From NCBI GenBank assembly GCA_964606385.1, contig CAZSFZ010000010.1, forward strand, positions 512 through 64,511: a DNA stretch of 64,000 nucleotides. The letters run 5' to 3'. Source of the stretch: an uncultured bacterium (GTDB taxonomy: Bacteria; Omnitrophota; Omnitrophia; Omnitrophales; Aquincolibacteriaceae). Position 1 is the first letter of the stretch. Each line of letters starts with the position of its first letter. The notes beneath the pieces are model-generated. The model did no database searches and was not told the origin of the DNA. It saw only the letters and a list, made by a program, of their open reading frames with translations. Positions 1 to 64,000 of the stretch are shown in pieces. Both the position numbers and the translations under genes were made by a program.

Positions 1-1
1 C

Positions 2-388
<387 letters not shown>

Positions 389-391
<3 letters not shown>

Positions 392-470
392 CAAAAGCAT
401 AGTTTGGATTTTGTCATCCCCGAATGCTTTTATCGGGGATCCACCCCTGGATTCCCGCTTTCGCGGGAAT
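389..470 (+). terminator. Three tandem stem-loops between thiC and ispG (389-416, 416-440, 451-470); putative terminator or attenuator cluster
   Basis: Perfect 8-bp stems: TGACAAAA/TTTTGTCA, ATCCCCGA/TCGGGGAT, ATTCCCGC/GCGGGAAT. Seen directly in sequence. No strong U-tract. Confidence 0.4.
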
Positions 471-500
471 GACATAAAAAATGATGTGAAAAATAAGATT

Positions 501-1574
501 ATGAAAAATCAAAATAAGATCTCCAGAAAAAAAACGCGTGCTGTTAAGGTCGGCGGTCTGGTGCTTGGGGATGGGCAGCCGATCCGCATCCAGTCCATGA
601 CCAAAGTACCGACGCGGGATGTGAAAGCGACACTAGAGCAGATCAGTCGCCTAGAAGAGGCCGGCTGCGAGATCGTGCGCGTCGCGTGTCCCGGCGAAGA
701 AGACGTTAGAGTCCTCGGAAAGATCAAGGCGAAGATCAAGATCCCGCTCGTGGCCGACATCCACTTCAATTACCGTTATGCCCTGATGGCGATCAATGAA
801 GGCGTGGACAAGCTGCGCCTCAATCCCGGCAATATCGGTGACAAGGACCGCGTGGGCGAAGTCGTGGAAAAGGCCAAACGCCATCATATTCCGATCCGGA
901 TCGGCGTGAATTCCGGGTCCCTTGAAAAAGACCTGATGGAAAAGTACGGGCCCACGCCCGAGGCGCTCGTCGAAAGCGCGCGCCGTCATGTAAAGATCCT
1001 GGAAGCGCTGGATTTCCATGATATCGTGATCTCGCTCAAGACGACCGATGTCCCCTCCATGATCGAATCCTACCGTCTCGCGAGCAGGGAATTCGATTAT
1101 CCTTTACACCTCGGCGTTACGGAAGCGGGAACGCTCATCCGCGGCAGTGTCTATAACGCGATCGGGGTCGGGACGCTTCTTCAGGAGGGGATTGGGGACA
1201 CGATCCGCGTCTCTCTCACGGCAGATCCCGTGGAAGAGGTCAAAGTCGCTAAGATGATCCTCGAATCGTTAGACCTCCGCCAGGGAGTGCGGGTGATCTC
1301 ATGTCCGACCTGCGGACGCTCCGAGATCGATACCGCGAAACTCGCCCAGGAAGTGGAAGCGCGTGCGATGAACCTTAAAGGTCCTCTAACGATTGCCGTG
1401 ATGGGATGCGCCGTGAACGGCCCCGGAGAAGCGCAGGGAGCGGATTTTGCCATCACCGGCGGACAGAAAAAAGGCATGATCTATATCGCGGGCAAGCAGG
1501 AGCGCGTGGTCGACGAAGCGCATCTGGTGGACGAACTCTTTAAAGAGATAGAGAAGCGCCAAAAAGCAATTTAA
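501..1574 (+). CDS. ispG: 4-hydroxy-3-methylbut-2-en-1-yl diphosphate synthase IspG/GcpE
   Basis: KKTRAVKVGG...IRIQSMT N-terminal motif and the CPTCGR / GCAVNGPGE Cys motifs typical of IspG. Start ATG 501 chosen by homology; GTG 486 and ATG 411 are alternatives. Confidence 0.9.
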   Translation: MKNQNKISRKKTRAVKVGGLVLGDGQPIRIQSMTKVPTRDVKATLEQISRLEEAGCEIVRVACPGEEDVRVLGKIKAKIKIPLVADIHFNYRYALMAINEGVDKLRLNPGNIGDKDRVGEVVEKAKRHHIPIRIGVNSGSLEKDLMEKYGPTPEALVESARRHVKILEALDFHDIVISLKTTDVPSMIESYRLASREFDYPLHLGVTEAGTLIRGSVYNAIGVGTLLQEGIGDTIRVSLTADPVEEVKVAKMILESLDLRQGVRVISCPTCGRSEIDTAKLAQEVEARAMNLKGPLTIAVMGCAVNGPGEAQGADFAITGGQKKGMIYIAGKQERVVDEAHLVDELFKEIEKRQKAI

Positions 1575-1587
1575 AAGAATAACCGCT

Positions 1588-1630
1588 TCACACCTCGCAG
1601 GTGTGAACCCCCTCACACCTACGAGGTGGG
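1588..1630. repeat. REP-like palindromic element, copy 1 (two hairpin units CACACCTCGCAGGTGTG and CACCTACGAGGTG)
   Basis: Near-identical composite palindrome recurs at 17969-18009 (18 of 19 nt identical in the longer unit). Confidence 0.6.
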
Positions 1631-1639
1631 GAAGGTTTT

Positions 1640-2725
1640 GTGAGCCAGGATCCCAGCCTTTTTACGGAAATCGTTAAAAAAATCCGAAGTCACGAGCGTC
1701 TTTCTGCTGAAGATGGGCTCCGGCTTTTCCGAAGTTCTGATATTCTCACCATCGGTCGGATGGCGCACGCGGTCCGGGAGCGGATGCACGGCCGCCGGGC
1801 CTTTTATGCCGTCAACCTTCACTTGAATCCCACGAATATTTGTTCCGTCCGCTGCGACTTTTGCGCTTTTTCCCGGGATGCCGGCGATGAAGATGCTTAC
1901 GCGCTCACCTTGGATGATATTGAGCAAAAAGTTAAGGAAGCCGCCGCTTGTTATCAGATCAATGAAGTTCATATGGTGGGCGGCCATAACCCGCAGCTCG
2001 GGCTCGACTATTATCTGGAGATGCTGAAGCGGATCAAAAAGACGGCGCCGGGAATTTTCATCAAGGCCTTCAGCGCACCTGAGATCGATTCCATGGCCCG
2101 GCAAGCAGGGATCTCCTGGGAGGAAGTTTTGCGTTCTTTGAAACAGGCTGGACTCGATAGCATGCCGGGCGGCGGCGCCGAGATATTCGATCCCGAGGTG
2201 CGGTCTAAAATTTGTCCAAAGAAAATATCCGGTGAAGCATGGATTGAGATCCACCGAATGGCGCACGGGATCGGGCTTCAAACGAACGCCACGATGCTTT
2301 ATGGGCATATTGAAAACGATGAACACCGCGTCGCGCATCTTATAAAACTCCGGGAACTTCAGGATGAAACCCAGGGGTTCAACGCTTTTGTGCCGCTTTC
2401 TTATCATCCCGGGAATAACCGGCTCCAGGGGATGCCGGAGACCGGCGGTTTTCTGGATCTGAAAGTGCTTTCCATTTCCCGGCTTCTTCTGGATAATATC
2501 TCTCATATCAAGGCCCACGGGTCGGCGACGGACCTGAAGTTCGTTCAGGCGGCGCTCTCGTTCGGGGCGGATGATATGGGGGGAACGAACCTTCACGAAA
2601 AAGTCATGCGGGAAGCGGGGGGGCGAGCCCCCGAGGGCTTAAGTTCCGACGACCTTGTCCGATGTATCATAGGCGCGGGATTTGAACCGTGCAGGGTCGA
2701 TAGTTCCTATACAGTCAAATCATAA
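1640..2725 (+). CDS. Radical SAM enzyme of the MqnC/MqnE (futalosine-pathway menaquinone, CofH-like) family
   Basis: CSVRCDFCAF CxxxCxxC motif. Length and overall pattern fit the MqnE/MqnC/CofH family. GTG start. Cannot tell MqnC from MqnE by eye. Confidence 0.65.
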   Translation: MSQDPSLFTEIVKKIRSHERLSAEDGLRLFRSSDILTIGRMAHAVRERMHGRRAFYAVNLHLNPTNICSVRCDFCAFSRDAGDEDAYALTLDDIEQKVKEAAACYQINEVHMVGGHNPQLGLDYYLEMLKRIKKTAPGIFIKAFSAPEIDSMARQAGISWEEVLRSLKQAGLDSMPGGGAEIFDPEVRSKICPKKISGEAWIEIHRMAHGIGLQTNATMLYGHIENDEHRVAHLIKLRELQDETQGFNAFVPLSYHPGNNRLQGMPETGGFLDLKVLSISRLLLDNISHIKAHGSATDLKFVQAALSFGADDMGGTNLHEKVMREAGGRAPEGLSSDDLVRCIIGAGFEPCRVDSSYTVKS

Positions 2726-2736
2726 AGGATTTTTGA

Positions 2737-3216
2737 ATGATGTCAGAAAAAGCGATCTTGACGCAGCAGGGTTATGACAAGCTTTACGAGGAATTGAATT
2801 TCCTGAAGACCAAAAAACGCCGCGAGGTCGCGGATCAGCTTGAGAAGGCCCGGGCGCACGGCGATCTCAGCGAGAATGCCGACTGGGAAACCGCCAAAGA
2901 GACCAAACACCAGCTGGAGATCCGGATCGGCCAGCTTGAGGCGCGGCTCGCGAACGCGAAGATCGTCAATAAAGAAGACATCGCCCAGGATAAGGCGTAT
3001 CTGACGGCCAAAGTCAAAGTCAAGAATTTGGATAGCGGTGATATCTTTGATTACACGCTCGTGTCCCAGGACGAGGCGAATTTCGACGAAGGAAAGATCT
3101 CGGTGACCTCGCCGATCGGCCGCGGGATCCTCGGAAAATCTTTAAGCGAAGAATTTTCGGTTCAAGTCCCGGCCGGAAAGCTCAAACTCAAAATCATGGA
3201 GATCCAATATGAATAA
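2737..3216 (+). CDS. greA: Transcription elongation factor GreA
   Basis: N-terminal coiled coil with GDLSENADW motif and a C-terminal FKBP-like domain, about 158 aa. Confidence 0.9.
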   Translation: MMSEKAILTQQGYDKLYEELNFLKTKKRREVADQLEKARAHGDLSENADWETAKETKHQLEIRIGQLEARLANAKIVNKEDIAQDKAYLTAKVKVKNLDSGDIFDYTLVSQDEANFDEGKISVTSPIGRGILGKSLSEEFSVQVPAGKLKLKIMEIQYE

Positions 3217-4024
3217 AACAGCCTCGTTTTTCCTCGCACCGATCACCTCGATTTTTTCCCGTGATGTTTATCAGGATGCTGCGAAGGCTTCAGGCGGCAA
3301 GGGAGTCCTTTATATTCTCTACTGGTCATTTTTAATCGCACTAATCGTTACCATAATGGTCGTTTCTCAGCTGATGCCTATGTCGGATAAGTTTGTTGCT
3401 TGGGCTCAAAAAGAAATGCCTGTTGTCATATGGACGCCAGATGGAATATCCCTTGCAGACGGACAAGAAAAAGCGATTTTAAATCACCCGACCTATGGTC
3501 CTATAGCCATTTTTGATATGAAAAAGACTTCAGTCACGAAAGAAGACATGAGGGAGGTATATGTTTTCGTCACTTCAACCAAAGTATTCGTGAAAAACGG
3601 ATCTGGTTCAATTGAAGAACGCAATATCACCAAGACGGGGCTCAAGGCTCAACGGGAACTTCCTCCCAAGGTGCGAATTACCGGAGAGTGGATAGGAAAA
3701 TTTTACCAGACCGCAAAAAGGGCTTTTATGCTTTTGTTCCCGTTTTTGGTGCTCGCTGGATCATTTTTTGCTTTTTTGATTGGAAATTTGTTGTATTCAA
3801 TCGCGGGTCTTTTGCTTAATTTAATGCGCAAGAGCAAGCTGCGGTATGGGGCGATTTTTAATCTTACTTGTTTCGCGACAGGCGTTTCATTAACCCTGAT
3901 GTTAATCAAAACTTTAACTCCGCTTCGTATGATGCCATGGCCTATTTCCATAAGCATTATTATCAGTTTGCTCTATATGTTTTTTGCGTTCAGGATTACG
4001 GATAGCGATAACGCCAAAGCCTAG
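3209..4024 (+). CDS. Hypothetical membrane protein (DUF1189-like)
   Basis: Start overlaps the greA stop. N- and C-terminal TM segments. Markedly lower GC than its neighbours. Confidence 0.5.
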   Translation: MNKTASFFLAPITSIFSRDVYQDAAKASGGKGVLYILYWSFLIALIVTIMVVSQLMPMSDKFVAWAQKEMPVVIWTPDGISLADGQEKAILNHPTYGPIAIFDMKKTSVTKEDMREVYVFVTSTKVFVKNGSGSIEERNITKTGLKAQRELPPKVRITGEWIGKFYQTAKRAFMLLFPFLVLAGSFFAFLIGNLLYSIAGLLLNLMRKSKLRYGAIFNLTCFATGVSLTLMLIKTLTPLRMMPWPISISIIISLLYMFFAFRITDSDNAKA

Positions 4025-4914
4025 AGGCAAGATTCGCTGGACAGGGAAGCGGGAAGTTTCTTTTCACGTTTGGTTTCAAAATAAGAGATCAGGGAACCGC
4101 TTCCCACGATCAGGCCGATACCGGTCGCTGTTACCCCTGTGACGGCATCTCCCCAGAACAGCCATCCGTATCCAAACGCAAGGACCGGATGAAGGTAGGA
4201 GAACGGTGTGACCAGATAGGCCGGAGCGCGGCGCAATGCGGTGGTCATCCAGACCTGTCCGTAGAAGGAAAAGATCACCACGCCGGCGACCAGTCCCCAT
4301 TCCCCGAGGGTCGGCCCCTTCCATTCCCTCAGGAAAAAAAGAGAGCCTATCGTTGAGATCATCGTGAAATAAAAGATCACGGTGTAAGGCGATTCGCGGT
4401 GCCGGATCGTGCGGATCGAAAGATAAGCAAAGGCCGCGAAGACCGAAGAAAGCAAGGCGAGCCACACATAAGCATTCCATGCCAGAGGAGCCCGGGCGTT
4501 AAGAAGGATGACGCCCGCGAACGATAAGAGGACCAGCAGGCACAGGGAAAAGCTGGGCCGTTCTTTCAAAAAAAAGAAGGAGAAAATGACCGTAAAGATC
4601 GGCGCCGTGTAATTCAGCATAATGGCCATCCCCAGCTCCATTTTGGAGATCGTATAAAAATGAAGGATCAGGGCTAAGAATCCGCAAACGCCCCGGGCCG
4701 TCAGCTTGAGCCTTTCTTCGCCCCAGAGCGAAACTTTTTTTTGCCAAATGAAAGGGAGCACGATGAGCATTCCGAAAAAGCTACGGAAGAAAACGATCTG
4801 GAAGGGAGACAGCGAAGCGCTGAGGTATTTAACGCAAAGGGCCATCGCGGAGAAACAGAGGGCGCTTTGCGACATCAGGCGGATCCCGGAAAGATAAAGT
4901 TTGGAGCGTTTCAT
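4021..4914 (-). CDS. EamA/DMT-family transporter
   Basis: About 10 TM helices and a duplicated EamA-like pattern. Confidence 0.7.
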   Translation of the reverse strand: MKRSKLYLSGIRLMSQSALCFSAMALCVKYLSASLSPFQIVFFRSFFGMLIVLPFIWQKKVSLWGEERLKLTARGVCGFLALILHFYTISKMELGMAIMLNYTAPIFTVIFSFFFLKERPSFSLCLLVLLSFAGVILLNARAPLAWNAYVWLALLSSVFAAFAYLSIRTIRHRESPYTVIFYFTMISTIGSLFFLREWKGPTLGEWGLVAGVVIFSFYGQVWMTTALRRAPAYLVTPFSYLHPVLAFGYGWLFWGDAVTGVTATGIGLIVGSGSLISYFETKREKKLPASLSSESCL

Positions 4915-4989
4915 ATATTTCGTTCAGCGCTCAACGCGCAACGTCAAAACCGAGGCTCTTTCGTTGTGCGTTGCGCGCGGCACGTTGCG

Positions 4990-6026
4990 CTAGGGTTTCA
5001 GAATGATCTTTCCGAAGTTTTCGCGGGAGAGCATGCGGTTCAGGGCTTGGCGCGCTTCCCTTAAAGGGAAAATCCGGTCGATCACGGGGCGCAACCGGCC
5101 GTCCTGGATACGCCGTACAATGCGGTGAAGTTCCTGGATCCCTCCCATGTAAGACCCCATAACAGAAAGCTGATGGGTGTAAAGGTAGCGGAGATCGAAG
5201 CTGACGGTACGGCCCGCGGTCGCTCCGCAGGTCACGATCCGGCCCTTTTTCTTAAGGCACAAAATGCTTTTTGTGAAAACTTCACCTCCGATATGTTCGA
5301 AAATAACGTCGACCCCTTCGCTTTGGGTGAGGCGCATCACCTCCGTTTGAAAATCCTTCAGTTTATAATTGATGACAAGATCCGCGCCGAGCGCTTTGGC
5401 CCGCTTGACCTTTTCTTCGCTTCCCACCGTAGTGATCACCCGGGCCCCCAGGAGTTTGGCGATCTGGATCGCCGCGCTGCCGATCCCGCTGCCCCCGGCA
5501 TGAATGAGCACCGTTTCTTTTTTTTGAAGGGAGGCGCGTGTGACGAGGATGTGCCAGGCGGTCAGGAACACGAGCGGGACCGCCGCCCAGGATTCCACGC
5601 CGAGTTTCCCCGGAACGGGAATAATGTTCCGCGCCGGGACCTTCACATATTCCGCGAAGCCCCCGTTATTCTGAAAACCCACGATCTCGTATTTCGGACA
5701 AAGACTGTCCCATCCCGACTTGCAGTAGGAACATTTCCCGCAGGAGATCCCGGGGGCGACGATCACGGGCTTATGGAGGGGAACCCCGTGAGCCTTTTTT
5801 CCTTTTTCGACGACTTCACCCGCGATATCGCAGCCCAGGATATGAGGCAGGCTGACCTTGACGCCGGGCATGCCCCCGAGCACCCACAGGTCCAAATGGT
5901 TCAGGGCGCAAGCCCCGACTTTGACCAGGGCATCTTTTTTCCCGATTTCGGGGATAGGGGCGTAAGTCTCTTCCAGTTCGGAAGTCGTACCGTGTTTTCT
6001 AAAAATAACAGCTTTCATTTTCGCCA
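4990..6026 (-). CDS. Zinc-dependent alcohol dehydrogenase / MDR-family oxidoreductase
   Basis: MAKMKAVIF...GACALNHLD...GHDIAGEV-like and GGSGIGSAAIQIAK Rossmann motifs. Start at ATG 6026 with an AAAGGA RBS. The ORF-track N-terminal extension is rejected. Confidence 0.85.
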
Positions 6027-6245
6027 TAAAAATTCCTTTGTTTGCGGAGTATACTTGAAATGCGAATCGAGGACAATGCTGATAGTCCCAATACCAACCA
6101 ATCGAAGCGAAGCTGAGATTGGGGCAATCCTGTCCTTGTCTTTTATTTTTTTGATTGAAGGTGACAAGGACTGTGCTGATTACCCGTATATTTTTAAATG
6201 GTTGAGAATCAGTGCTGACTTCCAATAGAGAAAAGAAAATAATAG

Positions 6246-6266
6246 TCAGGATGACAATTGTCCTGA
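6246..6266. promoter_or_regulatory. Operator-like palindrome TCAGGATGACAATTGTCCTGA (core GACAATTGTC) in the divergent adh/nth promoter region
   Basis: Perfect 10-bp palindrome inside a 270-bp divergent intergenic region, 35 bp upstream of the nth start. Confidence 0.3.
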
Positions 6267-6300
6267 ACGGGGGACCTTGTCTGTAGTATATTGTCGCTCT

Positions 6301-6966
6301 ATGAAGGAAACCTTGGAAGCCAGAAAAAAGAGGGTTCGGTCGATCTTCTGCCGTTTGCGCCGGGCTTATCCCGGTATCCAATGCGGCATTCATTTCTCGA
6401 CCCCTTGGGAATTACTGGTAGCCACCATCCTTTCCGCCCAGTGTACCGACAAGCTGGTCAATCAGGTGACGCCCGCTCTCTTCAAGAAATATCCCGATGC
6501 ACGGGCTTTTGCTGAAGCCGATCCCGGAGAAATTGAAAAAGCGATCCATAGCACCGGTTTTTACAGGAACAAGACCAAAAATATCCTCGGCGCGGCCCGG
6601 GAAGTTCTCGAGGGGTTCCAGGGTCAAGTTCCAGCCCGCATGGAGGATCTTGTGACGATCCCGGGAGTGGGTAGAAAAACGGCCAATGTGATCTTGGGGC
6701 ATGCGTTCGGCATACCCGGGATCTCGGTCGACACCCACATGATCCGTATCAACTTCCTTTTAGGTCTGACGCGCCACAAGGATCCCGTGAAGATCGAGTT
6801 CGACCTGATGCAGCTCGTGCCCCGCAGGAACTGGACGCTTTATTCAAGCCTTGTGATCCACCATGGCCGGGTCCGGTGTTTCGCACGAAGGCCCGATTGC
6901 GCCGGTTGCGAGATACGGGCCTATTGCCCTTATGGGAAGCGGCGGGTCGCGTCCGGGCGGGGATAG
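6301..6966 (+). CDS. nth: Endonuclease III (DNA glycosylase/AP lyase)
   Basis: HhH-GPD motif (IPGVGRKTANVIL) and a C-terminal 4Fe-4S Cys cluster CFARRPDCAGCEIRAYC. Confidence 0.9.
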   Translation: MKETLEARKKRVRSIFCRLRRAYPGIQCGIHFSTPWELLVATILSAQCTDKLVNQVTPALFKKYPDARAFAEADPGEIEKAIHSTGFYRNKTKNILGAAREVLEGFQGQVPARMEDLVTIPGVGRKTANVILGHAFGIPGISVDTHMIRINFLLGLTRHKDPVKIEFDLMQLVPRRNWTLYSSLVIHHGRVRCFARRPDCAGCEIRAYCPYGKRRVASGRG

Positions 6967-7036
6967 TTTTAAAGTTTACGCTCGGGGAATCCGAAACTTT
7001 AAGGAAGAGCGCATCACAGTATAAGAGAAAAGGGCT

Positions 7037-8833
7037 ATGACTCCTTTAAAAAATCCGCCGGCCGGACTGGTCCAGACCCCTGAGAATTTTTTCAGGCGTA
7101 AACAGCGCCAGGTTGCTTTTTATCTTAATACCACTTTCCGCCTTCACCTCATTCATTTCGGCTGCTGCCTCCTGATCATTTTTTTTCACATGCTGATCAT
7201 GAGCACGCCGCTCATGGAACGTTTCGAGAACGTTTTTGTCGATTTCTTTTTCCGACAGCGTCCCCCGGTCGCGATGCACCCGGCGATCGTCCATATCGAT
7301 ATGTCGGAAGACAGTCTCCAGGTGTTCGGCCGCTGGCCGTGGCCGAGGTATAACCACGCCGCCCTGGTGCATATCCTCCAGGAATGGGGGGCCAAAGAGA
7401 TCGTATTCGACGTGATCTTCAGCGAAGCCAGTACGACCTTTGATGACGAGGCGCTTAGCCAGGCGATCGAAGAGGCCGGGAACGTTTATTTGCCGGTCAT
7501 GCTGGAGTCCCAGCAGGGCGGAAAGAGCGCTTGGATCCACGCGATGCCGGAGTTTGAAAAATCGGTCAAAGGGCTCGGCCATGTGAATATTTTTCCGGAC
7601 CGGGACGGGACGATCCGCCGCGTGATGCCCGTGCTTTCCCATAACGGCGAGACCTACGCTTATCTCGGGGTCAAGGTGGCCTACGATTATCTCGGCAAGG
7701 ATATTCAAAAAGGGAAACTCAACTTTCCCACCGATCAGGAGGGCAGGCTCTTCATCAACTGGGTCGGGAAATGGAAGAATTCTTTCCAGCATTATTCTTT
7801 TCTGGAAGTGATCAAAAGCTACGCCGCGCTTCGCGAAGGCAAGACCCCGATCATCACTCCCGACAAGATCAAGGGCAAGATCTGCGTGATCGGCCTGACG
7901 GCGCTCGGGCTGACGGATATCAAGGCAAATCCGATGGAAGAAACTTATCCGGCGGTCGGGGTCCAGACCAATGTCATGAACAGCATTCTCATGAAACAGT
8001 ATGTCCGGCCCGTCAATATGAACTGGAACCGGCTGCTCCTTTTCGCGATCGGGCTCCTGCTCTCTTTTTTCTTTCTTTTTTCACGGCAGGTCCTTTCACT
8101 GATCGTCGGGCTCGGGTTCGGCTTTTTATGGTTTATTTTCGCTTTCTGGCTTTTTGTTGACCGCGGGATCCTGATCTATGTGATCAACCCGATCTTGATG
8201 ATCTTTTCACTTTTTGTGTTCTCAGCGGTCTTTTCGATCACGATCGGGAAGCGTGAGCAGGAACGCCTTTTCACCCTGGCGACCCGCGACGGCTTGACGG
8301 GACTCTATGTGATCCGCCATTTCCGCACCTTGCTCAATGACGCGGTCGTGGAGGCCCATAAAAAACAGCAGCCGCTTTCGATCATCCTGCTCGATCTCGA
8401 TTATTTCAAGAAGATCAACGATAAATACGGACACGTGGCTGGAGACGTCGCGCTTAAATATGTCGCGGAAAACCTGCGTTTGATGACCAAAAACGAGGAA
8501 GGCGCCGAAATGAACGCGGTGGGGCGTTACGGCGGTGAAGAATTCATCGTGATGTTCAAGAAATGCCATCTGATCGACGCGGCTTTTAATTACGCGGAAA
8601 AGATCCGAAAACAATTGGAACAGAACTCATTCAGCTATGAAGGCGTGAAGATCACGATCACCGTAAGTATCGGCGCCGCGACGCTGCGGCCCGGAGAAAC
8701 GGTTCCCGATTTGATGGTCCTTCGGGCGGACGAAGCGCTGTACCGCGCCAAGACGGAGGGCCGGAACAGGGTTTGTGTCGAGAAAGACGTTAATGAAGAG
8801 CCTGCCCCCCGGAAGGAAGAAGACGGCCACTGA
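7037..8833 (+). CDS. CHASE2 sensor-domain diguanylate cyclase (GGDEF)
   Basis: N-terminal TM, a periplasmic CHASE2-like region, three C-terminal TMs, then a GGDEF domain with GGEEF active site (RYGGEEFIV). Confidence 0.8.
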   Translation: MTPLKNPPAGLVQTPENFFRRKQRQVAFYLNTTFRLHLIHFGCCLLIIFFHMLIMSTPLMERFENVFVDFFFRQRPPVAMHPAIVHIDMSEDSLQVFGRWPWPRYNHAALVHILQEWGAKEIVFDVIFSEASTTFDDEALSQAIEEAGNVYLPVMLESQQGGKSAWIHAMPEFEKSVKGLGHVNIFPDRDGTIRRVMPVLSHNGETYAYLGVKVAYDYLGKDIQKGKLNFPTDQEGRLFINWVGKWKNSFQHYSFLEVIKSYAALREGKTPIITPDKIKGKICVIGLTALGLTDIKANPMEETYPAVGVQTNVMNSILMKQYVRPVNMNWNRLLLFAIGLLLSFFFLFSRQVLSLIVGLGFGFLWFIFAFWLFVDRGILIYVINPILMIFSLFVFSAVFSITIGKREQERLFTLATRDGLTGLYVIRHFRTLLNDAVVEAHKKQQPLSIILLDLDYFKKINDKYGHVAGDVALKYVAENLRLMTKNEEGAEMNAVGRYGGEEFIVMFKKCHLIDAAFNYAEKIRKQLEQNSFSYEGVKITITVSIGAATLRPGETVPDLMVLRADEALYRAKTEGRNRVCVEKDVNEEPAPRKEEDGH

Positions 8834-9198
8834 TGCCCAAGAAGATATTGATCATTGATGATGAACCCGTGGTGGTGACACTTCTCCGGAACCGGGTGGA
8901 ATCCCGCGGTTTTGAAGTGGAGATCGCCACGGAAGGGGCCGCGGCGCTTGAGAAGGCGAAGGCCTTCCGGCCGGACCTGATCCTTCTTGATATCGCCATG
9001 CCGGGCATGGATGGCTTCGAGGTCTGCCGCCGCCTTAAGGAGGCTCTGGGCACTCGGTCTATTCCCGTTGTGATCTTTACGGCTTCCCAGGAGGCCCGGC
9101 TTGAGGAACAGGCACGAGAGGCCGGGGCCTTCAAATTGGTTCGCAAACCCTTTGTGGACCAGCTTTTCAAAACGATCTCGGAGATCCTGGATTCCTGA
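8833..9198 (+). CDS. Single-domain response regulator (REC only, CheY-like)
   Basis: IIDDEP...LILLDIAMPGMDG...KPF receiver motifs. Start overlaps the stop of the CHASE2-GGDEF gene (ATGA). Confidence 0.85.
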   Translation: MPKKILIIDDEPVVVTLLRNRVESRGFEVEIATEGAAALEKAKAFRPDLILLDIAMPGMDGFEVCRRLKEALGTRSIPVVIFTASQEARLEEQAREAGAFKLVRKPFVDQLFKTISEILDS

Positions 9199-9199
9199 C

Positions 9200-9232
9200 C
9201 GCTGGCGCTTTTCCGGATGCCAGCGCCTTTGT
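9200..9232 (+). terminator. Putative intrinsic terminator after the REC gene
   Basis: 7-bp GC-rich stem (CGCTGGC/GCCAGCG) followed by CCTTTG. Modest. Confidence 0.35.
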
Positions 9233-9313
9233 GGACATAACCCCTTGTTCAGTGTATATTACAGCTCCGTTTGGCGAATTCATCACCGCACTCTTCCATA
9301 AAGGAGCCGTTCC

Positions 9314-9643
9314 ATGAGCAAAGAAAAGGTCCTGACCGATTCCAATTTTCAGACCGAAGTGCTTGATTCCAAGCAACCCGTCCTGGTCGATTTTTGGGCC
9401 GAATGGTGCGGGCCTTGCCGGATGCTCGGTCCCGTGATCGAAAAGATCGCGGCGGCCAATGCCGGCCGCGTCGTGGTCGGAAAAATGAATGTGGATGAGA
9501 ACCCGAATACCCCCCAGAAATACGGGGTCCAGGGGATTCCCACGGTCATTTTCTTCAAGGGCGGGGAAGTCGCGAAACAGCTTGTGGGTTATCAGGCCCA
9601 GGACAAGATCCAAAAAGCCATTGACGAACTTTTTCCCAAATAA
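9314..9643 (+). CDS. trxA: Thioredoxin
   Basis: WAEWCGPCRM active site, 109 aa. Confidence 0.95.
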   Translation: MSKEKVLTDSNFQTEVLDSKQPVLVDFWAEWCGPCRMLGPVIEKIAAANAGRVVVGKMNVDENPNTPQKYGVQGIPTVIFFKGGEVAKQLVGYQAQDKIQKAIDELFPK

Positions 9644-9694
9644 CCGCTCGATCGTCCTTCCTTCGGGTTTGTGGCCGGAACCGTTGCCTCTCTT

Positions 9695-10711
9695 ATGAAA
9701 GAACGCCGTCTTGGAAAAACGGAGCTGCGTGTTTCCGAGATCGGTTTCGGTTGTTGGGCGATCGGCGGGAACGCCTACGGCCCGGTTCGTGATGAAAATT
9801 CCTTGGACGCCCTTGCCGTTGCGTGGGACGCGGGGGTTAATTTTTTTGATACGGCGGACACTTACGGGGAAGGCCACAGCGAAACACTTCTCGGGAAATT
9901 CCTGAAGAGCAAACCCCGGGACCGGCGGATCATTGCCACGAAGTGCGGCTGGGATTTTTACAGGCCCTCGCAAAAACCCGCGTCGCTTTTACCCGGTTTA
10001 TCCGATAAACTCAATCACGCGGGGCATCGGAAGAATTTTGATGCGGGTTATATCCGCTTTGCCTGTGAACAAAGCCTTCAACGCCTCGGCGTGGACGCGG
10101 TCGATCTTTATCAGCTGCACAACCCTTCTCTGGAATTGATCCGGCAAGGGGACCTTGTCGGCGTTCTGGAAAACCTGAAAAAAGAAGGGAAGATCCGCTT
10201 TATCGGGATCTCGGTCCATACGGAAGAGGAGGCCCTGGCGGCTCTTGAAGACCCCCGGATCCACGCGATCCAGGTCATCCTGAACATGCTGGACCAGCGC
10301 ATGGCGGCGAAGGTCCTTCCGGCGGCCCAAAAAAAAGATGTTGGCGTGATCGTGCGGGAACCGCTGGCTTCAGGGCTTTTGAGCGGCCGTTACGCGCCGT
10401 CGCATGAATTTCCTAAGGACGATCACCGCCGCCGTTGGATTCCTGAAAAACGCGAAGCGGATTGGCGTAAAATACAGGCGATCCAAAAAGTCACGGGACC
10501 CGGGCGCGCATCGCTGGTCAAGATGGCCCTGGAATTCGTGCTTGCGTTCGAACCGGTTTCCACCGTGATCGCCGGCGCCAAGACCAAGGCCCAGGCGCTT
10601 GAAAATGCGGAGGCGTCTTTGCGCCCCGAATTGGATCCTGAGATGACGGAACGCCTGAAGGAACTTTTTAATAAAGAAGAGATTTTTCGGAAAGGTTTGA
10701 ACCCGCGATGA
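9695..10711 (+). CDS. Aldo/keto reductase
   Basis: MKERRLGKT..VSEIGFGCW..GG N-terminus, the FFDTADTYG motif and an AKR C-terminal pattern. Confidence 0.85.
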   Translation: MKERRLGKTELRVSEIGFGCWAIGGNAYGPVRDENSLDALAVAWDAGVNFFDTADTYGEGHSETLLGKFLKSKPRDRRIIATKCGWDFYRPSQKPASLLPGLSDKLNHAGHRKNFDAGYIRFACEQSLQRLGVDAVDLYQLHNPSLELIRQGDLVGVLENLKKEGKIRFIGISVHTEEEALAALEDPRIHAIQVILNMLDQRMAAKVLPAAQKKDVGVIVREPLASGLLSGRYAPSHEFPKDDHRRRWIPEKREADWRKIQAIQKVTGPGRASLVKMALEFVLAFEPVSTVIAGAKTKAQALENAEASLRPELDPEMTERLKELFNKEEIFRKGLNPR

Positions 10712-11922
10712 AGCGAGGACGGACGTTTTTTTATTTTTTGATCGTGTTGGGCGCTCTGTGGATGGTGCATGCGCGGCTCTTGGGCATGGCGGCGGAACCC
10801 TATCTCGAAAAGATCATGACCAAGGTCTTCGATATGCCGGTCCATATCGAGGGGATGAGTATTTCTCCTTTTTTCGGGCATCTCCATGTCAAAAAACTGG
10901 AGATCCTGAATCCTCCGGGATTTCGGCGCCGCGATCATTTCACCTGTAAGGATTTTGATATCTGGCTGGACCTCCGCGTGCTGAAGAACAAGTTCATCCG
11001 GATCCGCAAAGCGCATTTTAAGAGGGTCATTTTTGCCATCGAGAGTTACATGACCCCGGAGGGGTCCCGCACCAACGTGTGGCATTGGTACCACCATATG
11101 GGGCTCGATGAAGACAGCCCGCCGCTCCCGCCGCGTTCCATGCCGCACCCGGACAATATCGGGGAGGTTTTGTGGCGTACGCGCATTGATCGCCTCGAGA
11201 TCGAGGACGGAACGGTTATCTTCGATGACCGACGGGAAGCCAGGGAACAGCGATGGCTCATCGATCATATTAAGGGGTATTGGACGGGTTTTGATTTTCT
11301 TTCCGATTATGTCAGCCCCACTTTTACAGAAACGATTCACGTGGATGCGACCTTCGGCGTGAACCCTCCGGCGCGTTTCACGGGCGGTGGGAAATGCCAG
11401 TTCGCGGACGGGGATAATTTTGACGTGGATGTCCAGATCACCGACGGCTCTGTCGCGGAGTATGACTTTCTGCTTTCCCCCATTCTGGGTGAAGTGCAGA
11501 CGGGGACTTATGATCTCAAGTCGCACCTCCTATGCATTGAGGGAGATCTCCGTTCTGAGCATTGGCTGACGCTTAAATCCATGACTTTTGCGGCGCCGAC
11601 GGCGGCCCAAAAACTTCTGAAATATCCGTTCGACGGGATCCGGCTGTTAATGGAGAATCAGAAAGCTGTGGAGCTTGAGATCAAGGTCGACGGACAGATT
11701 GATGACCCCAAATTCCGTTTTTACAGCGCTTTCGCGAAGGCTCTTCAAAGATCCGTGCTCGCGAAAACCAAGGCGGGATTGACGGGGACCGTCAAGCTTG
11801 CCGCCAATACTCCCGGGACGCTGACGCGGGGGTTAAGCAAACTCGGATCTTTTCTGGCCGATCCTTTCACTTCGGATGACAAGACCGGGACCGGTTCTGG
11901 AGGAGACCTTCAAAATGTCTAA
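10708..11922 (+). CDS. Hypothetical N-terminally anchored protein (AsmA/DUF748-like N-terminus)
   Basis: Single N-terminal TM. Start overlaps the AKR stop and the 3' end overlaps the era start, consistent with an operon. Confidence 0.5.
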   Translation: MKRGRTFFYFLIVLGALWMVHARLLGMAAEPYLEKIMTKVFDMPVHIEGMSISPFFGHLHVKKLEILNPPGFRRRDHFTCKDFDIWLDLRVLKNKFIRIRKAHFKRVIFAIESYMTPEGSRTNVWHWYHHMGLDEDSPPLPPRSMPHPDNIGEVLWRTRIDRLEIEDGTVIFDDRREAREQRWLIDHIKGYWTGFDFLSDYVSPTFTETIHVDATFGVNPPARFTGGGKCQFADGDNFDVDVQITDGSVAEYDFLLSPILGEVQTGTYDLKSHLLCIEGDLRSEHWLTLKSMTFAAPTAAQKLLKYPFDGIRLLMENQKAVELEIKVDGQIDDPKFRFYSAFAKALQRSVLAKTKAGLTGTVKLAANTPGTLTRGLSKLGSFLADPFTSDDKTGTGSGGDLQNV

Positions 11923-12823
11923 AACCAAAGTCGGCTATGTCGCGATCATTGGAAGGCCGAATGTCGGAAAATCCACGCTTTTAAATTATCTGGTGGGAGA
12001 GAAGCTCGCCGGCACGTCCGCCAAACCCCAGACCACCCGCGATGTGGTCCGTGGGATCCTGACCGTCCCGGACGGTTCGGTGGTCAAGAGCCCCTACCGC
12101 GGGCAGATTATTTTTCTGGATACGCCCGGCGTTCACCAGCCTAAGGATGCGCTGGGCGCGGGGATGGTCCGCGACGTCCAGCAGTCCCTTGCGGATGCCG
12201 ACCTTCTTTACTGGATGGTCTACCCGAAAGCGATGGGGGATCCGGAGCGCGCGATCCTGAAATGGATGAAAGAGGTCACGATCCCCGTTTTTCTCGTGGT
12301 CAATCAGATCGATCATTTTCCCAAAGACGATCTTCTGGTCGCCCTGGATTCCTTCCAGAAGGTCTTCCATTTCAAGGAATTCATTCCGGTCAGCGCCAAG
12401 ACGGGAGAAAACGTCAAGACGTTGGTCCAGCAGACCCTGGCCTACCTTCCCGAAGGAGAATTCATTTATCCCGAGGACCAGCTTTCCGACCAGAATGTCC
12501 GTTTTCATGTGCAGGAAATGATCCGGGAAAAACTCTATCACTTCTTGGGCGAGGAGCTTCCGTATGACGGGGCGGTCCGGATCGATGAGTTCAACGAAGA
12601 AGACAAGATGACCCGCATTCACGCCACGATCGTGGTCGAGCGGGATTCCCAGAAAGCGATCGTGATCGGAAAAGGCGGCGAGAAGATCAAACAGATCGGC
12701 ACCGCCGCGCGCCTGGACATCCAGAAATTCCTCGGAAGGAAAGTGTTCCTGCAGCTTTGGTGCAAATCCATTCCGGGCTGGAAAAGCAATATTGGTTTTC
12801 TTCGCGAATCACAACATCATTAG
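11915..12823 (+). CDS. era: GTPase Era
   Basis: GRPNVGKSTL G1 motif, DTPG G3 motif and a C-terminal KH domain. GGAGGAG RBS 10 nt upstream of the ATG. Confidence 0.9.
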   Translation: MSKTKVGYVAIIGRPNVGKSTLLNYLVGEKLAGTSAKPQTTRDVVRGILTVPDGSVVKSPYRGQIIFLDTPGVHQPKDALGAGMVRDVQQSLADADLLYWMVYPKAMGDPERAILKWMKEVTIPVFLVVNQIDHFPKDDLLVALDSFQKVFHFKEFIPVSAKTGENVKTLVQQTLAYLPEGEFIYPEDQLSDQNVRFHVQEMIREKLYHFLGEELPYDGAVRIDEFNEEDKMTRIHATIVVERDSQKAIVIGKGGEKIKQIGTAARLDIQKFLGRKVFLQLWCKSIPGWKSNIGFLRESQHH

Positions 12824-12874
12824 TTAATCTCATCATTCCTTCTCACTTCGTCAATATCCCGGGATAACCCATCC

Positions 12875-14470
12875 ATGCAAACAGGCCTGATCCATGAAGA
12901 AATAGCAAGGCGCCGGACGTTCGCGATCATTTCGCATCCGGACGCAGGAAAAACGACGCTCACGGAGAAATTCCTTCTCTATGGCGGCGCCGTTCAGCTC
13001 GCGGGTTCGGTGACCGCGCGCAAACAGGAACGGGAAACCGCGTCCGACTGGATGGAAATGGAAAAAAAACGCGGGATCTCGATCAGCTCGACGCTTCTTC
13101 AGTTCGACTACGGGCCGTGGCGGGTCAACCTGCTTGATACCCCGGGGCACAAAGATTTTTCGGAGGACACCTACCGGGTCCTGATGGCTGTGGACGCGGT
13201 CGTGATGGTGATCGATTCCGGAAAAGGTATCGAGAGCCAGACGCGAAAACTTTTCGAGATCTGCCGCCACCGCGGGATCCCGATCTTCACTTTCATGAAC
13301 AAGCTCGACCGTCCGGGGCTTTCCCCGCTCGCGCTCATCGATGAACTGGAAAATGTCCTCGGGATCCACGCCTATCCGGTGAATTGGCCCCTGGGCGGCG
13401 GCCGGGAATTCAAAGGGGTTTACGACCGGCTTAAAAAAGAAGTGCATCTTTTTCAGAAAGTCCCCGGCGGTGCTTATAAAGCCCCGGTATCGATCCACGG
13501 GTTTTCGGATTCCGCGGTAAAAACGATGGTCGATGAAGAATCCTATAAGCATGCGGCGGAAGAACTGGAACTTCTGGATGCCGCCCATGTCGGTTTTTCA
13601 CCGGAATCAGTACTGGAGGGGAAGACCACGCCGGTCTTTTTCGGGAGCGCCGCCAATAACTTCGGCGTGCAGCTCTTGCTCGACGGGTTCATCAAATATT
13701 CTGCGGGGCCCTCGGACCGGCAGGCGGGGGACCGGTCCATCCCGGTGATCTCGAAGGATTTTTCGGGATTCATTTTCAAGATTCAGACCAACATGAACCC
13801 GCTCCATCGCGACCGGATCGCTTTTTTGAGGATCTGTTCGGGGAAATTCATCCGGGATATGGACGCCTATCACACCCGGACCGGAAAAAAGATCCGGATC
13901 GCGGGCTCTCACACGCTTTTGGGCCAGAGCCGTGAAACGGTGAACGAGGCATACCCGGGTGATATCGTCGGATTTGCCGTGAAGTCGGATTTCCGGGTGG
14001 GGGACACCGTGAGCGAGGATCCTTCGGTCGCCTTTAACACTATCCCGCGTTTCGCGCCGGAATGTTTCGCGCAGATCCATAATCCCTCGCCCGCCAAGTA
14101 CAAACCTTTCCGGAAAGGCCTGGAGCATCTTTTGGCGGAGGATATCGTGCAGGTCTTCAGCTGGATCAAACCCGCCAACCCCAACATCGCGCTTCTGGGG
14201 GCCGTGGGGCCTCTCCAGTACGAGGTGCTTCAGTACCGGCTTAAGGAAGAATACGGCGCGGAATCCCAACTTGAAATGCTCCCGTGGAAGGTCTTGAGAT
14301 GGGCGGAAAGCTCGCTGACGGATACGGACCTCGGTGACGTGCTTTCGTATGGGGCCGCTCTGGCCCGGGACGAACAGGGGAGACGCGTGATCCTGTTCCT
14401 GAGCGAATGGCTCTACAGGAATTTCCAGGAAAAGAACCCGCACATCACCCTGCTCGATTCGCCCAAATAA
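12875..14470 (+). CDS. prfC: Peptide chain release factor 3
   Basis: RTFAIISHPDAGKTTLTEK, DTPGHKDF and NKLDR GTPase motifs. 531 aa is typical for RF3. Confidence 0.9.
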   Translation: MQTGLIHEEIARRRTFAIISHPDAGKTTLTEKFLLYGGAVQLAGSVTARKQERETASDWMEMEKKRGISISSTLLQFDYGPWRVNLLDTPGHKDFSEDTYRVLMAVDAVVMVIDSGKGIESQTRKLFEICRHRGIPIFTFMNKLDRPGLSPLALIDELENVLGIHAYPVNWPLGGGREFKGVYDRLKKEVHLFQKVPGGAYKAPVSIHGFSDSAVKTMVDEESYKHAAEELELLDAAHVGFSPESVLEGKTTPVFFGSAANNFGVQLLLDGFIKYSAGPSDRQAGDRSIPVISKDFSGFIFKIQTNMNPLHRDRIAFLRICSGKFIRDMDAYHTRTGKKIRIAGSHTLLGQSRETVNEAYPGDIVGFAVKSDFRVGDTVSEDPSVAFNTIPRFAPECFAQIHNPSPAKYKPFRKGLEHLLAEDIVQVFSWIKPANPNIALLGAVGPLQYEVLQYRLKEEYGAESQLEMLPWKVLRWAESSLTDTDLGDVLSYGAALARDEQGRRVILFLSEWLYRNFQEKNPHITLLDSPK

Positions 14471-14473
14471 CGT

Positions 14474-15667
14474 TTAAAACGAGGCGAAATCGGGGAGGTT
14501 TTTTCCGAGGAGCGGGAGCGCATAATCCCGGAAAGCCGGCGTGATCATTCCCGCTTTTTTATCGAAAAATGCCTCGGGAAGGTCCCGCTCGTTGTTCGGG
14601 ATCTTTTCAAGCGGCACCGGTCTGTAACCGATGGCGTACCTTTTCCCGGGTTTTCTTTCGAATCCCACCATGACCCGGGTCATTCCTCGAAGTGCCCATT
14701 TGACGGCTTGAACGCCGGCTTGGAAGGCTTCTTTTTGGTCCGTCTCGGAAATATAGGCCATCGACATGCGTTGGATCGTGCCGGGTTTGTCGAAACGCGC
14801 GCGCACTTTGAGGTTCTTTTCGAGAATGCTCGCGAGCCGCGCCGAGGCGCCCTCGACGTAGTTATGGCCGAAGGGGTCCGCGGTGACGCCTTCGGTTTTC
14901 CGCCCGATCCGGTTGCCGGCGTAATCCCGGATCGTTTCCGAGATCACAATGATGCAGTAACCCGTCGACTGCAGGACCGCCTCGACTTTTTTGACGAAAG
15001 CCGTCTCGTCGAAGGGGACTTCCGGGATGAGCAGGAGGTGTGGCGCGTCTTTCGGGGATTTTTTAAGAAGCGCGGATGCCGCGACGATCCATCCGGAATT
15101 CCTCCCCATGAATTCGATGATCTTAACGGGGTCGACATTTTTCATGGATCGGGTGTCGAGTGCCGCTTCCTGGGTCGTGATGGCCGCAAAGCGCGCGACG
15201 GACCCGTACCCCGGACAGTGATCGGTCTCCATGAGGTCGTTGTCGATAGTTTTCGGGATGTGGATGACACGGACCTCGTAGCGGGCTTTCTCCGCCGCGC
15301 GGATGATCTGGAGGCTGGTATTCGCCGTATCATTTCCGCCGATCAAAAAGACAAACCGGATATCGTGTTTCCGGAGACTCGAAATGATCTTCTGACCATC
15401 TCCGGGTTTCAGCTTGTACCGGGAGGAGCCGAGGGCGGCGGAAGGGGAGTTCGCGATCTTCTCGATAAACGCGGACGGTTTTGCCTTAAGATCGATGAAA
15501 GAACCGTTCAGGATGCCTTCGATCCCGTGCCGCGCGCCAAGGATCCCTGTGACTTGCCGGGAGGCACGCGTAGCCGCGACCACGCCGGCAAGGCTCTGAT
15601 TGATCACCGCGGTGCAGCCGCCGGATTGCCCGACGACCGCTTTTCCCTTAAGAGCGGGATTCCTCAC
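14474..15667 (-). CDS. 6-phosphofructokinase (PPi-dependent-like type)
   Basis: GQSGGCTAVIN and other PFK motifs. GTG 15667 is taken as the start because it abuts the stop of the next minus-strand gene. The ORF-track N-terminal extension is rejected. Confidence 0.75.
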   Translation of the reverse strand: MRNPALKGKAVVGQSGGCTAVINQSLAGVVAATRASRQVTGILGARHGIEGILNGSFIDLKAKPSAFIEKIANSPSAALGSSRYKLKPGDGQKIISSLRKHDIRFVFLIGGNDTANTSLQIIRAAEKARYEVRVIHIPKTIDNDLMETDHCPGYGSVARFAAITTQEAALDTRSMKNVDPVKIIEFMGRNSGWIVAASALLKKSPKDAPHLLLIPEVPFDETAFVKKVEAVLQSTGYCIIVISETIRDYAGNRIGRKTEGVTADPFGHNYVEGASARLASILEKNLKVRARFDKPGTIQRMSMAYISETDQKEAFQAGVQAVKWALRGMTRVMVGFERKPGKRYAIGYRPVPLEKIPNNERDLPEAFFDKKAGMITPAFRDYALPLLGKNLPDFASF

Positions 15668-15669
15668 GA

Positions 15670-16011
15670 TCAGGAAACCTTGATCTCTTTCTCGAGTTTG
15701 CCGCTCTGATTGCAATAGCCTTCAACGCTGATCACGTCCCCGGTCTTGGCTTGCGGGATGGGGATGGCGATGGCTTGCTCGATATTGGCATCCTGTTCTT
15801 TAAAGGTAAGGGTCTGGATCTCCTTCCCGTTCAGGCCGATATCGACTTTGTTGATGTAGTGGCTTTTGGGGTTGCTGACAGGGTGTTCGATGGTCGCGGT
15901 CAGAAGCTGAAATCTTTTATCGAACTGGATCTTGATGTCCGCGGGAGGATGCGCGAAGGCCAGCTGACCCGCGATGAGGAGACCGCAGAGAAGGAAGCAA
16001 ATTTTTTTCAT
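15670..16011 (-). CDS. Small secreted hypothetical protein
   Basis: Signal peptide MKKICFLLCGLLIAGQLAFA, 113 aa. Confidence 0.5.
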   Translation of the reverse strand: MKKICFLLCGLLIAGQLAFAHPPADIKIQFDKRFQLLTATIEHPVSNPKSHYINKVDIGLNGKEIQTLTFKEQDANIEQAIAIPIPQAKTGDVISVEGYCNQSGKLEKEIKVS

Positions 16012-16023
16012 GGGATATTCCTT

Positions 16024-16791
16024 TCAGGATGTTTTAGGGGTTGTTTTGAGTTTCAATGCCGGGATCTTATTCAAAAGTGGTACAAAAGCATTCAGGACGA
16101 GCAGGGAGAAAAGCTCGGGTTCGTACCGGAAACCCCATTCAGTCAGACCAAAGAACAGGAGGGCGGTTCCGGCGCCGAAAATGACCTTGGCCCAGCGCGT
16201 CGAAGGCGTCGTTTTGGGTTCGATCAACATGATAAAAATAAAGAAGTAATTAAAATAGCCGGGAATGTTCCATAGCGAGGCGCCCTGGCTCAAGGCCTGC
16301 GGAATGAAAAGAAGGAGCGCTGCCGCGAAATAGCCTAGCACCAGTTCGATCTTCCTGATCTTGTAGACAAAATAAACGCCCGCCGGCACGAGCAGGTACC
16401 ACAGGTAGGCACCCTTCCATTCCGTGCGGCCTCCCAGAAGCAGAACGGTAAGGAAAATGCCAAGCGCCGCCGGATTGAAAATATTTTTCCCTCGGAATCT
16501 CAGGATGTATTTAAGTCCAAAGGTAAAAACAGCGGCCGCCAGGAACAGCCACCAGGGTGATCCTGAAGCGAGGAGGAAGCCGATGATCAAACCGGATGTC
16601 AGCGCGCTTTCGGTGACCTGGAATTTCCTGGTTTTGATGAAGAGGATGACCCCTTCGATCAGGATCGAGAAGAGCAGGGCCCAGGCGAATCCGGCAAGAA
16701 AAACGGAGCGGGGTTCTTTCAAGAACAGGTATAAGGCGAAGGCACCAAGGAACAGATTGAGCTGGGTTTTGATGGACTTAAAATTGATCAA
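16024..16791 (-). CDS. Polytopic membrane protein (weak RnfD/NqrB-like FNPAALG motif)
   Basis: About 7 TM helices and the motif NIFNPAALG. Family assignment is tentative. Confidence 0.4.
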   Translation of the reverse strand: MINFKSIKTQLNLFLGAFALYLFLKEPRSVFLAGFAWALLFSILIEGVILFIKTRKFQVTESALTSGLIIGFLLASGSPWWLFLAAAVFTFGLKYILRFRGKNIFNPAALGIFLTVLLLGGRTEWKGAYLWYLLVPAGVYFVYKIRKIELVLGYFAAALLLFIPQALSQGASLWNIPGYFNYFFIFIMLIEPKTTPSTRWAKVIFGAGTALLFFGLTEWGFRYEPELFSLLVLNAFVPLLNKIPALKLKTTPKTS

Positions 16792-16894
16792 ACCGCGCCT
16801 TCCTTTGCTTTAGATGTTTTGAGAACGAGAAAACAGTATAATGTAAAAATCCAGGCAAAACCAACCCCATAATTATCGTACAAGAAAGGTCCGG

Positions 16895-18022
16895 ATGCAA
16901 AACGTAAGGATCCGAAAGGCCGAGGCGAGGATCTGGCGCGCGAAGCTCGTGCGTCCCTTTAGTATCGCCAAAGGTCAACATGACCTGCTTGAAAATGTCC
17001 TTTTCTCTATAGAGCTCTCCCAAGGCGTTCGAGGGTTCGGGGAGGCTCCGGTGGCGACGCATATCACCGGCGAAACGGTCTCCGGAACACTTCACAATCT
17101 CCAGAAGGCGGCACGGGAGATCTCCGGCCGGGAGTGGGGCTCCCTCCGGGATATTTCGGCCGAATACCGCAAGAAATTTTCAGGAAATACCTGCGCTCTC
17201 GCGGCGCTTGAGATGGCCCTGCTGGACGCGACGACGCGTTCTCAAGGTATTCCGCTTTGGCGGTTGTGGGGACGCAAGCTCCGGACCCTCCGGACGGATA
17301 TGACGGTAGTGCTGGGCGATGTCCCTGAAGCCGAGGCTGCTGCTCGTGAGATCCTGGGGCGGGGGATCCGCTCTTTTAAGGTGAAGATCGGCCGGGATTT
17401 CGGGCTGGATCTCAGACGTGTCGCGGCGATCGCGGGTCTTGCCGGGAAATGCCCTATTTATCTGGACGCCAATCAGGGTTTCACGGCCGCCCAAACGCTC
17501 AAATTCCTGAAAGAACTGGCCAAGCTCAAGATCAAACCGGCCTTGATCGAACAGCCGGTGCCGAAAGGGGATTGGGAAGGGCTTACCAAAGTTACGCGCG
17601 AGAGCAGGATCCTTGTTTGCGCGGATGAAAGCGTTTCTTCTCTGGAGGATGCCAGGCGCCTTGTCAGGGAAAAAGCCGCCGGATCGATCAATATCAAATT
17701 CGCGAAAACGGGGGTCTTGGAGGCTTATGAGATCGCCCGGCTGGCCAAGCGGCATTCTATCAAGCTCATGATCGGGACCATGATGGAAACACCCTTGGCC
17801 GTGACGGCGGCCGCGCATTTCGCTGCAGGAGTCGGAGGTTTTGATTTTATTGATCTCGACGCGTCCTTTTTTATGGCGGAACGTGTGACGCGGGGCAGTT
17901 TTGTGAACCGCGCCGGCCTTTACGATCTCCGGAAGGTCAAAAAAGGGATCGGCGTTGTCCCCTGGCCTCCACCTACGAGGTGTGGCGTACCACACCTCGT
18001 AGGTGTGAAGGGGTCTGTATGA
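16895..18022 (+). CDS. Enolase-superfamily enzyme (mandelate racemase / muconate-lactonizing family, dipeptide-epimerase-like)
   Basis: FKVKIGRD KxK motif and metal ligands in IYLDANQG, LIEQP and CADES. The last 14 codons lie inside a palindromic repeat. Confidence 0.75.
   Translation: MQNVRIRKAEARIWRAKLVRPFSIAKGQHDLLENVLFSIELSQGVRGFGEAPVATHITGETVSGTLHNLQKAAREISGREWGSLRDISAEYRKKFSGNTCALAALEMALLDATTRSQGIPLWRLWGRKLRTLRTDMTVVLGDVPEAEAAAREILGRGIRSFKVKIGRDFGLDLRRVAAIAGLAGKCPIYLDANQGFTAAQTLKFLKELAKLKIKPALIEQPVPKGDWEGLTKVTRESRILVCADESVSSLEDARRLVREKAAGSINIKFAKTGVLEAYEIARLAKRHSIKLMIGTMMETPLAVTAAAHFAAGVGGFDFIDLDASFFMAERVTRGSFVNRAGLYDLRKVKKGIGVVPWPPPTRCGVPHLVGVKGSV
17969..18009. repeat. REP-like palindromic element, copy 2 (16-bp perfect inverted repeat around CGTA)
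   Basis: CACCTACGAGGTGTGG-CGTA-CCACACCTCGTAGGTG. Same unit as at 1588-1630. Confidence 0.6.
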
Positions 18023-19170
18023 TCCGGAATTCTTTCGGGATCCTTTGCGTTCTGATCCTGATCGAATGCCTGATCCTTTTTTTCTCGGAAAACCCGAAAA
18101 CAAAAAAGCTCTTTCATTTCCCACCCGCGCTTTTCTGGATCTATTTTTTGCCCATGATCGTTTCCGGCCTGGGCGTGATCCCGCAGCAGCACGCGGTCTA
18201 TCCGAAGATCACGAATACCATGCTTCCGGCGGGGCTCATCCTGTTGTTGATCGTCACGGACCTCAAGGCCATCCTCAAACTGGGCCGGCCGGCACTGCTG
18301 ATGATGTTCACCGGAAGCGCCGGGATCATGATCGGCGCGCCGCTGGTCGTTTGGCTTTTTAAACCATGGCTTCCGGCGGACGCGTGGTCGGGGTTTGGCG
18401 CGCTTTCCGGTTCCTGGATCGGAGGAAGCGCCAATATGGTGGCGGTCAAGGAGGCGATCCATACGCTGGACGCGGTCTTTTTCCCCATGATCGTCGTGGA
18501 TACGGTCGTGGCGTATTCATGGATGGGGCTTTTGATCCTGCTCGAAGGCATTCAAAAGCGGTACGACGCGTGGAACCGGTCGGACCGGTCGATCATCGAT
18601 GAGCTGGCCCGAAAGACAGCCTCCGCGGAGACCCGCGCGAAAAAATTTAACTTTCAATTTCTGCCGCTTATCCTTGCAATGGCCTTCGGCGGCGCCTGGA
18701 TCTCCAACAAGCTTGCCGGTATCCTGGGGAACGGGTCATTCGCCTGGACGATCATCTTTGCTTCGACGATCGGGATCCTGTTGTCTTTCACTTCTCTGCG
18801 GAAGCTTGAGTCCCACGGCGCTTCGCGGGTCGGATATTTCTTTCTCTTTCTGGTCCTGACGTCGATCGGCGCCCGCGCGAGCCTTTCCGGGATTTTTTCA
18901 GCGCCGCTTTTGATCATAGCGGGGGTCGTAATGGTGCTGATCCATGCCGCGCTACTTCTTATTATGTCCCGCATGGCGCGTATCCCGCTCTGTCTCGTTG
19001 CGACCGCGAGCCAGGCGAATATCGGAGGCCCCGCTTCGGCTCCGATCGTGGCCGCGGCGTACGAACCCGCCCTCGCACCAGTAGGGCTGCTCCTGGGGAT
19101 CCTTGGGAATGTGATGGGCACCTACCTGGGTCTTCTGACGAGCTATGGATGCCGTTGGGCGGGATCGTAA
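18019..19170 (+). CDS. DUF819-family polytopic membrane protein
   Basis: About 11 TM segments. ATG overlaps the upstream stop (ATGA). Confidence 0.6.
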   Translation: MIRNSFGILCVLILIECLILFFSENPKTKKLFHFPPALFWIYFLPMIVSGLGVIPQQHAVYPKITNTMLPAGLILLLIVTDLKAILKLGRPALLMMFTGSAGIMIGAPLVVWLFKPWLPADAWSGFGALSGSWIGGSANMVAVKEAIHTLDAVFFPMIVVDTVVAYSWMGLLILLEGIQKRYDAWNRSDRSIIDELARKTASAETRAKKFNFQFLPLILAMAFGGAWISNKLAGILGNGSFAWTIIFASTIGILLSFTSLRKLESHGASRVGYFFLFLVLTSIGARASLSGIFSAPLLIIAGVVMVLIHAALLLIMSRMARIPLCLVATASQANIGGPASAPIVAAAYEPALAPVGLLLGILGNVMGTYLGLLTSYGCRWAGS

Positions 19171-19188
19171 AGGGCGGGGGTCTGGATC

Positions 19189-19890
19189 CTAAAAATAAGC
19201 GGAGAAAAGGGCCTCGATCTCTTTGATCTGGTCAGATGCCAGGACCATTTCGGTGAATTGCGCGTAGCAATTCAGACTGCAGATGGCATTGAGCGTCGCG
19301 TCCTGGATCCGGATGGTGGACAGGCGCTTGTGAAAGGCCCGGTTCACGATCTCGATCTCCTTATAAACCTGATCCAATCCCGTCAATTCCAGGTCCGGTT
19401 TGCCGCCCTGCCGTTGAATAAAAAATTGCGCCATCACGTACATGGAGATCGCCCGGTAGGCCGTTTCCTTGGTCGTGGCGAAAGGGAGATGCGTGAAAAC
19501 AAGCGGGCGCAGCCTGTCGAGGACCGGACAGCCGCTCGTGGCCATATAGATGCCGAACAGGGATCGTAGCGCGGTCTGGAGCGGGACGGTCTTTTGATAA
19601 TCCCGCGGTTCCGTCCGGATCGTCACTTTCACCTCGCGGTAGGAGAGGTCGCATGAAAAAACCTCGATCACCGGAAAAAGATTTTTGGCGACCGGACAAA
19701 AAGGGTGCTCCTGGACCTTCAGGGGGCAGTTCGGGCACTGGCAGCAGTCGAGCTTTGTCCAATCAGGAAGTTTTTCCCGGGCGGGAGCGATGAGCTCCAG
19801 GGTTTTTGGATCAAGTTGAATAGGGAACTTTTTTTTGTGTCCGTCCGGGAACGCGAATTCGTACTCAAATGTAAGTTCCGTCTGAGGCAT
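19189..19890 (-). CDS. Hypothetical Cys-rich protein
   Basis: CCQCPNCP...FCPV motif. No recognisable family. Confidence 0.45.
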   Translation of the reverse strand: MPQTELTFEYEFAFPDGHKKKFPIQLDPKTLELIAPAREKLPDWTKLDCCQCPNCPLKVQEHPFCPVAKNLFPVIEVFSCDLSYREVKVTIRTEPRDYQKTVPLQTALRSLFGIYMATSGCPVLDRLRPLVFTHLPFATTKETAYRAISMYVMAQFFIQRQGGKPDLELTGLDQVYKEIEIVNRAFHKRLSTIRIQDATLNAICSLNCYAQFTEMVLASDQIKEIEALFSAYF

Positions 19891-19988
19891 GGGATCCCTC
19901 CGTCGCGTCAAGCATCATAACATTTCATAGCTGCCTTGGATAGTTCCGGCATCTTTTTTCATATCAAATATGATAAAATGCCCGCCTT

Positions 19989-20609
19989 ATGAAAAATCAA
20001 AATCCAAAGATCAAAGCTGTGATCTTCGACCTCGGCAATGTGCTCGTGAATTATGATGTGAAGAAAGCCGCGCGCCGGTTCTCGGAAGCCGGGGGGATCT
20101 CCCAGCTTCGCATCTGGGCCCATTTTTTTCTTTCCAAGTTTGAACAGGCTTACACGCGCGGCGAGATCTCGACCCGGGAATTTTACCGGGAAGCGTGCCG
20201 CATTTTCAAAAAGCCTGTTTCCTACAAAACGTTCAAGCATTACTGGAACGACATCTTCTGGGAAAATCCGGGGATGGAAAAACTGCTGGTCCGGATTAAA
20301 AAGCATTATCCTCTCTACTTGATCTCAAACACGAACGCCCTCCATTACACGCATATCAAAAAAGAATTCAAGCTCCTCCGTCACTTCGCGCGGAAATTCC
20401 CGTCTCATGAGGTGGGGGCCCGTAAGCCGGACCTCAAGATCTACCGTCGGGTTCTGAAAAAGATCGGCCTTCGCCCCGAAGAGACCGTCTTTATCGATGA
20501 TATGAAAAGTTTCATCGAAGGCGCCCGCAAGGCCGGCATGCACGCGATCCGCTTCAAGGGCCGTCCGCGTCTTGTCAAAGATCTTCGTAATCTCGGGATT
20601 CGCTTCTGA
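19989..20609 (+). CDS. HAD-superfamily hydrolase (subfamily IA)
   Basis: AVIFDLGNVL motif I, LISNTN motif II, and K...FIDD motifs III/IV. Confidence 0.8.
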   Translation: MKNQNPKIKAVIFDLGNVLVNYDVKKAARRFSEAGGISQLRIWAHFFLSKFEQAYTRGEISTREFYREACRIFKKPVSYKTFKHYWNDIFWENPGMEKLLVRIKKHYPLYLISNTNALHYTHIKKEFKLLRHFARKFPSHEVGARKPDLKIYRRVLKKIGLRPEETVFIDDMKSFIEGARKAGMHAIRFKGRPRLVKDLRNLGIRF

Positions 20610-20872
20610 TCCTATTCGTATCCTCGTTTGAATCTGTTTGCATTCCACAAAATTGCTGACTGTTCTAGAAATTTTAAGAATCCGAACAAGGATTTGCTCT
20701 ATACAACCTATGAATATCCGGAGTTTGTTCCCACGGTAACAATCAGCTGGGGAGAGCTGGCAGCCCTTTAGCGAGGTCCGTTTGAGCCGATAAATATTGC
20801 GTGGTGGTTTGCGGTCATTCAAACGCTTAGTTTCAAAGCGGTTAGTTAACAAAATTTGGCTGGGTGAATAAG

Positions 20873-21241
20873 ATGCAAAAATGTCCATGGTGCGATTACG
20901 AATTCAGTCTTTTTAACTTTAGTTCACAATTCAGGATTAGTGGAGATCCTGGTCTTGGAACACGGAGGAAGCTTGATGCGCCTCTCAAAATCTTCTCATG
21001 TCCCGCTTGTGGCAAAAGCATCGAGAGAGAAACAGATACTGCAGCAACGAAATTAGCTGCTCGGACCGTAGCACCATTTTTGTTTCCAATCCCGCTCTTT
21101 GCATGGTTTTTTCTTGGTCCCGCCTATCATGTTGCCGAAGTAATTAAATGGCCTATTGTTATAATCCTGTCGTGTATTTGCATATATTTTTTTATGCGGA
21201 TTACGGATTACAAGGGACAGATTTTAAAAAAAGCAGAATAA
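20873..21241 (+). CDS. Small zinc-ribbon protein with C-terminal TM helices
   Basis: CPWC...CPAC plus two hydrophobic segments. Lies in a low-GC islet. Confidence 0.45.
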   Translation: MQKCPWCDYEFSLFNFSSQFRISGDPGLGTRRKLDAPLKIFSCPACGKSIERETDTAATKLAARTVAPFLFPIPLFAWFFLGPAYHVAEVIKWPIVIILSCICIYFFMRITDYKGQILKKAE

Positions 21242-21409
21242 TTCTGTCTTGCGTAAAAACGAATGGTAGCCCCAACATTGTTTGTCTAGACGCTTATATT
21301 GGATTGCCTCCGCGATATGCTCGGACTGGATCTGCTCCGAGCCGGCGAGGTTGCTGATCGTTCGGGCGATTTTGATTGTCTTGTAATCAGCCGCGACGGC
21401 ATATTCCAC
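21224..21409 (-). pseudogene. Remnant of a ComM/YifB-family Mg-chelatase-like ATPase (C-terminal about 35 aa only)
   Basis: IKIARTISNLAGSEQIQSEHIAEAIQYKRLD matches the conserved extreme C-terminus of YifB/ComM. No upstream ATPase domain is present. Confidence 0.55.
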
Positions 21410-21509
21410 GAATCAAAGCCCCTCCGCCTCTAGCGATGCCGCTATATTTAAAATGCTAATTTATCAATATTATATTGCTATAAATTAAATATTTTGTTAT
21501 CATCCAGGC

Positions 21510-22022
21510 ATGGCTATGGAAAAAATCAATATTCAAAAAATAGCCGCGTCTATCTTTTTGATCCGCGGCCAGAAGGTCATGCTGGATGCGGACCTGGCGG
21601 TTCTTTACGGCGTTGAGACTAAATATCTCAAGAGGCAGGTCAACCGGAATCTCGAACGATTTCCGCCGGATTTTATGTGGGCGCTGACCCAGAAAGAGAT
21701 TTCTAACTTGAGGTGCCAAATTGGCACCTCAAGTTGGGGCGGAACAAGGTACCGACCCTATGCTTTTTCGGAACATGGGATCTTGATGCTTTCAAGTGTT
21801 TTAAATAGCCCTAAAGCGATTCAAGTGAATATTTCGATCATGAGAGTATTCGCAAAGATCCGAAAAATTTTTGAGGAGCATAAAGATCTCGCGCTGCGGA
21901 TTGAAAGACTGGAACACTCCGCTGATAAACACGGGAGGCATATCCGCTCCATTTTTGCAATGCTTGAACGTCTCATGGCGATCAAAGAAAAACCCAAGCG
22001 TCAAATAGGGTTCCATCCTTAG
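21510..22022 (+). CDS. ORF6N-domain (KilA-N-like, antirepressor-type) protein
   Basis: IRGQKVMLDADLAVLYGVETKYLKRQVNRNLERFPPDFMW is the signature ORF6N region. Confidence 0.75.
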   Translation: MAMEKINIQKIAASIFLIRGQKVMLDADLAVLYGVETKYLKRQVNRNLERFPPDFMWALTQKEISNLRCQIGTSSWGGTRYRPYAFSEHGILMLSSVLNSPKAIQVNISIMRVFAKIRKIFEEHKDLALRIERLEHSADKHGRHIRSIFAMLERLMAIKEKPKRQIGFHP

Positions 22023-22036
22023 AGAGTATTTTTGTT

Positions 22037-22900
22037 GTGAGCTCTCTTATCAAAACCATATTTTTCCTAGCGGTCCTGGCGGCGCTCGTAACAGGATGCG
22101 GCTATGTTTTGGGCGGGCGGCAGGGGATGATGGCAGCTTTCTCACTCGCCGGTCTGATGAACCTGGGTTTCTACTGGTTTAGCGACAGGATCGTGCTTTC
22201 TATGTGCCGGGCGCAACCGCTTGCCGAAGAAGAAGCGCCTGAGGTTTTTGAGATCGTGAGGACCTTATCAGCAAGGGCGGGTATTCCCATGCCGCGGATC
22301 TATATGCTTCCGTCCGCCTCATCGAACGCTTTCATAACGGGCCGCGATCCCAAACATGCTGTGATCGCCGTGACGCACGGGTTGGTAGGGCTTCTCAATG
22401 AGGAAGAGCTCTCGGGGGTATTTGCTCATGAGATCTCGCACCTATTGAACCGGGACGTCCTTCTTTCTTCGATCGTAGCAGCGCTTGCGGGAGCCCTCAG
22501 CATGGTCGCTTCCATGTACCGCTGGTCATTTTACTGGGGCGGGGAACGCGACGAGCGGGACAATGGCCATCCGCTGGCGCTGCTCGCCGCATCGATCCTC
22601 ATGCCGCTTGTTGCTGTGGTCATTCAGTTGTCGATCTCACGTTCTCGGGAATATGGAGCGGATACGCGGGGGGCGGAACTGTGCGGCGAACCCCTTTATC
22701 TCGCAAGCGCTCTCCGGAAGATCGATGTTAATTCACAGCGGTTTCCGCTGCGTGAGGCCGGGCCTGCCACAGCGCACCTTTTTATTGCCAATCCGCTTTC
22801 CGGAAAGGGATGGTCTTCTCTTTTCAGGACCCACCCTCCGATCGAGGACCGCATAGCTCGCCTTGAAAGCATGAGTCGCATGACGGCGGGCCGAGTTTGA
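22037..22900 (+). CDS. htpX: M48-family zinc metalloprotease HtpX
   Basis: HEISHLLNRD zinc-binding motif, four TM segments, GTG start. Confidence 0.85.
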   Translation: MSSLIKTIFFLAVLAALVTGCGYVLGGRQGMMAAFSLAGLMNLGFYWFSDRIVLSMCRAQPLAEEEAPEVFEIVRTLSARAGIPMPRIYMLPSASSNAFITGRDPKHAVIAVTHGLVGLLNEEELSGVFAHEISHLLNRDVLLSSIVAALAGALSMVASMYRWSFYWGGERDERDNGHPLALLAASILMPLVAVVIQLSISRSREYGADTRGAELCGEPLYLASALRKIDVNSQRFPLREAGPATAHLFIANPLSGKGWSSLFRTHPPIEDRIARLESMSRMTAGRV

Positions 22901-22976
22901 ATTCATTGACGATGCAGGGGGGGAGGGGTTAAAATACCGCCTCTCAAGCAACCAACACCTAAAGGAGAATCACAAA

Positions 22977-23288
22977 ATGGCTTATGTTATTACTGAGAAG
23001 TGTCACGGCGAGCGTTATGGTCTTTGCGCGGGGGTTTGCCCGGTCGAGGCGATTTATCCCGGATCTTACCAGGGGAAGGATTTCATGGTGATTGATCCGG
23101 CGGTCTGCATTTCCTGCGGCGCCTGCGCGGCGGAATGCCCGGTGGGTTCGATCGTGGAATCCGAGGATATGGACCCGACCTATGCCAAGATCAACGCGGA
23201 CCTCGCGCCCCAGTTCAAGTCGAATCCCAAAGCGACGCCGCGTTCGAAGGACGAAGCCCCCAAAAAACCGGGGAACACGCTGAAATAA
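22977..23288 (+). CDS. 7Fe (3Fe-4S/4Fe-4S) ferredoxin, FdxA-like
   Basis: MAYVITEKCHGERYGLCAGVCPVEAI...CISCGACAAECPV. AAAGGAGA RBS. Confidence 0.9.
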   Translation: MAYVITEKCHGERYGLCAGVCPVEAIYPGSYQGKDFMVIDPAVCISCGACAAECPVGSIVESEDMDPTYAKINADLAPQFKSNPKATPRSKDEAPKKPGNTLK

Positions 23289-23376
23289 GTAAAAAACAAC
23301 AGCTCCATTTGCCCCCGTCACGGTGTCCCACAACGTGGCGGGGGCAATCTTGTCTTTGACCGATAAGGAATCCGAG

Positions 23377-23964
23377 ATGTCATCCGCTTCCGGTTGTAAG
23401 GATCCCGCCTTTGTGGAACAAGCTCTGAAGCAGTATGTTTCGGACCTTGCCCTCGAAAATACCGCCGTCAGGGTCGTCACACGGGGACTCTCGCTTGTGG
23501 GGGTCGGGATCCGTCCTCTCCTGGACCACATAATTTTCCGGACCGTTCATTTAAAAGAACGCGCGGTGGAATTTCTTGAAATGGGTTACGAAAGGGACCT
23601 CAGCGCCAAAGTCCTGGAGCACAAAGGGCACGGGGCGGAGGTGCTGCGCAAGGGATCCTGTCCCACGATCCTTGTCGAACACCCTCACGAAAAATCCGGG
23701 CTGGATTGGGTTGCGCACTTTGGCGATAAAAAACCTTACGCGCTGGCGCTTCGTGTGGATGATATCGAAGAGGCTATTTTCCGGTTGGAAATGCAGGCGG
23801 TAGGTTTTATGCGGCCTCCGGCGGGAAAACACGGGGAGACCCTCCGCGAGATCGCGACGCTTCCCGAAAAAAAAGAAGGCAAGAACGCGAGCCATCTCAT
23901 TCTTGTGGAGCGCCATTCCGGCGACGAACGTTTTTATGCTTCGGATTTTTGGGTCCGCTCTTAA
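23377..23964 (+). CDS. Hypothetical protein, possible VOC/glyoxalase-like fold (DUF1338-like?)
   Basis: AAGGAA RBS before ATG 23377. Weak VOC-like pattern only. Confidence 0.4.
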   Translation: MSSASGCKDPAFVEQALKQYVSDLALENTAVRVVTRGLSLVGVGIRPLLDHIIFRTVHLKERAVEFLEMGYERDLSAKVLEHKGHGAEVLRKGSCPTILVEHPHEKSGLDWVAHFGDKKPYALALRVDDIEEAIFRLEMQAVGFMRPPAGKHGETLREIATLPEKKEGKNASHLILVERHSGDERFYASDFWVRS

Positions 23965-23973
23965 AGGAATTCT

Positions 23974-24975
23974 ATGATCATCGGTCTGACGGGGAAAAAC
24001 GGGTCGGGAAAAGGGGAAGCCGCGACGTTTCTGAAAGACCGCGGGTTCCATTACTACTCACTTTCCGATGCGCTCCGCGAGGAAGCCAAGAAACGCGGTC
24101 AGGAGATCACCCGGGATGTCCTCGTCGTGCTTGGCAACGAATTGCGCGAAAAAGAAGGCCCCGGCTGTCTCGCGGAACGCATTTTCGCGAAGCTTGATCC
24201 GGAAAAAAATTATGTGATCGATTCCATTCGCCATCCTTCCGAGGTCCAGGTCTTCCGCCGCCGCAATGATTTTACGCTGATCCGCGTCCACGCCCCTGAA
24301 AGACTCCGTTTTGAACGCTTGAAACAGCGCGGCCGTGAAAATGATCCTAGGGTGTGGGAGGACTTTCAGGCGCTTGAAGCCAAAGAAGCCAAAAGCGCGA
24401 GCAAGACCGACCAGCAGCTGGACCAGACGATCGCCTCGGCGGACCTTCAGATCGACAATAACGGGCCGCTCAAAGAGATGCATGAAAAGGTCAAAACGGT
24501 CCTTTTGGAACTCGCGCAAAAAGCGCCGCGCCCCGGCTGGGATGAATATTTCATGAATATCGCCAAGGTCGTGGCCATGCGCGCCAACTGCATGAAACGG
24601 AAGATCGCCGCCGTGATCGTGAAGGACAAGCGGATCATCTCGACCGGTTATAACGGCACGCCGCGCGGGATCAAGAATTGCAGCGACGGCGGCTGCCCCC
24701 GCTGCAACGCGGTCGACGCGTCCGGAAAAGACCTGGGCGAATGCCTTTGTTCGCACGGGGAAGAGAACGCGATCGTGCAGGCGGCCTATCACGGCGTCAG
24801 CGTGAAGGGCGCCACGATCTACACGACTTTTTCTCCCTGCCTGATGTGCACCAAGATGATCATTAATTCCGGGATCGCCGAAGTGGTTTATCAGGGAAAT
24901 TATCCGTTCCTCGAGACCTCCCTCAAACTGCTGGAGCAAGCCGGCGTCACGGTCCGCAAGATCGCTTCTTCCTGA
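23974..24975 (+). CDS. Fusion protein: N-terminal P-loop nucleotide-kinase-like domain plus C-terminal dCMP/cytidine deaminase domain
   Basis: N-terminus IIGLTGKNGSGKGE (Walker A, CoaE/dNMP-kinase-like). C-terminus HGEENAI...SPCLMC zinc-binding deaminase motifs (ComEB/dCMP-deaminase-like). Confidence 0.75.
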   Translation: MIIGLTGKNGSGKGEAATFLKDRGFHYYSLSDALREEAKKRGQEITRDVLVVLGNELREKEGPGCLAERIFAKLDPEKNYVIDSIRHPSEVQVFRRRNDFTLIRVHAPERLRFERLKQRGRENDPRVWEDFQALEAKEAKSASKTDQQLDQTIASADLQIDNNGPLKEMHEKVKTVLLELAQKAPRPGWDEYFMNIAKVVAMRANCMKRKIAAVIVKDKRIISTGYNGTPRGIKNCSDGGCPRCNAVDASGKDLGECLCSHGEENAIVQAAYHGVSVKGATIYTTFSPCLMCTKMIINSGIAEVVYQGNYPFLETSLKLLEQAGVTVRKIASS

Positions 24976-24987
24976 ACCGGAGGTCCT

Positions 24988-26145
24988 ATGGCTGAAGAAG
25001 GAAAGACCTTCCGCGCAAGTTTCGGGCTCAAGGGGATCGTTCAGCATCAGCTCGACCAAAGTTATCACAGCCCTCTCATCGAAAAATTGCGTGCCGCGGG
25101 CTACGCGCTTAAGACCGGGCGCCTTGAGATCCATCTCGCCAGGGAATTCGGCTTCTGTTATGGGGTCGAGCGCGCTGTCGAATACGCCTATGAGACCCGC
25201 GCGCGCTTTCCCGATCGCCGCATTTTCCTCACCAACGAGATCATCCATAACCCGCGTGTGAATGCCGAGCTCCAGGGGATGGGCGTGAAGATCCTTGCCG
25301 ATGACGTTTCCCGCGCCGAGATCACCGAAAACGATGTTGTGATCATGCCGGCCTTCGGGGTGCCGGTGGAGGCGTTGCGCGAATTTCAGAAAAAAGGCTG
25401 CGTGATCGTGGATACGACCTGCGGGTCCGTGATGAGTGTGTGGCGCCGCGTGGAAGACTACAACAAGGACGGTTTTACTTCGGTGATCCACGGGCACTAC
25501 GCGCATGAGGAAACGCGCGCGACCTGTTCGCGGGCTTCCCAATACCTGGTGGTCCGGGATAAAGAGCAGGCGGAACATGTTTGCCGGTACATTCAAGGCA
25601 AGATGAAGCGGCAGGCTTTTCTTGAGGAATTCAAAGATGCCTGTTCGAAGGGTTTTGATCCGGACCGGGACCTCGGCAAGATCGGTTTTGCCAACCAGAC
25701 AACAATGCTCTCGCGCGAATCGACCGAGATCTCGGAAATGCTGCGCGGTGCCCTCCAATCCCGGTACGGTGCCGGCACGATCCCGGACCGTTTCCGCCAT
25801 TTCGACACGATTTGCTCGGCGACCCAGGACCGGCAGGACGCGATCCGTGTGCTCGGCGAAAAAAAACCGGATGTGATCCTCGTGATCGGAGGGTATAAAT
25901 CGAGCAATACGGGACACCTGGCCGAGATCGCCTCCAAATTCTGTCCCACCTACCATGTGGAAGACGCGACCTCGATCCTTTCGCGCGAAAAGATCCGTCA
26001 CAAAAAGATCGGGTCCCAGGAAGTGCTTGAGACAGCAGACTGGCTTCCGGGCGGGGAGATCCGGGTCGGCGTGACCGCGGGGGCATCCACCCCGAACCGG
26101 CTGGTTGAAGAAGTGATCCAGCGCCTCATTGATATCTCCGCTTAA
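24988..26145 (+). CDS. ispH: 4-hydroxy-3-methylbut-2-enyl diphosphate reductase IspH/LytB
   Basis: GFCYGVERAV and conserved Cys/His pattern. GGAGG RBS. Confidence 0.9.
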   Translation: MAEEGKTFRASFGLKGIVQHQLDQSYHSPLIEKLRAAGYALKTGRLEIHLAREFGFCYGVERAVEYAYETRARFPDRRIFLTNEIIHNPRVNAELQGMGVKILADDVSRAEITENDVVIMPAFGVPVEALREFQKKGCVIVDTTCGSVMSVWRRVEDYNKDGFTSVIHGHYAHEETRATCSRASQYLVVRDKEQAEHVCRYIQGKMKRQAFLEEFKDACSKGFDPDRDLGKIGFANQTTMLSRESTEISEMLRGALQSRYGAGTIPDRFRHFDTICSATQDRQDAIRVLGEKKPDVILVIGGYKSSNTGHLAEIASKFCPTYHVEDATSILSREKIRHKKIGSQEVLETADWLPGGEIRVGVTAGASTPNRLVEEVIQRLIDISA

Positions 26146-26152
26146 GATAGAA

Positions 26153-26698
26153 ATGAACTTTAAAGATCTGATCCAAAAGCGGCGGAGCGTCAGGAAATAT
26201 TCCGGTCGCCCCATCCCCAAAGACGACATCTTGAAATGCCTTGAGGCGGCGCGGCTTGCGCCGTCGGCGTGTAATTCCCAGCCGTGGCATTTCATTGTGA
26301 TCGATGATCCCGCCTTGAAGGACCGGGTGGCCGGCCGGATCTTCTCTGGGGTTTACTCCATGAATCAATTCGCCAAAGAGGCGCCGGTACTGATCGCCGT
26401 GGTGACGGAAAGATCGAAGTTTCTGGCTTCGTTCGGCGGGCAGGTCCGGGACACGAGCTACTGCCTGATCGATATCGGGATCGCCTGCGAACATTTAATC
26501 CTGCAGGCCGAAGAACTCGGGATCGGGAGCTGCTGGATCGGCTGGTTCGATGAGAAAGCCTTGAAAGAAGAATTGGGGATCGCCAAAAATAAAAAGATCG
26601 ATATTGTGATCCCATTGGGATATTCTGCGGAGGATAAGATTCTCCCCAAGACGAGGAAAACATTGGCCGAGGTCAGTTCTTTTAACAGGTATGAATAG
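26153..26698 (+). CDS. Nitroreductase-family protein
   Basis: RRSVRKY...APSACNSQPW motif. Confidence 0.8.
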   Translation: MNFKDLIQKRRSVRKYSGRPIPKDDILKCLEAARLAPSACNSQPWHFIVIDDPALKDRVAGRIFSGVYSMNQFAKEAPVLIAVVTERSKFLASFGGQVRDTSYCLIDIGIACEHLILQAEELGIGSCWIGWFDEKALKEELGIAKNKKIDIVIPLGYSAEDKILPKTRKTLAEVSSFNRYE

Positions 26699-26731
26699 CC
26701 GCGCGAAGAGCGCGTCATAAAGGAGAAGATC

Positions 26732-27019
26732 ATGAAAGAAAAAATCATCCACGGATTTTTGGTGCTGTCCCTCGCTTTTTTCGCGGGGATCCCGGGACTT
26801 TGTGCCGAGGGAGATGATTCCATCATCAGCGAAGAGGGACAAGCCAGCACTGCTAGCGCGGCAGGGGAGTTTGAAGAGGTATTTACCGGGGATGACACGG
26901 GAGCTTCGGATCCTTCCGAGTTCGAGGGCGATTCGGAGAATATGCCCGGAGAAAGAGCTCCTGAAAATATGCCGATGGATGATGCGCCCGTCGATGCGGG
27001 AATGGGCGTCGCGATCTGA
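26732..27019 (+). CDS. Small secreted acidic protein
   Basis: Signal peptide followed by a D/E-rich low-complexity region. Confidence 0.45.
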   Translation: MKEKIIHGFLVLSLAFFAGIPGLCAEGDDSIISEEGQASTASAAGEFEEVFTGDDTGASDPSEFEGDSENMPGERAPENMPMDDAPVDAGMGVAI

Positions 27020-27022
27020 ACT

Positions 27023-27595
27023 TTAGGCCCTGCCGGAGACTTCTCCGGTTTCGGTATTGACGCGGACCACGGTTCCGATCTCGGCGTAAAGAGGCGCCTG
27101 GACTTCCAGGCCCGTTTCCAGCTTGGCTTTCTTGAGCGAACGGCCTGAGGCGGAAATGCCTTTGACGACGGGGTCCGTTTCGGTGATGGCCAGTTCGACA
27201 TAAACGGGAAGTTCAAGCGAGACCACCGCACCGTTCAGTTTTAAGGCGATCACTTCCTGGTTCTCTTTCAGATAAAGCTTCTGCTCCCCGAGTTTTTCCG
27301 CCGTGAGCATGAACTCTTCATAGCTCGCGTTATCCATGAAGTAATAATCAGTTCCCGAGATGTACTGGAACACCGCGGGCACTTTCTCAACGTCCGGCAC
27401 ATCGAACTTTTCGCTGGTTTTGAACGTCTTATCGAGGACGGCGCCGTTCAGGAGATTGCGTACCCTGGCCTTGACCATGGTGGAGGCACCTCGCGCGGAC
27501 GGTGTCGCGAATTTGACATCCAGCACGAAATAAGGCTGTCCGTCCACGTTGATATAAAGTTTCTTTTCCAGTTCGCTGGCCGAGATCTCAGACAT
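27023..27595 (-). CDS. efp: Elongation factor P
   Basis: About 188 aa with three OB-fold pattern and KPGKGxA-like loop (KFATPSARGAST). Confidence 0.85.
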   Translation of the reverse strand: MSEISASELEKKLYINVDGQPYFVLDVKFATPSARGASTMVKARVRNLLNGAVLDKTFKTSEKFDVPDVEKVPAVFQYISGTDYYFMDNASYEEFMLTAEKLGEQKLYLKENQEVIALKLNGAVVSLELPVYVELAITETDPVVKGISASGRSLKKAKLETGLEVQAPLYAEIGTVVRVNTETGEVSGRA

Positions 27596-27975
27596 AACAG
27601 TTCCTTTTTAAATGACCGCGCAATCTTGCGGCAGGCAAGTTGCAGGGGGAATTTAATCCGCCAACGTTTTATGGCGGACGAATAAAAACGTTCTTTAAAG
27701 AGGCGCCATTCTATACGATGCGGGAGGGATGGGAAAGCTCTCTTCTGTGATCGAAGGGACTAGCCCCTGCCTGTCCGGCAGGCAGGCAATTAATCGTTTT
27801 ATTTTTAAGTGGAGCATTGGACACACTCCGCGAAATCGGCGATAATGCCTCCACGTTACTACTTCCACCGCATTTTTGAGGAACTCAGGTCATGCCCAAT
27901 CTTTCATCAAAAAATGAAAGGGTTGATTGGACTAGCCCTGACAACCTTTATTTAAAAGAAAAGAGATGTCAGGAC

Positions 27976-28380
27976 ATGTTTAAAGTCGCTAAAACGATCT
28001 ATTTTAATTACGGGCATCGCCTCCTGGGAGGCTCTCATAACAAGTGTTCTCATCTTCATGGCCACAGCGCGCGCGTGGAGATCGAAATGGCGACCCCTAA
28101 GCTTAATCGACAGGGGATGGTCGTGGATTTTTTTGATATCAAGCGGACGATCGGGGAATGGATCGACCGGAGCCTCGACCACAAGATGATCCTCTGGAAC
28201 AAAGACCCTCTCGCGAAACTTCTCAAAAAAGCTGGGGAGCCCGTGGTGCTTGTGAAAGAAAACCCGACCGCGGAAATGCTCGCCCGGAAGATCTTTGAGG
28301 AAGCCCGCCGGATGAAACTGCCGGTCTCCAAAGTCACGCTTTGGGAGAACCAGGACAGCTTCGCGGTTTATCAGACATAA
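27976..28380 (+). CDS. queD: 6-carboxy-5,6,7,8-tetrahydropterin synthase QueD (PTPS family)
   Basis: CSHLHGHS motif. About 134 aa from ATG 27976. The ORF-track N-terminal extension is rejected. Confidence 0.8.
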   Translation: MFKVAKTIYFNYGHRLLGGSHNKCSHLHGHSARVEIEMATPKLNRQGMVVDFFDIKRTIGEWIDRSLDHKMILWNKDPLAKLLKKAGEPVVLVKENPTAEMLARKIFEEARRMKLPVSKVTLWENQDSFAVYQT

Positions 28381-28385
28381 ATAGA

Positions 28386-29129
28386 ATGAAAAGAATCTTT
28401 CTTACCGCTATGTTGTGCTTGAGCGCATGGATCTTCATTCCTTTCCAAGGTTTTGCCGGTGACTCCCAGGAAGAGATTTTAGAGACGGGGATCAAATATT
28501 CCGAGCAAAGGGAATACGGCAAGGCCATCCAGGAGCTTGATAAGGTCCTCAAAGAAGACCCCCGTAATGCCCGCGCTTATCTTGCCAGGGGCGGCGCCTA
28601 TGCGGAACTCGGCGATGCGGACAAAGCCATTCTCGATCTTGATAAAGCCATCGAGATCTTTCCTGTGAATCCGGAAGCCTACAACAACCGCGCTCTTGCC
28701 TATAATAAAAAGGGCGACTTTGACCGGGCGATCGGTGATTGCACCAAAGCATTGAGTTTTAATCCCTCGTCCGCGAAGGCCCACCATACCCGGGGGAATG
28801 CCTATGCCTTTAAGGGGAATCTGAATTACGCGATCATCGATTTTGATAAAGCCATCGAGTTCGATTCCTCCTACGCCAGGGCTTATTTTGACCGCGCTCT
28901 TGCGTATTATCTTCAAAGAAACCTGGACCGGGCGATCTCCGATTACAGCACGGCCATCGAAAATGATCCTCTGTATGTCGAAGCTTATAACAATCGCGCC
29001 GCGGCTTATTTGGATAAAAAAGAATATGACCGGAGCTGGGCCGATATCCATCAGGTCGAATCGCTGGGGGGCAAGGTCCAGCCGGATCTGCTCGGAGATC
29101 TGAAAAAAGCCTCCGGAAGAGATAAATAA
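28386..29129 (+). CDS. Secreted TPR-repeat protein
   Basis: Signal peptide plus about 6 TPR repeats (AYxxRGxAY pattern). Confidence 0.75.
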   Translation: MKRIFLTAMLCLSAWIFIPFQGFAGDSQEEILETGIKYSEQREYGKAIQELDKVLKEDPRNARAYLARGGAYAELGDADKAILDLDKAIEIFPVNPEAYNNRALAYNKKGDFDRAIGDCTKALSFNPSSAKAHHTRGNAYAFKGNLNYAIIDFDKAIEFDSSYARAYFDRALAYYLQRNLDRAISDYSTAIENDPLYVEAYNNRAAAYLDKKEYDRSWADIHQVESLGGKVQPDLLGDLKKASGRDK

Positions 29130-29133
29130 AGTT

Positions 29134-32100
29134 ATGTCCAAGACCCTTCTCGTCGGCCCGGCAGGTTGCGGGAAGACGCACCAACTCCTCGATCGTTTCG
29201 GCCAAGCCCTTTCAAACGCGCCGGATCCGCTTGCCTCGGACCTTTTCTTTATCGTTCCTTCCGCCGAACATACCGAACGCGTGATCTCGCTTTTGATCCA
29301 ACAAGGCCTTAAAGGATTTTTCCACAAGCGAGTGACCACGCTTTCCCGGCTTGCGAATGATCTTTTTCGCATCACCGATGTCCCCGTTGTTTCCAGCCTG
29401 ACGCGCACAATGATCATCCGGGACCTTATCCGGGAGAATGCCTGGGACTATTTCAGCGAAGTCTTCGATCAACCCGGATTTTTGGGGCTCATGACCCAAT
29501 GCGTCACCGAATTGAAAGAATCCTGTATTCCCCCCGAAATTTTCCGTGAACGCATGAATGCGCTCAAAGGTTTTGAGCCTGCCTATGGCGCCAAATACGA
29601 GGCCCTCGCCGGTTTTTACGAACAATATGAGGCGCGACTCAAGGCCCGGGGTTTGAGGGATGGCCAGGATGCCCTCCGGATCTACCGGGAAAGACAGAAG
29701 AAAACCAAAGTCCCGGTCAAACGGTTCCGTTCGGTCTGGATCGACGGCTTTTTCGATTTTTCTAACCTGCAGATCGAATATCTTCGCGAGCTTTCCGGTA
29801 TTACGGAGGACGTGACGATCACGTTGACTATGGAAGAAGAAAGGGAAGGCGTTTTTGAGGCTGTGAACCGGACGAGGCAAGACCTCGAAAAACTCGGGTT
29901 TCGGGTCCACATGATGAAAACGCGGTCTTATCGCACGGAAAATCCCGATCTTTTGTTCCTGCAAAGGAATATCTTTTCACAAAAAATCACGGGAGAAGTG
30001 CCTCCGGGGCGTGATATCGCCCTGCTGGATGCGATCGGTACGGAAGGCGAGATCGAGATGATCGCGCGTCAGATCCACAAGTTATATGCGACAGGGGATT
30101 ATCGGTATAGCGATTTCGCCGTTCTTTTCCGCCAGATCCGTCATTACGCTCCGGTGATCGCTTCGGTTTTTTCCCGCTACGGGATCCCCGCGGAGATTCA
30201 TGAGCGTGACAGGCTGAAATTCTCATCCTGGATCGCGGCGGCGGCATCCCTCCTTGTTATTTTCCGGGACGGTTGGAAACGAGAAGATCTTTTTGCTTTT
30301 CTGAAATCCGGTTATACGCGCTGTTTTGGAAAAGACCGGGCCAAGGATGCGATGTGGCTTGCCGAATTCGAAAGAAGGTCTTTTTTGGAAGGAATAACGG
30401 AAACGCGCGAAGCCTGGCTTACGGACTGGAAACAAGGAGAGCCTGACGGTCTTGCGGCATTCAATCAAAATAAAAAAGAAACGCTCACGGCTCTCGCGCA
30501 ACTTGAAGACCGTTTTCATTCCGCGAAGACCGCGGAAGACCACGCCAGGATCTTTCGGCAAGCGGTTTATGATGTTTTCGGCATCCTTGAGCCGAGCAAT
30601 CGTTACACGGTCTTCACGCGGCGTGACGCGGCTTGCGTCCGGCGGTTCGAGGCCCTTTTGGAAGAGATCTGCGGCTATGGACCCGGTAACGCAGTCCCGG
30701 AAGTTCCGTTCGAGAGCTTCGCGGATCATTTTCTTAGCCTTGTGGAGCTTGATGTTTATTCGCTCCATGAAAGGGACAAAAACCGCGTTCAGGTCTACGA
30801 TATTTCGCTTGCCCGTCAAAAAGAATACAAGATCGTGTTCGTGGCGGGGCTGCTTGAAAAAGTGTTCCCCATGCAGGTGCAGGAAGACCCGCTCCTTTCG
30901 GACTGGGAGCGGAGGCTTGTGAACGCGGGCCTGGGGCATCCTTTGGCGGAATGCCTTCCCCGGCAGGACATCGAACGGTTCTTTTTTTATCTCGCGGTCA
31001 CGCGTGCCAAAGAAAAACTTTTTTTGAGCTGCCCGCATCTTGATTTCGAAGGGAAAGAATCCCTGCCTTCATTCTATCTGGAAGAAGTGAGGGAGCTTTT
31101 TCAGGGGCGTGTCCCCGTGATCCGCCAGGATCTTTCCCGGCCTTTTCCCGCGATCGAGGAAGCGATCACGCCGCGCGAGCGCGAGTCCGCGATCGTGGGC
31201 GCTCTCCGAAGCGCCGGCGGCCGGGAAGCCGGGGCAAAGGCCTTGGCCGGGCTCGCGGCGGACCCGAAAAGCCGGGAACGGTTATGTTTCGCGCTGGAAT
31301 CCGTGGAGGCAAAGATCCGGGATCCCAAGATCCTGAAAGGAAGACATTTCGAAACTCCGGTGACCAGCCCGACGCGGGTTGAAACCTATGCCAAATGTCC
31401 GTACCGTTATTTTTCCGAGAAAATTTTAAGGCTTAAAGAGACGGGGGAGGATGTTCGCGTGATGCAGAAAGGGAATGTGCTGCATCATGTGCTCCAGCAG
31501 TACTTTGACCCCCAGCTTAAGAAAGATCGTTCGGAAACGCTTGAGCAGTTCATTCAGCGGGAAATGGAGGAGGGCCTTCGCCGGAATCCGATGCAATGGA
31601 CGGACCCTTATGAAGAGGCGCTCGACCGCCGCGAACTTTTCGAAATGCTGCTGGATTTTCTTCGTTATGAGACCGAACGGCTCAAAAATTCTTCTTTTAA
31701 GCCCGCTTACGTGGAATGTTCTTTCGGCGATCCGGGGAAAAACGCCCCACCGGTCCTTGAAGTCGAGGACCATGGGAAACGGATCAAACTGCGCGGGCGC
31801 GTGGACCGCATTGATACGGATGAAAAAAAACAATACGCGGTGGTGGTCGATTACAAGCGCTCCGCGAAGTTCAAATCGGCGGACCTTGAACTTGGGACAG
31901 CGTTGCAATTACCGCTCTACCTCCTGGCGGTCCGGGAACACTTGGGCCTTCAGCCTCTCGGGGCCGAGATCTATTCCGTTCGTGACCATAAAAAAAGCGG
32001 CTTTTACTGCAAAGGGGCCGCGCAATTATTTGATAAGGAATTTTCGTCGAGATCCCAGCTGCCGGATGAAGTGTTCCAAAGGGTCCTGGATCGCGCGGTG

Positions 32101-32292
32101 TTGTTTTTACGGAAGTTTAGCCGGGAGATAGCTTCGGGCGAGATCTCCGTTCGCCCGCGGGACTGCGAAAGTTTTTGCCCTTACGATACGGTATGCCGTG
32201 TCGAGAAATGGAAATTGCCGCTGTTCCTTGAGGAGATTCGTAAGGAGGACGAAAAAGCCGGACTTTGTGAGAAACACGGGCTTGTCAAATAA
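29134..32292 (+). CDS. AddB-like helicase-nuclease (inactive UvrD-like N-terminus, C-terminal PD-(D/E)XK nuclease with Fe-S cysteines)
   Basis: GPAGCGKT P-loop. C-terminal VVDYKRS nuclease motif flanked by Cys (AKCPYRY...CESFCPYDTVC), as in AddB. 1052 aa. No adjacent addA. Confidence 0.75.
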   Translation: MSKTLLVGPAGCGKTHQLLDRFGQALSNAPDPLASDLFFIVPSAEHTERVISLLIQQGLKGFFHKRVTTLSRLANDLFRITDVPVVSSLTRTMIIRDLIRENAWDYFSEVFDQPGFLGLMTQCVTELKESCIPPEIFRERMNALKGFEPAYGAKYEALAGFYEQYEARLKARGLRDGQDALRIYRERQKKTKVPVKRFRSVWIDGFFDFSNLQIEYLRELSGITEDVTITLTMEEEREGVFEAVNRTRQDLEKLGFRVHMMKTRSYRTENPDLLFLQRNIFSQKITGEVPPGRDIALLDAIGTEGEIEMIARQIHKLYATGDYRYSDFAVLFRQIRHYAPVIASVFSRYGIPAEIHERDRLKFSSWIAAAASLLVIFRDGWKREDLFAFLKSGYTRCFGKDRAKDAMWLAEFERRSFLEGITETREAWLTDWKQGEPDGLAAFNQNKKETLTALAQLEDRFHSAKTAEDHARIFRQAVYDVFGILEPSNRYTVFTRRDAACVRRFEALLEEICGYGPGNAVPEVPFESFADHFLSLVELDVYSLHERDKNRVQVYDISLARQKEYKIVFVAGLLEKVFPMQVQEDPLLSDWERRLVNAGLGHPLAECLPRQDIERFFFYLAVTRAKEKLFLSCPHLDFEGKESLPSFYLEEVRELFQGRVPVIRQDLSRPFPAIEEAITPRERESAIVGALRSAGGREAGAKALAGLAADPKSRERLCFALESVEAKIRDPKILKGRHFETPVTSPTRVETYAKCPYRYFSEKILRLKETGEDVRVMQKGNVLHHVLQQYFDPQLKKDRSETLEQFIQREMEEGLRRNPMQWTDPYEEALDRRELFEMLLDFLRYETERLKNSSFKPAYVECSFGDPGKNAPPVLEVEDHGKRIKLRGRVDRIDTDEKKQYAVVVDYKRSAKFKSADLELGTALQLPLYLLAVREHLGLQPLGAEIYSVRDHKKSGFYCKGAAQLFDKEFSSRSQLPDEVFQRVLDRAVLFLRKFSREIASGEISVRPRDCESFCPYDTVCRVEKWKLPLFLEEIRKEDEKAGLCEKHGLVK

Positions 32293-32363
32293 GCCCGATA
32301 CGCTTATGATAACCCGACGTCGATGATTGACAGGGTGAGAAAAAAAAGGAGTTCATAAACGTC

Positions 32364-33113
32364 ATGCATACTAAAAAGATCCTGGTCGTGGACGATGATC
32401 CGGATGTTCTGGCGGTGCTTTCTCAGAGGTTTGTCTCCTCCGGGTATGAAGTCTGCACCGCTAAAGACGGCGAAGACGCGATCGCCAAGACCAAATCCGA
32501 AAAACCCGCCCTGATTGTCATGGACGTGCTCATGCCGAAGCTTACCGGGTATGAGGTGCTTGAGGCGATCCGGAAAGACGATGCTTCGCGAAAGATCCCG
32601 GTCATTGTTATTTCAGCCAAAGGAAGCATGCGGGAGTTTTTTGCGGACCGTCCCGGAGTGGAGTTCATCGCCAAGCCTTATGATCCCAAGGTGCTTTTGT
32701 CGAAAGTGGAAAGGCTCCTGTGGGAAAGCGGGCAGCAGAATCCGGAGGCCTCAAACCGGGTCGTGCTGCTGGGCGTTCAGGAAGCCCTCACGAACAAGAT
32801 CCAGATGCTTATTCAGTCGCTGAACCATCAGGTTTTTATCGCCTTGAATGAGGAGGACGCCTTTCAGGTGGCGCAGCGGGTGAGCGCCGGCAATATCCTT
32901 TGCCAGTTCTGGGAGGATGAGAGTGTTTTGAGCGCCAAGAAACTCAAAGCGAAATTCGATAATCATCCCTTATTCAAACATGTCCCGCTTTATGTTTACG
33001 CCGAAGACAGGATCTCCGTGGAAGCCCTGAAAGTCTTCTCCACGGGAAGGGTCATCGTCTACAGCACCAAGGAAGAGCTTCTGGAAAAAATAAGCGAGCT
33101 TTTCAGGGATTAA
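32364..33113 (+). CDS. Response regulator: REC domain plus C-terminal degenerate (pseudo-)receiver domain, paralog 1
   Basis: VVDDDP...VMDVLMPKLTGYE...KP REC motifs. The C-terminal half lacks the acidic pocket. Confidence 0.75.
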   Translation: MHTKKILVVDDDPDVLAVLSQRFVSSGYEVCTAKDGEDAIAKTKSEKPALIVMDVLMPKLTGYEVLEAIRKDDASRKIPVIVISAKGSMREFFADRPGVEFIAKPYDPKVLLSKVERLLWESGQQNPEASNRVVLLGVQEALTNKIQMLIQSLNHQVFIALNEEDAFQVAQRVSAGNILCQFWEDESVLSAKKLKAKFDNHPLFKHVPLYVYAEDRISVEALKVFSTGRVIVYSTKEELLEKISELFRD

Positions 33114-33174
33114 GATCTTCCTCCGATCTTCGCGTCGCGGTTGAAAGCCATATTCAGACGGAGCCTGGTTTTGC

Positions 33175-33924
33175 ATGCCTTCTAAAAAAATCCTCATTGC
33201 CGATGATGACGCCAATCTTTTGACTATTCTCGAGAAACGTCTGATCGCTTCCGGCTATGAAGTGGTGACCGCGAGGGACGGCGCGGAAGCCTTGGCGGTG
33301 GTCGGCGCCCAAATGCCGGACCTGATCGTGATGGATGTTATCATGCCCAAGATGACCGGCTACGAAGTGCTCGAAAAGATCCGCAGTATGGATTCCCTCC
33401 GGAAGATCCCGGCTATCATTATTTCCGCGAAAGGAAGCATGCGGGATTTTTTTATCGATCTTAGCGGCGTGGAGTTTATGTCCAAGCCCTATGAGATCAA
33501 GATGCTTCTTACCAAGGTCGAACGGCTTCTTTGGGAGAGCGAAGGGAAGGATCAGGACGGTTCCAGGCGCATCGTTCTTCTAGGCGCGCAGGAAGCACTT
33601 TTGAATAAGATCCAGGCCGCCGTCGGTGAATTAGGGTATCAGGCCTTTGCGGCGCTCAACGAAGAAGATGCCCTGAATCTGGCGAAGCAGGTAAATGCCG
33701 CGAATGTGCTCTGCCAATTTTGGGAAGATGAGAATATTTTAAGCGCTCCCAAGCTGAAGGAGAAACTGGCCGGGCACCCGCTGCTCGGCGAAGTATCCCT
33801 GCATGTGTATTGCGATGAGAGGCTTTCTTCCGAGGCGATGAGGAGTTTTTCGGACGGACGGCTTCTTATCTATCGCGACGAGACGGATCTGATCGATAAG
33901 GTCGTCGAGCTTTTCAGAGAATAA
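33175..33924 (+). CDS. Response regulator: REC plus pseudo-receiver, paralog 2 (tandem duplicate)
   Basis: Same length (249 aa) as its upstream neighbour and aligns to it without gaps at about 55-60% identity. Confidence 0.75.
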   Translation: MPSKKILIADDDANLLTILEKRLIASGYEVVTARDGAEALAVVGAQMPDLIVMDVIMPKMTGYEVLEKIRSMDSLRKIPAIIISAKGSMRDFFIDLSGVEFMSKPYEIKMLLTKVERLLWESEGKDQDGSRRIVLLGAQEALLNKIQAAVGELGYQAFAALNEEDALNLAKQVNAANVLCQFWEDENILSAPKLKEKLAGHPLLGEVSLHVYCDERLSSEAMRSFSDGRLLIYRDETDLIDKVVELFRE

Positions 33925-33930
33925 GTTCTG

Positions 33931-35898
33931 CTAGACCCGCAGTTGTTTTTCAGCGTCCACCACATCCCGGTCGATCATGTCCCGCGCGCGTCTCGCCTTG
34001 GCCTTGAGCCCTTCGGAGGCGTGGGGCGCATTCGCGATCTCCCGCAGTAATTGGATCACCATCCGGATATACCGGACGAGGCTTCCTTCGTCTTCCGAGG
34101 TCATCTGGCAGATCTTTTCGAAGTCTTTACCCTGCGTCCACGCTTCTACAGCACGAGCCAGATGAAAATAGGGAGGTTTGGTGTGGGGGGTGACCCGGAA
34201 ATTGGATTCCCACTTGTAGATCATCCGGTGATAATGCTGCGTCATTTTAAGGAGTTCGCCGTGTTCTCTGCCGAGCCGCGGGGCTTCGTCGTTCTTCCGG
34301 GGTTCAAAGATCATGCCGGCAAGAAGGACATTCAATTTGGCTTCATCCAGTTGCTCCAGGGCCCCATCCGTATACATTTCCGTGAGGAGCAATTCAAAGC
34401 CGAAGATCGAGGCCGCGAATTCCCCTTTGACCGTGAGAACCCCCTGCGTTTCAGTAGCGCCCTGGTCGGTGATGTAGCCCATTTCCTGCAGGAGCGCGAG
34501 CTTATTCTTGAGAAGATCGAGCCCTTCCTCTCGTTTGCGTTTGGAAGATTGAAAAAAATGGAACGATCGGGGATAGATCTCAAGCAGCCTGTGCCCGAGC
34601 ATTTTATAGAGGTTCAGGAGCGTCGCGTAGGTGGCATTCAGCTGGCTCCGCACGGGTTCCGGCCTTCCATAGAGGATGCGCTCCACTTCGGGAAAGGGGA
34701 TATCGTTCGGATGGATGCGGCAGTAAACGAACCCTTCCGGGTCCATGCCGCGCCGCCCCGCGCGGCCGGCCATTTGAAAGAAATCCCGGGTGGTGAGCGG
34801 TTTGAACCCCGTGCCGTAAAATTTCTCCAACTCGTCAAAAACCACGGTACGGGCCGGCATGTTGATGCCGAGAGCGAAAGTTTCCGTCGTGAAGATCAGC
34901 TTGATCAGGCGGCTGGTGAAAAGACGTTCGATGACTTCTTTTAAAGTGGGAAGCATGCCCGCGTGATGGTAGGCGATCCCTTGCTCGACAAGCGGCCGGA
35001 TCTCCTCCGCGGTTTTGTCGCCCGCCAGATCAAAGCGCGTCAGGAGTTCGTCGTAAAGCCGGCGGATCTCGCGGCGTTCCGTCTCGCGGACAAGATCGAA
35101 ATGCGCGACCTCCCAAGCCAGCATGGCCGTGCGCTTTCGTCCGAAGGCGAAATAAATGGCGGGGAGCTGGTCTTCATGGATCAGATGTTTCAGAATATCG
35201 TGAAGCCGGTTTGGCCTCGCGCGAGGCGGCTGCCAGCCGCGGCGTCTTTCCCGCATCGAAAGCTTCCAATTATCGCGTTGGAGGTAACCTTCCTTACGGA
35301 GCGACTTCGTGTTGGTGAGGATTTTGCCCTGGCACTGAAAAAGGAAATGGAGCGGGACCGGGCGATGCGTTTCCTCAATGACGGCGATCGGGCGCTCATG
35401 GATCTGTCGGATCCATGCGGCAAGCTCCTGGACGTTCGGGATCGTAGCGCTCAGGGCCAGGATGCGTATCTCGGGCGGAGTGAAAAGAAGCGCTTCCTCC
35501 CAAACCGTCCCGCGTTGGGCGTCATCCAGGTAATGGACCTCGTCAAAGACGACCCAGCCGATCTTTCGGATGCGGTCCGCATTCTCGAAAAGGGAATTCC
35601 GGTAGATCTCGGTCGTCATGATGAGGAGGGGCGCCTCGGAGTTGATCGAGACATCCCCGGTGAGGATCCCTACGGTGTCGCTTCCGAAATGTTGCTGAAA
35701 ATCCCGGAATTTCTGGTTACTCAGGGCCTTGATGGGGGCGGTATAGATCACCTGTTCGCCGCGGGACAGGGCCTTCTCGATGGCTTTTTCGGCGATGAGC
35801 GTTTTCCCCGATCCCGTGGGCGCGGAAACGAGCAAGGAATGCTCCTTTTCGATCCACTCGATCGCCTGCAGCTGGAAAGGGTCTAATTGAAAAGGCAT
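33931..35898 (-). CDS. Ski2-like DEVH-box SF2 helicase (HelY-type)
   Basis: APTGSGKT motif I, DEVH motif II, SAT motif III and QMAGRAGRRG motif VI. Confidence 0.85.
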   Translation of the reverse strand: MPFQLDPFQLQAIEWIEKEHSLLVSAPTGSGKTLIAEKAIEKALSRGEQVIYTAPIKALSNQKFRDFQQHFGSDTVGILTGDVSINSEAPLLIMTTEIYRNSLFENADRIRKIGWVVFDEVHYLDDAQRGTVWEEALLFTPPEIRILALSATIPNVQELAAWIRQIHERPIAVIEETHRPVPLHFLFQCQGKILTNTKSLRKEGYLQRDNWKLSMRERRRGWQPPRARPNRLHDILKHLIHEDQLPAIYFAFGRKRTAMLAWEVAHFDLVRETERREIRRLYDELLTRFDLAGDKTAEEIRPLVEQGIAYHHAGMLPTLKEVIERLFTSRLIKLIFTTETFALGINMPARTVVFDELEKFYGTGFKPLTTRDFFQMAGRAGRRGMDPEGFVYCRIHPNDIPFPEVERILYGRPEPVRSQLNATYATLLNLYKMLGHRLLEIYPRSFHFFQSSKRKREEGLDLLKNKLALLQEMGYITDQGATETQGVLTVKGEFAASIFGFELLLTEMYTDGALEQLDEAKLNVLLAGMIFEPRKNDEAPRLGREHGELLKMTQHYHRMIYKWESNFRVTPHTKPPYFHLARAVEAWTQGKDFEKICQMTSEDEGSLVRYIRMVIQLLREIANAPHASEGLKAKARRARDMIDRDVVDAEKQLRV

Positions 35899-35925
35899 GC
35901 CCTGGCCTCTATTTTCTTTTATTAA

Positions 35926-35953
35926 AGGTTGCTAGGACTAGTCCAATTAACCT
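35926..35953. promoter_or_regulatory. 27-bp near-palindromic motif copy 1 (AGGTTGCTAGGACTAGTCCAATTAACCT) in the divergent helicase/OMP promoter region
   Basis: The reverse complement recurs at 43116-43142 with 2 mismatches. Contains the perfect palindrome GGACTAGTCC. Confidence 0.5.
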
Positions 35954-36142
35954 TTGAATCTTCTGAAGGGGAATTGGACATGGCGGTAGTATAACCTGAA
36001 ACCCGGGGCACGGGGAATGATGAACACTCGTGTCCCGCGAGATTTGTAAATTGCTTTTCCAGAAGGGTAGGGGTAGACTACGCCCAATTGTATTCTGTGG
36101 TTTTTTTGGGTATTACGTGAAGAAAGGCTTATAAAAATTCCG

Positions 36143-37564
36143 ATGAGATCCAGATCCTTTTTTTGTCTCGCCCTTTTGCTTCTGCTGCTTTCCTCGGGCG
36201 CCGCTGTTTTTGCCGAGGACATTACCAATGAAGCTCAAACCGTTCAGCGCGAAACTTTTCGTGCGGATCAGGCCGAACGGGTTGCCGAAAAATCCAAGGA
36301 AAAAGCCGACGCGGATAAGTACAAGACGGGCGTCACGTACGAAGACATTCTCAAAGATCCGGACAATATCGAGCTGAACGCCCGTTATGCCCAGGATCAG
36401 ATCGCCCGGGGGGAGCTTTTAAGCGCGGCCGCGACCCTGGAGCGCATGCTGCTCGTGAACCCCAATCTGGCGGATGTGCGGCTCTTATACGCCGTGGTCC
36501 TGTACCGCTTGGACAGCCTTAATGAAGCCCAGAAGGAACTGGAATCTCTCAAGACCGTTACGCTCCCGCCGGAGATCCGCACCCAGGTTACGGAATACGA
36601 GAAAAAGATCAAATCGAGGAAACGCCGGACCCGTTTCGGGATCCGTCAAAGCGTAGGGTGGGGCTATGACACGAACCGGAACGCGGCGCCTTCTTCGAAA
36701 TTCCAGCTGGTGAACGATATCGCTCAGCCTCTGACCGGGTCCAATACCCGGCATCCCGACACTCATTTTTTGAATATTTCCAGCTTTGACGTGACGCATG
36801 ACCTGGGCTTTCAGGCCGGGCACTCGGTGTTCGGAAACTTCACCTACTTTCTCCAAGAGCAAACAACGGTCGATTCGCTGGATCTCGGATCTTTTCAATA
36901 TGAGTTGGGCGGTACTTACAAATGCCGGTGGTTTGATTTCTCCCCGTCCTTTATTGCGAGCAACATCTTTCTTTCCCGGGAAAGCTTTTTGAGGACCCAG
37001 GGCGGGAATTTTCTTTTCGAGCGGGACGTGACCAAGAAGATCAAGGCTTTCTATGACTTCCGGATGGAGCGGCAGGATTATCTGAATACGACGGAAAATA
37101 CGGATTCTTACGATTATAAAGGCCCGGAGTTCAGCCATTTCTGGGGGGCGAGCTACGTGATCCTTCCGACCATGAAATGGACCACGAGCCTCGGTTTTTC
37201 AGATAAATCCGCCAAACAAAGCTATAACGCTTATGACCGTCTGAGTCTTAACAATTCACATACCTGGGTCCTTCCCAAGGGACAGTTCCTTATTAACGCG
37301 ATCAATGTGAATTTCGATAACTACGATCGCGCGGAAGAGACCGTGGCTGGGAAGGTTCGTCACGACAGAGCGATGAGATATCGCATTACTTACGGGACGC
37401 CGCTCAACACGATCTTTTTTAACAGTAAGCTTCTCATCAAGCCGCTCAAAGACATCGTCTTTACGGGCTCCTACGAGATCTACCGCTCCCTCTCCAGCAT
37501 CACCAATTACAGTTATACAAATAACAAGTTCCAGCTCATGCTCACCAAGCGATTGGAGTTCTAG
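36143..37564 (+). CDS. Outer-membrane beta-barrel protein with N-terminal TPR region (Slam/DUF560-like architecture)
   Basis: Signal peptide, TPR-like helices, an aromatic-rich beta-strand region and a C-terminal Phe. Confidence 0.55.
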   Translation: MRSRSFFCLALLLLLLSSGAAVFAEDITNEAQTVQRETFRADQAERVAEKSKEKADADKYKTGVTYEDILKDPDNIELNARYAQDQIARGELLSAAATLERMLLVNPNLADVRLLYAVVLYRLDSLNEAQKELESLKTVTLPPEIRTQVTEYEKKIKSRKRRTRFGIRQSVGWGYDTNRNAAPSSKFQLVNDIAQPLTGSNTRHPDTHFLNISSFDVTHDLGFQAGHSVFGNFTYFLQEQTTVDSLDLGSFQYELGGTYKCRWFDFSPSFIASNIFLSRESFLRTQGGNFLFERDVTKKIKAFYDFRMERQDYLNTTENTDSYDYKGPEFSHFWGASYVILPTMKWTTSLGFSDKSAKQSYNAYDRLSLNNSHTWVLPKGQFLINAINVNFDNYDRAEETVAGKVRHDRAMRYRITYGTPLNTIFFNSKLLIKPLKDIVFTGSYEIYRSLSSITNYSYTNNKFQLMLTKRLEF

Positions 37565-37566
37565 TC

Positions 37567-38907
37567 ATGAAAAAAACGATAGCCTCCTTTTCCGTTTTCT
37601 TTCTCATGATCTCGGAGCCTTTGCTTTTCGCTCAAATGGCGGTTCCCATGCCGGCGATCGCGCAGGCTTCTGGTTTGGAGAGGGTGGGTGTGGTCGCAGC
37701 GGCGGGAGGCAAGGTCGAGTTGACAACGCCGGGACAGGTGGGGCGCATCGCTCAGAGCGGTCAAGCGATCTTCCTTGGGGATGAGGTCAGGACCGACGCC
37801 CTGGGTCACCTTCAGATCCTTCTCTTGGATGAAACGGTTTTTACGATCGGTCCGAACAGCACGATCATCATTGATAAATTCGTATATGACCCCAAGAGCC
37901 AAAAGGGCGAGATCAAGGCCAGCATCACGAAGGGCGTTTTCCGTTATGTGTCCGGAAAGATCGCGGCCAAGAATCCCGACGCGGTCAAAGTCAAGCTTCC
38001 CGCGGCGACGCTCGGATTCCGCGGGACGATCGTCGGTGGATCAGTCGGCGGGAACGGCCAAGGGCTTGCGGCGCTTCTGGGTCCGGGGTCCAACAATGAC
38101 GCCGGCGCTCCGGGGGGTAATTTTACCATTGAAGGAACAGACGGCGGTTTCCAAAGTGTCAGCCGGACGGGATTCGGGGTCGAATTCGACGGGAATGGAG
38201 GCGTCTCGGGAGTGTTCCAGTTATCCGGTGACCAGATCAACGGCCTGACGGGAGGCCTTGGCGGCGGCGCTCCGGGAAGCGGAGGTCAGGGTTCCGGAGG
38301 AGGCAATGAGAACGGTTTTGGTGGCGATGGCAATATGGGTAACCTTTCCGGCGAGAATAATGTGCTCGGTGGGATGAATGGGAACATGATAAACGGCATT
38401 TCCGGTTTTGCGGATGGACTTTATGCTCAGAGCGTGATCGGGGCCCAGGAGGCGGCTCAAAGCGGGGTATCCGGAGTGAAGGACGGCATTACTCAATCTT
38501 CGGATCTCTCCACGATCACAAGCGGGGTTTTCCATTACTATGCCACGGGAACCTATTATGGATCTGGAACCATGACGGCTGAAATTGATATTGATTTTTC
38601 TTCCAAGACAATTGTTGGGGGCAACTCTTACGTTTCTATTAGTGACGGGGCGTATAGCGACAAAACTGCCGGAATGTCCACTCCTGTGTCCTTTGGCAGC
38701 TCCGGAGATGCGACTTTTCATTGGACTAATGTTTCTGGAAGTTCTGGAACCTTTACCAATATTAATATCACGCTTTTCAATTCAGGAGGTGTTGTTGCGG
38801 AACAAGCGACGGTAAAGGTTGATTATGTTCCGATTAGCGTTGGCCCGGCTTCCGGCAGCGGAAGTGCCGAAGGGCCCCGTTTGGACGGGCCGACACCGGA
38901 TGTTTAA
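37567..38907 (+). CDS. Secreted FecR-domain protein, paralog 1, with Gly/Asn-rich and Ser/Thr-rich C-terminal extension
   Basis: Signal peptide. FecR-like core GDEVRTDALGHLQILLLDETVFTIGPNSTIIIDKFVYDP...TLGFRGT. Confidence 0.7.
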   Translation: MKKTIASFSVFFLMISEPLLFAQMAVPMPAIAQASGLERVGVVAAAGGKVELTTPGQVGRIAQSGQAIFLGDEVRTDALGHLQILLLDETVFTIGPNSTIIIDKFVYDPKSQKGEIKASITKGVFRYVSGKIAAKNPDAVKVKLPAATLGFRGTIVGGSVGGNGQGLAALLGPGSNNDAGAPGGNFTIEGTDGGFQSVSRTGFGVEFDGNGGVSGVFQLSGDQINGLTGGLGGGAPGSGGQGSGGGNENGFGGDGNMGNLSGENNVLGGMNGNMINGISGFADGLYAQSVIGAQEAAQSGVSGVKDGITQSSDLSTITSGVFHYYATGTYYGSGTMTAEIDIDFSSKTIVGGNSYVSISDGAYSDKTAGMSTPVSFGSSGDATFHWTNVSGSSGTFTNINITLFNSGGVVAEQATVKVDYVPISVGPASGSGSAEGPRLDGPTPDV

Positions 38908-38956
38908 AAAACTGAAAACTAGCCCATTTTGAATTCAAGGCGGTAAGGAAAATCCC

Positions 38957-39868
38957 ATGAAAAAAATTTTTGTTTTAATGTTGGTGGTTTTTGCCAGTTT
39001 GTTTTTTATGATATCCGGCAGTTTGTTTGCGATGGAGATGCCCACCCAGGCGGGAGTTGCGGCAGCCGTAAAAGGCGAGGTCAAGGCCACAACGCCTCCG
39101 GATAAAACTCCTCATGTGCTGAAAAGCGGCGACAAGGTCTATATGGGAGATAAGATCGAGACGGGCGATCAGGGGCAGCTCCAGATCCTTCTTCTGGACC
39201 AGACGGTTTTTACTCTCGGGCCGATGAGCTCCATCACGGTCGATGAATTCGTCTATGATCCTTCCAACGATGACGGGAAAGTGAAGGCGAGCGTGATGAA
39301 AGGCATCTTTCGCGTCGTGTCAGGCAAGGTAGCGCACAAAAAACCCGAGAACATGTCGGTCGATCTTCCCTCGGGAACGATCGGTTTTCGGGGTACCAAT
39401 GTAGCGGGGATCATTGACGGACAAAAGTCGACCGTCGTCCTGCTCGGGCCCGTAGGTGTCGGGCGCATTTATGTGACGAATATCGTGAACGGCGAAGTTG
39501 TGGGAGTGGACATCGATGAAGTCGGGAACGCGACGATCGTCGACGGGCCTAACAGCGCTCCCGTGGCGGTGTTCCAGGTTTCGCAGGAGGTTCTCAACCA
39601 GATCGCCACAGCCCTGGGCCAGCCTGTGACCGGTGCTGACACGGCCGGAACGGACACGGGGACTCCTTCTTTTCCAAGAGGGCCGGTGGATACCCAGGCC
39701 TTGATGGATCTTTTGAATCAGGTCGATGATCTGAATCAGACCAGTGTCATCGGCGCCCAAAGCGCGGCTCAATCTTCCGCTGAAAGCGCTGCCAAAGACC
39801 ACTCGGATTCAAGGAATGCAAATTCGGGCAGCGATACCGGCAATAATTACACAGTAACCCATCCGTAA
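38957..39868 (+). CDS. Secreted FecR-domain protein, paralog 2
   Basis: Same FecR-like core (QLQILLLDQTVFTLGP...TIGFRGT). Shares the SVIGAQxAAQS motif with paralog 1. Confidence 0.7.
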   Translation: MKKIFVLMLVVFASLFFMISGSLFAMEMPTQAGVAAAVKGEVKATTPPDKTPHVLKSGDKVYMGDKIETGDQGQLQILLLDQTVFTLGPMSSITVDEFVYDPSNDDGKVKASVMKGIFRVVSGKVAHKKPENMSVDLPSGTIGFRGTNVAGIIDGQKSTVVLLGPVGVGRIYVTNIVNGEVVGVDIDEVGNATIVDGPNSAPVAVFQVSQEVLNQIATALGQPVTGADTAGTDTGTPSFPRGPVDTQALMDLLNQVDDLNQTSVIGAQSAAQSSAESAAKDHSDSRNANSGSDTGNNYTVTHP

Positions 39869-39923
39869 CGGACAGGTGTTTCAGGATCGACCTGAACCTT
39901 CAAATTCCGAAAGGGCTCCCTTT

Positions 39924-40829
39924 GTGAAAAAAACATTGTTTGTTTCTTTATTTGCGACCCTTTTCATTTTTTCCGTCCTGCTCGGGCAAATGTTGCCTTC
40001 CGCTTTTGCGTTGGAACCTGCTGTCGGAGTGGCTGGGGGAATTCACGGCACAGTGACCGTGATCTCGAAAGAGGGGGAAACACGGACCCTCCAGGGCGGG
40101 GATCCGGTTTATCTCGAAGACCGGTTGACCACGGAAGCTGACGGCCGCCTTCAGATCCTTCTTCTTGATGAAACCGTATTCACGGTGGGTCCTGAGAGCA
40201 GTATCACCGTAAAAGAATTTATTTATGACGCTTCGGCGGGAAGCGGTAAGCTCAAAGCCGATGTCATCAAAGGTTTTTTCCGGATCATTTCAGGCAAGAT
40301 CGCCCACCAGGATCCTGAGAATATGAGCGTCGAGCTTCCCGCCGGTACGATCGGATTTCGCGGGACGATGGTCATGGGAAGATCTGAAGGCACCCGGTCG
40401 CTTGTGGTGCTTTTGGGTCCCGCCGGCGGGGAAGGAGTTCGTCCGGGACGTATTTATGTAGCCAATATCGTGAATGGTGAGGCATTGGGTGTCGAGATCG
40501 ATCAGAAAGGTTATGGAACCGTGATCGAAGGCGATAACACGGCCCCTCTTCCTGCTTTTAAAGTGACGGAGGAAGAGCTCGAAATGCTCAATCAAGCCCT
40601 GAATGCGGATTCCGGATCGACCCATGAGACTGCCGTGGGCCAGGGAGAGGGTGGTAACGCTTCCCGGGCAAATTTCGATTCAGGACATTTGCCGGAAGCT
40701 TTTTCCTTAATGTCCCAGATGGATGAGCATCTCCAACGAGCTGCCCAGGGCGGGATGCTGACGCCCACTCCGGCGGTTACTCCCGTGACCGTTCCCGGGG
40801 GCCGCGATGACGACGGAGGCGACAAATAA
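39924..40829 (+). CDS. Secreted FecR-domain protein, paralog 3
   Basis: Same core (RLQILLLDETVFTVGP...TIGFRGT). GTG 39924 is preferred because it immediately precedes the signal peptide; ATG 39876 is the alternative. Confidence 0.65.
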   Translation: MKKTLFVSLFATLFIFSVLLGQMLPSAFALEPAVGVAGGIHGTVTVISKEGETRTLQGGDPVYLEDRLTTEADGRLQILLLDETVFTVGPESSITVKEFIYDASAGSGKLKADVIKGFFRIISGKIAHQDPENMSVELPAGTIGFRGTMVMGRSEGTRSLVVLLGPAGGEGVRPGRIYVANIVNGEALGVEIDQKGYGTVIEGDNTAPLPAFKVTEEELEMLNQALNADSGSTHETAVGQGEGGNASRANFDSGHLPEAFSLMSQMDEHLQRAAQGGMLTPTPAVTPVTVPGGRDDDGGDK

Positions 40830-40866
40830 TCCGAAGATCTTTTCGGGTTGGTTTTAACCCACCAGG

Positions 40867-43089
40867 TTATTTTGAGTCCGCGGTGGTCGTGCCGTCCCAA
40901 TTGGGTCCCGGGGGATTGATCTTGAAGGCAAGGATACGGGAAACATAAAGCTCGTACAAAATGCCGAGGTCGATCCCCGGAAGCGTGACGTGGCGGCAAC
41001 GCTCCAGCAATTTCTCAGCTTCTTCCCAGCGTTGGGCCCGGTAGGCCGCGAGCATCTTTTCGAAATTTCCACGGACCTCCTGAAAAAGCGGCTGGGCGGC
41101 TAATCCCGAATTCCCCAAAAGGGCGAAGATCCTCACCGGTTTTGTTTTTCCCTTCACGCGGATCATATCGATCTCAAGGAACGCGAGTTCCGGTACCTCT
41201 GCGACCGTGTTTTGTCCGGCGACGGTTGTGACGCCGTAATTTCTGGAGAGGCTCTCAAGACGTGAAGCCAGGTTTACATGATCGCCCAGGACGGTGTAGT
41301 CGAAACGCTGCTCCGACCCCATGTTGCCGACGCAGGCCTGTCCGGAGTTGATCCCGATCCCGATCTTGACGGGCGGCAGAGGATGAGCGCCTTTTTCGCT
41401 TTGCGTATTCCATTCCCTGACGAGGACCTGCATGTCGAGCGCCGCGAGGCAGGCGTGCCGGCTATGCTCCTTGTCTTCCATCGGCGCGTTCCAGAACGCC
41501 ATGATGCAGTCCCCGATGTATTTATCGATCGTGCCCGCGTGTTTAAGAACGATGTCCGTCATCGGCGTGAGGAATTTATTCATGAAATGCGTGAGCTCTT
41601 CCGGCTTCATCTGTTCCGCGATACCGGTGAAATTACGGATGTCCGTGAAAAGGAAGCTCATGACGCGGATCTCGCCGCCGAGCTTGAGCTGCTTCGGATT
41701 CTTGGCGAGTTTTTCGACAAGCACAGGCGAAAGATACCGGCCGAAAGCCCCGCGGACCTGACTGCGCTCCCATTCGGTTCCGAGGAAATTCAAAAACGAA
41801 GAAACAAGGAAGATAAGAGAAATACCGAGGGACGGGAATACCGGATCGATCAAGCGTTGTTCACGCACGAATTGATACCAGGAGAGTCCGAAGACCGACA
41901 CGATCGCCAGGATGCCGATCGCGGCGCAGTAGATCGCCCCGACCCTGGGCAGGATCAAAATAAGAAGCAGTCCCATGACGACCAAAAAGGTGAATTCCGC
42001 GCCGACGGCCCAATCCGGACGGTTCAAAAAATCCCCCGTGATCATTTGTTCCGCGACCTGCGCGTGGACATCGACGCCGGCCGCAAGCGGGTTCAAGGGC
42101 GTGGAACGCATATCTTTGAGCGCCTGGGCGCTTGAACCAATGAAAAGGATCTTGTCCTTGACGGCGGCTAGCGCTTCATCGTCTGAAAGGATCTTCCACG
42201 CGGGGATATAGCGTTTGGACTGATAACCCGTATCATAAAGCCAGACGCGTCCCCGGTTATCCGTCGGAACTTTCAAAAGGCCGAATTTGATCTCCACGAT
42301 GCCGGTTTCCGCGCCGAAAGAAGCTTCGTCTTTTGTGCCGCCGGCCAACGTAATAATGTAATTCGAGGCATCCTGGTAAACCCGCATGGCCTCGAGCGCT
42401 AACGAGGGATAGATCGAATCGTTCAGGCGATAGAAGGACGGGACCCTGCGAACGATATTGTCCCATTCCAGATCGATATTAAAGCAACCATTCCCCTTGG
42501 CGGCTTTTTCCAGAGGAGGAAGATCCAGGACCGCGCCTTTAAAAACGGGGAAAATGTACTTGGACGGATTGTCATCGATCGAGCCGCCCCGGTGCGAAAT
42601 CCCGGCTTTGGACGCGGGGACTTTTTTATTTTTTTCGTTGGTCAGCGCGAAACCCAGGATCACCGGAGAGTGTGAGATGACTTTTGCGAAGACATCGTCA
42701 TGATCGGGGATCATTTCAAGCTGTGCGCGTAGAAGTTCGCTGGCGGAACCCTCGGTCCATAGAGGAATGATGCTTTTCGGGGAGGTCCGGTCGGGTTCGG
42801 CGAAAACACCGTCAAAAGCGATCACGGTGGCGCCGCCCTCGACGAGGCGTACGATCAGCTTTCCAAGAATGGTCCTGGGCCACGGCCACTGGCCGGCCTT
42901 TTCCAGGCTCTCGTCGTCGATATCGATGATGCGGACCGGGGTGTCCTGATAAACGCGCGGCTTGATCATTTGAAAGATGTCAAAGACCTTGGCGCGGAAG
43001 GACTCGATCGGTTCGGGAAAGGAGAAATGAAAGACGACGACACCCAGGAGGATCAGGGCAGGGATAATATAGGAAAGTGCCTTTCGCAT
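40867..43089 (-). CDS. CHASE2 sensor-domain class III adenylate/guanylate cyclase
   Basis: N-terminal TM, CHASE2-like periplasmic region, three TMs, then a cyclase domain (FLFTDIRNFT...KYIGDCIMAFWNAP...GDHVNLASRLE). Confidence 0.85.
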   Translation of the reverse strand: MRKALSYIIPALILLGVVVFHFSFPEPIESFRAKVFDIFQMIKPRVYQDTPVRIIDIDDESLEKAGQWPWPRTILGKLIVRLVEGGATVIAFDGVFAEPDRTSPKSIIPLWTEGSASELLRAQLEMIPDHDDVFAKVISHSPVILGFALTNEKNKKVPASKAGISHRGGSIDDNPSKYIFPVFKGAVLDLPPLEKAAKGNGCFNIDLEWDNIVRRVPSFYRLNDSIYPSLALEAMRVYQDASNYIITLAGGTKDEASFGAETGIVEIKFGLLKVPTDNRGRVWLYDTGYQSKRYIPAWKILSDDEALAAVKDKILFIGSSAQALKDMRSTPLNPLAAGVDVHAQVAEQMITGDFLNRPDWAVGAEFTFLVVMGLLLILILPRVGAIYCAAIGILAIVSVFGLSWYQFVREQRLIDPVFPSLGISLIFLVSSFLNFLGTEWERSQVRGAFGRYLSPVLVEKLAKNPKQLKLGGEIRVMSFLFTDIRNFTGIAEQMKPEELTHFMNKFLTPMTDIVLKHAGTIDKYIGDCIMAFWNAPMEDKEHSRHACLAALDMQVLVREWNTQSEKGAHPLPPVKIGIGINSGQACVGNMGSEQRFDYTVLGDHVNLASRLESLSRNYGVTTVAGQNTVAEVPELAFLEIDMIRVKGKTKPVRIFALLGNSGLAAQPLFQEVRGNFEKMLAAYRAQRWEEAEKLLERCRHVTLPGIDLGILYELYVSRILAFKINPPGPNWDGTTTADSK

Positions 43090-43115
43090 GTCCAATTCTC
43101 TATTTAAAAATTAAC

Positions 43116-43142
43116 GGTTAATTGGGCTAGTCCTGGCAACCT
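43116..43142. promoter_or_regulatory. 27-bp motif copy 2 (GGTTAATTGGGCTAGTCCTGGCAACCT), inverted relative to copy 1, 27-53 nt upstream of the cyclase ATG
   Basis: 25 of 27 nt identical to the reverse complement of 35926-35953. Confidence 0.5.
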
Positions 43143-43364
43143 TCTATGAAAATAAATGGAAGCCAGGATATGGGGGGATTATATACGGGAAACGGGAAGC
43201 GGGGAACGGGGAACGTAAAATTTTTGAGCGGGGATCCCCGGGAGGTGACGAGGGCGAAGTCCTTTGCTCTTTCTCTCAAAAAACTCCATGATTATTTTTG
43301 GGAAATGGATAGACTATCCCTACCTTGGTTTTTATTTTTGAATCTGAACAGGAGGAAGCCGGCT

Positions 43365-44756
43365 TTGAAAAATATCAAGATCACGCTTAATGAAAAGGAT
43401 ATGCCGAAGCAGTGGTACAACCTGGCCGCGGACCTGCCGACGCCGATGCAGCCGCCTTTGGGGCCGGACGGCAAGCCGATTTCGCCCGACATGCTGGAGA
43501 AGGTATTCCCCGGGAACCTGATCGAGCAGGAAATGAGCACGGAGCGCTGGATCGATATCCCTGACGAGATCCGGGAAATGCTTTGCCGTTGGCGCCCCGC
43601 GCCGCTCCGGCGGGCGGTCTATCTTGAAAAATACCTCAAAACCCCGGCTCGTATCTATTACAAAGATGAAAGCGTCAGTCCCGCGGGGAGCCACAAACCC
43701 AATACCGCGGTAGCCCAGGCCTGGTATAACAAGCAGTTCGGCATTAAAAAACTGACGACGGAAACGGGCGCCGGACAATGGGGAAGCGCGATCGCTTTAG
43801 CGGCCAAGCTGATGGGCCTTGAGTGCAAGGTCTTTATGGTTCGGATCAGTTTCGATCAGAAACCTTTCCGAAAAAGTCTCATGCGTGTGTGGGGCGCCAA
43901 TTGCGTCGCAAGTCCGAGCCACGAGACCCATGCCGGCCGGGAGATCCTGAAAAAAGATCCCAAAACCCCTGGGAGTCTCGGGATCGCGATCAGCGAAGCG
44001 ATCGAGGAAGCGGTGGGGGACCCAAGCGGTAAAACACGCTATTGTCTCGGGAGCGTCTTGAATCACGTGATGCTCCATCAGACCGTGATCGGCCTTGAAG
44101 CGCAAAAGCAGTTGGCTTTGGCGGGCGAAAAACATCCGGACATCGTGATCGGATGCGCGGGCGGCGGCAGTAATTTTGCCGGGATCTCATTCCCGTTCGT
44201 CCGTGAAAAGATCCATGGCGCGAAGATCAAGATCGTTCCCGTGGAGCCGACGGCGTGTCCGACCCTGACGCGCGGGCCTTTCAGCTATGATCACGGGGAC
44301 GTGGCGAAAATGACGCCGCTTCTTCCGATGCATACGCTGGGACATACCTTTATTCCGGAGCCGATTCACGCGGGCGGACTGCGTTATCACGGTATGTCGC
44401 CCCTCGTCAGCCAGGGGGTGATCGAAGGTCTGCTTGAACCGCGCGCGATCGATCAGATCAAGTGCTACGAGGCCGCCATGCTTTGGGCCCAGACGGAAGG
44501 AACGGTCTGCGCGCCGGAGACCAGCCATGCGATCGCCTGCGCGATCGATGAAGCCGTCAAGGCGCGGGAAGAAGGCAAGGAGAAAAAGATCCTTTTCTGC
44601 TACAGCGGCCACGGACTCATGGACCTCGCCGGCTACGATAAGTTCCTGAACGGAGAACTGAAGGAATATGCCCTTCCGGATTCGCTATTACAGGAAGCGG
44701 TGTCCGTTATCCGGCACCACCCCAAACCTTCCACTCAAAAGACGGGAAAATGGTGA
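43365..44756 (+). CDS. trpB: Tryptophan synthase beta-chain-like protein, TrpB2 type
   Basis: N-terminal KITLNEKDMPKQWYNL, as at TrpB2 N-termini. PLP Lys region SHKPNTA. GGAGGAAG RBS before TTG 43365. The ORF-track upstream extension is rejected. Confidence 0.8.
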   Translation: MKNIKITLNEKDMPKQWYNLAADLPTPMQPPLGPDGKPISPDMLEKVFPGNLIEQEMSTERWIDIPDEIREMLCRWRPAPLRRAVYLEKYLKTPARIYYKDESVSPAGSHKPNTAVAQAWYNKQFGIKKLTTETGAGQWGSAIALAAKLMGLECKVFMVRISFDQKPFRKSLMRVWGANCVASPSHETHAGREILKKDPKTPGSLGIAISEAIEEAVGDPSGKTRYCLGSVLNHVMLHQTVIGLEAQKQLALAGEKHPDIVIGCAGGGSNFAGISFPFVREKIHGAKIKIVPVEPTACPTLTRGPFSYDHGDVAKMTPLLPMHTLGHTFIPEPIHAGGLRYHGMSPLVSQGVIEGLLEPRAIDQIKCYEAAMLWAQTEGTVCAPETSHAIACAIDEAVKAREEGKEKKILFCYSGHGLMDLAGYDKFLNGELKEYALPDSLLQEAVSVIRHHPKPSTQKTGKW

Positions 44757-44836
44757 AACCAAAGTTAGAAATGAAGGCAGACTTTGGAATAACCAAGATC
44801 CAAGATGCAATAATCAAACAAGGACCCATAACCAAA

Positions 44837-45241
44837 ATGCAATCCCCCGTCAAAAAATCGGTCATTGAATATTGGAATTTGTTTGTATCTTGGTTCTTGG
44901 TTCTTGGTTATTGCGCCTTGTTCGCAGGTTGTTCCGCTCCGGCGGTTACCAGTATTCCTTCGATCCCGAAGGATCATCCCGCTAATAAGTTCTATCAATT
45001 CGCCCAGCAAGGGATGCTCTCGGACAAGGTTTGCCGTGACAATGGGGGCGATCCTTCGATTCCGATCGGAAAGATCGAACAGGGAGAGGGATATTCAAAA
45101 TCACCGGAGTTGGTTCCCGGGGTTTTTCGCTTCAGCGATAATTCGAACAGTAAGAAATATCTCGGTGTTTCCTTCCTGCAATACAGCGGATTTCTCCAGG
45201 TTCCAAAAGTTTGCTCCTGGGAAGAAACAAACCAGCCGTAA
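44837..45241 (+). CDS. Hypothetical lipoprotein
   Basis: Lipobox LFAGC after a hydrophobic segment. Lower GC. Confidence 0.45.
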   Translation: MQSPVKKSVIEYWNLFVSWFLVLGYCALFAGCSAPAVTSIPSIPKDHPANKFYQFAQQGMLSDKVCRDNGGDPSIPIGKIEQGEGYSKSPELVPGVFRFSDNSNSKKYLGVSFLQYSGFLQVPKVCSWEETNQP

Positions 45242-45259
45242 GGGGCCCGCGAACGGGTT

Positions 45260-46126
45260 CTAAGGAAGAAAGACGTGATTGACCGGAGGTTTTTTCTCCG
45301 GAGGAGGCGGGGGTTCGGGAGAAGCCGGCTTGTATCCCGTATCTTCCCGCATGGATTGCAGCGCCTGTTCATAATTCCCGCCGTAGCGCAGCATATTCCA
45401 CACAAGCATTCCCCACAGGGACAGCGCGACCGTCTCAAAAAGAAAGATCCATACGTCCGGGGCGCCTTGAAAAAGATAAGGGACCTTCAAAGCCCAGCGG
45501 ATCCCCTGGTCCAAAAATCCCACACAGGCGACCATGAATACGGCGCGGGAGGCGCCTCTTTGTTTGCAAAAAAAACAAAAACACGCGGTCAGGACAAGCA
45601 CTGCGAGCATAAAATAAAAAAATGCGAGCTTTTCCGAGGAGCATGAGGCCCAACTGCCGGTGATCCATTCCCGGCCGAACGCGGTCCCCTGAAAGATCCC
45701 GAGGGCGCTATAGTAGAGAAAACGGAAGATCAGCAACGTAAAAACGGCTCCTCCGTTCAAAAGAGCGCCGATCCTGGGTCCGGTCATGTTGAGTTGTTTG
45801 CTGATGAAACGGGTGATGCTGTCGAGAACATGCGCGGGGACCTCTTCGAACCGGATTCCCGTGGAAAGCATTCCCCTGCCTTTCCCTTTGGCGGGCATCT
45901 GATGGACGACGCGGCCTCGAAAAACGACTTTACCGATACTCCCGCGAAGCCCCAGACGGAGTTCGATCACGGAATCTTTTTCGACGGGTTGGCGTGTCAG
46001 AAGCCCCAGGCCGCTTGTGCTGAGGTCTACGGAAAAGGCCTTCGTCCATCGTGGGGAACCGGGAGTCTTAAAAAAAACAGGAAAGCGGGACCTTAACCGG
46101 AGGCACAGCCGGTCGCCGATACCCAT
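45260..46126 (-). CDS. PilZ-domain protein with C-terminal TM segments
   Basis: RLRSRF...DLSTSGLGL PilZ c-di-GMP-binding motifs. Four C-terminal TMs. Confidence 0.7.
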   Translation of the reverse strand: MGIGDRLCLRLRSRFPVFFKTPGSPRWTKAFSVDLSTSGLGLLTRQPVEKDSVIELRLGLRGSIGKVVFRGRVVHQMPAKGKGRGMLSTGIRFEEVPAHVLDSITRFISKQLNMTGPRIGALLNGGAVFTLLIFRFLYYSALGIFQGTAFGREWITGSWASCSSEKLAFFYFMLAVLVLTACFCFFCKQRGASRAVFMVACVGFLDQGIRWALKVPYLFQGAPDVWIFLFETVALSLWGMLVWNMLRYGGNYEQALQSMREDTGYKPASPEPPPPPEKKPPVNHVFLP

Positions 46127-46452
46127 TACCAGACCTTCTTGAAATAGCGGGTGTAATGATTTTCGTCGATACGGCTGATCTCTGCGGGTTCGAGTTTGAG
46201 AGAGCCGTCATTGACCTCCAGCACGATCTCGCGGTCGTTGCGGCTCAAGATGCGACCGCTCATCATTTTTCCGCTTTTAAGATAGACGAGATCCGTGTCC
46301 AGCAAACGGGCGACGGGGAAGACGAGGCGGGTTTTTTGTCCGGCAAAATCCAGGGCTACGGCCCCGAGGACCCCTGAAATAACGCCTAAAAAAAATATCC
46401 CGATCAAAAGGACCCAGGTTCGAAGCACTGAAGGTCTGGCTGTGTCCGGCAT
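46126..46452 (-). CDS. Small N-terminally anchored hypothetical protein
   Basis: Single TM. Translationally coupled to the PilZ gene (1-nt overlap). Confidence 0.45.
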   Translation of the reverse strand: MPDTARPSVLRTWVLLIGIFFLGVISGVLGAVALDFAGQKTRLVFPVARLLDTDLVYLKSGKMMSGRILSRNDREIVLEVNDGSLKLEPAEISRIDENHYTRYFKKVW

Positions 46453-46549
46453 GAAGAGCTCTCCTTTTTTATGGATTATCGGATGATCCCGGAATAAGCT
46501 TCACGCACGGCGAGGATTTTTTATTCGCCGATTCTGCCGGGAACCGGTG

Positions 46550-47794
46550 TCAGGTGGTGACTCCGGTGTCCCAGGCGAGGCTGTTCATTTCTTGCCAGGT
46601 TAGAACGTTTATCTGATCGTTCGCATTCGGGTCCGGGGCAGGGGTGGTTGCCATAGCCAGATCGAAGTGGACCGTGGGATTGCCCCCTCCGAACGTCGAA
46701 AAAGTTTTTGCGACTACAGCCCCGTAAATGACCCCGCCCTTTCCGGAATTAGACGTCTGAAAAGACACATCCGAATTCGGCGCATAGAGCCCGCCCATAA
46801 AAGAGCCGTTTCCTCTGAGAAGCACACTCGAGTTACCAGTCACATAAATGTGGAGATTCGAAGGTTGATTCTCGGCTGCGGTGGTCCCTTGTCCGGTGAT
46901 GGCGACGCTACCGTCAACGTAGATTTTGACAGCTCCGGTTGTTACGATCGCTCCTTTATTTCCCGAAAGGTGGATGGAGCTGCAGTGGTAGGTTCCGGCG
47001 GTCAGAGTCACGGCTCTTGTGATATTGCTGAGATCGATCTCGGTCGGAGGTGTCTCGAGCGACGCCATATCAGGGGGTGCTCCAAGCGTCCAGCCCGTTG
47101 GTAAAGTTCCGGTTCCTTGAGTAATGGTTGAATTGTTCGTGGTGATTCCGGTGCTCGGATTGCCGTCCTCGTTAACCAGAGCGGTGCCGTGGACCGTAGT
47201 ATTCGTCATCGCGATGGCCCCGATGGCGGTCGAATTCGCAGCAATCGCGCCATCACCGCTGGTGTTGGCCCCGCCGTACGGCAGGCTCGAAGTGTAACTG
47301 TCAAATCTGAAGCCCGACAGGTTCATCGATTGCGTCACATAAACACCGTAGTCAAAAAGACCGCCCGGAGCCGGGGCTTTATAAATCTGGGCATAGACAG
47401 TGATATCAGAGGTTTGATAGGCCCGCGAAGTGGTGGCGCAGCTCGGGGCGCAACCCGTCGCGTCAATTCTACGCATCAAAGGTTGATTGGTGACAGGGGA
47501 GATCGTATACCGGTACTCCCCTTGAGCCAGAGGGAGTGGGCCGTAATCATGAGCGGCGCTTGCGGTTTCGATTTGCCCTGCCTGACCGTTTCCCAGATAT
47601 CTGAGCGCGGCATCGATGCCGGCTTCCGCGGCGTTAAAAGCCAAAATTCGATTCTGATATCGTTCCGTGCCTTGCATCGCGGCCTGATGCCTCGCGAAGA
47701 AAGCGAACGCAAAAATGGCGACCACGACCACAACGATGTACACGACCAAAAGAACAAAACCTTTTTTATTGGATATGGATTTTAGAGTTTTCAT
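46550..47794 (-). CDS. PilX-like minor pilus assembly protein
   Basis: N-terminal MKT...KKGFVLLVVYIVVVVVAIF PilX-N-like hydrophobic segment. Thr/Gly/Asn-rich body. Confidence 0.6.
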   Translation of the reverse strand: MKTLKSISNKKGFVLLVVYIVVVVVAIFAFAFFARHQAAMQGTERYQNRILAFNAAEAGIDAALRYLGNGQAGQIETASAAHDYGPLPLAQGEYRYTISPVTNQPLMRRIDATGCAPSCATTSRAYQTSDITVYAQIYKAPAPGGLFDYGVYVTQSMNLSGFRFDSYTSSLPYGGANTSGDGAIAANSTAIGAIAMTNTTVHGTALVNEDGNPSTGITTNNSTITQGTGTLPTGWTLGAPPDMASLETPPTEIDLSNITRAVTLTAGTYHCSSIHLSGNKGAIVTTGAVKIYVDGSVAITGQGTTAAENQPSNLHIYVTGNSSVLLRGNGSFMGGLYAPNSDVSFQTSNSGKGGVIYGAVVAKTFSTFGGGNPTVHFDLAMATTPAPDPNANDQINVLTWQEMNSLAWDTGVTT

Positions 47795-48375
47795 GGGTTT
47801 CTCGCCTCCGCTTGCGTGGTAAGCACTATGGGTTGATCCGGGATTGTCCGGCCGTCCGGAAGTGTTAGTTGAGCGCTTATTTGGATCATGACGAGCGGGG
47901 AGATCGCGCTCGGTCTCGAGAAGCTAAGAGCTGTGACGTTGTTAGCAAGAACGCTTTGTTTGACTGTCGGATTGCCCTCTTCGTCCAGGATAACGGAGGT
48001 TCGAAGGATTTGTTGTGTGTTCGAGTCCAGAAAGTACCTGATGTCGGCCGCCCAAAGCGGCGAATAGCTGCTATCCACGAGTGTTGACTCATCCGGTTCA
48101 GGAACAGGGACCCTGAAGTTGATCTCATTGCCTGCCATTATGTTCCCGCTTCCAAAGTCCGTGATTTCATTATACGCAGTTTGGCGAATCTCTTGGGCCA
48201 TCTTGAACAGAGCTTCGCGCGGGCCTTCCTGGAGGGTCATTTTGGCATGAATCGTATTAAGTTGATTGCTGCTTGCCTGCAGGATCGCGAATGTGCCAAA
48301 AAGGATGATCACAGAAATAGCGGTCGCGATGATGATCTCGACAAGCGTGAAACCGCATTTCATGGTCTTCATTTC
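47791..48375 (-). CDS. Type IV minor pilin-like protein (PilW-like)
   Basis: Prepilin N-terminal cleavage/methylation motif KCGFTLVEIIIA. Overlaps the downstream gene by 4 nt. Confidence 0.7.
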   Translation of the reverse strand, partial: EMKTMKCGFTLVEIIIATAISVIILFGTFAILQASSNQLNTIHAKMTLQEGPREALFKMAQEIRQTAYNEITDFGSGNIMAGNEINFRVPVPEPDESTLVDSSYSPLWAADIRYFLDSNTQQILRTSVILDEEGNPTVKQSVLANNVTALSFSRPSAISPLVMIQISAQLTLPDGRTIPDQPIVLTTQAEARNP

Positions 48376-48376
48376 A

Positions 48377-48793
48377 TCATCCCCTTTGTGTGATATAAGT
48401 CTCAACCGTCTCCGTACTTTGACGCCCCGTATATGATGACCATGTTACCGTGACCGTGCAGACCAAGGGGTTTGCTGCCGGGTTTTGGTAGGTCACCGTC
48501 ACTTGTTCGTTCGTCAAACTGTTGAATCCTGCCACAGGGCCATTATCCGGGTAGGCCGTAACGACACTGGCAGGGAATGGATCGGTATTTGAAATAGTCC
48601 TCATTTGTTCAATAACCTGGTTCGCATTCTGGATTGCGACCGTGCGCTCATTCATTTCCTCGGTATTTTTGTGTGCTTGGATATTAGCTCCCACATAGCT
48701 CAGGATCACTACCGTTAAGATCACAAGAGCGATCATGAGTTCTGCTAACGTGAAGCCTGCTTTTTTCCCTAATAGAACCGTCCTTTTTTTCAT
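48377..48793 (-). CDS. Type IV minor pilin-like protein (PilV/GspH-like)
   Basis: Prepilin motif KKAGFTLAELMIALVIL. Start at MKKRT (48793). The ORF-track 43-aa extension is rejected. Confidence 0.7.
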   Translation of the reverse strand: MKKRTVLLGKKAGFTLAELMIALVILTVVILSYVGANIQAHKNTEEMNERTVAIQNANQVIEQMRTISNTDPFPASVVTAYPDNGPVAGFNSLTNEQVTVTYQNPAANPLVCTVTVTWSSYTGRQSTETVETYITQRG

Positions 48794-49144
48794 CGCAACT
48801 CCTTCCAAAGCTTCTACTATACTACCTCCACTACAATTATAGGCTGAGGCTGTTCCTAAGGCAACATTGTTTGGATAGTATAAACAATCAATTTTTGCAT
48901 TAAGAAGTCTTTTATATAGCAATAAATATCATATTTAATGCTCCTTCGCCATCATATTATTTGGTTCCAAACTGAGCGTCACAAGGACCAGTCATAAGGG
49001 GATCGGCGTTATTTTTAAAAAAGACGATCCCTTTTCAAAATAAAAAAAAAGAGCCTGCGCTAAGAGTTCATATCGCTGGATTGTTAGGCCAGATTTTGTA
49101 TACTCATAAGGCGCTGGCGACATTTTCTGAAACGGGAACCCAAG

Positions 49145-50893
49145 ATGACAAACCCTTCTTTTCTGACCGAGATCCTGTTGGTCCTTTTGATGGCGACGGT
49201 GGTCGCGGTCATCTTCGAAAAATTCCGCCTCCCGACGATCCTTGGATTTTTGCTGACCGGGGTGATCCTCGGGCCGCAGTGTCTCGGGATCATTTCGGAT
49301 AATGAGCGTATCCGCATGCTCGCGGAGCTCGGAGTGGTACTTCTGATGCTCGCGATCGGGCTTGAATTTTCCGTCGAACGTTTGCGCGGCATGCAGAATC
49401 TCGCGGTGATCGGGGGGGCCTTGCAGATCCTGATTTCCGTGGCCGTTTCGCTGCTTTTTGCCTGGTGGCGCGGCTGGAGTTTCTACGAAGGATTTTTTCT
49501 GGGCTCCGTGATCGCTTTAAGTTCAACAGCGATCGTGCTGAAATACCTGATGGACCGGGGCGAGATCGATTCGCCTCACGGGCGTATCGCGATCGCGATC
49601 CTGATCTTCCAGGACCTCGCGGTCGTGCCGCTGATGATCTTCCTTTCGGCTTTCGGGCAGTCCATCAGCTCGGTCAGCCTCGCGCTGGGGCTTGCGCTCC
49701 TCAAAACGGTCCTTCTCCTGATCGGAACGTTCTTTTTTTCGAGGTTCCTTCTTCCCCAGCTTCTTTACCGGGTGGCCGCCCTCCGGAACCGAGAGATCTT
49801 TTTTCTTTTTTCGGTCGTGATCTGCCTGGGAATGGCCTGGGGGAGCGGCGCGCTGGGTTTTTCCATGGCCATCGGGGCGCTCTTGGCGGGGTTCATGTTC
49901 GCGAACACGGGTTTTTCCCATCAACTCATCGGCGATATCGTTCCGTTCCGCCATCTTTTTGTGAGCATTTTCTTTGTTTCGGTCGGCTTGTTGTTCGATA
50001 TCCATTTCTTTTTTCAGCACGTTCTTCTTGTGCTTTCAGTGGTCGGTCTCGTGCTTTTCGTCAATTTTGTGATCATGACGCTCCTGATCATGGCCTTCGG
50101 TTTTCCGCCCCGCGTAGCGGTGATCACCGGCATCATCCTTTCCCAGATCGGGGAATTTTCATTCCTTCTGATTGAAATGGCGCGCGGTTCCGGACACATC
50201 TCATCGAACCTTTACCAGGTGCTGCTTTCCACCGCGTTCCTGACCCTGCTCATGACGCCGCTCCTTTTTTCGCTAATCCCTTTTGTTTTAAAGATCTTGA
50301 GCCGGCATGTGATCTTCGGTGTGCCTCCCAAAAGCTGGATCAAACCCGACCGGACCTTGTCTTCCCTTACCGGGCATGTGATCCTTTGCGGCTTTGGTCC
50401 CACGGGCCAGGACTTGGCGATCGCTTTTCAGCAGGAACAGGTGCCTTTTGTGATCGTAGAGATGAACCCCGCCAAGATGCGTGAGGCCAAAAAGATGCAT
50501 ATGAAAGCCATCTATGGCGATGCGGCCAACCGGGAAGTGCTGAAAAGGGTCGGGATCAGCCGCGCGAGGGCGGTCATCGTGAGTTTTCCGGACCCGCTCG
50601 GGATCACCCAGATCATCCGCGTCGTGCAGAGCCTGAACCCGGACGTGCTTCTGGCGGTCCGGACCCGGTATCAGGGACAGATGCCCCAGCTCTATGAATT
50701 GGGGGCGGATATCGTGATCACCGAAGAATGGGAGGCGAGCCATGAACTCAACCGCCTGGTGCTCGGGCATCTGGATATTCCCGGAGAGCGGATCGAATAT
50801 CACCTGGGGCGCATTCGCGCCCGCAAAGAACTCGCGGTCGAAGAGGCGATCTTCCGGCGAACCCCTAAAACGGCTGTTTCGAACAAAAAATAG
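49145..50893 (+). CDS. CPA2-family K+/H+ antiporter (Kef-type) with C-terminal RCK/TrkA-N domain
   Basis: About 12 TM segments plus the Rossmann motif ILCGFGPTGQ. Confidence 0.85.
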   Translation: MTNPSFLTEILLVLLMATVVAVIFEKFRLPTILGFLLTGVILGPQCLGIISDNERIRMLAELGVVLLMLAIGLEFSVERLRGMQNLAVIGGALQILISVAVSLLFAWWRGWSFYEGFFLGSVIALSSTAIVLKYLMDRGEIDSPHGRIAIAILIFQDLAVVPLMIFLSAFGQSISSVSLALGLALLKTVLLLIGTFFFSRFLLPQLLYRVAALRNREIFFLFSVVICLGMAWGSGALGFSMAIGALLAGFMFANTGFSHQLIGDIVPFRHLFVSIFFVSVGLLFDIHFFFQHVLLVLSVVGLVLFVNFVIMTLLIMAFGFPPRVAVITGIILSQIGEFSFLLIEMARGSGHISSNLYQVLLSTAFLTLLMTPLLFSLIPFVLKILSRHVIFGVPPKSWIKPDRTLSSLTGHVILCGFGPTGQDLAIAFQQEQVPFVIVEMNPAKMREAKKMHMKAIYGDAANREVLKRVGISRARAVIVSFPDPLGITQIIRVVQSLNPDVLLAVRTRYQGQMPQLYELGADIVITEEWEASHELNRLVLGHLDIPGERIEYHLGRIRARKELAVEEAIFRRTPKTAVSNKK

Positions 50894-50965
50894 TGATAAA
50901 ATAAAGTCCTGCAAAAGTCGCTCTGGTTTTAACGCTTTAAGCAAAAATACATTAGGAGGTAAGCT

Positions 50966-51835
50966 ATGAAGCTCATCATGAAACTTCTGACTTTGGTCAT
51001 TGTGGTTCTGGTAGTGTTGGTGCTTGCGCGCAATGTGGTGGTGAAGGCCGTCGCGGAGAATGGCGTCAAGGCTGTGACCGGAATGCCTCTGAGTATCGGT
51101 AAACTGGACATCAGTTTCGCGAAGACGCTCCTGGATATCGAAAATCTTGTGGTTAAAAATCCGGCCGGGTTTCATGATACGAGCCTGGTGGATATCCCGA
51201 AGATCCTGGTGGATTTCGAGCTCGGCAGTTTTCTGAAAGGGAAGGGGCACATTGAGAATATTGAGTTCAATATGGACCAGTTTACGGTGGTCAAAAATGA
51301 GAAAGGCGAGCTGAATCTGGACCGTCTGAAAGCGCTCGCGGGAACTCAAAAGCCTTCCGCTCAAAAACCGCAGCAGGAACCCACGGCGCCCTCCAAACCC
51401 ATGCCGATGCAGATCGATGTGATGCGTCTTAAGATCGGCAAGGTCGTCTATGTGGATTATTCCGGGGGTCAGCCCGCGACCAAGGAATTCAAGATCAACC
51501 TGGATCAGACATTCCAGAACATTTCCGACCTTCAAAGCGTCGTACGTCTGATCGTTCTGAAGGCGATGCTGAGCTCCGGCTTATCCAACCTCGTGGATTT
51601 TGATATCGCCGGTCTTCAGAGCGCCGTGACGGATTCCTTGAACGCTTCCGCCAAAATGGCGGCTGAGGCTGCGCAGAAGGGGCTGGATACTTTGAAGAGC
51701 ACGGTGGGGGATCCGTCCGCGATCGCAGGCAAGACCGGTGAGACGCTTAAAAGCACCTCAAGTACCGTCACAAGTGGAGTGAAGAGCGCTGCCAGCAGTC
51801 TCAAAAAGTTGAACCCCTTCAGCAAGAGCGAATAA
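50966..51835 (+). CDS. Hypothetical N-terminally anchored protein (AsmA/DUF748-like N-terminus)
   Basis: Single N-terminal TM. N-terminal region resembles that of the 10708-11922 product. Confidence 0.5.
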   Translation: MKLIMKLLTLVIVVLVVLVLARNVVVKAVAENGVKAVTGMPLSIGKLDISFAKTLLDIENLVVKNPAGFHDTSLVDIPKILVDFELGSFLKGKGHIENIEFNMDQFTVVKNEKGELNLDRLKALAGTQKPSAQKPQQEPTAPSKPMPMQIDVMRLKIGKVVYVDYSGGQPATKEFKINLDQTFQNISDLQSVVRLIVLKAMLSSGLSNLVDFDIAGLQSAVTDSLNASAKMAAEAAQKGLDTLKSTVGDPSAIAGKTGETLKSTSSTVTSGVKSAASSLKKLNPFSKSE

Positions 51836-51862
51836 AAGGGTCCTCGAACGGATGCGAGAACT

Positions 51863-53092
51863 TTGATGGCGACCCGCGAAGAGGAACTCAAGGCGCTTCT
51901 CCATATTTCGGAGAAGATCAACGCGGGGAAAGTCATCGACGAGGTTCTCGAATACGCCTACGATTCCCTGCATTCGGTCATTCCTTACCACCGCATCGGT
52001 TTTTCGTTGTTGGAAGAAGAAGATTCGGTGCTTCGGGCCTACTGGACGCATTCCGAGGCTCCTGAGGTCAAACTTCCCAAGGGTTACTCCGCGGTCATGC
52101 GCGGGAGCAGCCTTGAGAAAGTCCTTCAGACCGGCGAGCCGCGCATTCTGAACGATCTGGAAGCCTACCTGAGAGAACATCCCCGCTCCGATTCCACACG
52201 CAAGATCGTGGAGGAGGGGATGCGGTCCAGTCTGACCTGCCCTTTGATCGCTTTAGGCAAGCCGATCGGGTTCATTTTTTTCTCCAGCATGGAAAAAGAC
52301 ACATACCGGGACGCTCATGTGGAGCTTTTTCAGGAGATCGCGGCCCAATTAGCCCTGACGCTCGAGAAAAGCCGGCTTTACGAAGAAAAGATCCGTTTGA
52401 ATGATCTCAAAAACAGATTTCTTGGGATCGCAGCGCATGACTTGCGCAGTCCGATCGCGGTCATTAAAGGCTATGCGGATATTTTTTCGGAAGGATTGTT
52501 AGGGGATCTAACTCCGGAACAGCAGGGCCCGATTCGTTCTATTTCCCAGCACTGCGATAAAATGCTGGCCCTGATCCGGGATCTTTTAAGTGTCAGTGTG
52601 ATCGAGTCGGGACATCTGGCCCTGGACCCTCGGGAAACGGATCTTGTGGCCTATTTGAAAAAAAATGCCATAGATAACAAGCTGCTCGCCAAAGCTAAAT
52701 CGGTTGAATTTGTTCTGGAGGTCTCCGAAACCCTTCCAACGGTCATGATGGACGGTGACCGCATCGATCAGGTTATCAATAATCTCGTGACGAATGCGAT
52801 CAAATTCTCACCGCCCAAAGGCCGGGTCGTTCTTCGAGCCTCGCTCCAAAAAGATCGCGTCGCCATCTCCGTGACCGATCAGGGGCCGGGGATCCCCGCC
52901 GCCGAGATCTCGAAATTGTTCCGGTATTTCGGCAGGACCAATGTGCTTCCGGCGCAGGGCGAAAAAAGCACCGGATTGGGGCTCGCGATCGCCAAGCGCA
53001 TGGTAGAAGCCCACGGCGGGACGATCGGGGTCGAGAGCCAGCCCGGCAAGGGCTCGACCTTTACCTTTACCCTTCCTTTGAAGCCTTCCTGA
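51863..53092 (+). CDS. GAF-domain sensor histidine kinase
   Basis: N-terminal GAF-like domain. HisKA H-box [10 protein letters not shown]. HATPase_c N, G1 and G2 motifs ([22 protein letters not shown]). Confidence 0.85.
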
Positions 53093-53099
53093 ACGATCG

Positions 53100-53690
53100 A
53101 TGAGATCCCTGAGCCTTGAGATCAAGGCGCGTTGCTCCGATCCCGCGCGTGTCCGCCGTATCCTGAGATCAAAAAAAGCCCGTTTTGGGGGGCTCGACCA
53201 TCAGATCGACACGTATTTTCGTATCCCTTCGGGCCGGCTGAAACTCCGGGAAGGACGTATCGAAAATGCGCTGATCTATTACAGGCGCGTCGATCAAAAA
53301 AAATCCAAAGAATGTCACTCCACGCTTTTCCCTTTTGATAAAAAAAGTCCGCTGAAGCGGATCCTGGCCGTTGCCTTCGGCGTACTTGCCGTGGTCGATA
53401 AGAAACGCGAGATCTATTTCATCAAGAACGCGAAATTCCATATCGATCGGGTCAAGAAGCTTGGAAATTTCGTAGAGATCGAAGTGTTCGGTCCGAAGTG
53501 CGCGGCCGCAAGGCTCGAAAGACAATGTGAGCGCTTTCGGGATCTGCTGGGGATACGCGCGAAGGACCTTGTGGCGGATTCCTATAGCGACCAGATCCTG
53601 AGATCCGGGAAACGGATAACGGGAAATGTTGAACGAAAATCGTTACCCGTTCATCGTTCCCCGAGAAATACGATCAGGCGAAGTCACTGA
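53100..53690 (+). CDS. CYTH-domain protein (class IV adenylate cyclase / triphosphatase family)
   Basis: LEIKARC...RLKLREG...EIEVE-like CYTH motifs. Confidence 0.65.
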
Positions 53691-54750
53691 GCCGGACCGG
53701 AAGTCGTTTAGAGCCCCAGGCGCCTGGCGTGGACTCAAAAACCCCCGGGCAGAAGGCGCCGCAGAACTTGCATTTCCCATCCTTCAAATTCCAACCGCTC
53801 AATTCATACCAGTTCCGTCCGATCAGTTTTTCCCCGCAGGCGTGGCAGAAAGTCGACTCGCCTTCCGGGTCCTCGATATTTCCCGTGTAGCAGTAACGGA
53901 TTCCGCTCGCTATCGCGATCTCCCGCGCCTTGAATAACGTGGAAGGGGGAGTGGAGGGGACATCCTGCAACTTGTGGGCCGGATGAAAGGCTGAAAAATG
54001 GAGCGGAACCTCGGCCCCGAGGTTTTTCACGATCCACGAAGTCAGGGCGTGAAGCTCTTTGTCGGAATCATTCAAGCCCGGGACGAGGAGCGTGGTGATC
54101 TCAAGCCATACGGATGTTTCTTTTTTGATATAGAGGAGCGTCTCGAGGACGGGCGCGAGCGAGCTGTCCGTATATTTTTTATAGAAATCTTCCGTGAATC
54201 CTTTCAGGTCCACGTTCGCGGCATCCATCCACGCGTAGAATTCCTTACGGGGTTCGGCACAGACATAGCCGGCCGTCACGGCGACCGTCTTGATGCCGAG
54301 TTTGCGGCATGCCTTCGCCGTGTCCACGGCATACTCATGGAAAATAGCGGGTTCGTTATAGGTAAAAGCCACACTACGGCAATCGAGCGACTTCGCGGTT
54401 TTCGCGATGAGTTCCGGCGAGGCGATATCCGCAAGGGTGTCCATTTCCCGCGAGTGACTGATATCGGCATTCTGGCAGAACTTGCAGCCCAGGTTGCAGC
54501 CGGCCGTACCAAAAGAAAAGACGGGCGTTCCGGGAAGAAAATGAAACAACGGCTTCTTTTCGATAGGGTCCACACAGAAGCCGCTCGAACGCCCATAGGT
54601 CGTCAGGACGATCTCGCCGTTTTGACAGGCCCGGACAAAACAATAACCGCGCTGGCCCTCCGCGAGTTTACAGTGCCGCGGGCAAAGGTCGCACTGGATG
54701 CGTCCTTCCGCAACCTTATGCCAGTATTTCGTCGGTACGACTGTGTCCAT
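53674..54750 (-). CDS. AmmeMemoRadiSam-system radical SAM enzyme (PFL-activase-like)
   Basis: CNLGCKFCQN radical SAM motif. Extra Cys clusters at both ends (CDLCPRHC; CHACGEK...CKFCG). Memo and AMMECR1 genes are present at 60.6-62.0 kb. Confidence 0.8.
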   Translation of the reverse strand: MDTVVPTKYWHKVAEGRIQCDLCPRHCKLAEGQRGYCFVRACQNGEIVLTTYGRSSGFCVDPIEKKPLFHFLPGTPVFSFGTAGCNLGCKFCQNADISHSREMDTLADIASPELIAKTAKSLDCRSVAFTYNEPAIFHEYAVDTAKACRKLGIKTVAVTAGYVCAEPRKEFYAWMDAANVDLKGFTEDFYKKYTDSSLAPVLETLLYIKKETSVWLEITTLLVPGLNDSDKELHALTSWIVKNLGAEVPLHFSAFHPAHKLQDVPSTPPSTLFKAREIAIASGIRYCYTGNIEDPEGESTFCHACGEKLIGRNWYELSGWNLKDGKCKFCGAFCPGVFESTPGAWGSKRLPVRLSDFA

Positions 54751-54897
54751 GATGGCTCTATTCTGCACCAGTTTTTAATGGTTTGCACACGGGAAATCGA
54801 TAGAATGGGGACCGGGTGATTTGAGGTTTTAATCTGGAAAGCCGATACTTCTCTCATTAAAACCCTGAGGATTTGTTTCGTAAAAAAGAGACCCTGA

Positions 54898-55671
54898 ATG
54901 AGTTCTTCCAGCGAAAACGAATCAAAGCTTTTTTTCTACCTTTGCCTGGGCGCCGTCATGGGCACCCTGGGCTTCTTCCGCGGGTTTCAGCTTCGTAAAA
55001 AAAAGAAAATGATCGAAGATATCCCCACTTCCACGGTCCGCGGCATGGCGGTGGGCCTGACCGAGGTGAAGGGGAAAGCCCGTGAATTTCAGAAGCCGCT
55101 GGTCAGCGCTTTTGCCAAGGCTCCCTGTGTTTTCTTTCATTACAAGGTCGAAGAATACCGGAGCTCGGGAAAGAGCGGTTCCTGGGTGACGATCGCCGAA
55201 TACACCAGCCCTGAATTTTTCTATCTCGAGGATGAGACCGGGAAAGTGCTTGTGAGTCCCGCCGGCGCGGAATTCCACGCGCATCCCGACCGCCGTTACG
55301 GCAGCGGATTCAACGCGCAGGATAAAGCGGCTTTTTTCGATCAATTGGCCGTGATGAATATCAACGCGAAAGGCATTTTCGGCATGGATAAACAGATCCG
55401 TTGTTTCGAAACTTATATTGAATCCGGAGATGAGCTCTATATCATCGGCACGGCCCAGCCCAATCCCATTTCGGGCGGCTCCGCCGTCGGTTCAGAAAAT
55501 CTTTGTATCGCAGCGCAGTCCGGGAATATGTTCCTGATCTCGGATGAGGATGAAAAACATGTCTTGAGCGAATTCAGCGGCAAGATGTATCTTTACCTGT
55601 ACGGCGGCCCCGCGCTGACCGTGCTTTGTCTTTTTATCCTGATCGGGCATTACTTCAAACGGATGTTTTAA
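54898..55671 (+). CDS. Two-TM membrane protein, GIDE-like, paralog 1
   Basis: N-terminal TM, IEDIPTSTVRGMAVGLTEVKGKA motif, central FFYLEDETGKVLV, C-terminal TM. Confidence 0.55.
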   Translation: MSSSSENESKLFFYLCLGAVMGTLGFFRGFQLRKKKKMIEDIPTSTVRGMAVGLTEVKGKAREFQKPLVSAFAKAPCVFFHYKVEEYRSSGKSGSWVTIAEYTSPEFFYLEDETGKVLVSPAGAEFHAHPDRRYGSGFNAQDKAAFFDQLAVMNINAKGIFGMDKQIRCFETYIESGDELYIIGTAQPNPISGGSAVGSENLCIAAQSGNMFLISDEDEKHVLSEFSGKMYLYLYGGPALTVLCLFILIGHYFKRMF

Positions 55672-55704
55672 CTCTATTATTCGAACAAATAAAAAGACTC
55701 TCTC

Positions 55705-56571
55705 ATGAATGAGCATGGCATCTTAACTAAGTTCGACATCAATGTATTAGCCATATTTTTGGGGATTGTGCCAGGGCTGATATTATTTTTAAAGGGGTAT
55801 GCGATCCGGAGAGATAGGAAGCTGATCGAAAATATCCCAACCTCCACGATTCGCGCAATCGCGATAGGACTTGTCGAAGTCAAAGGGAGAGCGCAACCTC
55901 TTCAGGAGGTTTACGAGTCACCTTTTACCGGAAAAAAATGTATTTATTTAGAGTATGAAATTTGGGAAGAATTAAGGGCGCCCAAGGGTTTGGAAAGAAC
56001 GCTTGCTCAATTCACGTCGACAGCGAACCAGTTTTTTCTGGAAGATGAAACCGGAAAGGTCTTGGTGGACTCCAGCCAGGGCGAGTTTCAATTGCAAAAA
56101 AAAGAATATAACGCTCAAGACAATGAGCTCGCTTGTGCCTTGGAGCGGCTTAAGCTCTCAAGAAAAAACCCGAGATGGGAGGGAAGACCCCTTTATGGTA
56201 CCGAGGCGTCCATTGGCCTTGGTGACGAACTTTATGTGATGGGTTATGCGGATAAGAGCTCGCACGCCCTTGATTCCGTGGAAGACCCTAGCGATATTTT
56301 GATTCATAAAAAGGGGGACTCTGTGTTCTGTATTTCAGACCAAGAAGAAATGCAAGTGACTGAGCAGCTCGGGAGGAGGGCGAGTCTTTTTTTTGCGATA
56401 GGGTTCTTGTGGGCAGTTATTTTTTCCATGACGATCTTAGTGGTATGGGGTACGTGTGCACCGCCAGTTTTTAATCCACCGCAAGGATTATTTAAGCCGG
56501 AAGATCAACATAACCATTCTTCAGTTGTAAAAAGAAAGCTCGGATTCATGATAGATGATAATAAGATATAA
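55705..56571 (+). CDS. Two-TM membrane protein, GIDE-like, paralog 2
   Basis: Same architecture and motifs (IENIPTSTIRAIAIGLVEVKGRA; FFLEDETGKVLV). Distinctly lower GC than paralog 1. Confidence 0.55.
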   Translation: MNEHGILTKFDINVLAIFLGIVPGLILFLKGYAIRRDRKLIENIPTSTIRAIAIGLVEVKGRAQPLQEVYESPFTGKKCIYLEYEIWEELRAPKGLERTLAQFTSTANQFFLEDETGKVLVDSSQGEFQLQKKEYNAQDNELACALERLKLSRKNPRWEGRPLYGTEASIGLGDELYVMGYADKSSHALDSVEDPSDILIHKKGDSVFCISDQEEMQVTEQLGRRASLFFAIGFLWAVIFSMTILVVWGTCAPPVFNPPQGLFKPEDQHNHSSVVKRKLGFMIDDNKI

Positions 56572-56600
56572 AAATACGTATTAACAACAAGGAGGATGCT

Positions 56601-57158
56601 ATGGAATTAGTGGTGCTAGTGGCAATCGTGTTTGTGGTGCTGGGGGTGATCGGGTATTTCGTGGGGATCTACAATGGCCTGATCCAGGTGCGGAATAATA
56701 TCGACAAGGCTTGGGCGAATATCGATGTGCTTCTGAAGCAGAGACATGACGAATTGCCGAAGCTGATCGAGACCTGCAAAGGCTACATGAAATACGAGCA
56801 ATCCCTGCTTGAGAAGATCACCCAGGCGCGGACGGCTTTTATGAACGCGGCCTCGATCGAGGATAAGACAAAAGCCGAGAACCAGCTTGCGGCAGGGCTC
56901 AAAACGCTCTTCGCGGTCTCTGAGAATTATCCGGACCTCAAGGCGAACCAGAATTTTCTGCAGCTGCAGAACCGCATCTCCGGGCTTGAGAACGAGATCG
57001 CGGACCGCCGGGAATTCTTCAATGAAAGCGTGAACGTCTACAACATCCGGATCCAGCAGTTCCCGGATGTCATTTTGGCGAACAACCTCGGCTACACGCG
57101 CCGTTCGATGCTTGAGATCCCGAAAGAAGAAACGCAGGACGTTAAGGTCCAGTTTTAA
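56601..57158 (+). CDS. lemA: LemA-family protein
   Basis: N-terminal TM and a conserved LemA body (NIDKAWANIDVLLKQRHDELPKLIE...ENYPDLKANQNFLQLQ). Confidence 0.85.
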   Translation: MELVVLVAIVFVVLGVIGYFVGIYNGLIQVRNNIDKAWANIDVLLKQRHDELPKLIETCKGYMKYEQSLLEKITQARTAFMNAASIEDKTKAENQLAAGLKTLFAVSENYPDLKANQNFLQLQNRISGLENEIADRREFFNESVNVYNIRIQQFPDVILANNLGYTRRSMLEIPKEETQDVKVQF

Positions 57159-57184
57159 ATCTTGAGAACAAAAAGGAGATTCAC

Positions 57185-57667
57185 ATGAGAAAATTATCCG
57201 GAATGGTTTTGGCGGCCGTTTTCTTTTTCGCTGTGGCGAGTTCTTTGAACCTTTACGCGGAAGACACGGCTTCTACCGCTTCCACGGCAGATACGGCGGC
57301 CGTTACGAGTGATGCCGCTTCAGCAACCCCCGCGGCGCCTTCGGACGATTGGAAGCGTCAGATCGAAGAAAGCAAGGCGGCGGTCAAGACCCAGAAAGAC
57401 ACCATGAAAACGAACGCTCAGGCCGCCAAATCCGAAGAAAAAGCCCTCAAGGCTCAGATCAAGGAAGCCAGGCTTGCCGGGGATACGGAAAAGGCCAAGG
57501 CGTTAAAGGCGCAGCTCAAGGCGACGCATAAAGAGAATGTCGAGCAGCTGAAGGCGGATAAAAAAGCGATGCAGGAGGCGCATAAGGGTGTTCAAGACAC
57601 CAAGAAACAACTGCATCAGGAGCGGAAAGCGGTTCACTCCGCAAAGCGGTCCCAAAAAGGCCGGTAA
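57185..57667 (+). CDS. Secreted Lys/Ala-rich coiled-coil protein
   Basis: Signal peptide followed by a low-complexity coiled-coil region. Confidence 0.5.
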   Translation: MRKLSGMVLAAVFFFAVASSLNLYAEDTASTASTADTAAVTSDAASATPAAPSDDWKRQIEESKAAVKTQKDTMKTNAQAAKSEEKALKAQIKEARLAGDTEKAKALKAQLKATHKENVEQLKADKKAMQEAHKGVQDTKKQLHQERKAVHSAKRSQKGR

Positions 57668-57681
57668 GAGATTTATCCAAT

Positions 57682-57714
57682 AAAGGCGGGTCCGTTCGCG
57701 GCCCGCCTTTATTG
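57682..57714. terminator. Bidirectional rho-independent terminator between convergent genes
   Basis: AAAGGCGGG-loop-CCCGCCTTT 9-bp GC-rich stem with a T/A-run on both sides. Confidence 0.75.
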
Positions 57715-57717
57715 TGT

Positions 57718-59004
57718 CTAAAACATGAAATGCAGGAGAGAGAGCGCGGCGATGACCCACATGGCCGGCTTCACCTCTTTAAACTTCAGGCGCATGACCT
57801 TGAAGATCACGTAACTCAGGAACCCGAACGCCAGGCCCGTCGCGATCGAATAACTCAGCGCGATCATGACGATGATTACAAAGGCCGGGAAGCCCTCCTC
57901 CATGTTCGAAAAATCGATCTCCTTCACCTCTTTCATCATAAAAAATCCCACCAGGATGAGCGCCGGCGCCGTGGCATAGGCCGGGACGATGGCGATCAGG
58001 GGGATGAACACCACCGCGAGGATAAAGAGGATGGCCGTCACCACGGAGGTGAGGCCCGTCCGGCCTCCCTGGCCGATGCCGGTGGCGGATTCCACATATA
58101 CCGTGAGGGTCGAGGTGCCCAGGACCGCGCCTATCATACTCGCGAGCGCGTCTAAGGAGAGCAGCCGGTCCAATCCCCGGACACGCCCCTTCTCATCCAC
58201 CATTTTCGCCTGGTTGCAGCAGGCCACAAGGGACCCGATCGAATCAAAAAGATGCATGAACATCAGGCTGAAGATCGCGCCGAAAAATCCCCAGCGGAGC
58301 GCGTTCAGAATATCCAGCTTGAACGCGATCGGCATGAGTTTGAGGTCGAAAGAAAAGAACGACGCGGGCCAGGGGGTTTTTCCCATAAAGACCGCGAGAA
58401 GCGTCGCGACCGCGATCCCCAGGATCATGGAGCCCTTCACTTTTTTCATCTCTAAAAGCATCATGACGAGGAATCCGGTGAGCCCGATCAGGACCGTGGG
58501 GGTGATGGGGGCCGCGGAAACAAGCGTCGCTTCATTTCTGTGGATGATGCCGAGATTCACGAGGCCGATGAAGGTGATAAAAAAACCGATCCCCACGGAG
58601 ACCGACGCAATGAGCGCGCGCGGGATCACGTCCACGATCTTTTGCCGGAGTCCCAGGACGGTCAAAAGAAAAAAGAAGAGCCCGGAGAGGAACACGATCC
58701 CCAGAGCGTCGGTCCAGGGAATGCCGTCCGTGAGGACCAGGGAGTAGGCGAAGAAAGCGTTCAGGCCCATGCCGGGGGCCATGGCGATCGGGGCGTTCGC
58801 GAAGAGGCCGGTCATGAGCGTCGCGAGCGCGGTCGCCAGGCATGTGACCGTGATCAGGGCCGTTTTATCCATGCCCGCCGCGGCGAGGATACTGGGGTTC
58901 ACAAAAATAATATAGGCCATCGCCAGGAAAGTGGTCAGTCCGGCGATCGCTTCAGTTCCGGGGGTCGTTTTCCGGTCCTTTAATTTGAAAATTTTTTCGA
59001 GCAT
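57718..59004 (-). CDS. NCS2-family nucleobase permease (AzgA/PbuG-like)
   Basis: About 13 TM segments and NCS2 motifs. Confidence 0.8.
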   Translation of the reverse strand: MLEKIFKLKDRKTTPGTEAIAGLTTFLAMAYIIFVNPSILAAAGMDKTALITVTCLATALATLMTGLFANAPIAMAPGMGLNAFFAYSLVLTDGIPWTDALGIVFLSGLFFFLLTVLGLRQKIVDVIPRALIASVSVGIGFFITFIGLVNLGIIHRNEATLVSAAPITPTVLIGLTGFLVMMLLEMKKVKGSMILGIAVATLLAVFMGKTPWPASFFSFDLKLMPIAFKLDILNALRWGFFGAIFSLMFMHLFDSIGSLVACCNQAKMVDEKGRVRGLDRLLSLDALASMIGAVLGTSTLTVYVESATGIGQGGRTGLTSVVTAILFILAVVFIPLIAIVPAYATAPALILVGFFMMKEVKEIDFSNMEEGFPAFVIIVMIALSYSIATGLAFGFLSYVIFKVMRLKFKEVKPAMWVIAALSLLHFMF

Positions 59005-59021
59005 GAGCGGGGATTTTCCGG

Positions 59022-59381
59022 CTATTCCGCGGAACGGATCATGATGAGGAGCATTTTAAAACGCTGAACGGCCTTAAGCGAATGGGGGACGCCGGCCGGC
59101 ATGATGATCATCTCGCCTTTTTTGACCTCGTGGAGTTTCCCGCCGATCATGACCGCCGCTTTCCCGTCCAGGATCATGACGGAGGCGTCGTAGGGGGCCG
59201 TGTGTTCGCTGAGGCCCTCGCCTTTATCAAAAGCGAAAAGCGTCAGCGTTCCGGCTTTCTTGGAGAGGATCTGCTTGCTGACGACGGAATGTTCCTGATA
59301 GGTCACCAGGGCTTCGAGCGGCAGGGCCTTTCCGATAAAATCATTCGCGGCGGCCGATGGATTTTTGGATGAGGCGGGCAT
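59022..59381 (-). CDS. Cupin-domain protein
   Basis: GEGLSEHTAPY...MPAGVPHSLKA cupin motifs. Confidence 0.7.
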   Translation of the reverse strand: MPASSKNPSAAANDFIGKALPLEALVTYQEHSVVSKQILSKKAGTLTLFAFDKGEGLSEHTAPYDASVMILDGKAAVMIGGKLHEVKKGEMIIMPAGVPHSLKAVQRFKMLLIMIRSAE

Positions 59382-59392
59382 GGATTCTCCTT

Positions 59393-60481
59393 TTAAAAAC
59401 ACTTGCCGGTGGTTTTACGCGGGCACGAGGTGGTAGAGCATTTGTAACAGATCTCATTCGGCAGCTTGCCGTCCGTGAAAAATTCGCGGATGTTCTCCAG
59501 GGTCGTTTCGGCGATATTCTGGAGCGCCTCCCGCGTGAAGAACCCCTGGTGCGAGGTGATGAGGACATTATTAAAGGAAAGCAGGCGCGCGAGGATATCG
59601 TCCGTGATGACCTTGTTCGAAAAATCCTCGAAGAAATAATCGCTCTCTTCTTCATAGACATCCAGGCCCGCGAAACCGATTTTGCCGGTTTTAAGCCCTT
59701 CAATAAGCGCTTTGGAATCGATCAGCAGGCCGCGGCCGGTATTGATGATCATGACGCCTTGTTTCATTTTCGCGATATTGGGTTCATTGATCAGATGGTA
59801 AGTTTCTTTCGTGAGCGGGCAATGGAGCGAGATCACGTCGGAGTTCTTGTAGAGGGTATCCAGGTCCACATATTGGATCCCTGCTCTTTTTTCATATTCC
59901 TTGTCCGGGAAGGCGTCGTACGCGAGGACCCGCATGCCGAACCCTTTAAGAATATCGATCAGGACTCTTCCGATCTTTCCGGTGCCGATAATGCCAGCCG
60001 TTTTCCCGTGCATGTCAAAACCCAGGAGGCCGTTCAGCGTGAAATTATTGTCGCGGGTCCGGAAAAAAGCGCGATGGATCTTGCGGTTCAACGCGAGCAT
60101 GAGGGCCACGGCGTGCTCCGCCACCGCGTAGGGGGAATAGGCCGGGACGCGGACGGCATGGATCCTCTGAAAAAGCGCCTTGAGGTCGAGGTTGTTATAA
60201 CCGGCCGCCCGGATCGCGATCAGCCGGATCCCGTTTCCGGCCAACACATCCACGACATTTTGATCCACCGTGTCATTTACAAAAACGCAGACGACGTGAA
60301 ATCCCTGGACCAGAGAGGCTGTTTCGGAGGTGAGGTGGTGTTTGAAATAAGTGATCTTGAAGCCAAAGGCTTTGTTAGCGTTATCGAAAGATTCGATATC
60401 GTAAGGCTTGGCGTCAAAAAACGCGACTTTAAGTGGATTCGGGATCTTGGTTTCCAAAAGACGCTCCTCTTTTCTCATCAT
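59393..60481 (-). CDS. D-isomer-specific 2-hydroxyacid dehydrogenase (D-lactate dehydrogenase-like) with Cys-rich C-terminal tail
   Basis: GIIGTGKIGRV NAD-binding motif with catalytic R/E/H pattern. An extra C-terminal ICYKCSTTSCPRKTTGKCF is present. Confidence 0.8.
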   Translation of the reverse strand: MMRKEERLLETKIPNPLKVAFFDAKPYDIESFDNANKAFGFKITYFKHHLTSETASLVQGFHVVCVFVNDTVDQNVVDVLAGNGIRLIAIRAAGYNNLDLKALFQRIHAVRVPAYSPYAVAEHAVALMLALNRKIHRAFFRTRDNNFTLNGLLGFDMHGKTAGIIGTGKIGRVLIDILKGFGMRVLAYDAFPDKEYEKRAGIQYVDLDTLYKNSDVISLHCPLTKETYHLINEPNIAKMKQGVMIINTGRGLLIDSKALIEGLKTGKIGFAGLDVYEEESDYFFEDFSNKVITDDILARLLSFNNVLITSHQGFFTREALQNIAETTLENIREFFTDGKLPNEICYKCSTTSCPRKTTGKCF

Positions 60482-60594
60482 TATAGCGTGAGAAAGAGGC
60501 AAACTCCAGACCTTGCAAGGTTGGAAATTAAAGGGGTTTTTGGGACTTTTTTGGGTGTAAAATACAAGCCTGACCTGAAGCTGGGAGGTGCGGC

Positions 60595-61428
60595 ATGAAA
60601 GCCCAGGAAAAGGTCCGCACGGCGGTGGTGAGCGGACAATTCTATCCCGAGGAACCGGCGGTCCTCAAAAAAAAGATACGGCAGTTCCTGTCCCGGTCCC
60701 AAAACGTCCCGGATCCGGATGTGAGCGCGATCATCGTGCCGCACGCGGGATATGACTACTCCGGGCAGGTCGCGGCGGAGGCCTACAAGCTGGTGGAGGG
60801 CCGGAAGTTCGAAGCCGTGATTATCATCGCCTTTCTTCACCGGATATTCCTTCAGGGTGTCCTCGTGGATGACGCGGCTTTCTATGAAACACCGTTGGGT
60901 CGGGTCCCCGTGGATCGCAAGCTGGCCGGTGAGCTTCAAATGGCGCATCCTCTTTTCCGGAATACGCTGACCGGGCGTCTCGAAGAGCATTCGCTGGAAG
61001 TTCAGATCCCGTTCTTGCAGGAAACCATCCCCGGCCTCAGGATCGTTCCCATCTATTTCGGCTCTCAAAACATCACGAACATCACGCTCCTTGCGGATAC
61101 CTTGGCGGCCGTGATCGCGGGCCGTAACGTTCTTGTCGTAGCGACCTCAGACCTTTCGCATTTTCATCCTTATGAAGCGGCGGCCCGGATGGACCGGGTC
61201 CTTATTGCCATGTTCGAGCAGGGGAATGCCGAAGCGATCTATGACGCGAATGCCAAGGAAGAGGTCGAAGCCTGCGGGATGGGACCCGTCCTGACCTCGA
61301 TCTTGCTGGCCAGGAAAATGAAATGGTCGGGCCCCAAGCTGGTTCAGTACGCGAACTCGGGGGATGTGACGGGCGATCGCGGCTCGGTCGTCGGGTACGC
61401 AGCCATGGCTTACCGAAAAACAACATGA
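60595..61428 (+). CDS. AmmeMemoRadiSam-system protein B (Memo-like)
   Basis: VVSGQFYPEEP...IIVPHAGYDYSG Memo motifs. Confidence 0.85.
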   Translation: MKAQEKVRTAVVSGQFYPEEPAVLKKKIRQFLSRSQNVPDPDVSAIIVPHAGYDYSGQVAAEAYKLVEGRKFEAVIIIAFLHRIFLQGVLVDDAAFYETPLGRVPVDRKLAGELQMAHPLFRNTLTGRLEEHSLEVQIPFLQETIPGLRIVPIYFGSQNITNITLLADTLAAVIAGRNVLVVATSDLSHFHPYEAAARMDRVLIAMFEQGNAEAIYDANAKEEVEACGMGPVLTSILLARKMKWSGPKLVQYANSGDVTGDRGSVVGYAAMAYRKTT

Positions 61429-61961
61429 TCTCTAAGGAAGAACAGAAAAAAATACTGGCTTACGCGCGGGAACTGCTGAGAGCGCGTCTGACCGGCGGGC
61501 CCGTTCCCGGGCTCGAACTTCAAAATGAGATCCTGGAAGAAAAGCGCGGGATCTTTGTGACGCTAAAGCGCGGAGGAAGTTTGCGAGGCTGTATCGGGCA
61601 GATCGTGGGCGCGGAACCTCTTAAGAAAAGTATCGGGCGCATGACCCTGGCGGCCGCGTTTGAAGACCCCCGGTTTCCGCCGCTTGCGCTCGGGGAACTT
61701 AAGGATCTGAAGATGCACGTTTCGTTTTTAACCGCTCCGGCTCCCATTAAAAGCTTTCGGGATATCCGTACCGGGACGGACGGGATCATTGTAACGCATG
61801 GGTGGAAGAAAGGTGTTTATCTTCCCGAAGTGGCGACGGAGACCGGTTGGGACGCCCGGACTTTTTTTGAAAGCTGCGCCCTGGAAAAAGCGGGGTTGAC
61901 GGAGCAAGAACTGGAAAATGCCTCGATCGAGGTTTTCCAGACCGAGGGTTTCGAAGACTGA
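61425..61961 (+). CDS. AmmeMemoRadiSam-system protein A (AMMECR1 domain)
   Basis: GSLRGCIGQ AMMECR1 signature. ATGA overlap with the Memo gene. Confidence 0.85.
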   Translation: MISKEEQKKILAYARELLRARLTGGPVPGLELQNEILEEKRGIFVTLKRGGSLRGCIGQIVGAEPLKKSIGRMTLAAAFEDPRFPPLALGELKDLKMHVSFLTAPAPIKSFRDIRTGTDGIIVTHGWKKGVYLPEVATETGWDARTFFESCALEKAGLTEQELENASIEVFQTEGFED

Positions 61962-62052
61962 GCGGGCCCCTTATAAATATTAAAGAAGCCGTAAAACGGC
62001 CGATACTATGGGATGGAATGAACGGGTTTGGACGAACCAAGGAGACTCATCA

Positions 62053-62430
62053 ATGAAAAAGATCGCTTTGTTCCTTGCCTTGATGCTGATGTGCGCCATT
62101 GCTTATGCCTCATCTCCAGCCGTGGATAAAATGAATTCCCGGGCGGCCCTTGAAAAATTCAGCCGCGGCGTGTCGAACGTGGCGACCGGTCCGGGTGAGT
62201 TCGTGACGCAGATACCGCCCGCGATGGAACAAAGTCCCGATTACCTGACCGGGTTCATCATGAGCATCGGCCGAGGGATCGGCTATACGTTTTTGAGGGT
62301 CGGGGCGGGGATCTATGATATCGCGACGGCGCCGTTCCCCGGGCCCACGAACTATGAGCCGATTATCAAACCGGAAACTAACGTTACGAAATTCGCGGAT
62401 ACCACGATCAGCCAGACGCTTCCGACGTAA
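62053..62430 (+). CDS. Small secreted hypothetical protein
   Basis: Signal peptide MKKIALFLALMLMCAIAYA, about 125 aa. Confidence 0.5.
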   Translation: MKKIALFLALMLMCAIAYASSPAVDKMNSRAALEKFSRGVSNVATGPGEFVTQIPPAMEQSPDYLTGFIMSIGRGIGYTFLRVGAGIYDIATAPFPGPTNYEPIIKPETNVTKFADTTISQTLPT

Positions 62431-62450
62431 TTCCGCTTTTCAAAATATCC

Positions 62451-62488
62451 GACCTCCGTTCCCCTGGGGAACGGAGGTCTTTTTTTTG
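62451..62488 (+). terminator. Rho-independent terminator
   Basis: GACCTCCGTTCCCC/GGGGAACGGAGGTC stem of about 13 bp followed by TTTTTTTT. Confidence 0.85.
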
Positions 62489-62545
62489 TCCGCCCTCTCT
62501 TTTATGGTAGATTAGTCCCCGTCTTTCCAGCATAAGGAGCGCCCC

Positions 62546-62962
62546 ATGAAAGCCCATACTGAATATTTTTGGATGGATACCAAAGACCGCTACGCTATCG
62601 TGAATATCACGCCCGAAGTCGAACAGGCGATCCATAAAAGCGGCATCAAGGAAGGCCTGTGCCTTGTGAACGCCATGCACATCACGGCGTCGGTCTTCAT
62701 TAATGACAATGAGTCGGGGCTTCACGAGGATTTTCTCAAATGGGTCGAAAAACTGGCGCCTTACGGTATCGATAAATACAAACATAACCTGACCGGTGAG
62801 GATAACGGCGACGCGCACCTCAAACGCACGATCATGGGTCGGGAAGTCGTTTGCGCGGTCACGAAAGGGAAGCTCGATTTCGGCCCCTGGGAACAGATCT
62901 TTTACGGCGAATTCGACGGCCAGCGCCGCAAGCGCGTGCTCGTCAAGATCCTCGGGGAATAA
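62546..62962 (+). CDS. yjbQ: YjbQ/UPF0047-family protein (secondary thiamine-phosphate synthase)
   Basis: 138 aa. Pattern [10 protein letters not shown]...[13 protein letters not shown]...[24 protein letters not shown]. Confidence 0.8.
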
Positions 62963-62975
62963 AACCAAAGTCTTC

Positions 62976-64000
62976 ATGTCTGACACCTATCGCGACAAAC
63001 CCAAAAAACGACGGAAAAAAGTTCATGCGCCGCTGCCTCCCAGGCAGGAGAAAAAAGAAGAACGCAGGATCTGGGTCGGGGATGAAGCGGTCATCGAAAA
63101 GCATTTCCTTTACCTGACGCGCCTCCTGCGCGATGAGGAACGCGAAGAGCAGAACCGTTTCAAGACGGATTTTCTGGACCAGAAACCGGAGGTCCGCGAA
63201 AAAAAAGGAAAGGCCCTTTTCCGGCTTGACCTTCTCGAAACCCACTATAATCCCTCGGGGCAAAAGCTCCTGACCTTCGCGCTTCAGAACGGCCGCCCCT
63301 TGCCGCGGTATTCCCTGGGTCCCGGCGATGTGGTCTCCCTTTCCGGTTTCCAGACGCCGCCGGCGGATTGCCCCGTCGGGACAGTCTATGAAAAAGACCG
63401 GTTCAGGATCACGGTCGCTTTCAGCGGCAGGATCCCCGGCTGGGTTGAGAGTGAAAAAAGCTATCAGCTGAGCCTTGCCGAGAACCGTACGACCTACCAG
63501 CGCATGTATGAAGCACTTCATATGACCCGCACGGCGGACCACTCCCGTCTCGCATGGCTTCGGGATATCAGCCTCGGGCTTAAAAAACCACGGTTCGGCG
63601 ATCCGGTCCCCGCGGCAAAGTTCGCGGGTTTCGATCCGGGTTTGAACGATGACCAAAAAAAAGCGGTCGCGATGGCGCTCGAAGCCGAGGACATTCTTCT
63701 GATCCACGGGCCTCCGGGAACGGGGAAAACGCGTGTGTTGACCGAGATCATTTGCCAGGCCGCCGGCGCCGGTCAGACGGTCCTTGTCTCCGCGCCGAGT
63801 AACGCCGCGTGCGATCACTTGGTGGAATGTCTGGTGAAGAAAAAGATCCCGGTGACGCGGTTGGGGCATCCGGCGCGTATCACCGACCGGGTCCGGGAAC
63901 ATACGCTCAGTTATAAACTCGCCGCGCATCCCTACGCGAAAATGATCGATGAGAACGAAGCGAGGCTCGAACAATTAGCGCGCCAGCAAGAACGCCGGCA
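62976..64000 (+). CDS. Upf1-like SF1B helicase (AAA_11/AAA_12 type), 3' end outside window
   Basis: My own translation from ATG 62976 gives ...DDQKKAVAMALEAEDILLIHGPPGTGKTRVLTEII.... The frame is open to the window end and absent from the ORF track. The listed antisense ORF 62943-63974 is spurious. Confidence 0.7.
   Translation, partial: MSDTYRDKPKKRRKKVHAPLPPRQEKKEERRIWVGDEAVIEKHFLYLTRLLRDEEREEQNRFKTDFLDQKPEVREKKGKALFRLDLLETHYNPSGQKLLTFALQNGRPLPRYSLGPGDVVSLSGFQTPPADCPVGTVYEKDRFRITVAFSGRIPGWVESEKSYQLSLAENRTTYQRMYEALHMTRTADHSRLAWLRDISLGLKKPRFGDPVPAAKFAGFDPGLNDDQKKAVAMALEAEDILLIHGPPGTGKTRVLTEIICQAAGAGQTVLVSAPSNAACDHLVECLVKKKIPVTRLGHPARITDRVREHTLSYKLAAHPYAKMIDENEARLEQLARQQERR

Follow-up and report, generated by a model that had tools for sequence, protein, structure and literature searches.

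The locus described here raises the question of whether a gene encoding a P-loop kinase-like domain fused to a zinc-dependent deaminase serves defence against phages or the ordinary nucleotide metabolism of its host. The gene lies in a stretch of 64,000 nucleotides from an uncultured bacterium of the Omnitrophota, designated below as the window. A first-pass annotation of this DNA had pointed to a resemblance to anti-phage dCTP deaminases and had named a housekeeping dCMP deaminase as the alternative.

The kinase-deaminase gene and its genomic context

The open reading frame is real, is immediately preceded by an RBS-like AAGGA motif, and is translated into a protein of 333 aa that starts with MIIGLTGKNGSGKGE and contains HGEENAI and SPCLMC. 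The gene and its neighbors are the following:

22977..23288, + strand: 4Fe-4S ferredoxin gene (Pfam Fer4 families), the first of a conserved co-oriented cluster
23323..23964, + strand: conserved 213-aa ORF of most Omnitrophota loci, ending 9 nt before the deaminase gene
23974..24975, + strand: complete kinase-dCMP deaminase gene, 333 aa (ORF and sequence, domains, AF2 model)
24988..26145, + strand: ispH (LytB; PF02401, E 9.6e-74), with a GGAGG RBS, 12 nt 3' of the deaminase gene

The combination of an N-terminal P-loop kinase with a C-terminal zinc-dependent dCMP deaminase, as read in the first-pass annotation, was borne out by Pfam searches of both halves. Residues 1-130 matched AAA_18, AAA_17 and, weakly, CoaE, and residues 189-306 matched dCMP_cyt_deam_1 (PF00383) with an E-value of 2.6e-26 and 91.9 bits (cutoff 25). 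The AF2 model of the 333-aa protein has a mean pLDDT of 82. Its pTM of 0.54 leaves the orientation between the two domains uncertain, and the model therefore lends no structural support to substrate channelling.

The spacing of the gene, with 9 nt upstream and 12 nt downstream, is operon-like. We examined the orthologous position in relatives, and ispH was found directly 3' of the deaminase gene in all of the 27 Omnitrophota loci (27/27), the deaminases being 66-94% identical. The ferredoxin gene also holds the same position in Omnitrophota relatives, and the 213-aa ORF, with 37-80% identity, precedes the deaminase gene in most of these loci; searches with this ORF gave no Pfam match and no PDB sequence match. 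The first-pass annotation was right about the position 12 bp upstream of ispH and about the ordinary GC content, which is 0.55-0.58 and equals that of the flanks. Across both domains dN/dS is 0.02-0.06, which indicates strong purifying selection. The kinase-deaminase gene looks like a core gene of the Omnitrophota.

The C-terminal deaminase domain

The following elements were located in the C-terminal half of the protein:

24529..24972, + strand: zinc-dependent dCMP deaminase domain, aa 186-333 (PF00383, phmmer, Foldseek)
24646..24657, + strand: G225-Y-N-G228, matching the allosteric-site signature G(Y/W)N(A/G) of dCMP deaminases (conservation)
24679..24750, + strand: Cys-rich insert C236...C241-P-R-C244...C257-x-C259, a probable structural zinc site capping the active site
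24754..24762, + strand: catalytic H261-G-E263 (HxE), zinc ligand and proton shuttle (read in the sequence; conservation)
24835..24849, + strand: P288-C289-L-M-C292 (PCxxC), catalytic zinc ligands (conservation)

A phmmer search matched the dCMP deaminases of S. mutans, cyanophage S-TIM5, T4 and human, and a Foldseek search retrieved 5c2o, 2hvw, 1vq2, 4p9c and 2w4l with E-values from 6.5e-13 to 7.3e-10 and target TM-scores of 0.65-0.87. The fold, the catalytic motifs and GYNG are the same as in the single-domain dCMP deaminases (S. mutans 2HVW/5C2O, T4 1VQ2, S-TIM5 4P9C, human DCTD 2W4L and B. subtilis ComEB), with 28-34% identity in the Foldseek alignments; these enzymes, however, have no kinase domain.

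The catalytic residues H261 and E263 are invariant or nearly so in 22 Omnitrophota sequences and in 41 diverse members of the family, and PCxxC is kept in at least 90% of the sequences of both the Omnitrophota alignment and the 41 diverse members. In the allosteric motif, which is defined as G(Y/W)N(A/G) (PMC12088426), all 41 members have G225, and at least 90% of them have Y226 and G228. C206 and all five cysteines of the insert (C236, C241, C244, C257 and C259) are invariant in Omnitrophota. Zn-binding inserts at this point of the chain are a feature of the dCMP deaminase family (PMC3239186), and AF2 confidence is low over it, as expected for a model that contains no metal. The GGCPRC form of the insert is common to the fungal Dcd1-type proteins and some standalone deaminases, whereas in ComEB and its relatives the GGCPRC...CxC cluster gives way to an insert of His and Cys (VGHEM / HCAD-EGC). 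The protein also remained below the cutoff of the ComEB equivalog TIGR02571 (119.1 vs 219.45 bits). By its motifs and profile matches it is a member of the dCMP deaminase superfamily, but not ComEB in the strict sense.

The N-terminal kinase-like domain

The following elements were located in the N-terminal half:

23974..24522, + strand: P-loop NMP-kinase-like domain of the UPF0200/SSO1041 (AdkA-like) type, aa 1-183 (profile, Foldseek, dN/dS)
23983..24018, + strand: Walker A / P-loop, G4-L-T-G-K-N-G-S-G-K13-G-E15 (residue conservation)
24307..24336, + strand: Arg-rich segment R112-F-E-R115-L-K-Q-R119-G-R121 (conservation; alignment with SSO1041)

The domain can be aligned along its whole length with the archaeal protein SSO1041 of the UPF0200 family (PDB 3H0K; 3LW7 with AMP). 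A profile of the N-terminal domain (alignment A4) matched SSO1041 with an E-value of 1.6e-31 over positions 2-179 of 182, compared with 7e-9 for AK1 and 3e-8 for CoaE, and Foldseek gave TM-scores of 0.82-0.84 for 3h0k/3lw7 (0.83 for 3lw7). The shared motifs are the P-loop, SD-x-x-R, LR-x-x-x-G, D-[GS]-[IV]-R-x-x-x-E, R-[FY]-x-R...R-x-R and ADxxIxN. SSO1041 differs in being a standalone orphan protein of about 178 aa, whereas the module in the window is fused to a deaminase. A literature search on UPF0200/SSO1041 found no papers. The window protein missed the cutoff of NCBIfam PRK08356 (68.8 vs 189 bits), and since it falls below the cutoffs of both ComEB (119 vs 219) and PRK08356 (69 vs 189), it belongs to no named equivalog.

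In the P-loop, G4, G7, G12 and K13 are invariant in the 22 Omnitrophota sequences; among the 41 diverse members this holds for G7 and G12, and G4 and K13 are kept in at least 90%. The Walker-A lysine is invariant or nearly so in three family alignments, and K13, R35, R58, R86, R112, R115 and R119 are either fully conserved or kept in at least 90% of the sequences across the family alignments; K13, R58, E90, R112 and R115 each reach at least 90% in the 41 diverse members. In alignment A4, R119 is invariant, as are several of these five residues, and R112, R115 and R121 are at least nearly so. The segment R112-R121 pairs with RYKRMIERLR of SSO1041 and is read as a predicted LID-like element. Kinase-domain dN/dS is 0.03-0.06. 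GKG is the form of the P-loop used by adenylate-type NMP kinases. We considered whether GKG in place of GK[ST] marks a dead P-loop and rejected this, since the domain keeps its lysine and arginines and has as low a dN/dS as the deaminase domain, and the P-loop form is that of adenylate kinases. On these criteria the kinase half of the fusion is intact, not degenerate. The first-pass annotation would have given up its proposal if a degenerate N-terminal domain had been found together with universal synteny with ispH; the synteny extends throughout the Omnitrophota clade, but the domain is intact.

Relatives in other phyla and in fungi

A scan of species-representative genomes with an alignment of eight sequences detected at least 596 matching stretches, the best 80 of which are full-length proteins with 55-94% identity from many phyla. 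Full-length relatives with 55-64% identity are present in Acidobacteriota, Gemmatimonadota, Elusimicrobia, DPANN archaea and other phyla. The kinase-deaminase family is large and highly conserved. Outside Omnitrophota, the neighbors of these genes are unrelated housekeeping genes, for which Pfam searches in several phyla indicated an SppA-type peptidase, a polyprenyl synthetase, a formyltransferase, an IF-2/eIF5B-type GTPase, an acyl-CoA dehydrogenase and a CYTH protein. Clustering of the neighboring ORFs of 80 loci, made with a crude ORF caller that missed some true genes, returned lineage-specific neighbors only and no cross-phylum partner (such as thyA/thyX, dut or tmk).

The similarity extends to fungi. 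The Dcd1-type protein P0228 (Didymella/Ascochyta) aligns colinearly with the window protein (query 1-331 vs P0228 1-329, 35% identity, 186 bits), and both P0228 and the related P0272 are named dCMP deaminase by their sources. They share the GGCPRCN...C-x-C insert, GYNG, HxE and PCxxC. The fungal N-terminal domain keeps GxxxxGKS, but lacks SLSD-R, R58 and DSIR, all of which are present in the Omnitrophota domain. The fungal and Omnitrophota proteins come from different domains of life. The Dcd1 proteins of yeast and fission yeast are housekeeping dCMP deaminases. A literature search on the role of the Dcd1 N-terminal domain found nothing directly relevant.

In a neighbor-joining tree of the deaminase domain (100 bootstraps), the window protein falls among two-domain proteins of Omnitrophota and archaea, near standalone and fungal deaminases. 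An earlier study (bioRxiv 10.1101/2021.03.31.437871) had already described the combination of a P-loop kinase with a dCMP deaminase across the tree of life. With this study, the at least 596 genome stretches and the fungal proteins named dCMP deaminase, the first-pass description of the fusion as non-canonical is overstated.

Anti-phage defence or housekeeping metabolism

As a DcdV-type anti-phage dCTP deaminase, the protein would stay inactive until phage takeover and would run down the dCTP of infected cells. The homology on which this proposal was built is real and spans both domains: the PADLOC dCTPase model matched with an E-value of 2.2e-59 and NF041025 with 1.6e-45, and BLASTP aligned the window protein with an NF041025-passing protein of an E. 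coli IncI plasmid (28% identity over 319 residues, 89 bits). Moreover, use of dCTP by the window protein is possible on sequence alone, since real defence dCTP deaminases have the same two-domain plan. That plan, a P-loop-kinase-like N-terminal domain and a zinc deaminase C-terminal domain, is however common also to the housekeeping family and does not discriminate between the two. In scores that do, the window protein falls far short: it obtained 155.8 bits with NF041025, against a cutoff of 400 and 421-504 for five annotated anti-phage dCTP deaminases, and 200 bits with the PADLOC model, against 527-604 for the defence proteins. Phylogeny against the defensive enzymes, which the first-pass annotation had proposed as a check, was covered by the same tree, in which a clade with 100% bootstrap unites the five defence proteins and leaves the window protein outside. 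The fungal dCMP deaminase is nearer (186 bits) than the defence enzyme (89 bits). The DcdV/NF041025 proteins, only 25-28% identical to the window protein, are 499-566 aa long, about 170-230 aa more than its 333 aa, and have N- and C-terminal extensions as well as large insertions (~15 + 40 aa) before HAE, in the Zn-insert region, all of which the window protein lacks. The five enzymes have G[RTCA]N[DE] where the window protein keeps GYNG, and they have lost the canonical Walker-A (lysine) register that it retains. Their genes adjoin relaxase or IS genes, one also Cas3, whereas the window gene occupies a conserved core cluster. A small ORF of 171-186 bp lies just upstream in two defence loci (E. 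coli and Photobacterium); in the window, the 9 nt upstream of the gene are too few for a DifV-like RNA or a small ORF.

The defensive interpretation thus failed on family cutoff, clade, length, GYNG and a syntenic core position without room for an antitoxin RNA or small ORF, and we regard it as very improbable; judged from these comparisons, the window protein and the anti-phage dCTP deaminases are related only distantly. The alternative already named in the first-pass annotation, a housekeeping dCMP deaminase next to ispH, is favored by synteny, tree and motifs. Taken together, the window gene is probably a vertically inherited housekeeping dCMP deaminase of Candidatus Omnitrophota, fused to an intact NMP-kinase module. 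Housekeeping and defence proteins can be told apart cleanly by GYNG, by their length, by the NF041025 cutoff and by the conserved position of the gene. It is important to mention that a core metabolic gene in hundreds of species-representative genomes strongly matches the PADLOC dCTPase model (E 2e-59), so that defence surveys of uncultured phyla could list it among the anti-phage dCTP deaminases. A literature search found nothing directly relevant on the structure of the defence enzymes or on false 'dCTPdeaminase' calls in these phyla.

Possible roles of the fused kinase domain

As a housekeeping enzyme, the protein would act at the dCTP/dTTP branch point. [quoted passage not shown] The fused kinase domain could serve to convert dCDP and dCMP into each other, or act as a nucleotide sensor. 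Its most likely activity would be a reversible phosphotransfer on deoxycytidine nucleotides (dCDP + ADP <-> dCMP + ATP), in which case the irreversible deamination may pull the product of ribonucleotide reductase into dUMP.

Three accounts of the N-terminal domain can be weighed against this background. That a dephospho-CoA kinase was fused to the deaminase by chance is suggested by homologues named 'dephospho-CoA kinase' by their sources and by weak matches to PF01121 (23.8 bits) and TIGR00152 (24.7 bits). Both scores, however, fall short of the curated cutoffs (27 and 65.55), and the aligned part is confined to aa 1-89; the N-domain profile favors UPF0200/SSO1041 by about 23 orders of magnitude, with adenylate kinases matching equally to CoaE, and the retention of the fusion over many phyla and fungi argues for a shared nucleotide function. 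We consider this account the least credible. More serious, although still unlikely, is that the P-loop domain of a housekeeping dCMP deaminase is a non-catalytic nucleotide-binding module for regulation or oligomerization, sensing for example ATP or dNTP levels. The fungal proteins named dCMP deaminase have lost the N-domain motifs SLSD-R, R58 and DSIR, which implies that deamination does not require the kinase site to be complete; the five defence relatives lost the Walker-A lysine register and kept the domain, which is needed for DcdV activity; and the residue after the Walker-A lysine varies across the 41 diverse members (T, D, G, E or S). Against such a module, the active-kinase residues K13, R35, R58, R86, E90, R112, R115 and R119 are all kept in the bacterial and archaeal family, dN/dS is equal in the N-domain and in the catalytic deaminase domain, and an extra sensor is not obviously needed as the canonical allosteric GYNG is still present in the deaminase domain. 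The third and most ambitious account, to which we likewise give only modest weight, is a true bifunctional enzyme, in which the ribonucleotide reductase product dCDP (or dCTP) would be converted to dCMP by reverse phosphotransfer and deaminated on the same polypeptide. It would constitute a main dUMP route, so far undescribed, in Omnitrophota, Acidobacteriota, DPANN archaea and other phyla, and the ancestral scaffold from which DcdV-type enzymes arose through loss of the Walker-A register and GYNG and gain of insertions.

The comparison points to a housekeeping kinase-deaminase as the likely ancestor of the defence enzymes. The function of the kinase domain could explain dCMP supply in bacteria that depend on dCMP deaminase, and could also give the orphan archaeal UPF0200 family a role.

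Domain organisation and genomic setting

The first-pass annotation had described a two-domain kinase-deaminase ORF of ordinary GC content with ispH 12 nt downstream, and since the ORF, the Pfam domains, the neighbours and the GC content all agree, this description is correct. In the window protein, Pfam places AAA_18/AAA_17, plus a CoaE match below threshold, at aa 1-130 and dCMP_cyt_deam_1 at aa 189-306 (E 2.6e-26). The preceding ORF stops 9 nt 5' of the gene, the LytB/IspH gene starts 12 nt 3' of it, and its GC content (0.55-0.58) matches the flanks. The P-loop kinase plus deaminase architecture was already reported across bacteria, archaea and fungi by Hsueh et al. (bioRxiv 10.1101/2021.03.31.437871), and the window protein is a new member on its housekeeping side.

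Features around the kinase-deaminase gene (window coordinates)
22977-26145, four co-oriented genes: 4Fe-4S ferredoxin, unknown ORF, kinase-deaminase, IspH; gaps 34, 9 and 12 nt
23323-23964, ORF of 213 aa; no Pfam family, no PDB sequence match
23974-24975 (+), kinase::dCMP-deaminase ORF, 333 aa; start MIIGLTGKNGSGKGE; HGEENAI and SPCLMC present
24988-26145, IspH, long form, 385 aa; LytB domain begins only at residue 48
24058-26295 (-), antisense ORF of 745 aa overlapping the deaminase and ispH genes

The four-gene cluster looks like an operon organisation specific to one lineage. If there is a functional link within it, this is probably that of ferredoxin to IspH; as IspH requires a low-potential electron donor, the ferredoxin may be its dedicated reductant. 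The 213-aa product is an uncharacterised, lineage-conserved protein; in most Omnitrophota loci it is encoded 5' of the kinase-deaminase (37-80% identity), usually immediately adjoining it. Relatives of the IspH have 397 to 457 aa, so the length of the N-terminal extension is variable. The antisense ORF, by which a simple longest-ORF caller is led astray, is apparently an artefact of high GC and not a gene.

The deaminase domain

By sequence, the C-terminal domain matches the solved dCMP deaminases of S. mutans, T4, cyanophage S-TIM5, human and chlorovirus, and the AF2 model (mean pLDDT 82) matched solved dCMP deaminases in Foldseek with E about 1e-12 and target TM 0.65-0.87. The HxE, PCxxC and GYNG motifs are conserved in the relatives of the window protein, and the conserved cysteines comprise C206 and a cluster of five (236, 241, 244, 257 and 259). 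In dCMP deaminases, a zinc-supported cap has been described at the position that this cluster occupies (PMC3239186). The GGCPRC...CxC form of the insert recurs in some standalone bacterial deaminases and in fungal proteins named dCMP deaminase, whereas ComEB lacks it.

The kinase domain

The N-terminal domain profile matched the archaeal UPF0200 protein SSO1041 (PDB 3H0K; 3LW7 with AMP) end to end with E 1.6e-31, the next-best matches being adenylate kinase 1 (7e-9) and CoaE (3e-8), and Foldseek gave a TM of 0.83 to the SSO1041 structure. The database name "dephospho-CoA kinase" is unsupported, because both CoaE models fall below their cutoffs. Family alignments show little or no variation at K13, R35, R58, R86, E90, R112, R115 and R119. 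From the established motifs of adenylate kinases, we take these residues to correspond to the P-loop lysine, NMP-site arginines of the S-x-[GS]-D-x-L-R and D-G-F-P-R types, and those of the R-x-x-x-R-G...R-x-D LID segment. Against four orthologues (Nei-Gojobori; dS high and partly saturated), dN/dS was 0.03-0.06 for the N-terminal and 0.02-0.05 for the C-terminal domain, and it is safe to conclude that both halves are under strong constraint. The SSO1041 match, the retained residues and the low dN/dS dispose of the possibility, raised earlier, that the N-terminal domain is degenerate.

Distribution and synteny

The closest 120 database homologues all have 331-368 aa and 68-92% identity, the named ones being mostly Candidatus Omnitrophota. 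Loci were taken from nine contig look-ups and, for 18 others, from a scan of species-representative genomes; in these 27 loci, with deaminases at least 66% identical, ispH lies directly 3' at +14 to +469 nt without exception, and most of them also keep, on the 5' side, the gene order HAD - HtpX (M48) - ferredoxin - unknown protein of ~200 aa. Below about 64% identity, none of the other 62 loci contained ispH.

HMMER searches of 1.84 billion cluster representatives returned 22,539 matches at E <=0.001 and 695 at E <=1e-30, among them dozens of full-length representatives (320-370 aa, 35-59% identity). The genome scan confirmed at least 596 related stretches, the best 80 of which include full-length proteins, 55-64% identical, from Acidobacteriota/Terriglobia, Gemmatimonadota, Elusimicrobia, Planctomycetota, Armatimonadetes, Myxococcota, a Melainabacteria-like genome and Micrarchaeota/DPANN archaea. 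Neighbours vary by lineage (SppA-type peptidase, polyprenyl synthetase, methionyl-tRNA formyltransferase-like, IF-2/eIF5B-type translation GTPase, acyl-CoA dehydrogenase, CYTH); no partner common to several phyla emerged when flanking ORFs were clustered, and the sole defence-like neighbour in other phyla was one upstream HEPN gene. Such a pattern is that expected of a standalone housekeeping enzyme rather than of a gene in a defence island.

The proteins of DPANN MAGs, including Micrarchaeota (L052, L061, L070, L071, L080, L084, L088 and L089; match about 6001-6993 in most), are full-length and 57-60% identical to the Omnitrophota protein. Many bacterial phyla are just as close, which suggests that the gene was transferred between domains or that bins are contaminated. 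In about five Acidobacteriota-type loci with deaminases 58-62% identical (L040:7054-7623 by Pfam, the other four grouped by BLAST), the gene directly 3' encodes a CYTH-domain protein (triphosphate tunnel metalloenzyme), a possible link to nucleotide metabolism. In three loci (deaminase 61-62% identical), the gene downstream is not ispH but a polyprenyl synthetase, likewise of the isoprenoid pathway; the one examined with Pfam is an Omnitrophica MAG (L032:7008-7997).

Comparison with anti-phage dCTP deaminases

Both halves of the window protein are homologous to the defence family. Five plasmid-borne proteins served as references, four annotated "anti-phage dCTP deaminase" and the fifth an E. 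coli IncI-plasmid "deoxycytidylate deaminase".

Scores against the anti-phage models NF041025 (curated cutoff 400 bits) and PADLOC dCTPase
Five defence references: 421-504 bits; 527-604 bits
Window protein: 155.8 bits (E 1.6e-45), below cutoff; 200 bits (E 2.2e-59)
Intermediate sequence P0200: 225 bits; 308 bits
B. subtilis ComEB, a plain dCMP deaminase: PADLOC dCTPase 93 bits

Proteins passing the anti-phage model
L010:3905-5404
L011:3731-5431
L012:3557-5089
L093:2665-4290
L094:2758-4275

A neighbour-joining tree built from 144 columns of the deaminase domain, with 100 bootstraps, sets the five apart as a long-branched clade (support 100%). The window protein clusters elsewhere, together with its orthologues from Omnitrophota and a two-domain protein of an archaeon (Bilamarchaeaceae), near standalone deaminases and fungal Dcd1-type enzymes. 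Whereas the window protein has 333 aa, the defence proteins have 499-566 aa and carry extensions at both termini and, N-terminal to the HAE motif, insertions of ~15 and ~40 residues, which it lacks. They carry G[RTCA]N[DE] where it has GYNG, the allosteric motif of dCMP deaminases being G(Y/W)N(A/G) (PMC12088426), and all five have lost the canonical GxxxxGK[ST] register (GSGVKT, GAGSGT, GTELTA), where it has a canonical GxxxxGK. Their P-loop domain may serve nucleotide binding rather than phosphotransfer catalysis. In BLASTP, the window protein gave 89 bits (28% identity, 21% gaps) with the E. coli defence protein and 186 bits (35% identity, few gaps) with a fungal dCMP deaminase. The model score, the tree position and the motif and length differences lead us to reject the defence reading. 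Intermediates such as P0200, which adjoins the defence clade, suggest that the defence enzymes arose from the housekeeping kinase-deaminase family.

Proposed function

The gene is a conserved core gene in which a dCMP deaminase with the full set of catalytic and allosteric features is fused to a complete NMP-kinase-like site. Its position among core genes, broad distribution and conserved motifs support the alternative also offered at first pass, a housekeeping dCMP deaminase. Such an enzyme, controlled by dCTP and dTTP, would provide the dUMP from which thymidylate is made. Within this model we propose, tentatively and with some doubt, that the kinase domain converts dCDP to dCMP and back; irreversible deamination would then pull the reductase product into the thymidine branch. 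The main rival holds that the kinase domain is a non-catalytic nucleotide sensor; the partial decay of this domain in fungi and the altered P-loop of the defence enzymes favour it, and the intact kinase-like site of the window protein speaks against it.

For the housekeeping enzyme, a practical consequence concerns annotation. The PADLOC dCTPase HMM strongly matches the window protein (E 2e-59), an archaeal orthologue, P0121 (1e-72), and even ComEB (L095:595-1164; 5e-27), so defence-system models may over-call this core gene and MAG surveys could miscount it as a dCTP-deaminase defence system. Besides such over-calling, the origin of the defence enzymes retains a modest interest, as does the question of what the intact kinase domain, and UPF0200 proteins generally, do.

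A low-GC stretch upstream

A stretch of ~1.4 kb within 20500-22030 has a GC content of 0.43-0.44, against 0.55-0.58 around it, and contains two ORFs:
20864-21241, Cys-rich, hydrophobic ORF, 125 aa
21510-22022, ORF6N-domain ORF

It separates the genes for the HAD hydrolase and HtpX, which lie almost side by side in two related loci (L001 and L017), and so has the look of a small insertion of foreign DNA.

Follow-up and report, generated by a model that had tools for sequence, protein, structure and literature searches.

Sensors of the CHASE2 type have been described beside FecR-domain proteins, some of them with an outer-membrane or TPR component, in several bacteria. In Sinorhizobium meliloti, NsrA is needed for the perception of an external protein signal by CyaK (PMC7529298, PMC13001267, PMC10463352). 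A Campylobacterota cluster encoding a CHASE2 cyclase, a phosphodiesterase, an outer-membrane protein with a FecR domain, and a TPR protein has been proposed to constitute one pathway (PMC9239204), and the BiofilmReg-type operon of Burkholderia and PA4035/PA4036 encode a LysM-FecR protein and a CHASE2 histidine kinase (PMC5192318). The type XI secretion system (T11SS) is a second reference point: fHbp, NHBA, HpuA and TbpB are known Slam cargo, and soluble, non-lipidated cargo can also be exported (PMC12282271, from which our definition of T11SS cargo is taken).

We have analyzed a stretch of 64,000 nt from an uncultivated Omnitrophota bacterium (the window), in which a 7.2-kb block encodes an outer-membrane protein (OMP), three FecR proteins and a CHASE2 class III cyclase. 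Most likely, this gene set relays cell-surface signals to cAMP synthesis. We put at about 60% the probability that the block is a conserved envelope-spanning signaling module with cAMP output, the OMP and FecR proteins being the outer half that acts on the cyclase. The original prediction presented such a unit as undescribed, which overstated its novelty given NsrA-CyaK (PMC7529298, PMC13001267) and the Campylobacterota cluster (PMC9239204).

Gene layout and conservation of the block

The plus strand carries the OMP gene (36143-37564, 473 aa) followed by FecR1 (37567-38907), FecR2 (38957-39868) and FecR3 (ORF 39876-40829, with a probable GTG start at 39924 preceded by AAAGGG). The cyclase gene converges on them from the minus strand (ORF 40867-43095, likely start ATG 43089). 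The layout originally predicted, with three signal-peptide FecR proteins, was thus confirmed by the ORFs and the Pfam searches. FecR1, FecR2 and FecR3 scored 29.7, 40.5 and 31.3 bits, respectively, against FecR (PF04773), all above the Pfam cut-off of 24 bits, and FecR2 was also aligned with the other two paralogs. The N-termini of all four plus-strand proteins have a stretch rich in K/R, then a hydrophobic core, then an xFA motif, which by eye suggests Sec-type signal peptides; the same inspection revealed no lipobox in these N-termini.

A -35/-10-like pair 5' of the OMP gene (36051-36079, plus strand; TTGCTT, 17 nt, TAGACT) is a candidate promoter of the OMP-FecR operon. Its two hexamers and the 17-nt spacing are kept in relatives (TTGCTT-N17-TAGACT in L040, TTGATT-N17-TAAACT in L001) while the spacer sequence varies, and this conservation is what suggests a promoter; a consensus promoter scan made no call at 36051-36079. 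The cyclase is transcribed apart from the OMP-FecR genes, convergently, a point against the proposed module. A small hairpin, CCGAAGATCTTTTCGG (40831-40846), lies between the convergent stop codons of FecR3 and the cyclase and is a possible two-way terminator; the count of terminator-like sites in the region was not above chance.

The cyclase (40867-43089) matched CHASE2 with 174.1 bits and Guanylate_cyc with 77.9 bits in Pfam. Read by eye for membrane segments, it comprises one putative transmembrane segment, the periplasmic CHASE2 domain, a hydrophobic stretch that reads as three further putative segments, and a cytoplasmic class III catalytic domain. The FTD, DKYIGD, LGDxVNLASR and VKGK motifs are invariant between this protein and S. 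meliloti CyaK. The catalytic residues are of the adenylate type, and the predicted output of this inner-membrane enzyme is cAMP.

The conservation of the gene set was assessed in 74 related metagenome loci. A FecR ORF starting no more than 400 nt from the OMP stop codon was found 3' of the OMP gene in 50 of 54 testable loci, and a CHASE2 cyclase gene was present in all 22 loci whose downstream flank measured 6 kb or more. Where its orientation was scored, the cyclase gene was convergent in 26 loci, divergent in 4 and co-directional in 2. The full set is convergent in L001, L003, L005, L040 and L041 and divergent in L038 and L039, and it stays together over ~30-80% OMP identity and through rearrangements. 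This kept linkage supports the proposal of a conserved extracytoplasmic sensing unit feeding cNMP synthesis. Three FecR genes are not what defines the unit: their copy number varies from 1 to 4 per locus. Outside this sample, a plasmid operon of the alphaproteobacterium Shinella encodes, in order, an OMP homologue (98.9% probability and E 2.5e-17 in hhalign), a FecR protein of 849 aa that matches FHBP_C weakly, and a CHASE2 cyclase.

The outer-membrane protein, the FecR proteins and their possible coupling

The OMP consists of the putative signal peptide, a periplasmic TPR/helical domain (~28-160) and a 14-strand beta-barrel (163-472) with F as the final residue. Its AF2 model (pLDDT 84.9) shows the 14 strands and the TPR, and its TPR matches in Pfam were all sub-threshold. 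The original prediction called this protein Slam-like, which stands at the family level only. The window OMP itself had no Pfam match to SlipAM (PF04575), and its PDB matches included no Slam structure. Among its 74 homologues, 22 matched SlipAM, with P0019 (73% identical), P0086, P0116 and P0120 passing the cut-off, and 19 matched TPR_Slam (PF24575); DUF2860, with 24, was matched about as often as the Slam models. The fold search returned generic barrels only. We thus consider the OMP a distant relative within the Slam/DUF560 (T11SS) superfamily.

FecR1 is built of the signal peptide, the FecR domain (~39-207), a Gly-rich disordered linker (~233-303) in which a helix (272-300) is conserved, and, at the C-terminus, a soluble beta-barrel of eight strands (~305-440). 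This barrel had no Pfam match. In Foldseek structure comparisons it matched fHbp, NHBA, HpuA, TbpB, haemophore, LbpB and PmSLP, with weak E-values of ~1e-3; OmpA-type membrane barrels gave a lower score and lower identity than the cargo barrels, and the outward faces of the strands are polar on sequence inspection. The modeled domain matches known cargo and so appears to be of the type characteristic of T11SS cargo. FecR2 and FecR3 lack the barrel: behind the signal peptide and FecR domain, FecR2 has a short acidic/polar tail that keeps the helix motif, and FecR3 a short tail. The conserved helix is common to all three paralogs.

A pore-and-cargo pair could in principle act on its own. The OMP would then be a T11SS pore through which FecR1 leaves as a binding protein, surface-held or released, that might for instance serve in adhesion or nutrient capture, in the manner of the FecR-domain proteins Lsa33 and LipL45 of Leptospira, with the nearby cyclase physically uncoupled. 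The Slam matches of the OMP family and the cargo-type barrel of FecR1 are consistent with such export, as are the resemblance that FecR2 and FecR3 show in NCBIfam to LipL45 and the surface adhesin Lsa33, and the acceptance of non-lipidated soluble cargo by T11SS (PMC12282271). Yet the cyclase is present in every locus with enough flank (22/22) and remains adjacent through three gene orders, barrel-less FecR proteins lie 3' of the OMP in a whole sub-clade, and NsrA-CyaK couples a FecR-bearing OMP functionally to a CHASE2 cyclase (PMC7529298). Hence, we regard secretion alone as improbable.

The barrel-less loci bear on a further point. No barrel-bearing FecR was found in 10 of 32 loci with OMP and cyclase, of which 2 or 3 are artefacts (truncation, split ORF). 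In one entire sub-clade all FecR proteins are short and of the FecR2/FecR3 type, with FecR2 orthologues directly 3' of the OMP; L062 and L074 have orthologues of FecR3. The cargo barrel is therefore not essential to the module.

The sufficiency of short FecR2/FecR3-type proteins in some loci would also suit a different arrangement, in which the FecR proteins are periplasmic ligand-binding partners of CHASE2, the OMP merely provides a channel by which the signal diffuses or is taken up, and the barrel of FecR1 binds ligand instead of serving as a secretion tag. Eight-strand soluble barrels such as haemophilin do bind small ligands, and the best matches of the OMP barrel include the 14-strand channels OmpG and CymA. 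We consider this unlikely. The TPR domain of the OMP is typical of protein-handling OMPs, and the family matches the Slam TPR model. The OMP and FecR genes, moreover, are almost always adjacent, being separated by 2 nt here and overlapping in several relatives. The product of the gene just 5' of S. meliloti cyaK (L007:4216-7788) has 1190 aa and combines FecR and TPR with a barrel region of ~600 aa at its C-terminus. We take it to be NsrA from its size, its position beside cyaK and a 2018 paper, and this candidate joins FecR covalently to TPR and barrel.

We thus favor a signaling module in which the OMP and FecR proteins would form the outer, signal-receiving half, as a split equivalent of Sinorhizobium NsrA. 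The OMP would handle or hold FecR1 through the cargo-type barrel, and perhaps also through the helix shared by the three paralogs. We infer that FecR1 is surface-exposed, with its Gly-rich stretch acting as a tether. Signaling would run inward, a periplasmic FecR domain touching the CHASE2 domain and thereby changing cyclase activity. A point against this model is that complete secretion of FecR1 would remove its FecR domain from the periplasmic CHASE2 domain. RTX adhesins of the LapA/MpIBP type, with their N-terminal retention module, differ in being very large and in using a TolC-like type 1 secretion pore; that FecR1 might be retained in a pore is hypothetical.

The repeat on both sides of the block

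A 27-bp motif was originally described in inverted orientation on both sides of the block, and it does occur there: the left copy, AAGGTTGCTAGGACTAGTCCAATTAACC (35925-35952, plus strand), and the right copy, AAGGTTGCCAGGACTAGCCCAATTAACC (43116-43143, minus strand), differ at 2 positions, with 0.00 matches expected from dinucleotide shuffles. The motif (27-28 nt) is the core of a longer two-hairpin unit of ~87 nt. The left copy of this unit (35896-35982, minus strand) has a terminal CATG that includes the start codon of the helicase gene (minus strand, 35898); the start codon of the cyclase lies, on the opposite strand, within the left terminal CATG of the right copy (43087-43172, plus strand). 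The ends follow CAWG and coincide with neighboring start codons in several copies. Beyond the right copy, a TrpB-like gene has its true start at TTG 43365, so that the ATG at 43170 in the repeat is not a gene start. A third copy (27891-27978, plus strand; core 27921-27948) lies 8 kb outside the block and adjoins a PTPS/QueD-like gene at its start codon, with an orthologous copy 5' of the same gene in L019.

A search with the core pattern gave 31 exact matches in 29 stretches of 16 assemblies. All but one share the repeat flanks, in 15 Omnitrophota-type assemblies, so that the repeat occurs in at least 15; some copies stand in tandem next to unrelated genes. What was described as a motif is the core of a dispersed Omnitrophota repeat, two copies of which happen to fall in the flanking intergenic regions; the family appears to be confined to Omnitrophota-type genomes.

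The motif had been proposed to tie the two outer promoters together as a shared operator of the OMP operon and the cyclase gene. Two near-identical copies do occupy both flanking intergenic regions, and since the right copy, here as in L040, borders on the start codon of the cyclase gene, the promoter of that gene must be located within the repeat or beyond it. Against this, the motif recurs at the PTPS gene and in many assemblies of the Omnitrophota type, the corresponding intergenic region of the relative L040 (82% identical) has no left copy, L001 has neither copy, and the OMP gene has a separate, conserved -35/-10 pair of its own. The near-palindromic core showed no compensatory change across copies, whereas the two hairpins flanking it do covary. 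Co-regulation through the motif is accordingly unsupported, and we hold it to be very improbable.

Still more doubtful is the idea that the inverted repeats bound a mobile or invertible 7.2-kb cassette. The inverted pair on both sides of the block (67 nt, 78% complementarity) and the divergent cyclase of some lineages would fit such an element. However, the arms are short and diverged, in L001 and L040 the module stands at the same site by the helicase and no repeat pair is there, the repeat core was not found in divergent loci, and neither the block nor the scanned flanking ORFs contain a transposase or recombinase gene. Like REP/BIME- or MITE-like repeats, the window repeat is short, multi-copy, intergenic, sometimes tandem and built of covarying hairpins; unlike them, it has CAWG ends that overlap start codons and is seemingly found only in Omnitrophota-type genomes.

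Comparison with known signaling and secretion systems

In contrast to the FecA-FecR-FecI system, the window FecR proteins have neither a cytoplasmic anti-sigma domain nor a membrane anchor, and the immediate neighbors of the block include no ECF sigma factor or TonB-dependent transducer. BiofilmReg and PA4035/PA4036 resemble the window in placing the gene of a secreted FecR-domain protein beside a CHASE2 sensor, and differ in their histidine kinase and response regulator output, the LysM on the FecR protein and the lack of a TPR-barrel OMP. The Campylobacterota cluster likewise groups a CHASE2 cyclase, FecR, TPR and an outer-membrane component. It is known from gene neighborhoods alone, its TPR stands alone whereas that of the window is fused to the barrel, and the window block has no phosphodiesterase gene. 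The Ensifer plasmid locus L008 combines a CHASE2 cyclase/FecR/TPR/outer-membrane set with an MBL-fold hydrolase.

With T11SS, the window shares an OMP of N-terminal TPR and 14-strand barrel, as in Slam/DUF560 proteins, and, in FecR1, the cargo design of a variable N-domain and a C-terminal eight-strand barrel seen in TbpB, LbpB, fHbp, HpuA, haemophilin and Pls (PMC12282271). The two differ in that T11SS is described as proteobacterial and the window is from Omnitrophota, FecR is absent as an N-domain from that cargo survey (PMC12282271), some window-type loci have no barrel-bearing partner, and the window OMP does not reach the Pfam cut-off. A link between T11SS and CHASE2 cyclases was not found in the literature searched, and the T11SS relation of OMP-FecR-CHASE2 loci appears to be unreported so far.

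The NsrA-CyaK system (with CyaD1/D2) shares with the window a CHASE2 class III adenylate cyclase gene beside a FecR/TPR/barrel envelope set. The window OMP and the barrel of the NsrA candidate show no detectable homology (hhalign probability 1.5%). The candidate is a single 1190-aa chain, whereas here one protein holds TPR and a 310-aa 14-strand barrel, FecR being spread over 1-4 separate ones. As FecR, TPR and barrel are thus united in one chain in the candidate, the window locus looks like a split version of it.

Gene content and conservation of the module

The original prediction described an outer-membrane protein (OMP) gene and three FecR genes on the plus strand, with a CHASE2 cyclase gene converging on them, and each of these genes was confirmed by the ORF listing and by Pfam. 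The OMP gene (36143-37564, +) encodes a 473-aa protein with a signal peptide, sub-threshold Pfam matches to TPR and a C-terminal F. It is followed by FecR1 (37567-38907, +; 446 aa), FecR2 (38957-39868, +; 303 aa) and FecR3 (ORF 39876-40829, +, with a probable GTG start at 39924 behind AAAGGG), which matched the FecR family PF04773 as expected, with 29.7, 40.5 and 31.3 bits, respectively. The convergent ORF (40867-43095, -; 742 aa) matched CHASE2 with 174.1 bits and Guanylate_cyc with 77.9 bits.

Inspected by eye, the cyclase begins with one TM segment, followed by a periplasmic CHASE2 domain at about residues 30-375, a hydrophobic part taken to span three TM segments and the catalytic domain. 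Class III adenylate cyclases depend on a metal-binding Asp pair, a Lys and an Asp that define the substrate, and an Asn and an Arg that act on the transition state. By sequence, this set is complete in the window protein, and the motifs FTD, DKYIGD, LGDHVNLASR and VKGK were invariant in Sinorhizobium meliloti CyaK and four other homologues.

In seven neighbourhoods inspected singly, the OMP, FecR and CHASE2 cyclase genes stayed together and the surrounding genes differed; the two most remote of them had a divergent, not a convergent, cyclase gene. The linkage was quantified in a census of 74 loci from a profile scan of JGI metagenomes, searched with HMMs built for the analysis. A FecR ORF started at most 400 nt past the OMP stop codon in 50 of the 54 loci having sequence after the OMP gene, and three of the four exceptions were ORF-boundary artefacts with the FecR ORF present. 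The CHASE2 cyclase was found in every locus with at least 6 kb downstream (22/22), which bears out the predicted FecR-CHASE2 co-occurrence. The cyclase gene converged on the others in 26 loci, diverged from them in 4 and ran co-directionally in 2. The number of FecR copies varied from one (13 loci) to two (13), three (4) and four (1); therefore the FecR triplet is incidental.

With few exceptions, the homologues of the OMP and FecR1 stemmed from Candidatus Omnitrophota MAGs and from metagenomes; one FecR1 match, on an NCBI contig of 65.7 kb, was 100% identical. Outside the phylum, a Shinella plasmid (L117) carried the three kinds of gene co-directionally in one operon: the OMP homologue aligned in hhalign with a probability of 98.9% (E 2.5e-17), the FecR protein has 849 aa and weakly matched FHBP_C, and the cyclase has a CHASE2 domain. 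On an Azospirillum thermophilum plasmid (L116, 6896-9232), an OMP homologue was paired with a 298-aa FecR protein and no cyclase was found within 7 kb; the OMP-FecR pair may also have outputs other than CHASE2 cyclases. Glycosyltransferase and polysaccharide genes surrounded this pair.

Some neighbouring genes recurred. Genes for a GAF-SpoIIE (PP2C) phosphatase and for a DUF3307 protein adjoined the module in about a third of the loci having enough flank (L001, L003, L005, L041, L046, L057, L064, L067, L074, L076, L092 and L113); at L071, L075, L080 and L081, DUF3307 alone was seen on the sequence at hand. STAS and HATPase partner-switching genes sometimes adjoined the module as well. Downstream of the cyclase, the GAF domain of the phosphatase is a candidate receptor for cAMP; neither the GAF-SpoIIE nor the DUF3307 gene was found within the window. 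NHLP-type bacteriocin export genes adjoined the FecR/CHASE2-cyclase genes on the Shinella plasmid and on an Ensifer plasmid (L008), the latter also with an adjacent cyclic-nucleotide-binding protein and MBL-fold hydrolase. These alphaproteobacterial neighbourhoods hint at cAMP control of peptide export.

Further features of the window were recorded. Two tandem 249-aa paralogs (32364-33113, + and 33175-33924, +) combine a receiver domain with a C-terminal half without assignment; directly upstream of the helicase gene, L001 has one syntenic copy and L040, the closest relative (82% identical), has three. A PilZ-domain membrane protein (45260-46126, -) adjoins the TrpB-like gene in L040 too, and is followed by three pseudopilin-like genes (46550-48922, -; N_methyl motifs, DUF7305). 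A 745-aa ORF at 24058-26295 (-) had no Pfam match.

A dispersed structured repeat at the module borders

The near-palindromic motif on both sides of the module had been read as an operator common to two promoters. The inverted near-identity itself was reproduced: between the copies at 35925-35952 (+) and 43116-43143 (-), two of the 28 nt are mismatched, where shuffles expect 0.00 matches, and the inverted similarity reaches 67 nt. The operator reading did not survive. A third copy lies within the window at 27921-27948, and the core pattern TTGGRCTAGYCCTRRCAACCTT gave 31 exact matches on 29 stretches among the GTDB species genomes. Thirty of these copies, on 28 of the stretches, belong to 15 other Omnitrophota-type assemblies, 11 labelled Omnitrophota/Omnitrophica and 4 labelled "uncultured bacterium" but sharing the same conserved flanks; the remaining match was in Solirubrobacteraceae, with unrelated flanks. 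L040 lacks the left copy and has only the cyclase-side one, and L001 has neither at the module. A -35/-10-like pair upstream of the OMP gene (TTGCTT-N17-TAGACT, 36051-36079 in the window) is conserved in both relatives. The motif is thus a dispersed repeat rather than an operator specific to the module, and we are highly confident that it has no relation to the module.

Alignment of the copies delimited a unit of ~87 nt with CAWG ends, present in the window at 27891-27978 (+), 35896-35982 (-) and 43087-43172 (+) and in the loci L009-L036; three loci have tandem copies spaced by 81-85 nt. Two of its hairpins (CCAATT/AATTGG and CCTGGCA/TGCCAGG) showed compensatory changes: at one base pair, 20 copies have GC and 6 have AU, and at another, 25 have GC and 2 have AU. 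The covariation score was higher than in all 500 shuffles; the central near-palindrome of the motif showed no covariation.

Several copies directly adjoin gene start codons. The terminal CATG of the window copies provides those of the helicase (35898), PTPS-like (27976) and cyclase (43089) genes, and both ends of the repeat, when CATG, have GGAG/GAGG 7-9 nt before the outward-facing ATG. The repeat may still supply the 5' region of the cyclase gene in this lineage. It could be a REP/MITE-like element or a transcribed RNA element; Rfam gave no match on the window. A promoter reading of the motif, whether for sigma-54 or for plain sigma-70, was rejected because the repeat consensus has poor hexamers. 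A TATxAA-like hexamer was present in several gene-proximal copies, and scans with sigma-70 and terminator consensus sequences stayed at chance level.

ATG 43170 was also rejected as a gene start: its L040 equivalent runs into a stop after 4 codons, and the TrpB-like gene starts at TTG 43365 behind AGGAGGA. The ~190 nt between the repeat and this TTG (43173-43364), read by the ORF finder as an in-frame extension and without an Rfam match, may be a leader. In four genomes (L021:1239, L023:6750, L028:145 and L030:2891), the second half of the repeat was replaced by a conserved segment, tcccaatac..caatttccacaNNgtggaaattggggcaatcctgac, with a clear hairpin; perhaps a conserved small RNA or gene has its 5' end here. 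Recognizing the motif as a repeat spread through the phylum does away with a misleading hypothesis of regulation and brings to light a family of structured repeats not described before.

The outer-membrane protein and the FecR1 barrel

Type 11 secretion (T11SS) proteins of the Slam family combine a periplasmic N-terminal TPR domain with a 14-strand outer-membrane barrel. The AF2 model of the OMP (pLDDT 84.9, built on 74 homologues) predicted this same architecture, with a helical TPR-like domain at residues 28-160 and a barrel of 14 long strands at 163-472. The label "Slam-like" given to the OMP held for the family; the window protein itself had no match to PF04575 SlipAM (formerly DUF560) in the Pfam search, even at E<=10. 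Four homologues spanning 44-73% identity exceeded the curated gathering score of 22 bits: P0019 (73% identical to the OMP; 30.6 bits), P0086 (30.3 bits), P0116 (35.2 bits) and P0120 (25.9 bits). Among the 74 homologues, PF04575 was matched by 22, the Slam TPR model PF24575 (TPR_Slam) by 19 and DUF2860 by 24. Therefore, the label is justified at the family level, by architecture and transitive homology. The solved barrels that superposed best on the model were OmpG and CymA, both 14-stranded; the Foldseek matches in the PDB were generic barrels, with no Slam structure among them, and a profile search of PDB sequences gave nothing useful.

In the FecR1 model (pLDDT 81.3), residues 39-207 form a FecR beta-domain; a disordered Gly-rich stretch holding one conserved helix (272-300) leads to a confident C-terminal eight-strand beta-domain (305-440). 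Across the family, the Gly-rich linker comprises 58-136 residues with 23% Gly. FecR2 and FecR3 are devoid of the barrel and retain the helix motif in the alignment. A barrel-bearing FecR protein was present in 22 of 32 complete loci, and one sub-clade had FecR2/FecR3-type proteins only.

A C-terminal eight-strand barrel behind a variable N-domain is the hallmark of T11SS cargo (PMC12282271), and the structural matches of the FecR1 barrel were known Slam/T11SS cargo. The gene next to the OMP gene, FecR1, encodes a barrel-bearing protein of the sort expected of a cognate T11SS cargo gene. The resemblance, as modelled, is structural only: the barrel had no Pfam match even at E<=10, cargo models TbpBBD PF01298, lipoprotein C and FHBP_C included, and no Pfam barrel family was found for it in 67 family members. 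The outward faces of its strands are polar, which is consistent with a soluble barrel. A phmmer search of 1.84 billion representatives returned 38 matches, almost all of them C-termini of FecR proteins, the few multi-repeat adhesin/Ig proteins looking like spurious beta-repeat matches; therefore, this search gave no evidence for the barrel being joined to other N-terminal domains.

We have also considered FecR1-3 as FecR-type anti-sigma factors of a FecIRA system, which carry a cytoplasmic anti-sigma domain and a membrane anchor at the N-terminus and are encoded next to an ECF sigma factor and a TonB-dependent transducer. This was rejected, as a signal peptide alone precedes the FecR domain and the neighbouring genes encode response regulators, a helicase, a TrpB-like enzyme and a PilZ protein.

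Putative working of the module and comparison with known systems

The pairing of FecR with CHASE2 is in itself already documented. In Burkholderia, a protein with LysM and FecR is paired with a CHASE2 histidine kinase (PMC5192318), and Campylobacterota encode a CHASE2 cyclase, a phosphodiesterase, a FecR OMP and a TPR protein in one cluster (PMC9239204). In the S. meliloti NsrA-CyaK system, a plant protein signal is sensed only with the OMP NsrA (PMC7529298, PMC13001267, PMC10463352). Directly upstream of cyaK on pSymB lies a gene for a protein of 1190 aa, in which FecR (66-160) and TPR (417-587) precede a C-terminal barrel region. We take this protein to be NsrA from its size and its position.

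As in NsrA-CyaK, the window module encodes a FecR-domain envelope protein beside a CHASE2 class III cyclase; its parts are split over separate genes, whereas the NsrA candidate joins FecR, TPR and barrel in one chain. The OMP profile detected no homology to the NsrA candidate (hhalign probability 1.5%), and the FecR domains aligned only weakly (E 2.3e-4). The module would be NsrA-CyaK-like in its working without being an orthologue. Based on the linkage, the NsrA precedent and the catalytic residues, we estimate at roughly three in four the probability that the three components act together with cAMP as output.

That the OMP is of the T11SS type and handles FecR1 by way of the FecR1 barrel seems to us an even bet. 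Such handling brings a topology problem, since full export would take FecR1 away from the CHASE2 domain. One speculative arrangement, which we consider unlikely, would have the OMP export the C-terminal barrel only, the Gly-rich linker (58-136 residues) remaining threaded in the 14-strand pore and the N-terminal FecR domain staying in the periplasm as a "plug" against the CHASE2 domain; cell-surface events would then be relayed mechanically to the adenylate cyclase. It is attractive because the FecR domain of FecR1 is similar to the retention plug of LapA-type adhesins. If true, a T11SS-like pore would have been turned into a signalling device across the outer membrane; this would be NsrA in split form, T11SS in a new use and the first case of a T11SS-like system beyond Proteobacteria.

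In the literature searched, we found no connection of DUF560/Slam with FecR or with CHASE2 cyclases, and the type 11 secretion link of the module appears to be new. The module represents a known type of envelope-to-cAMP signalling in a variant that is real, conserved and uncharacterised. The question of what CHASE2 domains sense dates back to their definition, the sole functional lead being the dependence of CyaK on the outer-membrane protein NsrA. The locus presents the same FecR/TPR/barrel/CHASE2 logic in split form, tightly kept in Omnitrophota-type metagenome contigs and found also in an alphaproteobacterium. This split form connects the outer half with the Slam/T11SS family and with a cargo-type barrel, and yields separable parts (FecR/CHASE2, TPR domain/FecR tail and barrel/pore). 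It also suggests that T11SS-like machinery extends past Proteobacteria and past nutrient capture.

Follow-up and report, generated by a model that had tools for sequence, protein, structure and literature searches.

A tandem FecR-like protein array beside a Slam-like outer-membrane protein and a CHASE2 cyclase: a candidate envelope signaling module

Introduction

Secreted proteins of the FecR type are widespread (14,152 cluster representatives at E ≤ 1e-3). What might several of them do side by side in one genome? The question is raised by a stretch of 64,000 nucleotides from an uncultured bacterium (GCA_964606385.1, CAZSFZ010000010.1:512-64511; hereafter the window), in which three FecR-domain genes, here P1, P2 and P3, follow one another. 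A reading of the sequence alone had described them as paralogs that combine a constant sensor or partner domain with diversified low-complexity tails, each suited to a different ligand or partner. Here, we examine the three proteins, their neighbors and their relatives in other phyla, and compare the locus with known envelope systems.

Results

Gene order around the trio

The three FecR-domain genes are confirmed as co-directional on the plus strand and are preceded by a gene for an outer-membrane protein (OMP), with operon-like intergenic gaps of 2, 49 and 55 nt (OMP-P1, P1-P2 and P2-P3, respectively; Table 1). P3 has two possible starts, the most likely being the GTG that yields a protein beginning VKKTLF, since a GAAAGGG motif precedes this codon and the best relative aligns from residue 1. 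Neighbors within about 7 kb encode AddB, two response regulators, a helicase, the Slam-like OMP, a CHASE2 cyclase, a PALP enzyme and a PilZ protein. Elsewhere in the window, a second CHASE2 receptor (CHASE2-GGDEF, 7037-8833) is encoded with no adjacent FecR gene.

Table 1. Features of the locus, with positions counted from the first nucleotide of the window
Feature	Position	Strand	Description
Slam/T11SS-like OMP (473 aa)	36143-37564	+	TPR and C-terminal beta-barrel, directly upstream of P1
P1 (446 aa)	37567-38907	+	ORF; signal peptide, FecR-like N-module, disordered linker, 8-stranded barrel
P1 N-module, residues 38-232	37678-38262	+	FecR-like beta module
P1 linker, residues 233-302 (70 aa)	38263-38472	+	Gly/Asn-rich, predicted disordered, ends in helix motif GLYAQSVIGAQEAAQSG
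P1 C-terminal 8-stranded beta-barrel, residues 303-440	38473-38886	+	T11SS cargo-barrel fold, predicted
P2 (303 aa)	38957-39868	+	ORF; signal peptide, N-module, 78-aa tail with conserved helix motif, without barrel
P2 N-module	39038-39634	+	HMM match
P2 helix motif	~39683-39781	+	Sole conserved tail element; SVIGAQxAAQ type
P3 (~301 aa)	39924-40829	+	Signal peptide, N-module, 72-aa tail, without barrel
P3 longest ORF	39876-40829	+	Alternative earlier start
P3 N-module	40011-40619	+	N-module match
CHASE2 + class III nucleotide cyclase (742 aa)	40867-43095	-	Inner-membrane; convergent, downstream of P3

A shared FecR-like module

All three proteins score above the Pfam FecR gathering score of 24 bits (PF04773; 29.7 for P1, 40.5 for P2 and 31.3 for P3), and all 58 members of the P1 family match this domain. 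The core motifs LQILLLDxTVFT and GFRGT are present as first described. At about 195-205 aa, the conserved N-module is twice as long as the Pfam FecR domain. Pairwise identity among P1, P2 and P3 is 53-64% within the Pfam FecR stretch and 39-55% across the full N-module, against 25-29% on few alignable positions in the tails, which bears out the picture of a constant core with differing C-termini.

Foldseek searches with the P1 N-module recover the C-terminal cell-surface-signaling domain of PupR (6ovk_R; E 5e-4, 152 columns), the anti-sigma protein 4m0n and the MpIBP anchoring domain 5ix9 (27% identity, TMt 0.77), and the family profile of the N-module matches 5ix9 by sequence as well (E 1.1e-4). 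The first ~60-70 residues of the module match the NCBIfam model retention_LapA below its cut-off (E 6e-8 and 1e-5). By inspection, each protein starts with a signal peptide of the MKK-hydrophobic-AxA type. Cysteine is absent from the whole of P1, P2 and P3, so that a lipobox, which the sequence-only reading had also failed to see, is impossible and none of them can be a canonical lipidated Slam substrate.

P1 ends in a predicted cargo-type barrel

The AlphaFold2 (AF2) model of P1 (mean pLDDT 80.7) comprises two domains with pLDDT above 90 joined by a disordered linker with pLDDT below 50 (residues 234-286 and 292-301). The Gly/Asn tract and Ser/Thr-rich beta domain that had been noted in P1 are real: the tract is 33% Gly and 13% Asn over residues 233-302, and the beta domain is rich in Ser, Thr and Gly. 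Across 59 barrel-bearing relatives, the G/A/S-rich linker ranges from 47 to 244 aa (median 71), and an AQ-type motif lies within its last 30 aa in 29 of them, against 5.7 expected from shuffles.

Modeled alone, the C-terminal domain forms an eight-stranded barrel with high confidence (AF2; pLDDT 93.9, pTM 0.88). Every top Foldseek match of this barrel is to NHBA, fHbp or hemophilin (C-terminal domain of NHBA, 6cuj, E 1e-3; barrels of fHbp, TMq 0.5-0.6 at probability 1.0; hemophilin 7re4 and 7rea). Barrels of unrelated type give TM values of at most 0.34. Sequence support for the cargo fold among relatives is marginal (FHBP_C, E 1.8e-4; TbpB_B_D, E 3.5e-4; hemophilin 8glo_A as the top PDB profile match, E 0.01). 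P1 is thus predicted from its model to have the architecture of type XI secretion system (T11SS) cargo, with a Sec signal peptide, a variable N-terminal effector and a C-terminal eight-stranded barrel. The earlier doubt that the three proteins are canonical Slam substrates is borne out for P2 and P3, which have no barrel; for P1 it is misleading, because Slam/T11SS machines also export soluble unlipidated cargo defined by such a barrel (PMC12282271) and P1 begins 2 nt after a Slam-like OMP gene.

Members of the P1 family share, on average, 62% pairwise identity in the N-module and 33% in the barrel, a difference that fits a conserved internal partner for the former and greater exposure of the latter.

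P2 and P3 are barrel-less relatives with fast-evolving ends

Neither P2 nor P3 matches the barrel HMM, and their tails of only 72-78 aa leave them without the barrel that defines T11SS cargo. The SVIGAQxAAQS motif is indeed common to P1 and P2; P3 retains a degenerate copy, QRAAQGG, followed by a Gly/Asp-rich end. The tree places P1, P2 and P3 in orthogroups B1, S1 and S2, respectively, and P2 and P3 form a single old barrel-less clade that keeps only the conserved helix in its tail. Four orthogroups (B2, B1, S1 and S2) occur in differing subsets among close relatives, a distribution that shows birth-and-death evolution of the putative coupler layer.

These tails are genuine and not products of assembly, as nearly full-length P1 orthologs (about 100, 45-62% identity) and P2 orthologs (more than 100, 60-75% identity) occur in independent metagenomes. 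Full-length P3 orthologs are rare, comprising one protein at 59% identity (P0361) and copies in loci L004, L005, L006 and L083. Purifying selection acts on the genes: against its closest relative, P2 shows a dN/dS of 0.035 in the N-module and 0.08 in the helix; over the last 28 codons of P2, dN reaches 0.375 as compared with 0.04 in the core. The final ~30 residues of P2 and P3 evolve almost freely, which looks like relaxed constraint. The proposal of low-complexity tails diversified for ligands or partners therefore fares poorly: the P1 tail is a spacer followed by a predicted folded barrel, and P2 and P3 are barrel-less derivatives.

The upstream OMP is Slam-like

The OMP consists of a signal peptide, a periplasmic TPR region (residues ~60-165) and a C-terminal beta-barrel (~166-473) that ends in Phe. 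In the window protein, TPR_19 (22.9 bits) and TPR_9 fall just under the Pfam cut-off; among its 57 homologs (44-82% identity), 53 match TPR_19 and 12 match TPR_Slam (PF24575), pointing to the N-terminal periplasmic TPR domain expected of a Slam protein. The barrel of the window OMP has no Pfam match even at E 10, while the homologs match SlipAM (PF04575) in 17 cases (best E 1.3e-8) and DUF2860 in 16. We call the protein Slam-like, an assignment that rests on 17 of 57 close homologs, the window barrel itself lying below Pfam thresholds. Its dN/dS against the closest relative is 0.036.

A CHASE2 cyclase accompanies the OMP-FecR pair across phyla

The convergent gene downstream of P3 encodes CHASE2 (E 5.4e-51) and Guanylate_cyc (E 9.9e-22) domains, and, judging by the Lys/Thr pattern that specifies the substrate (DKYIGD...DYTVLGD), the enzyme may be an adenylate cyclase. 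The sequence-only reading drew no connection between this gene and the trio.

We surveyed loci from Omnitrophota, Elusimicrobiota, Myxococcota/Deltaproteobacteria, Alphaproteobacteria, Spirochaetales and Planctomycetia, picked by similarity to P3, so that the co-occurrence frequencies below are not an unbiased census. In 52 of 74 loci, the gene directly before that of the FecR-module protein encodes the OMP. Where both flanks could be fetched (10 kb each, n = 64), a CHASE2 cyclase is found in 41 loci, mostly within 2-3 kb of the FecR gene: 39 loci have both OMP and CHASE2, nine the OMP alone, two CHASE2 alone and 14 neither. The cyclase gene is convergent with or co-directional to the OMP-FecR pair, and it is the most conserved partner across phyla. 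Three related Omnitrophota loci (L004, L006 and L083) strongly conserve the OMP, and their arrays lack an intact FecR gene with a barrel, so the link between OMP and FecR proteins cannot depend on the barrel alone. In Paraburkholderia, a FecR gene occurs with genes for an OmpA-family protein and a CHASE2 protein.

Comparison with known systems

The gene content of the window is that of an NsrA-like FecR/outer-membrane/CHASE2-cyclase module. In S. meliloti, genetic evidence shows that CyaK and CyaD1/D2, which are CHASE2 cyclases, require NsrA for signal perception, and NsrA is believed to expose nothing but its barrel loops at the cell surface, which would place its FecR part in the periplasm (PMC7529298, PMC13001267). 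On pSymB, the gene upstream of cyaK, which we take to be nsrA by its position and size, encodes 1190 aa with fused FecR, TPR and C-terminal outer-membrane barrel parts, and the N-module HMM recognizes its product (E 8.7e-8). Both loci thus encode these three elements beside a CHASE2 class III cyclase. Whereas NsrA is one polypeptide, the window splits a TPR-barrel OMP from separate FecR-module proteins; no relationship between the NsrA barrel (~600 aa) and the Slam-like barrel is detectable, and NsrA has neither an eight-stranded cargo-type barrel nor an array of paralogs.

T11SS combines a DUF560 OMP with cargo made of a variable N-terminal effector and an eight-stranded C-terminal barrel; soluble unlipidated cargo exists, hemophilin being released, and for most OMPs beyond a single animal-associated cluster no cargo is known (PMC12282271). 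The window resembles the Slam/DUF560 systems (cargo TbpB, fHbp, hemophilin and NilC) at the family level in its OMP with TPR and SlipAM-type barrel, and in the adjoining gene for a Sec-exported protein, P1, with variable N-terminal domain, disordered region and C-terminal barrel. Descriptions of T11SS come from Proteobacteria, where the cargo serves metal or heme capture, adhesion and immune evasion. Here, by contrast, the system occurs in Omnitrophota and further phyla, with a FecR-like module as the "effector" and a CHASE2 cyclase as a third conserved partner, and P2 and P3 have no cargo barrel. The T11SS cargo survey nowhere mentions FecR, CHASE2 or cyclases, and within the library that we searched no paper contains both DUF560 and FecR, while the three that contain both CHASE2 and Slam are unrelated collections of conference abstracts.

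With FecR/PupR anti-sigma factors, the trio shares the Pfam FecR domain and ~150 residues that superpose on the periplasmic signaling domain of PupR, an analogy that makes a periplasmic protein-protein relay role plausible for the N-module. Those systems differ in having an anti-sigma domain, a transmembrane anchor, an ECF sigma factor and a TonB-dependent transducer, none of which is seen here, where the output would be a nucleotide cyclase.

Part of the N-module also resembles the retention module of the RTX adhesins LapA and MpIBP (for the latter, the region I domain 5ix9). The retention module stays at the periplasmic face of a pore in the outer membrane while the remaining protein lies outside, and by analogy we propose this topology for P1. 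The likeness spans only part of the N-module, and the adhesins follow a T1SS/TolC-like route instead of Sec and a Slam-like OMP and carry RTX repeats that are absent here. No LapG or LapD genes were seen near the trio.

FecR and CHASE2 also meet in other settings. In Burkholderia, the "BiofilmReg" locus places a LysM-FecR protein beside a CHASE2 histidine kinase (PMC5192318), so that a LysM domain that binds peptidoglycan provides the tether, and a kinase the output. In Campylobacterota, a CHASE2 adenylate cyclase clusters with a FecR "OMP" and a TPR protein (PMC9239204), probably the same module as in the window. Neither paper recognized a Slam-like OMP, a cargo-type barrel or paralog arrays. 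In these pairings and in that of Paraburkholderia, the FecR-CHASE2 pair is tethered to the envelope by differing means.

Discussion

We propose, with a probability of roughly 60%, that the trio is the middle layer of a conserved envelope signaling module composed of a Slam/T11SS-like OMP, FecR-like periplasmic proteins and a CHASE2 cyclase. The proposal builds on domain content, predicted folds, gene order and its conservation across phyla, purifying selection and the occurrence of a FecR-TPR-barrel fusion beside a CHASE2 cyclase; from these we infer secretion by the OMP, the topology of P1, the binding partners and the nature of the signal. The OMP would recognize the P1 barrel and place P1 at or in the outer membrane as a tethered coupler. 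N-modules would act in the periplasm, where they may contact the OMP TPR domain, the periplasmic CHASE2 domain or both, setting the activity of the cyclase, which is probably the output of the module and probably makes cAMP. P2 and P3, having no barrel, would have to remain periplasmic and could act in soluble form, as couplers or as competitors, to adjust the signal or to serve further CHASE2 receptors. Counting against the proposal are the 14 of 64 loci in which the FecR-module gene has neither partner, the three Omnitrophota loci that keep the OMP but have no intact barrel-bearing FecR protein, the Slam assignment through homologs of the OMP, and the chiefly structural likeness of the P1 barrel to cargo barrels.

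A more specific version of this proposal, which we put forward tentatively and regard as doubtful, is that the Slam-like pair has been turned into a trans-envelope signaling device: the OMP would export only the barrel of P1, a spacer of at least 47 aa would stay threaded through the OMP pore or hang beneath it, and the N-module would gate the cyclase from the periplasm. Cell-surface events would then be converted directly into cAMP, with P2 and P3 competing for the same docking sites and so setting the gain. To our knowledge, T11SS cargo is fully translocated, and we know of no precedent in this family for a threaded, half-exported topology.

The complete cargo architecture of P1, encoded directly after a Slam-like OMP gene, could instead reflect secretion and nothing more, with P1 a fully exported adhesin or binding protein, P2 and P3 unrelated periplasmic paralogs, and the cyclase a mere neighbor or a regulator of expression. 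The release of soluble cargo such as hemophilin would agree with this, as would the resemblance of P2 and P3 to the Leptospira surface adhesin Lsa33 and lipoprotein LipL45, although these NCBIfam matches (E 2e-8 to 4e-4) are far below cut-offs. We nevertheless consider such an account unlikely, because in 39 of 64 loci, spread over distant phyla and in both layouts, the cyclase accompanies the OMP and FecR genes, and because conservation is far higher in the "effector" N-module than in the barrel, the reverse of what host-facing cargo would show. FecR modules, moreover, pair with CHASE2 receptors even where there is no such OMP (PMC5192318; Paraburkholderia), and the NsrA-type fusion, which puts FecR on the periplasmic side of a barrel, is needed genetically for CHASE2 cyclase signaling (PMC7529298).

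Tails specialized for separate ligands or partners seem to us quite improbable. Tail identity is low beside the conserved core, each paralog belongs to its own conserved orthogroup, so that some division of labor is likely, and the window holds a second CHASE2 receptor with no FecR gene of its own. What chiefly sets the paralogs apart, however, is whether they carry one folded barrel; the low-complexity tract in P1 acts as a spacer, variable in both sequence and length, and beyond the helix motif the tails of P2 and P3 are poorly conserved, as under relaxed constraint and not as specific binding surfaces. Far less probable still are classical FecR-type anti-sigma factors of TonB-dependent cell-surface signaling. 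The Pfam FecR matches and the structural likeness of the N-module to PupR and 4m0n would fit them, but the proteins have no cytoplasmic anti-sigma domain, their sole membrane-spanning helix is the cleavable signal peptide, and no gene for an ECF sigma factor or a TonB-dependent transducer lies among the neighbors (~7 kb). The architecture contradicts this identity, as the signal peptide leads directly into the beta module, with no other Pfam domain found.

The envelope signaling module that we favor is little-studied and present in several phyla. The stimulus of the CHASE2 sensor domain is listed as unknown (Pfam description, quoted in PMC5192318), and the locus ties this question to that of T11SS cargo in one conserved unit found in several phyla. 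If our proposal is true, it would provide a route from outer-membrane signals to cyclic-nucleotide synthesis, extend T11SS-type machinery beyond Proteobacteria and nutrient capture, and account for the wide occurrence of secreted "FecR domain-containing proteins" outside any sigma/anti-sigma context. Should the trans-envelope device also prove true, many CHASE2 domains would have a protein partner as their "ligand" instead of a small molecule.

Three FecR-domain paralogs between a Slam-like outer-membrane protein and a CHASE2 cyclase

Three tandem genes encoding FecR-domain paralogs (P1, P2 and P3) follow the gene of a Slam-like outer-membrane protein (OMP), the four consecutive plus-strand genes being separated by 2, 49 and ~55 nt. 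The window belongs to Candidatus Omnitrophota, to judge by the sources given for identical and nearly identical proteins. The gene convergent on this run, whose stop codon lies 37 nt from that of P3, encodes a CHASE2 sensor, whose periplasmic domain spans residues ~19-377, fused with a class III cyclase, which we infer from its DKYIGD...DYTVLGD pattern to be an adenylate cyclase. The longest P3 reading frame opens at a GTG that places 16 extra residues (MFQDRPEPSNSERAPF) before the signal peptide. The true start is most likely the GTG at 39924, because a GAAAGGG motif lies 5' of it and the best relative of its product, which begins MKKTLF, aligns from residue 1. Promoter and terminator scans gave signals no better than those in shuffled sequence.

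Genes of the module and other genes discussed in the text
Gene	Position	Strand	Product
OMP	36143-37564	+	473 aa
P1	37567-38907	+	446 aa
P2	38957-39868	+	303 aa
P3	longest ORF from 39876; likely start GTG 39924	+	
CHASE2-cyclase gene	40867-43095	-	742 aa
CHASE2-GGDEF gene	7037-8833	+	598 aa
Tandem response regulators	32364-33113; 33175-33924	+	249 aa each
PilZ/DUF7305/N-methyl genes	45260-48405	-	

The three paralogs share a conserved core

All three paralogs score above the Pfam FecR gathering threshold, and a sequence-only reading that had proposed a conserved core with divergent tails was borne out: pairwise identity is 53-64% over the Pfam FecR stretch, 39-55% over the full conserved module (hereafter N-module; P1 residues 38-232) and 25-29% at alignable tail positions, with P2 and P3 forming the closest pair. 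The motifs quoted in that reading are present, and its statement that a lipobox is missing holds, since none of the three proteins contains a cysteine, which rules them out as lipoproteins. By inspection, all three N-termini are typical Sec signal peptides. The tails are not assembly artifacts, as P1 and P2 each have ~100 or more near-full-length orthologs in independent assemblies. Because synonymous sites are saturated among paralogs at 39-55% amino acid identity, selection was estimated against the closest relative of the window (locus L083, whose contig lacks a P1 ortholog); at a dS of ~1 the ratios are approximate, with dN/dS of ~0.035 for the P2 core and 0.036 for the OMP. Purifying selection and intact orthogroups rule out pseudogenes.

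The conserved unit exceeds the Pfam FecR domain: a P3 search of 1.84 billion representatives returned 14,152 matches at E <= 1e-3, mostly proteins of 400-600 aa, with residues ~25-250 matched in thousands of them. Over about 150 residues, the N-module superposes both on an anti-sigma protein from Bacteroidales and on the periplasmic signaling domain of PupR, an anti-sigma regulator; architecture and neighboring genes rule out classical anti-sigma factors. The first ~60-70 residues of the N-module match the anchoring domain at the N-terminus of MpIBP, an RTX adhesin (5ix9; 27% identity, TMt 0.77), a domain that the N-module family profile also matches (E 1.1e-4), and the NCBIfam LapA retention-module model matches P3 at E 6e-8, below the model cut-off. 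In RTX adhesins, the retention module remains at the periplasmic face of a channel in the outer membrane, with the remainder of the adhesin outside. Weak Pfam DUF7354 matches occur in 13 of 58 P1-family members (alignment A2; best E 0.0048).

P1 ends in a predicted cargo-type barrel

An AlphaFold2 model of P1 based on 58 family members shows the N-module (pLDDT >90), a disordered Gly/Asn-rich linker at residues ~233-302 (pLDDT <50 over most of its length) and a confident C-terminal beta domain, which modeled alone forms eight strands (pLDDT 93.9, pTM 0.88). The top Foldseek matches of this domain in the PDB were solely the neisserial NHBA C-terminal domain, the factor H binding protein C-terminal barrel and hemophilin (TM 0.5-0.6, probability 1.0), all known cargo of Slam proteins, the outer-membrane proteins of the type 11 secretion system (T11SS); lipocalins and designed barrels came next at TM <=0.34, and a search with full-length P1 returned the same cargo families. 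Proteins count as T11SS cargo when they combine a variable effector at the N-terminus with an eight-stranded barrel at the C-terminus; some members are soluble and unlipidated (PMC12282271). Sequence comparisons weakly point the same way. FHBP_C and TbpB_B_D each match one of 64 related barrels (E 1.8e-4 and 3.5e-4, respectively), a Shinella relative matches FHBP_C at E 0.002, and the best PDB match of the broader barrel profile (A6) is hemophilin, at a marginal E of 0.01; the narrow C-barrel profile (A5) found no meaningful match among PDB sequences, nor did the P1 C-terminal domain match Pfam up to E 10.

Across 59 proteins, the linker between N-module and barrel is rich in G, A and S and measures 47 aa at minimum, 71 at the median and 244 at maximum. 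Mean pairwise identity in the P1 family is 62% for the N-module versus 33% for the barrel, the opposite of host-facing T11SS cargo and the pattern expected of a module whose internal partner is conserved.

Neither P2 nor P3 has the barrel. Their tails share one conserved element, a helix-like motif (VDTQALMDLLNQVDDLNQTSVIGAQSAAQ in P2, AFSLMSQMDEHLQRAAQGG in P3) whose P1 counterpart, GLYAQSVIGAQEAAQSG, directly precedes the barrel; an AQ-type motif occupies the same position in 29 of 59 linkers, versus 5.7 expected from shuffled linkers. The P2 tail has no Pfam match up to E 10, and its final ~30 residues are unconserved and evolve rapidly.

The OMP and the cyclase recur with the N-module across phyla

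The OMP comprises a signal peptide, TPR repeats and a ~300-aa beta-rich C-terminus with a terminal Phe, and no other gene of the group is as strongly conserved (60-82% identity in Omnitrophota). Its own barrel has no Pfam match up to E 10, and the OMP profile found nothing among PDB sequences; among 57 homologs at 44-82% identity, the Slam barrel model SlipAM matches 17 (best E 1.3e-8), the Slam-specific TPR model 12 and DUF2860 16.

We scanned 79 loci with N-module relatives, taken from one-genome-per-species contigs, with in-house HMMs for the N-module, C-barrel, OMP barrel, CHASE2 and cyclase domain; the loci were picked by similarity to P3, so the fractions are not a census. A Slam-like OMP gene lies directly upstream on the same strand in 52 of the 74 loci with enough upstream sequence, and the 64 loci with both flanks divide into 39 with OMP and CHASE2 cyclase, 9 with the OMP only, 2 with CHASE2 only and 14 with neither. 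The surveyed loci span Omnitrophota, Elusimicrobiota, Deltaproteobacteria/Myxococcota, Alphaproteobacteria, Spirochaetales and Planctomycetia. Most often (43 loci) a single gene joins N-module, linker and barrel, arrays of 2-4 genes being essentially restricted to Omnitrophota.

The paralogs are not recent copies. In a neighbor-joining tree of N-modules, barrel-less forms make up one clade, split into S1 (P2-like) and S2 (P3-like), and barrel-bearing forms fall into two orthogroups, B1 (with P1) and B2. Arrays combine them as B2-B1-S1 (L084, L008, L009), B1-S1 (L001, L012, L018), B1-S1-S2 (the window, L005) or two barrel-less genes only (L004, L006). In L083, whose OMP is 95% identical in protein to that of the window, the sole reading frame between the OMP gene and the P2 ortholog (3295-3543, 82 aa) corresponds to positions 76-146 of the barrel HMM, its C-terminal half (E 3e-8); either deletion has left only a remnant of the barrel-bearing first gene or the contig was wrongly assembled. 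The differing subsets and this remnant show that the putative coupler layer evolves by birth-and-death while OMP and cyclase stay fixed.

Elsewhere in the window, the CHASE2-GGDEF gene encodes a second CHASE2 receptor (CHASE2 E 2.7e-52, GGDEF E 1.3e-35), with neither a FecR-module nor a Slam-like gene adjoining. The tandem paralogous response regulators each join a REC domain to a C-terminal half of ~130 aa without domain assignment and keep their position in the related genome L001. Just past the cyclase, genes for a PilZ-domain membrane protein, a 108-aa protein, a DUF7305 protein and N-methyl (pseudopilin-like) proteins are syntenic in L084; a pilus-like apparatus may be under cyclic-nucleotide control.

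Relation to characterized systems

On Sinorhizobium meliloti pSymB, the gene immediately upstream of cyaK encodes a 1190-aa protein annotated 'FecR domain-containing protein', with FecR at residues 66-160 (E 1.8e-15), TPRs at ~417-587 and a C-terminal outer-membrane barrel. By position and size, and in light of later papers, this is nsrA. To respond to a protein signal from the plant, the CHASE2 cyclases CyaK and CyaD1/D2 need NsrA, an outer-membrane protein of which the barrel loops alone are considered surface-exposed (PMC7529298; PMC13001267); this places its FecR part in the periplasm. The pSymB protein fuses what in the window is divided between the TPR-barrel OMP and separate FecR-module proteins. 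In Burkholderia, a secreted FecR-domain protein is paired with a CHASE2 receptor, with LysM as envelope tether (PMC5192318). A minimal variant on Paraburkholderia aromaticivorans plasmid pBN1 (6848-9446) has consecutive genes for a 150-aa FecR-domain protein, an OmpA-family protein and a CHASE2-domain protein, the OmpA-family protein being an alternative envelope tether of the FecR module beside the receptor. A Campylobacterota CHASE2 cyclase/FecR/TPR cluster (PMC9239204) is probably the same module. FecR, CHASE2 and cyclases go unmentioned in the T11SS cargo survey, and our literature search found no paper tying Slam/DUF560 to FecR or CHASE2.

In cultured Rhizobiaceae, TPR/FecR/CHASE2-cyclase genes lie within NHLP-type bacteriocin export clusters (Shinella plasmid p1 and an Ensifer plasmid) with C39 peptidase ABC transporters and an HlyD-like secretion protein, the Ensifer cluster additionally holding a cyclic-nucleotide-binding protein, a hint that peptide export in these bacteria is under control of the cyclase.

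A putative outer-membrane coupler for CHASE2 signaling

We consider it probable (about 85%) that the trio, the OMP and the cyclase together make up one functional unit. Periplasmic N-modules would contact the OMP TPR domain, the CHASE2 domain or both, and so control cyclic-nucleotide synthesis. P1 would additionally be attached to the outer membrane, with the cargo-type barrel and the long spacer as its tether, while P2 and P3 may be soluble counterparts that modulate the signal, act as competitors or work with other receptors, for which the CHASE2-GGDEF protein is a candidate client. The main rival is that P1 is plainly secreted as a surface or released protein and the cyclase is incidental. 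Three related loci count against a strictly barrel-dependent model: their OMP stays strongly constrained, and the array contains no intact gene with a barrel. The earlier interpretation, a constant sensor or partner domain with diversified tails, was right in part; it overlooked that P1 has a folded barrel and the architecture of Slam-type cargo, and also the CHASE2 cyclase.

Taken together, the system combines a T11SS-like OMP and cargo with NsrA-like FecR/CHASE2 signaling, and makes both the signal input of CHASE2 and a non-canonical function of the T11SS directly testable.
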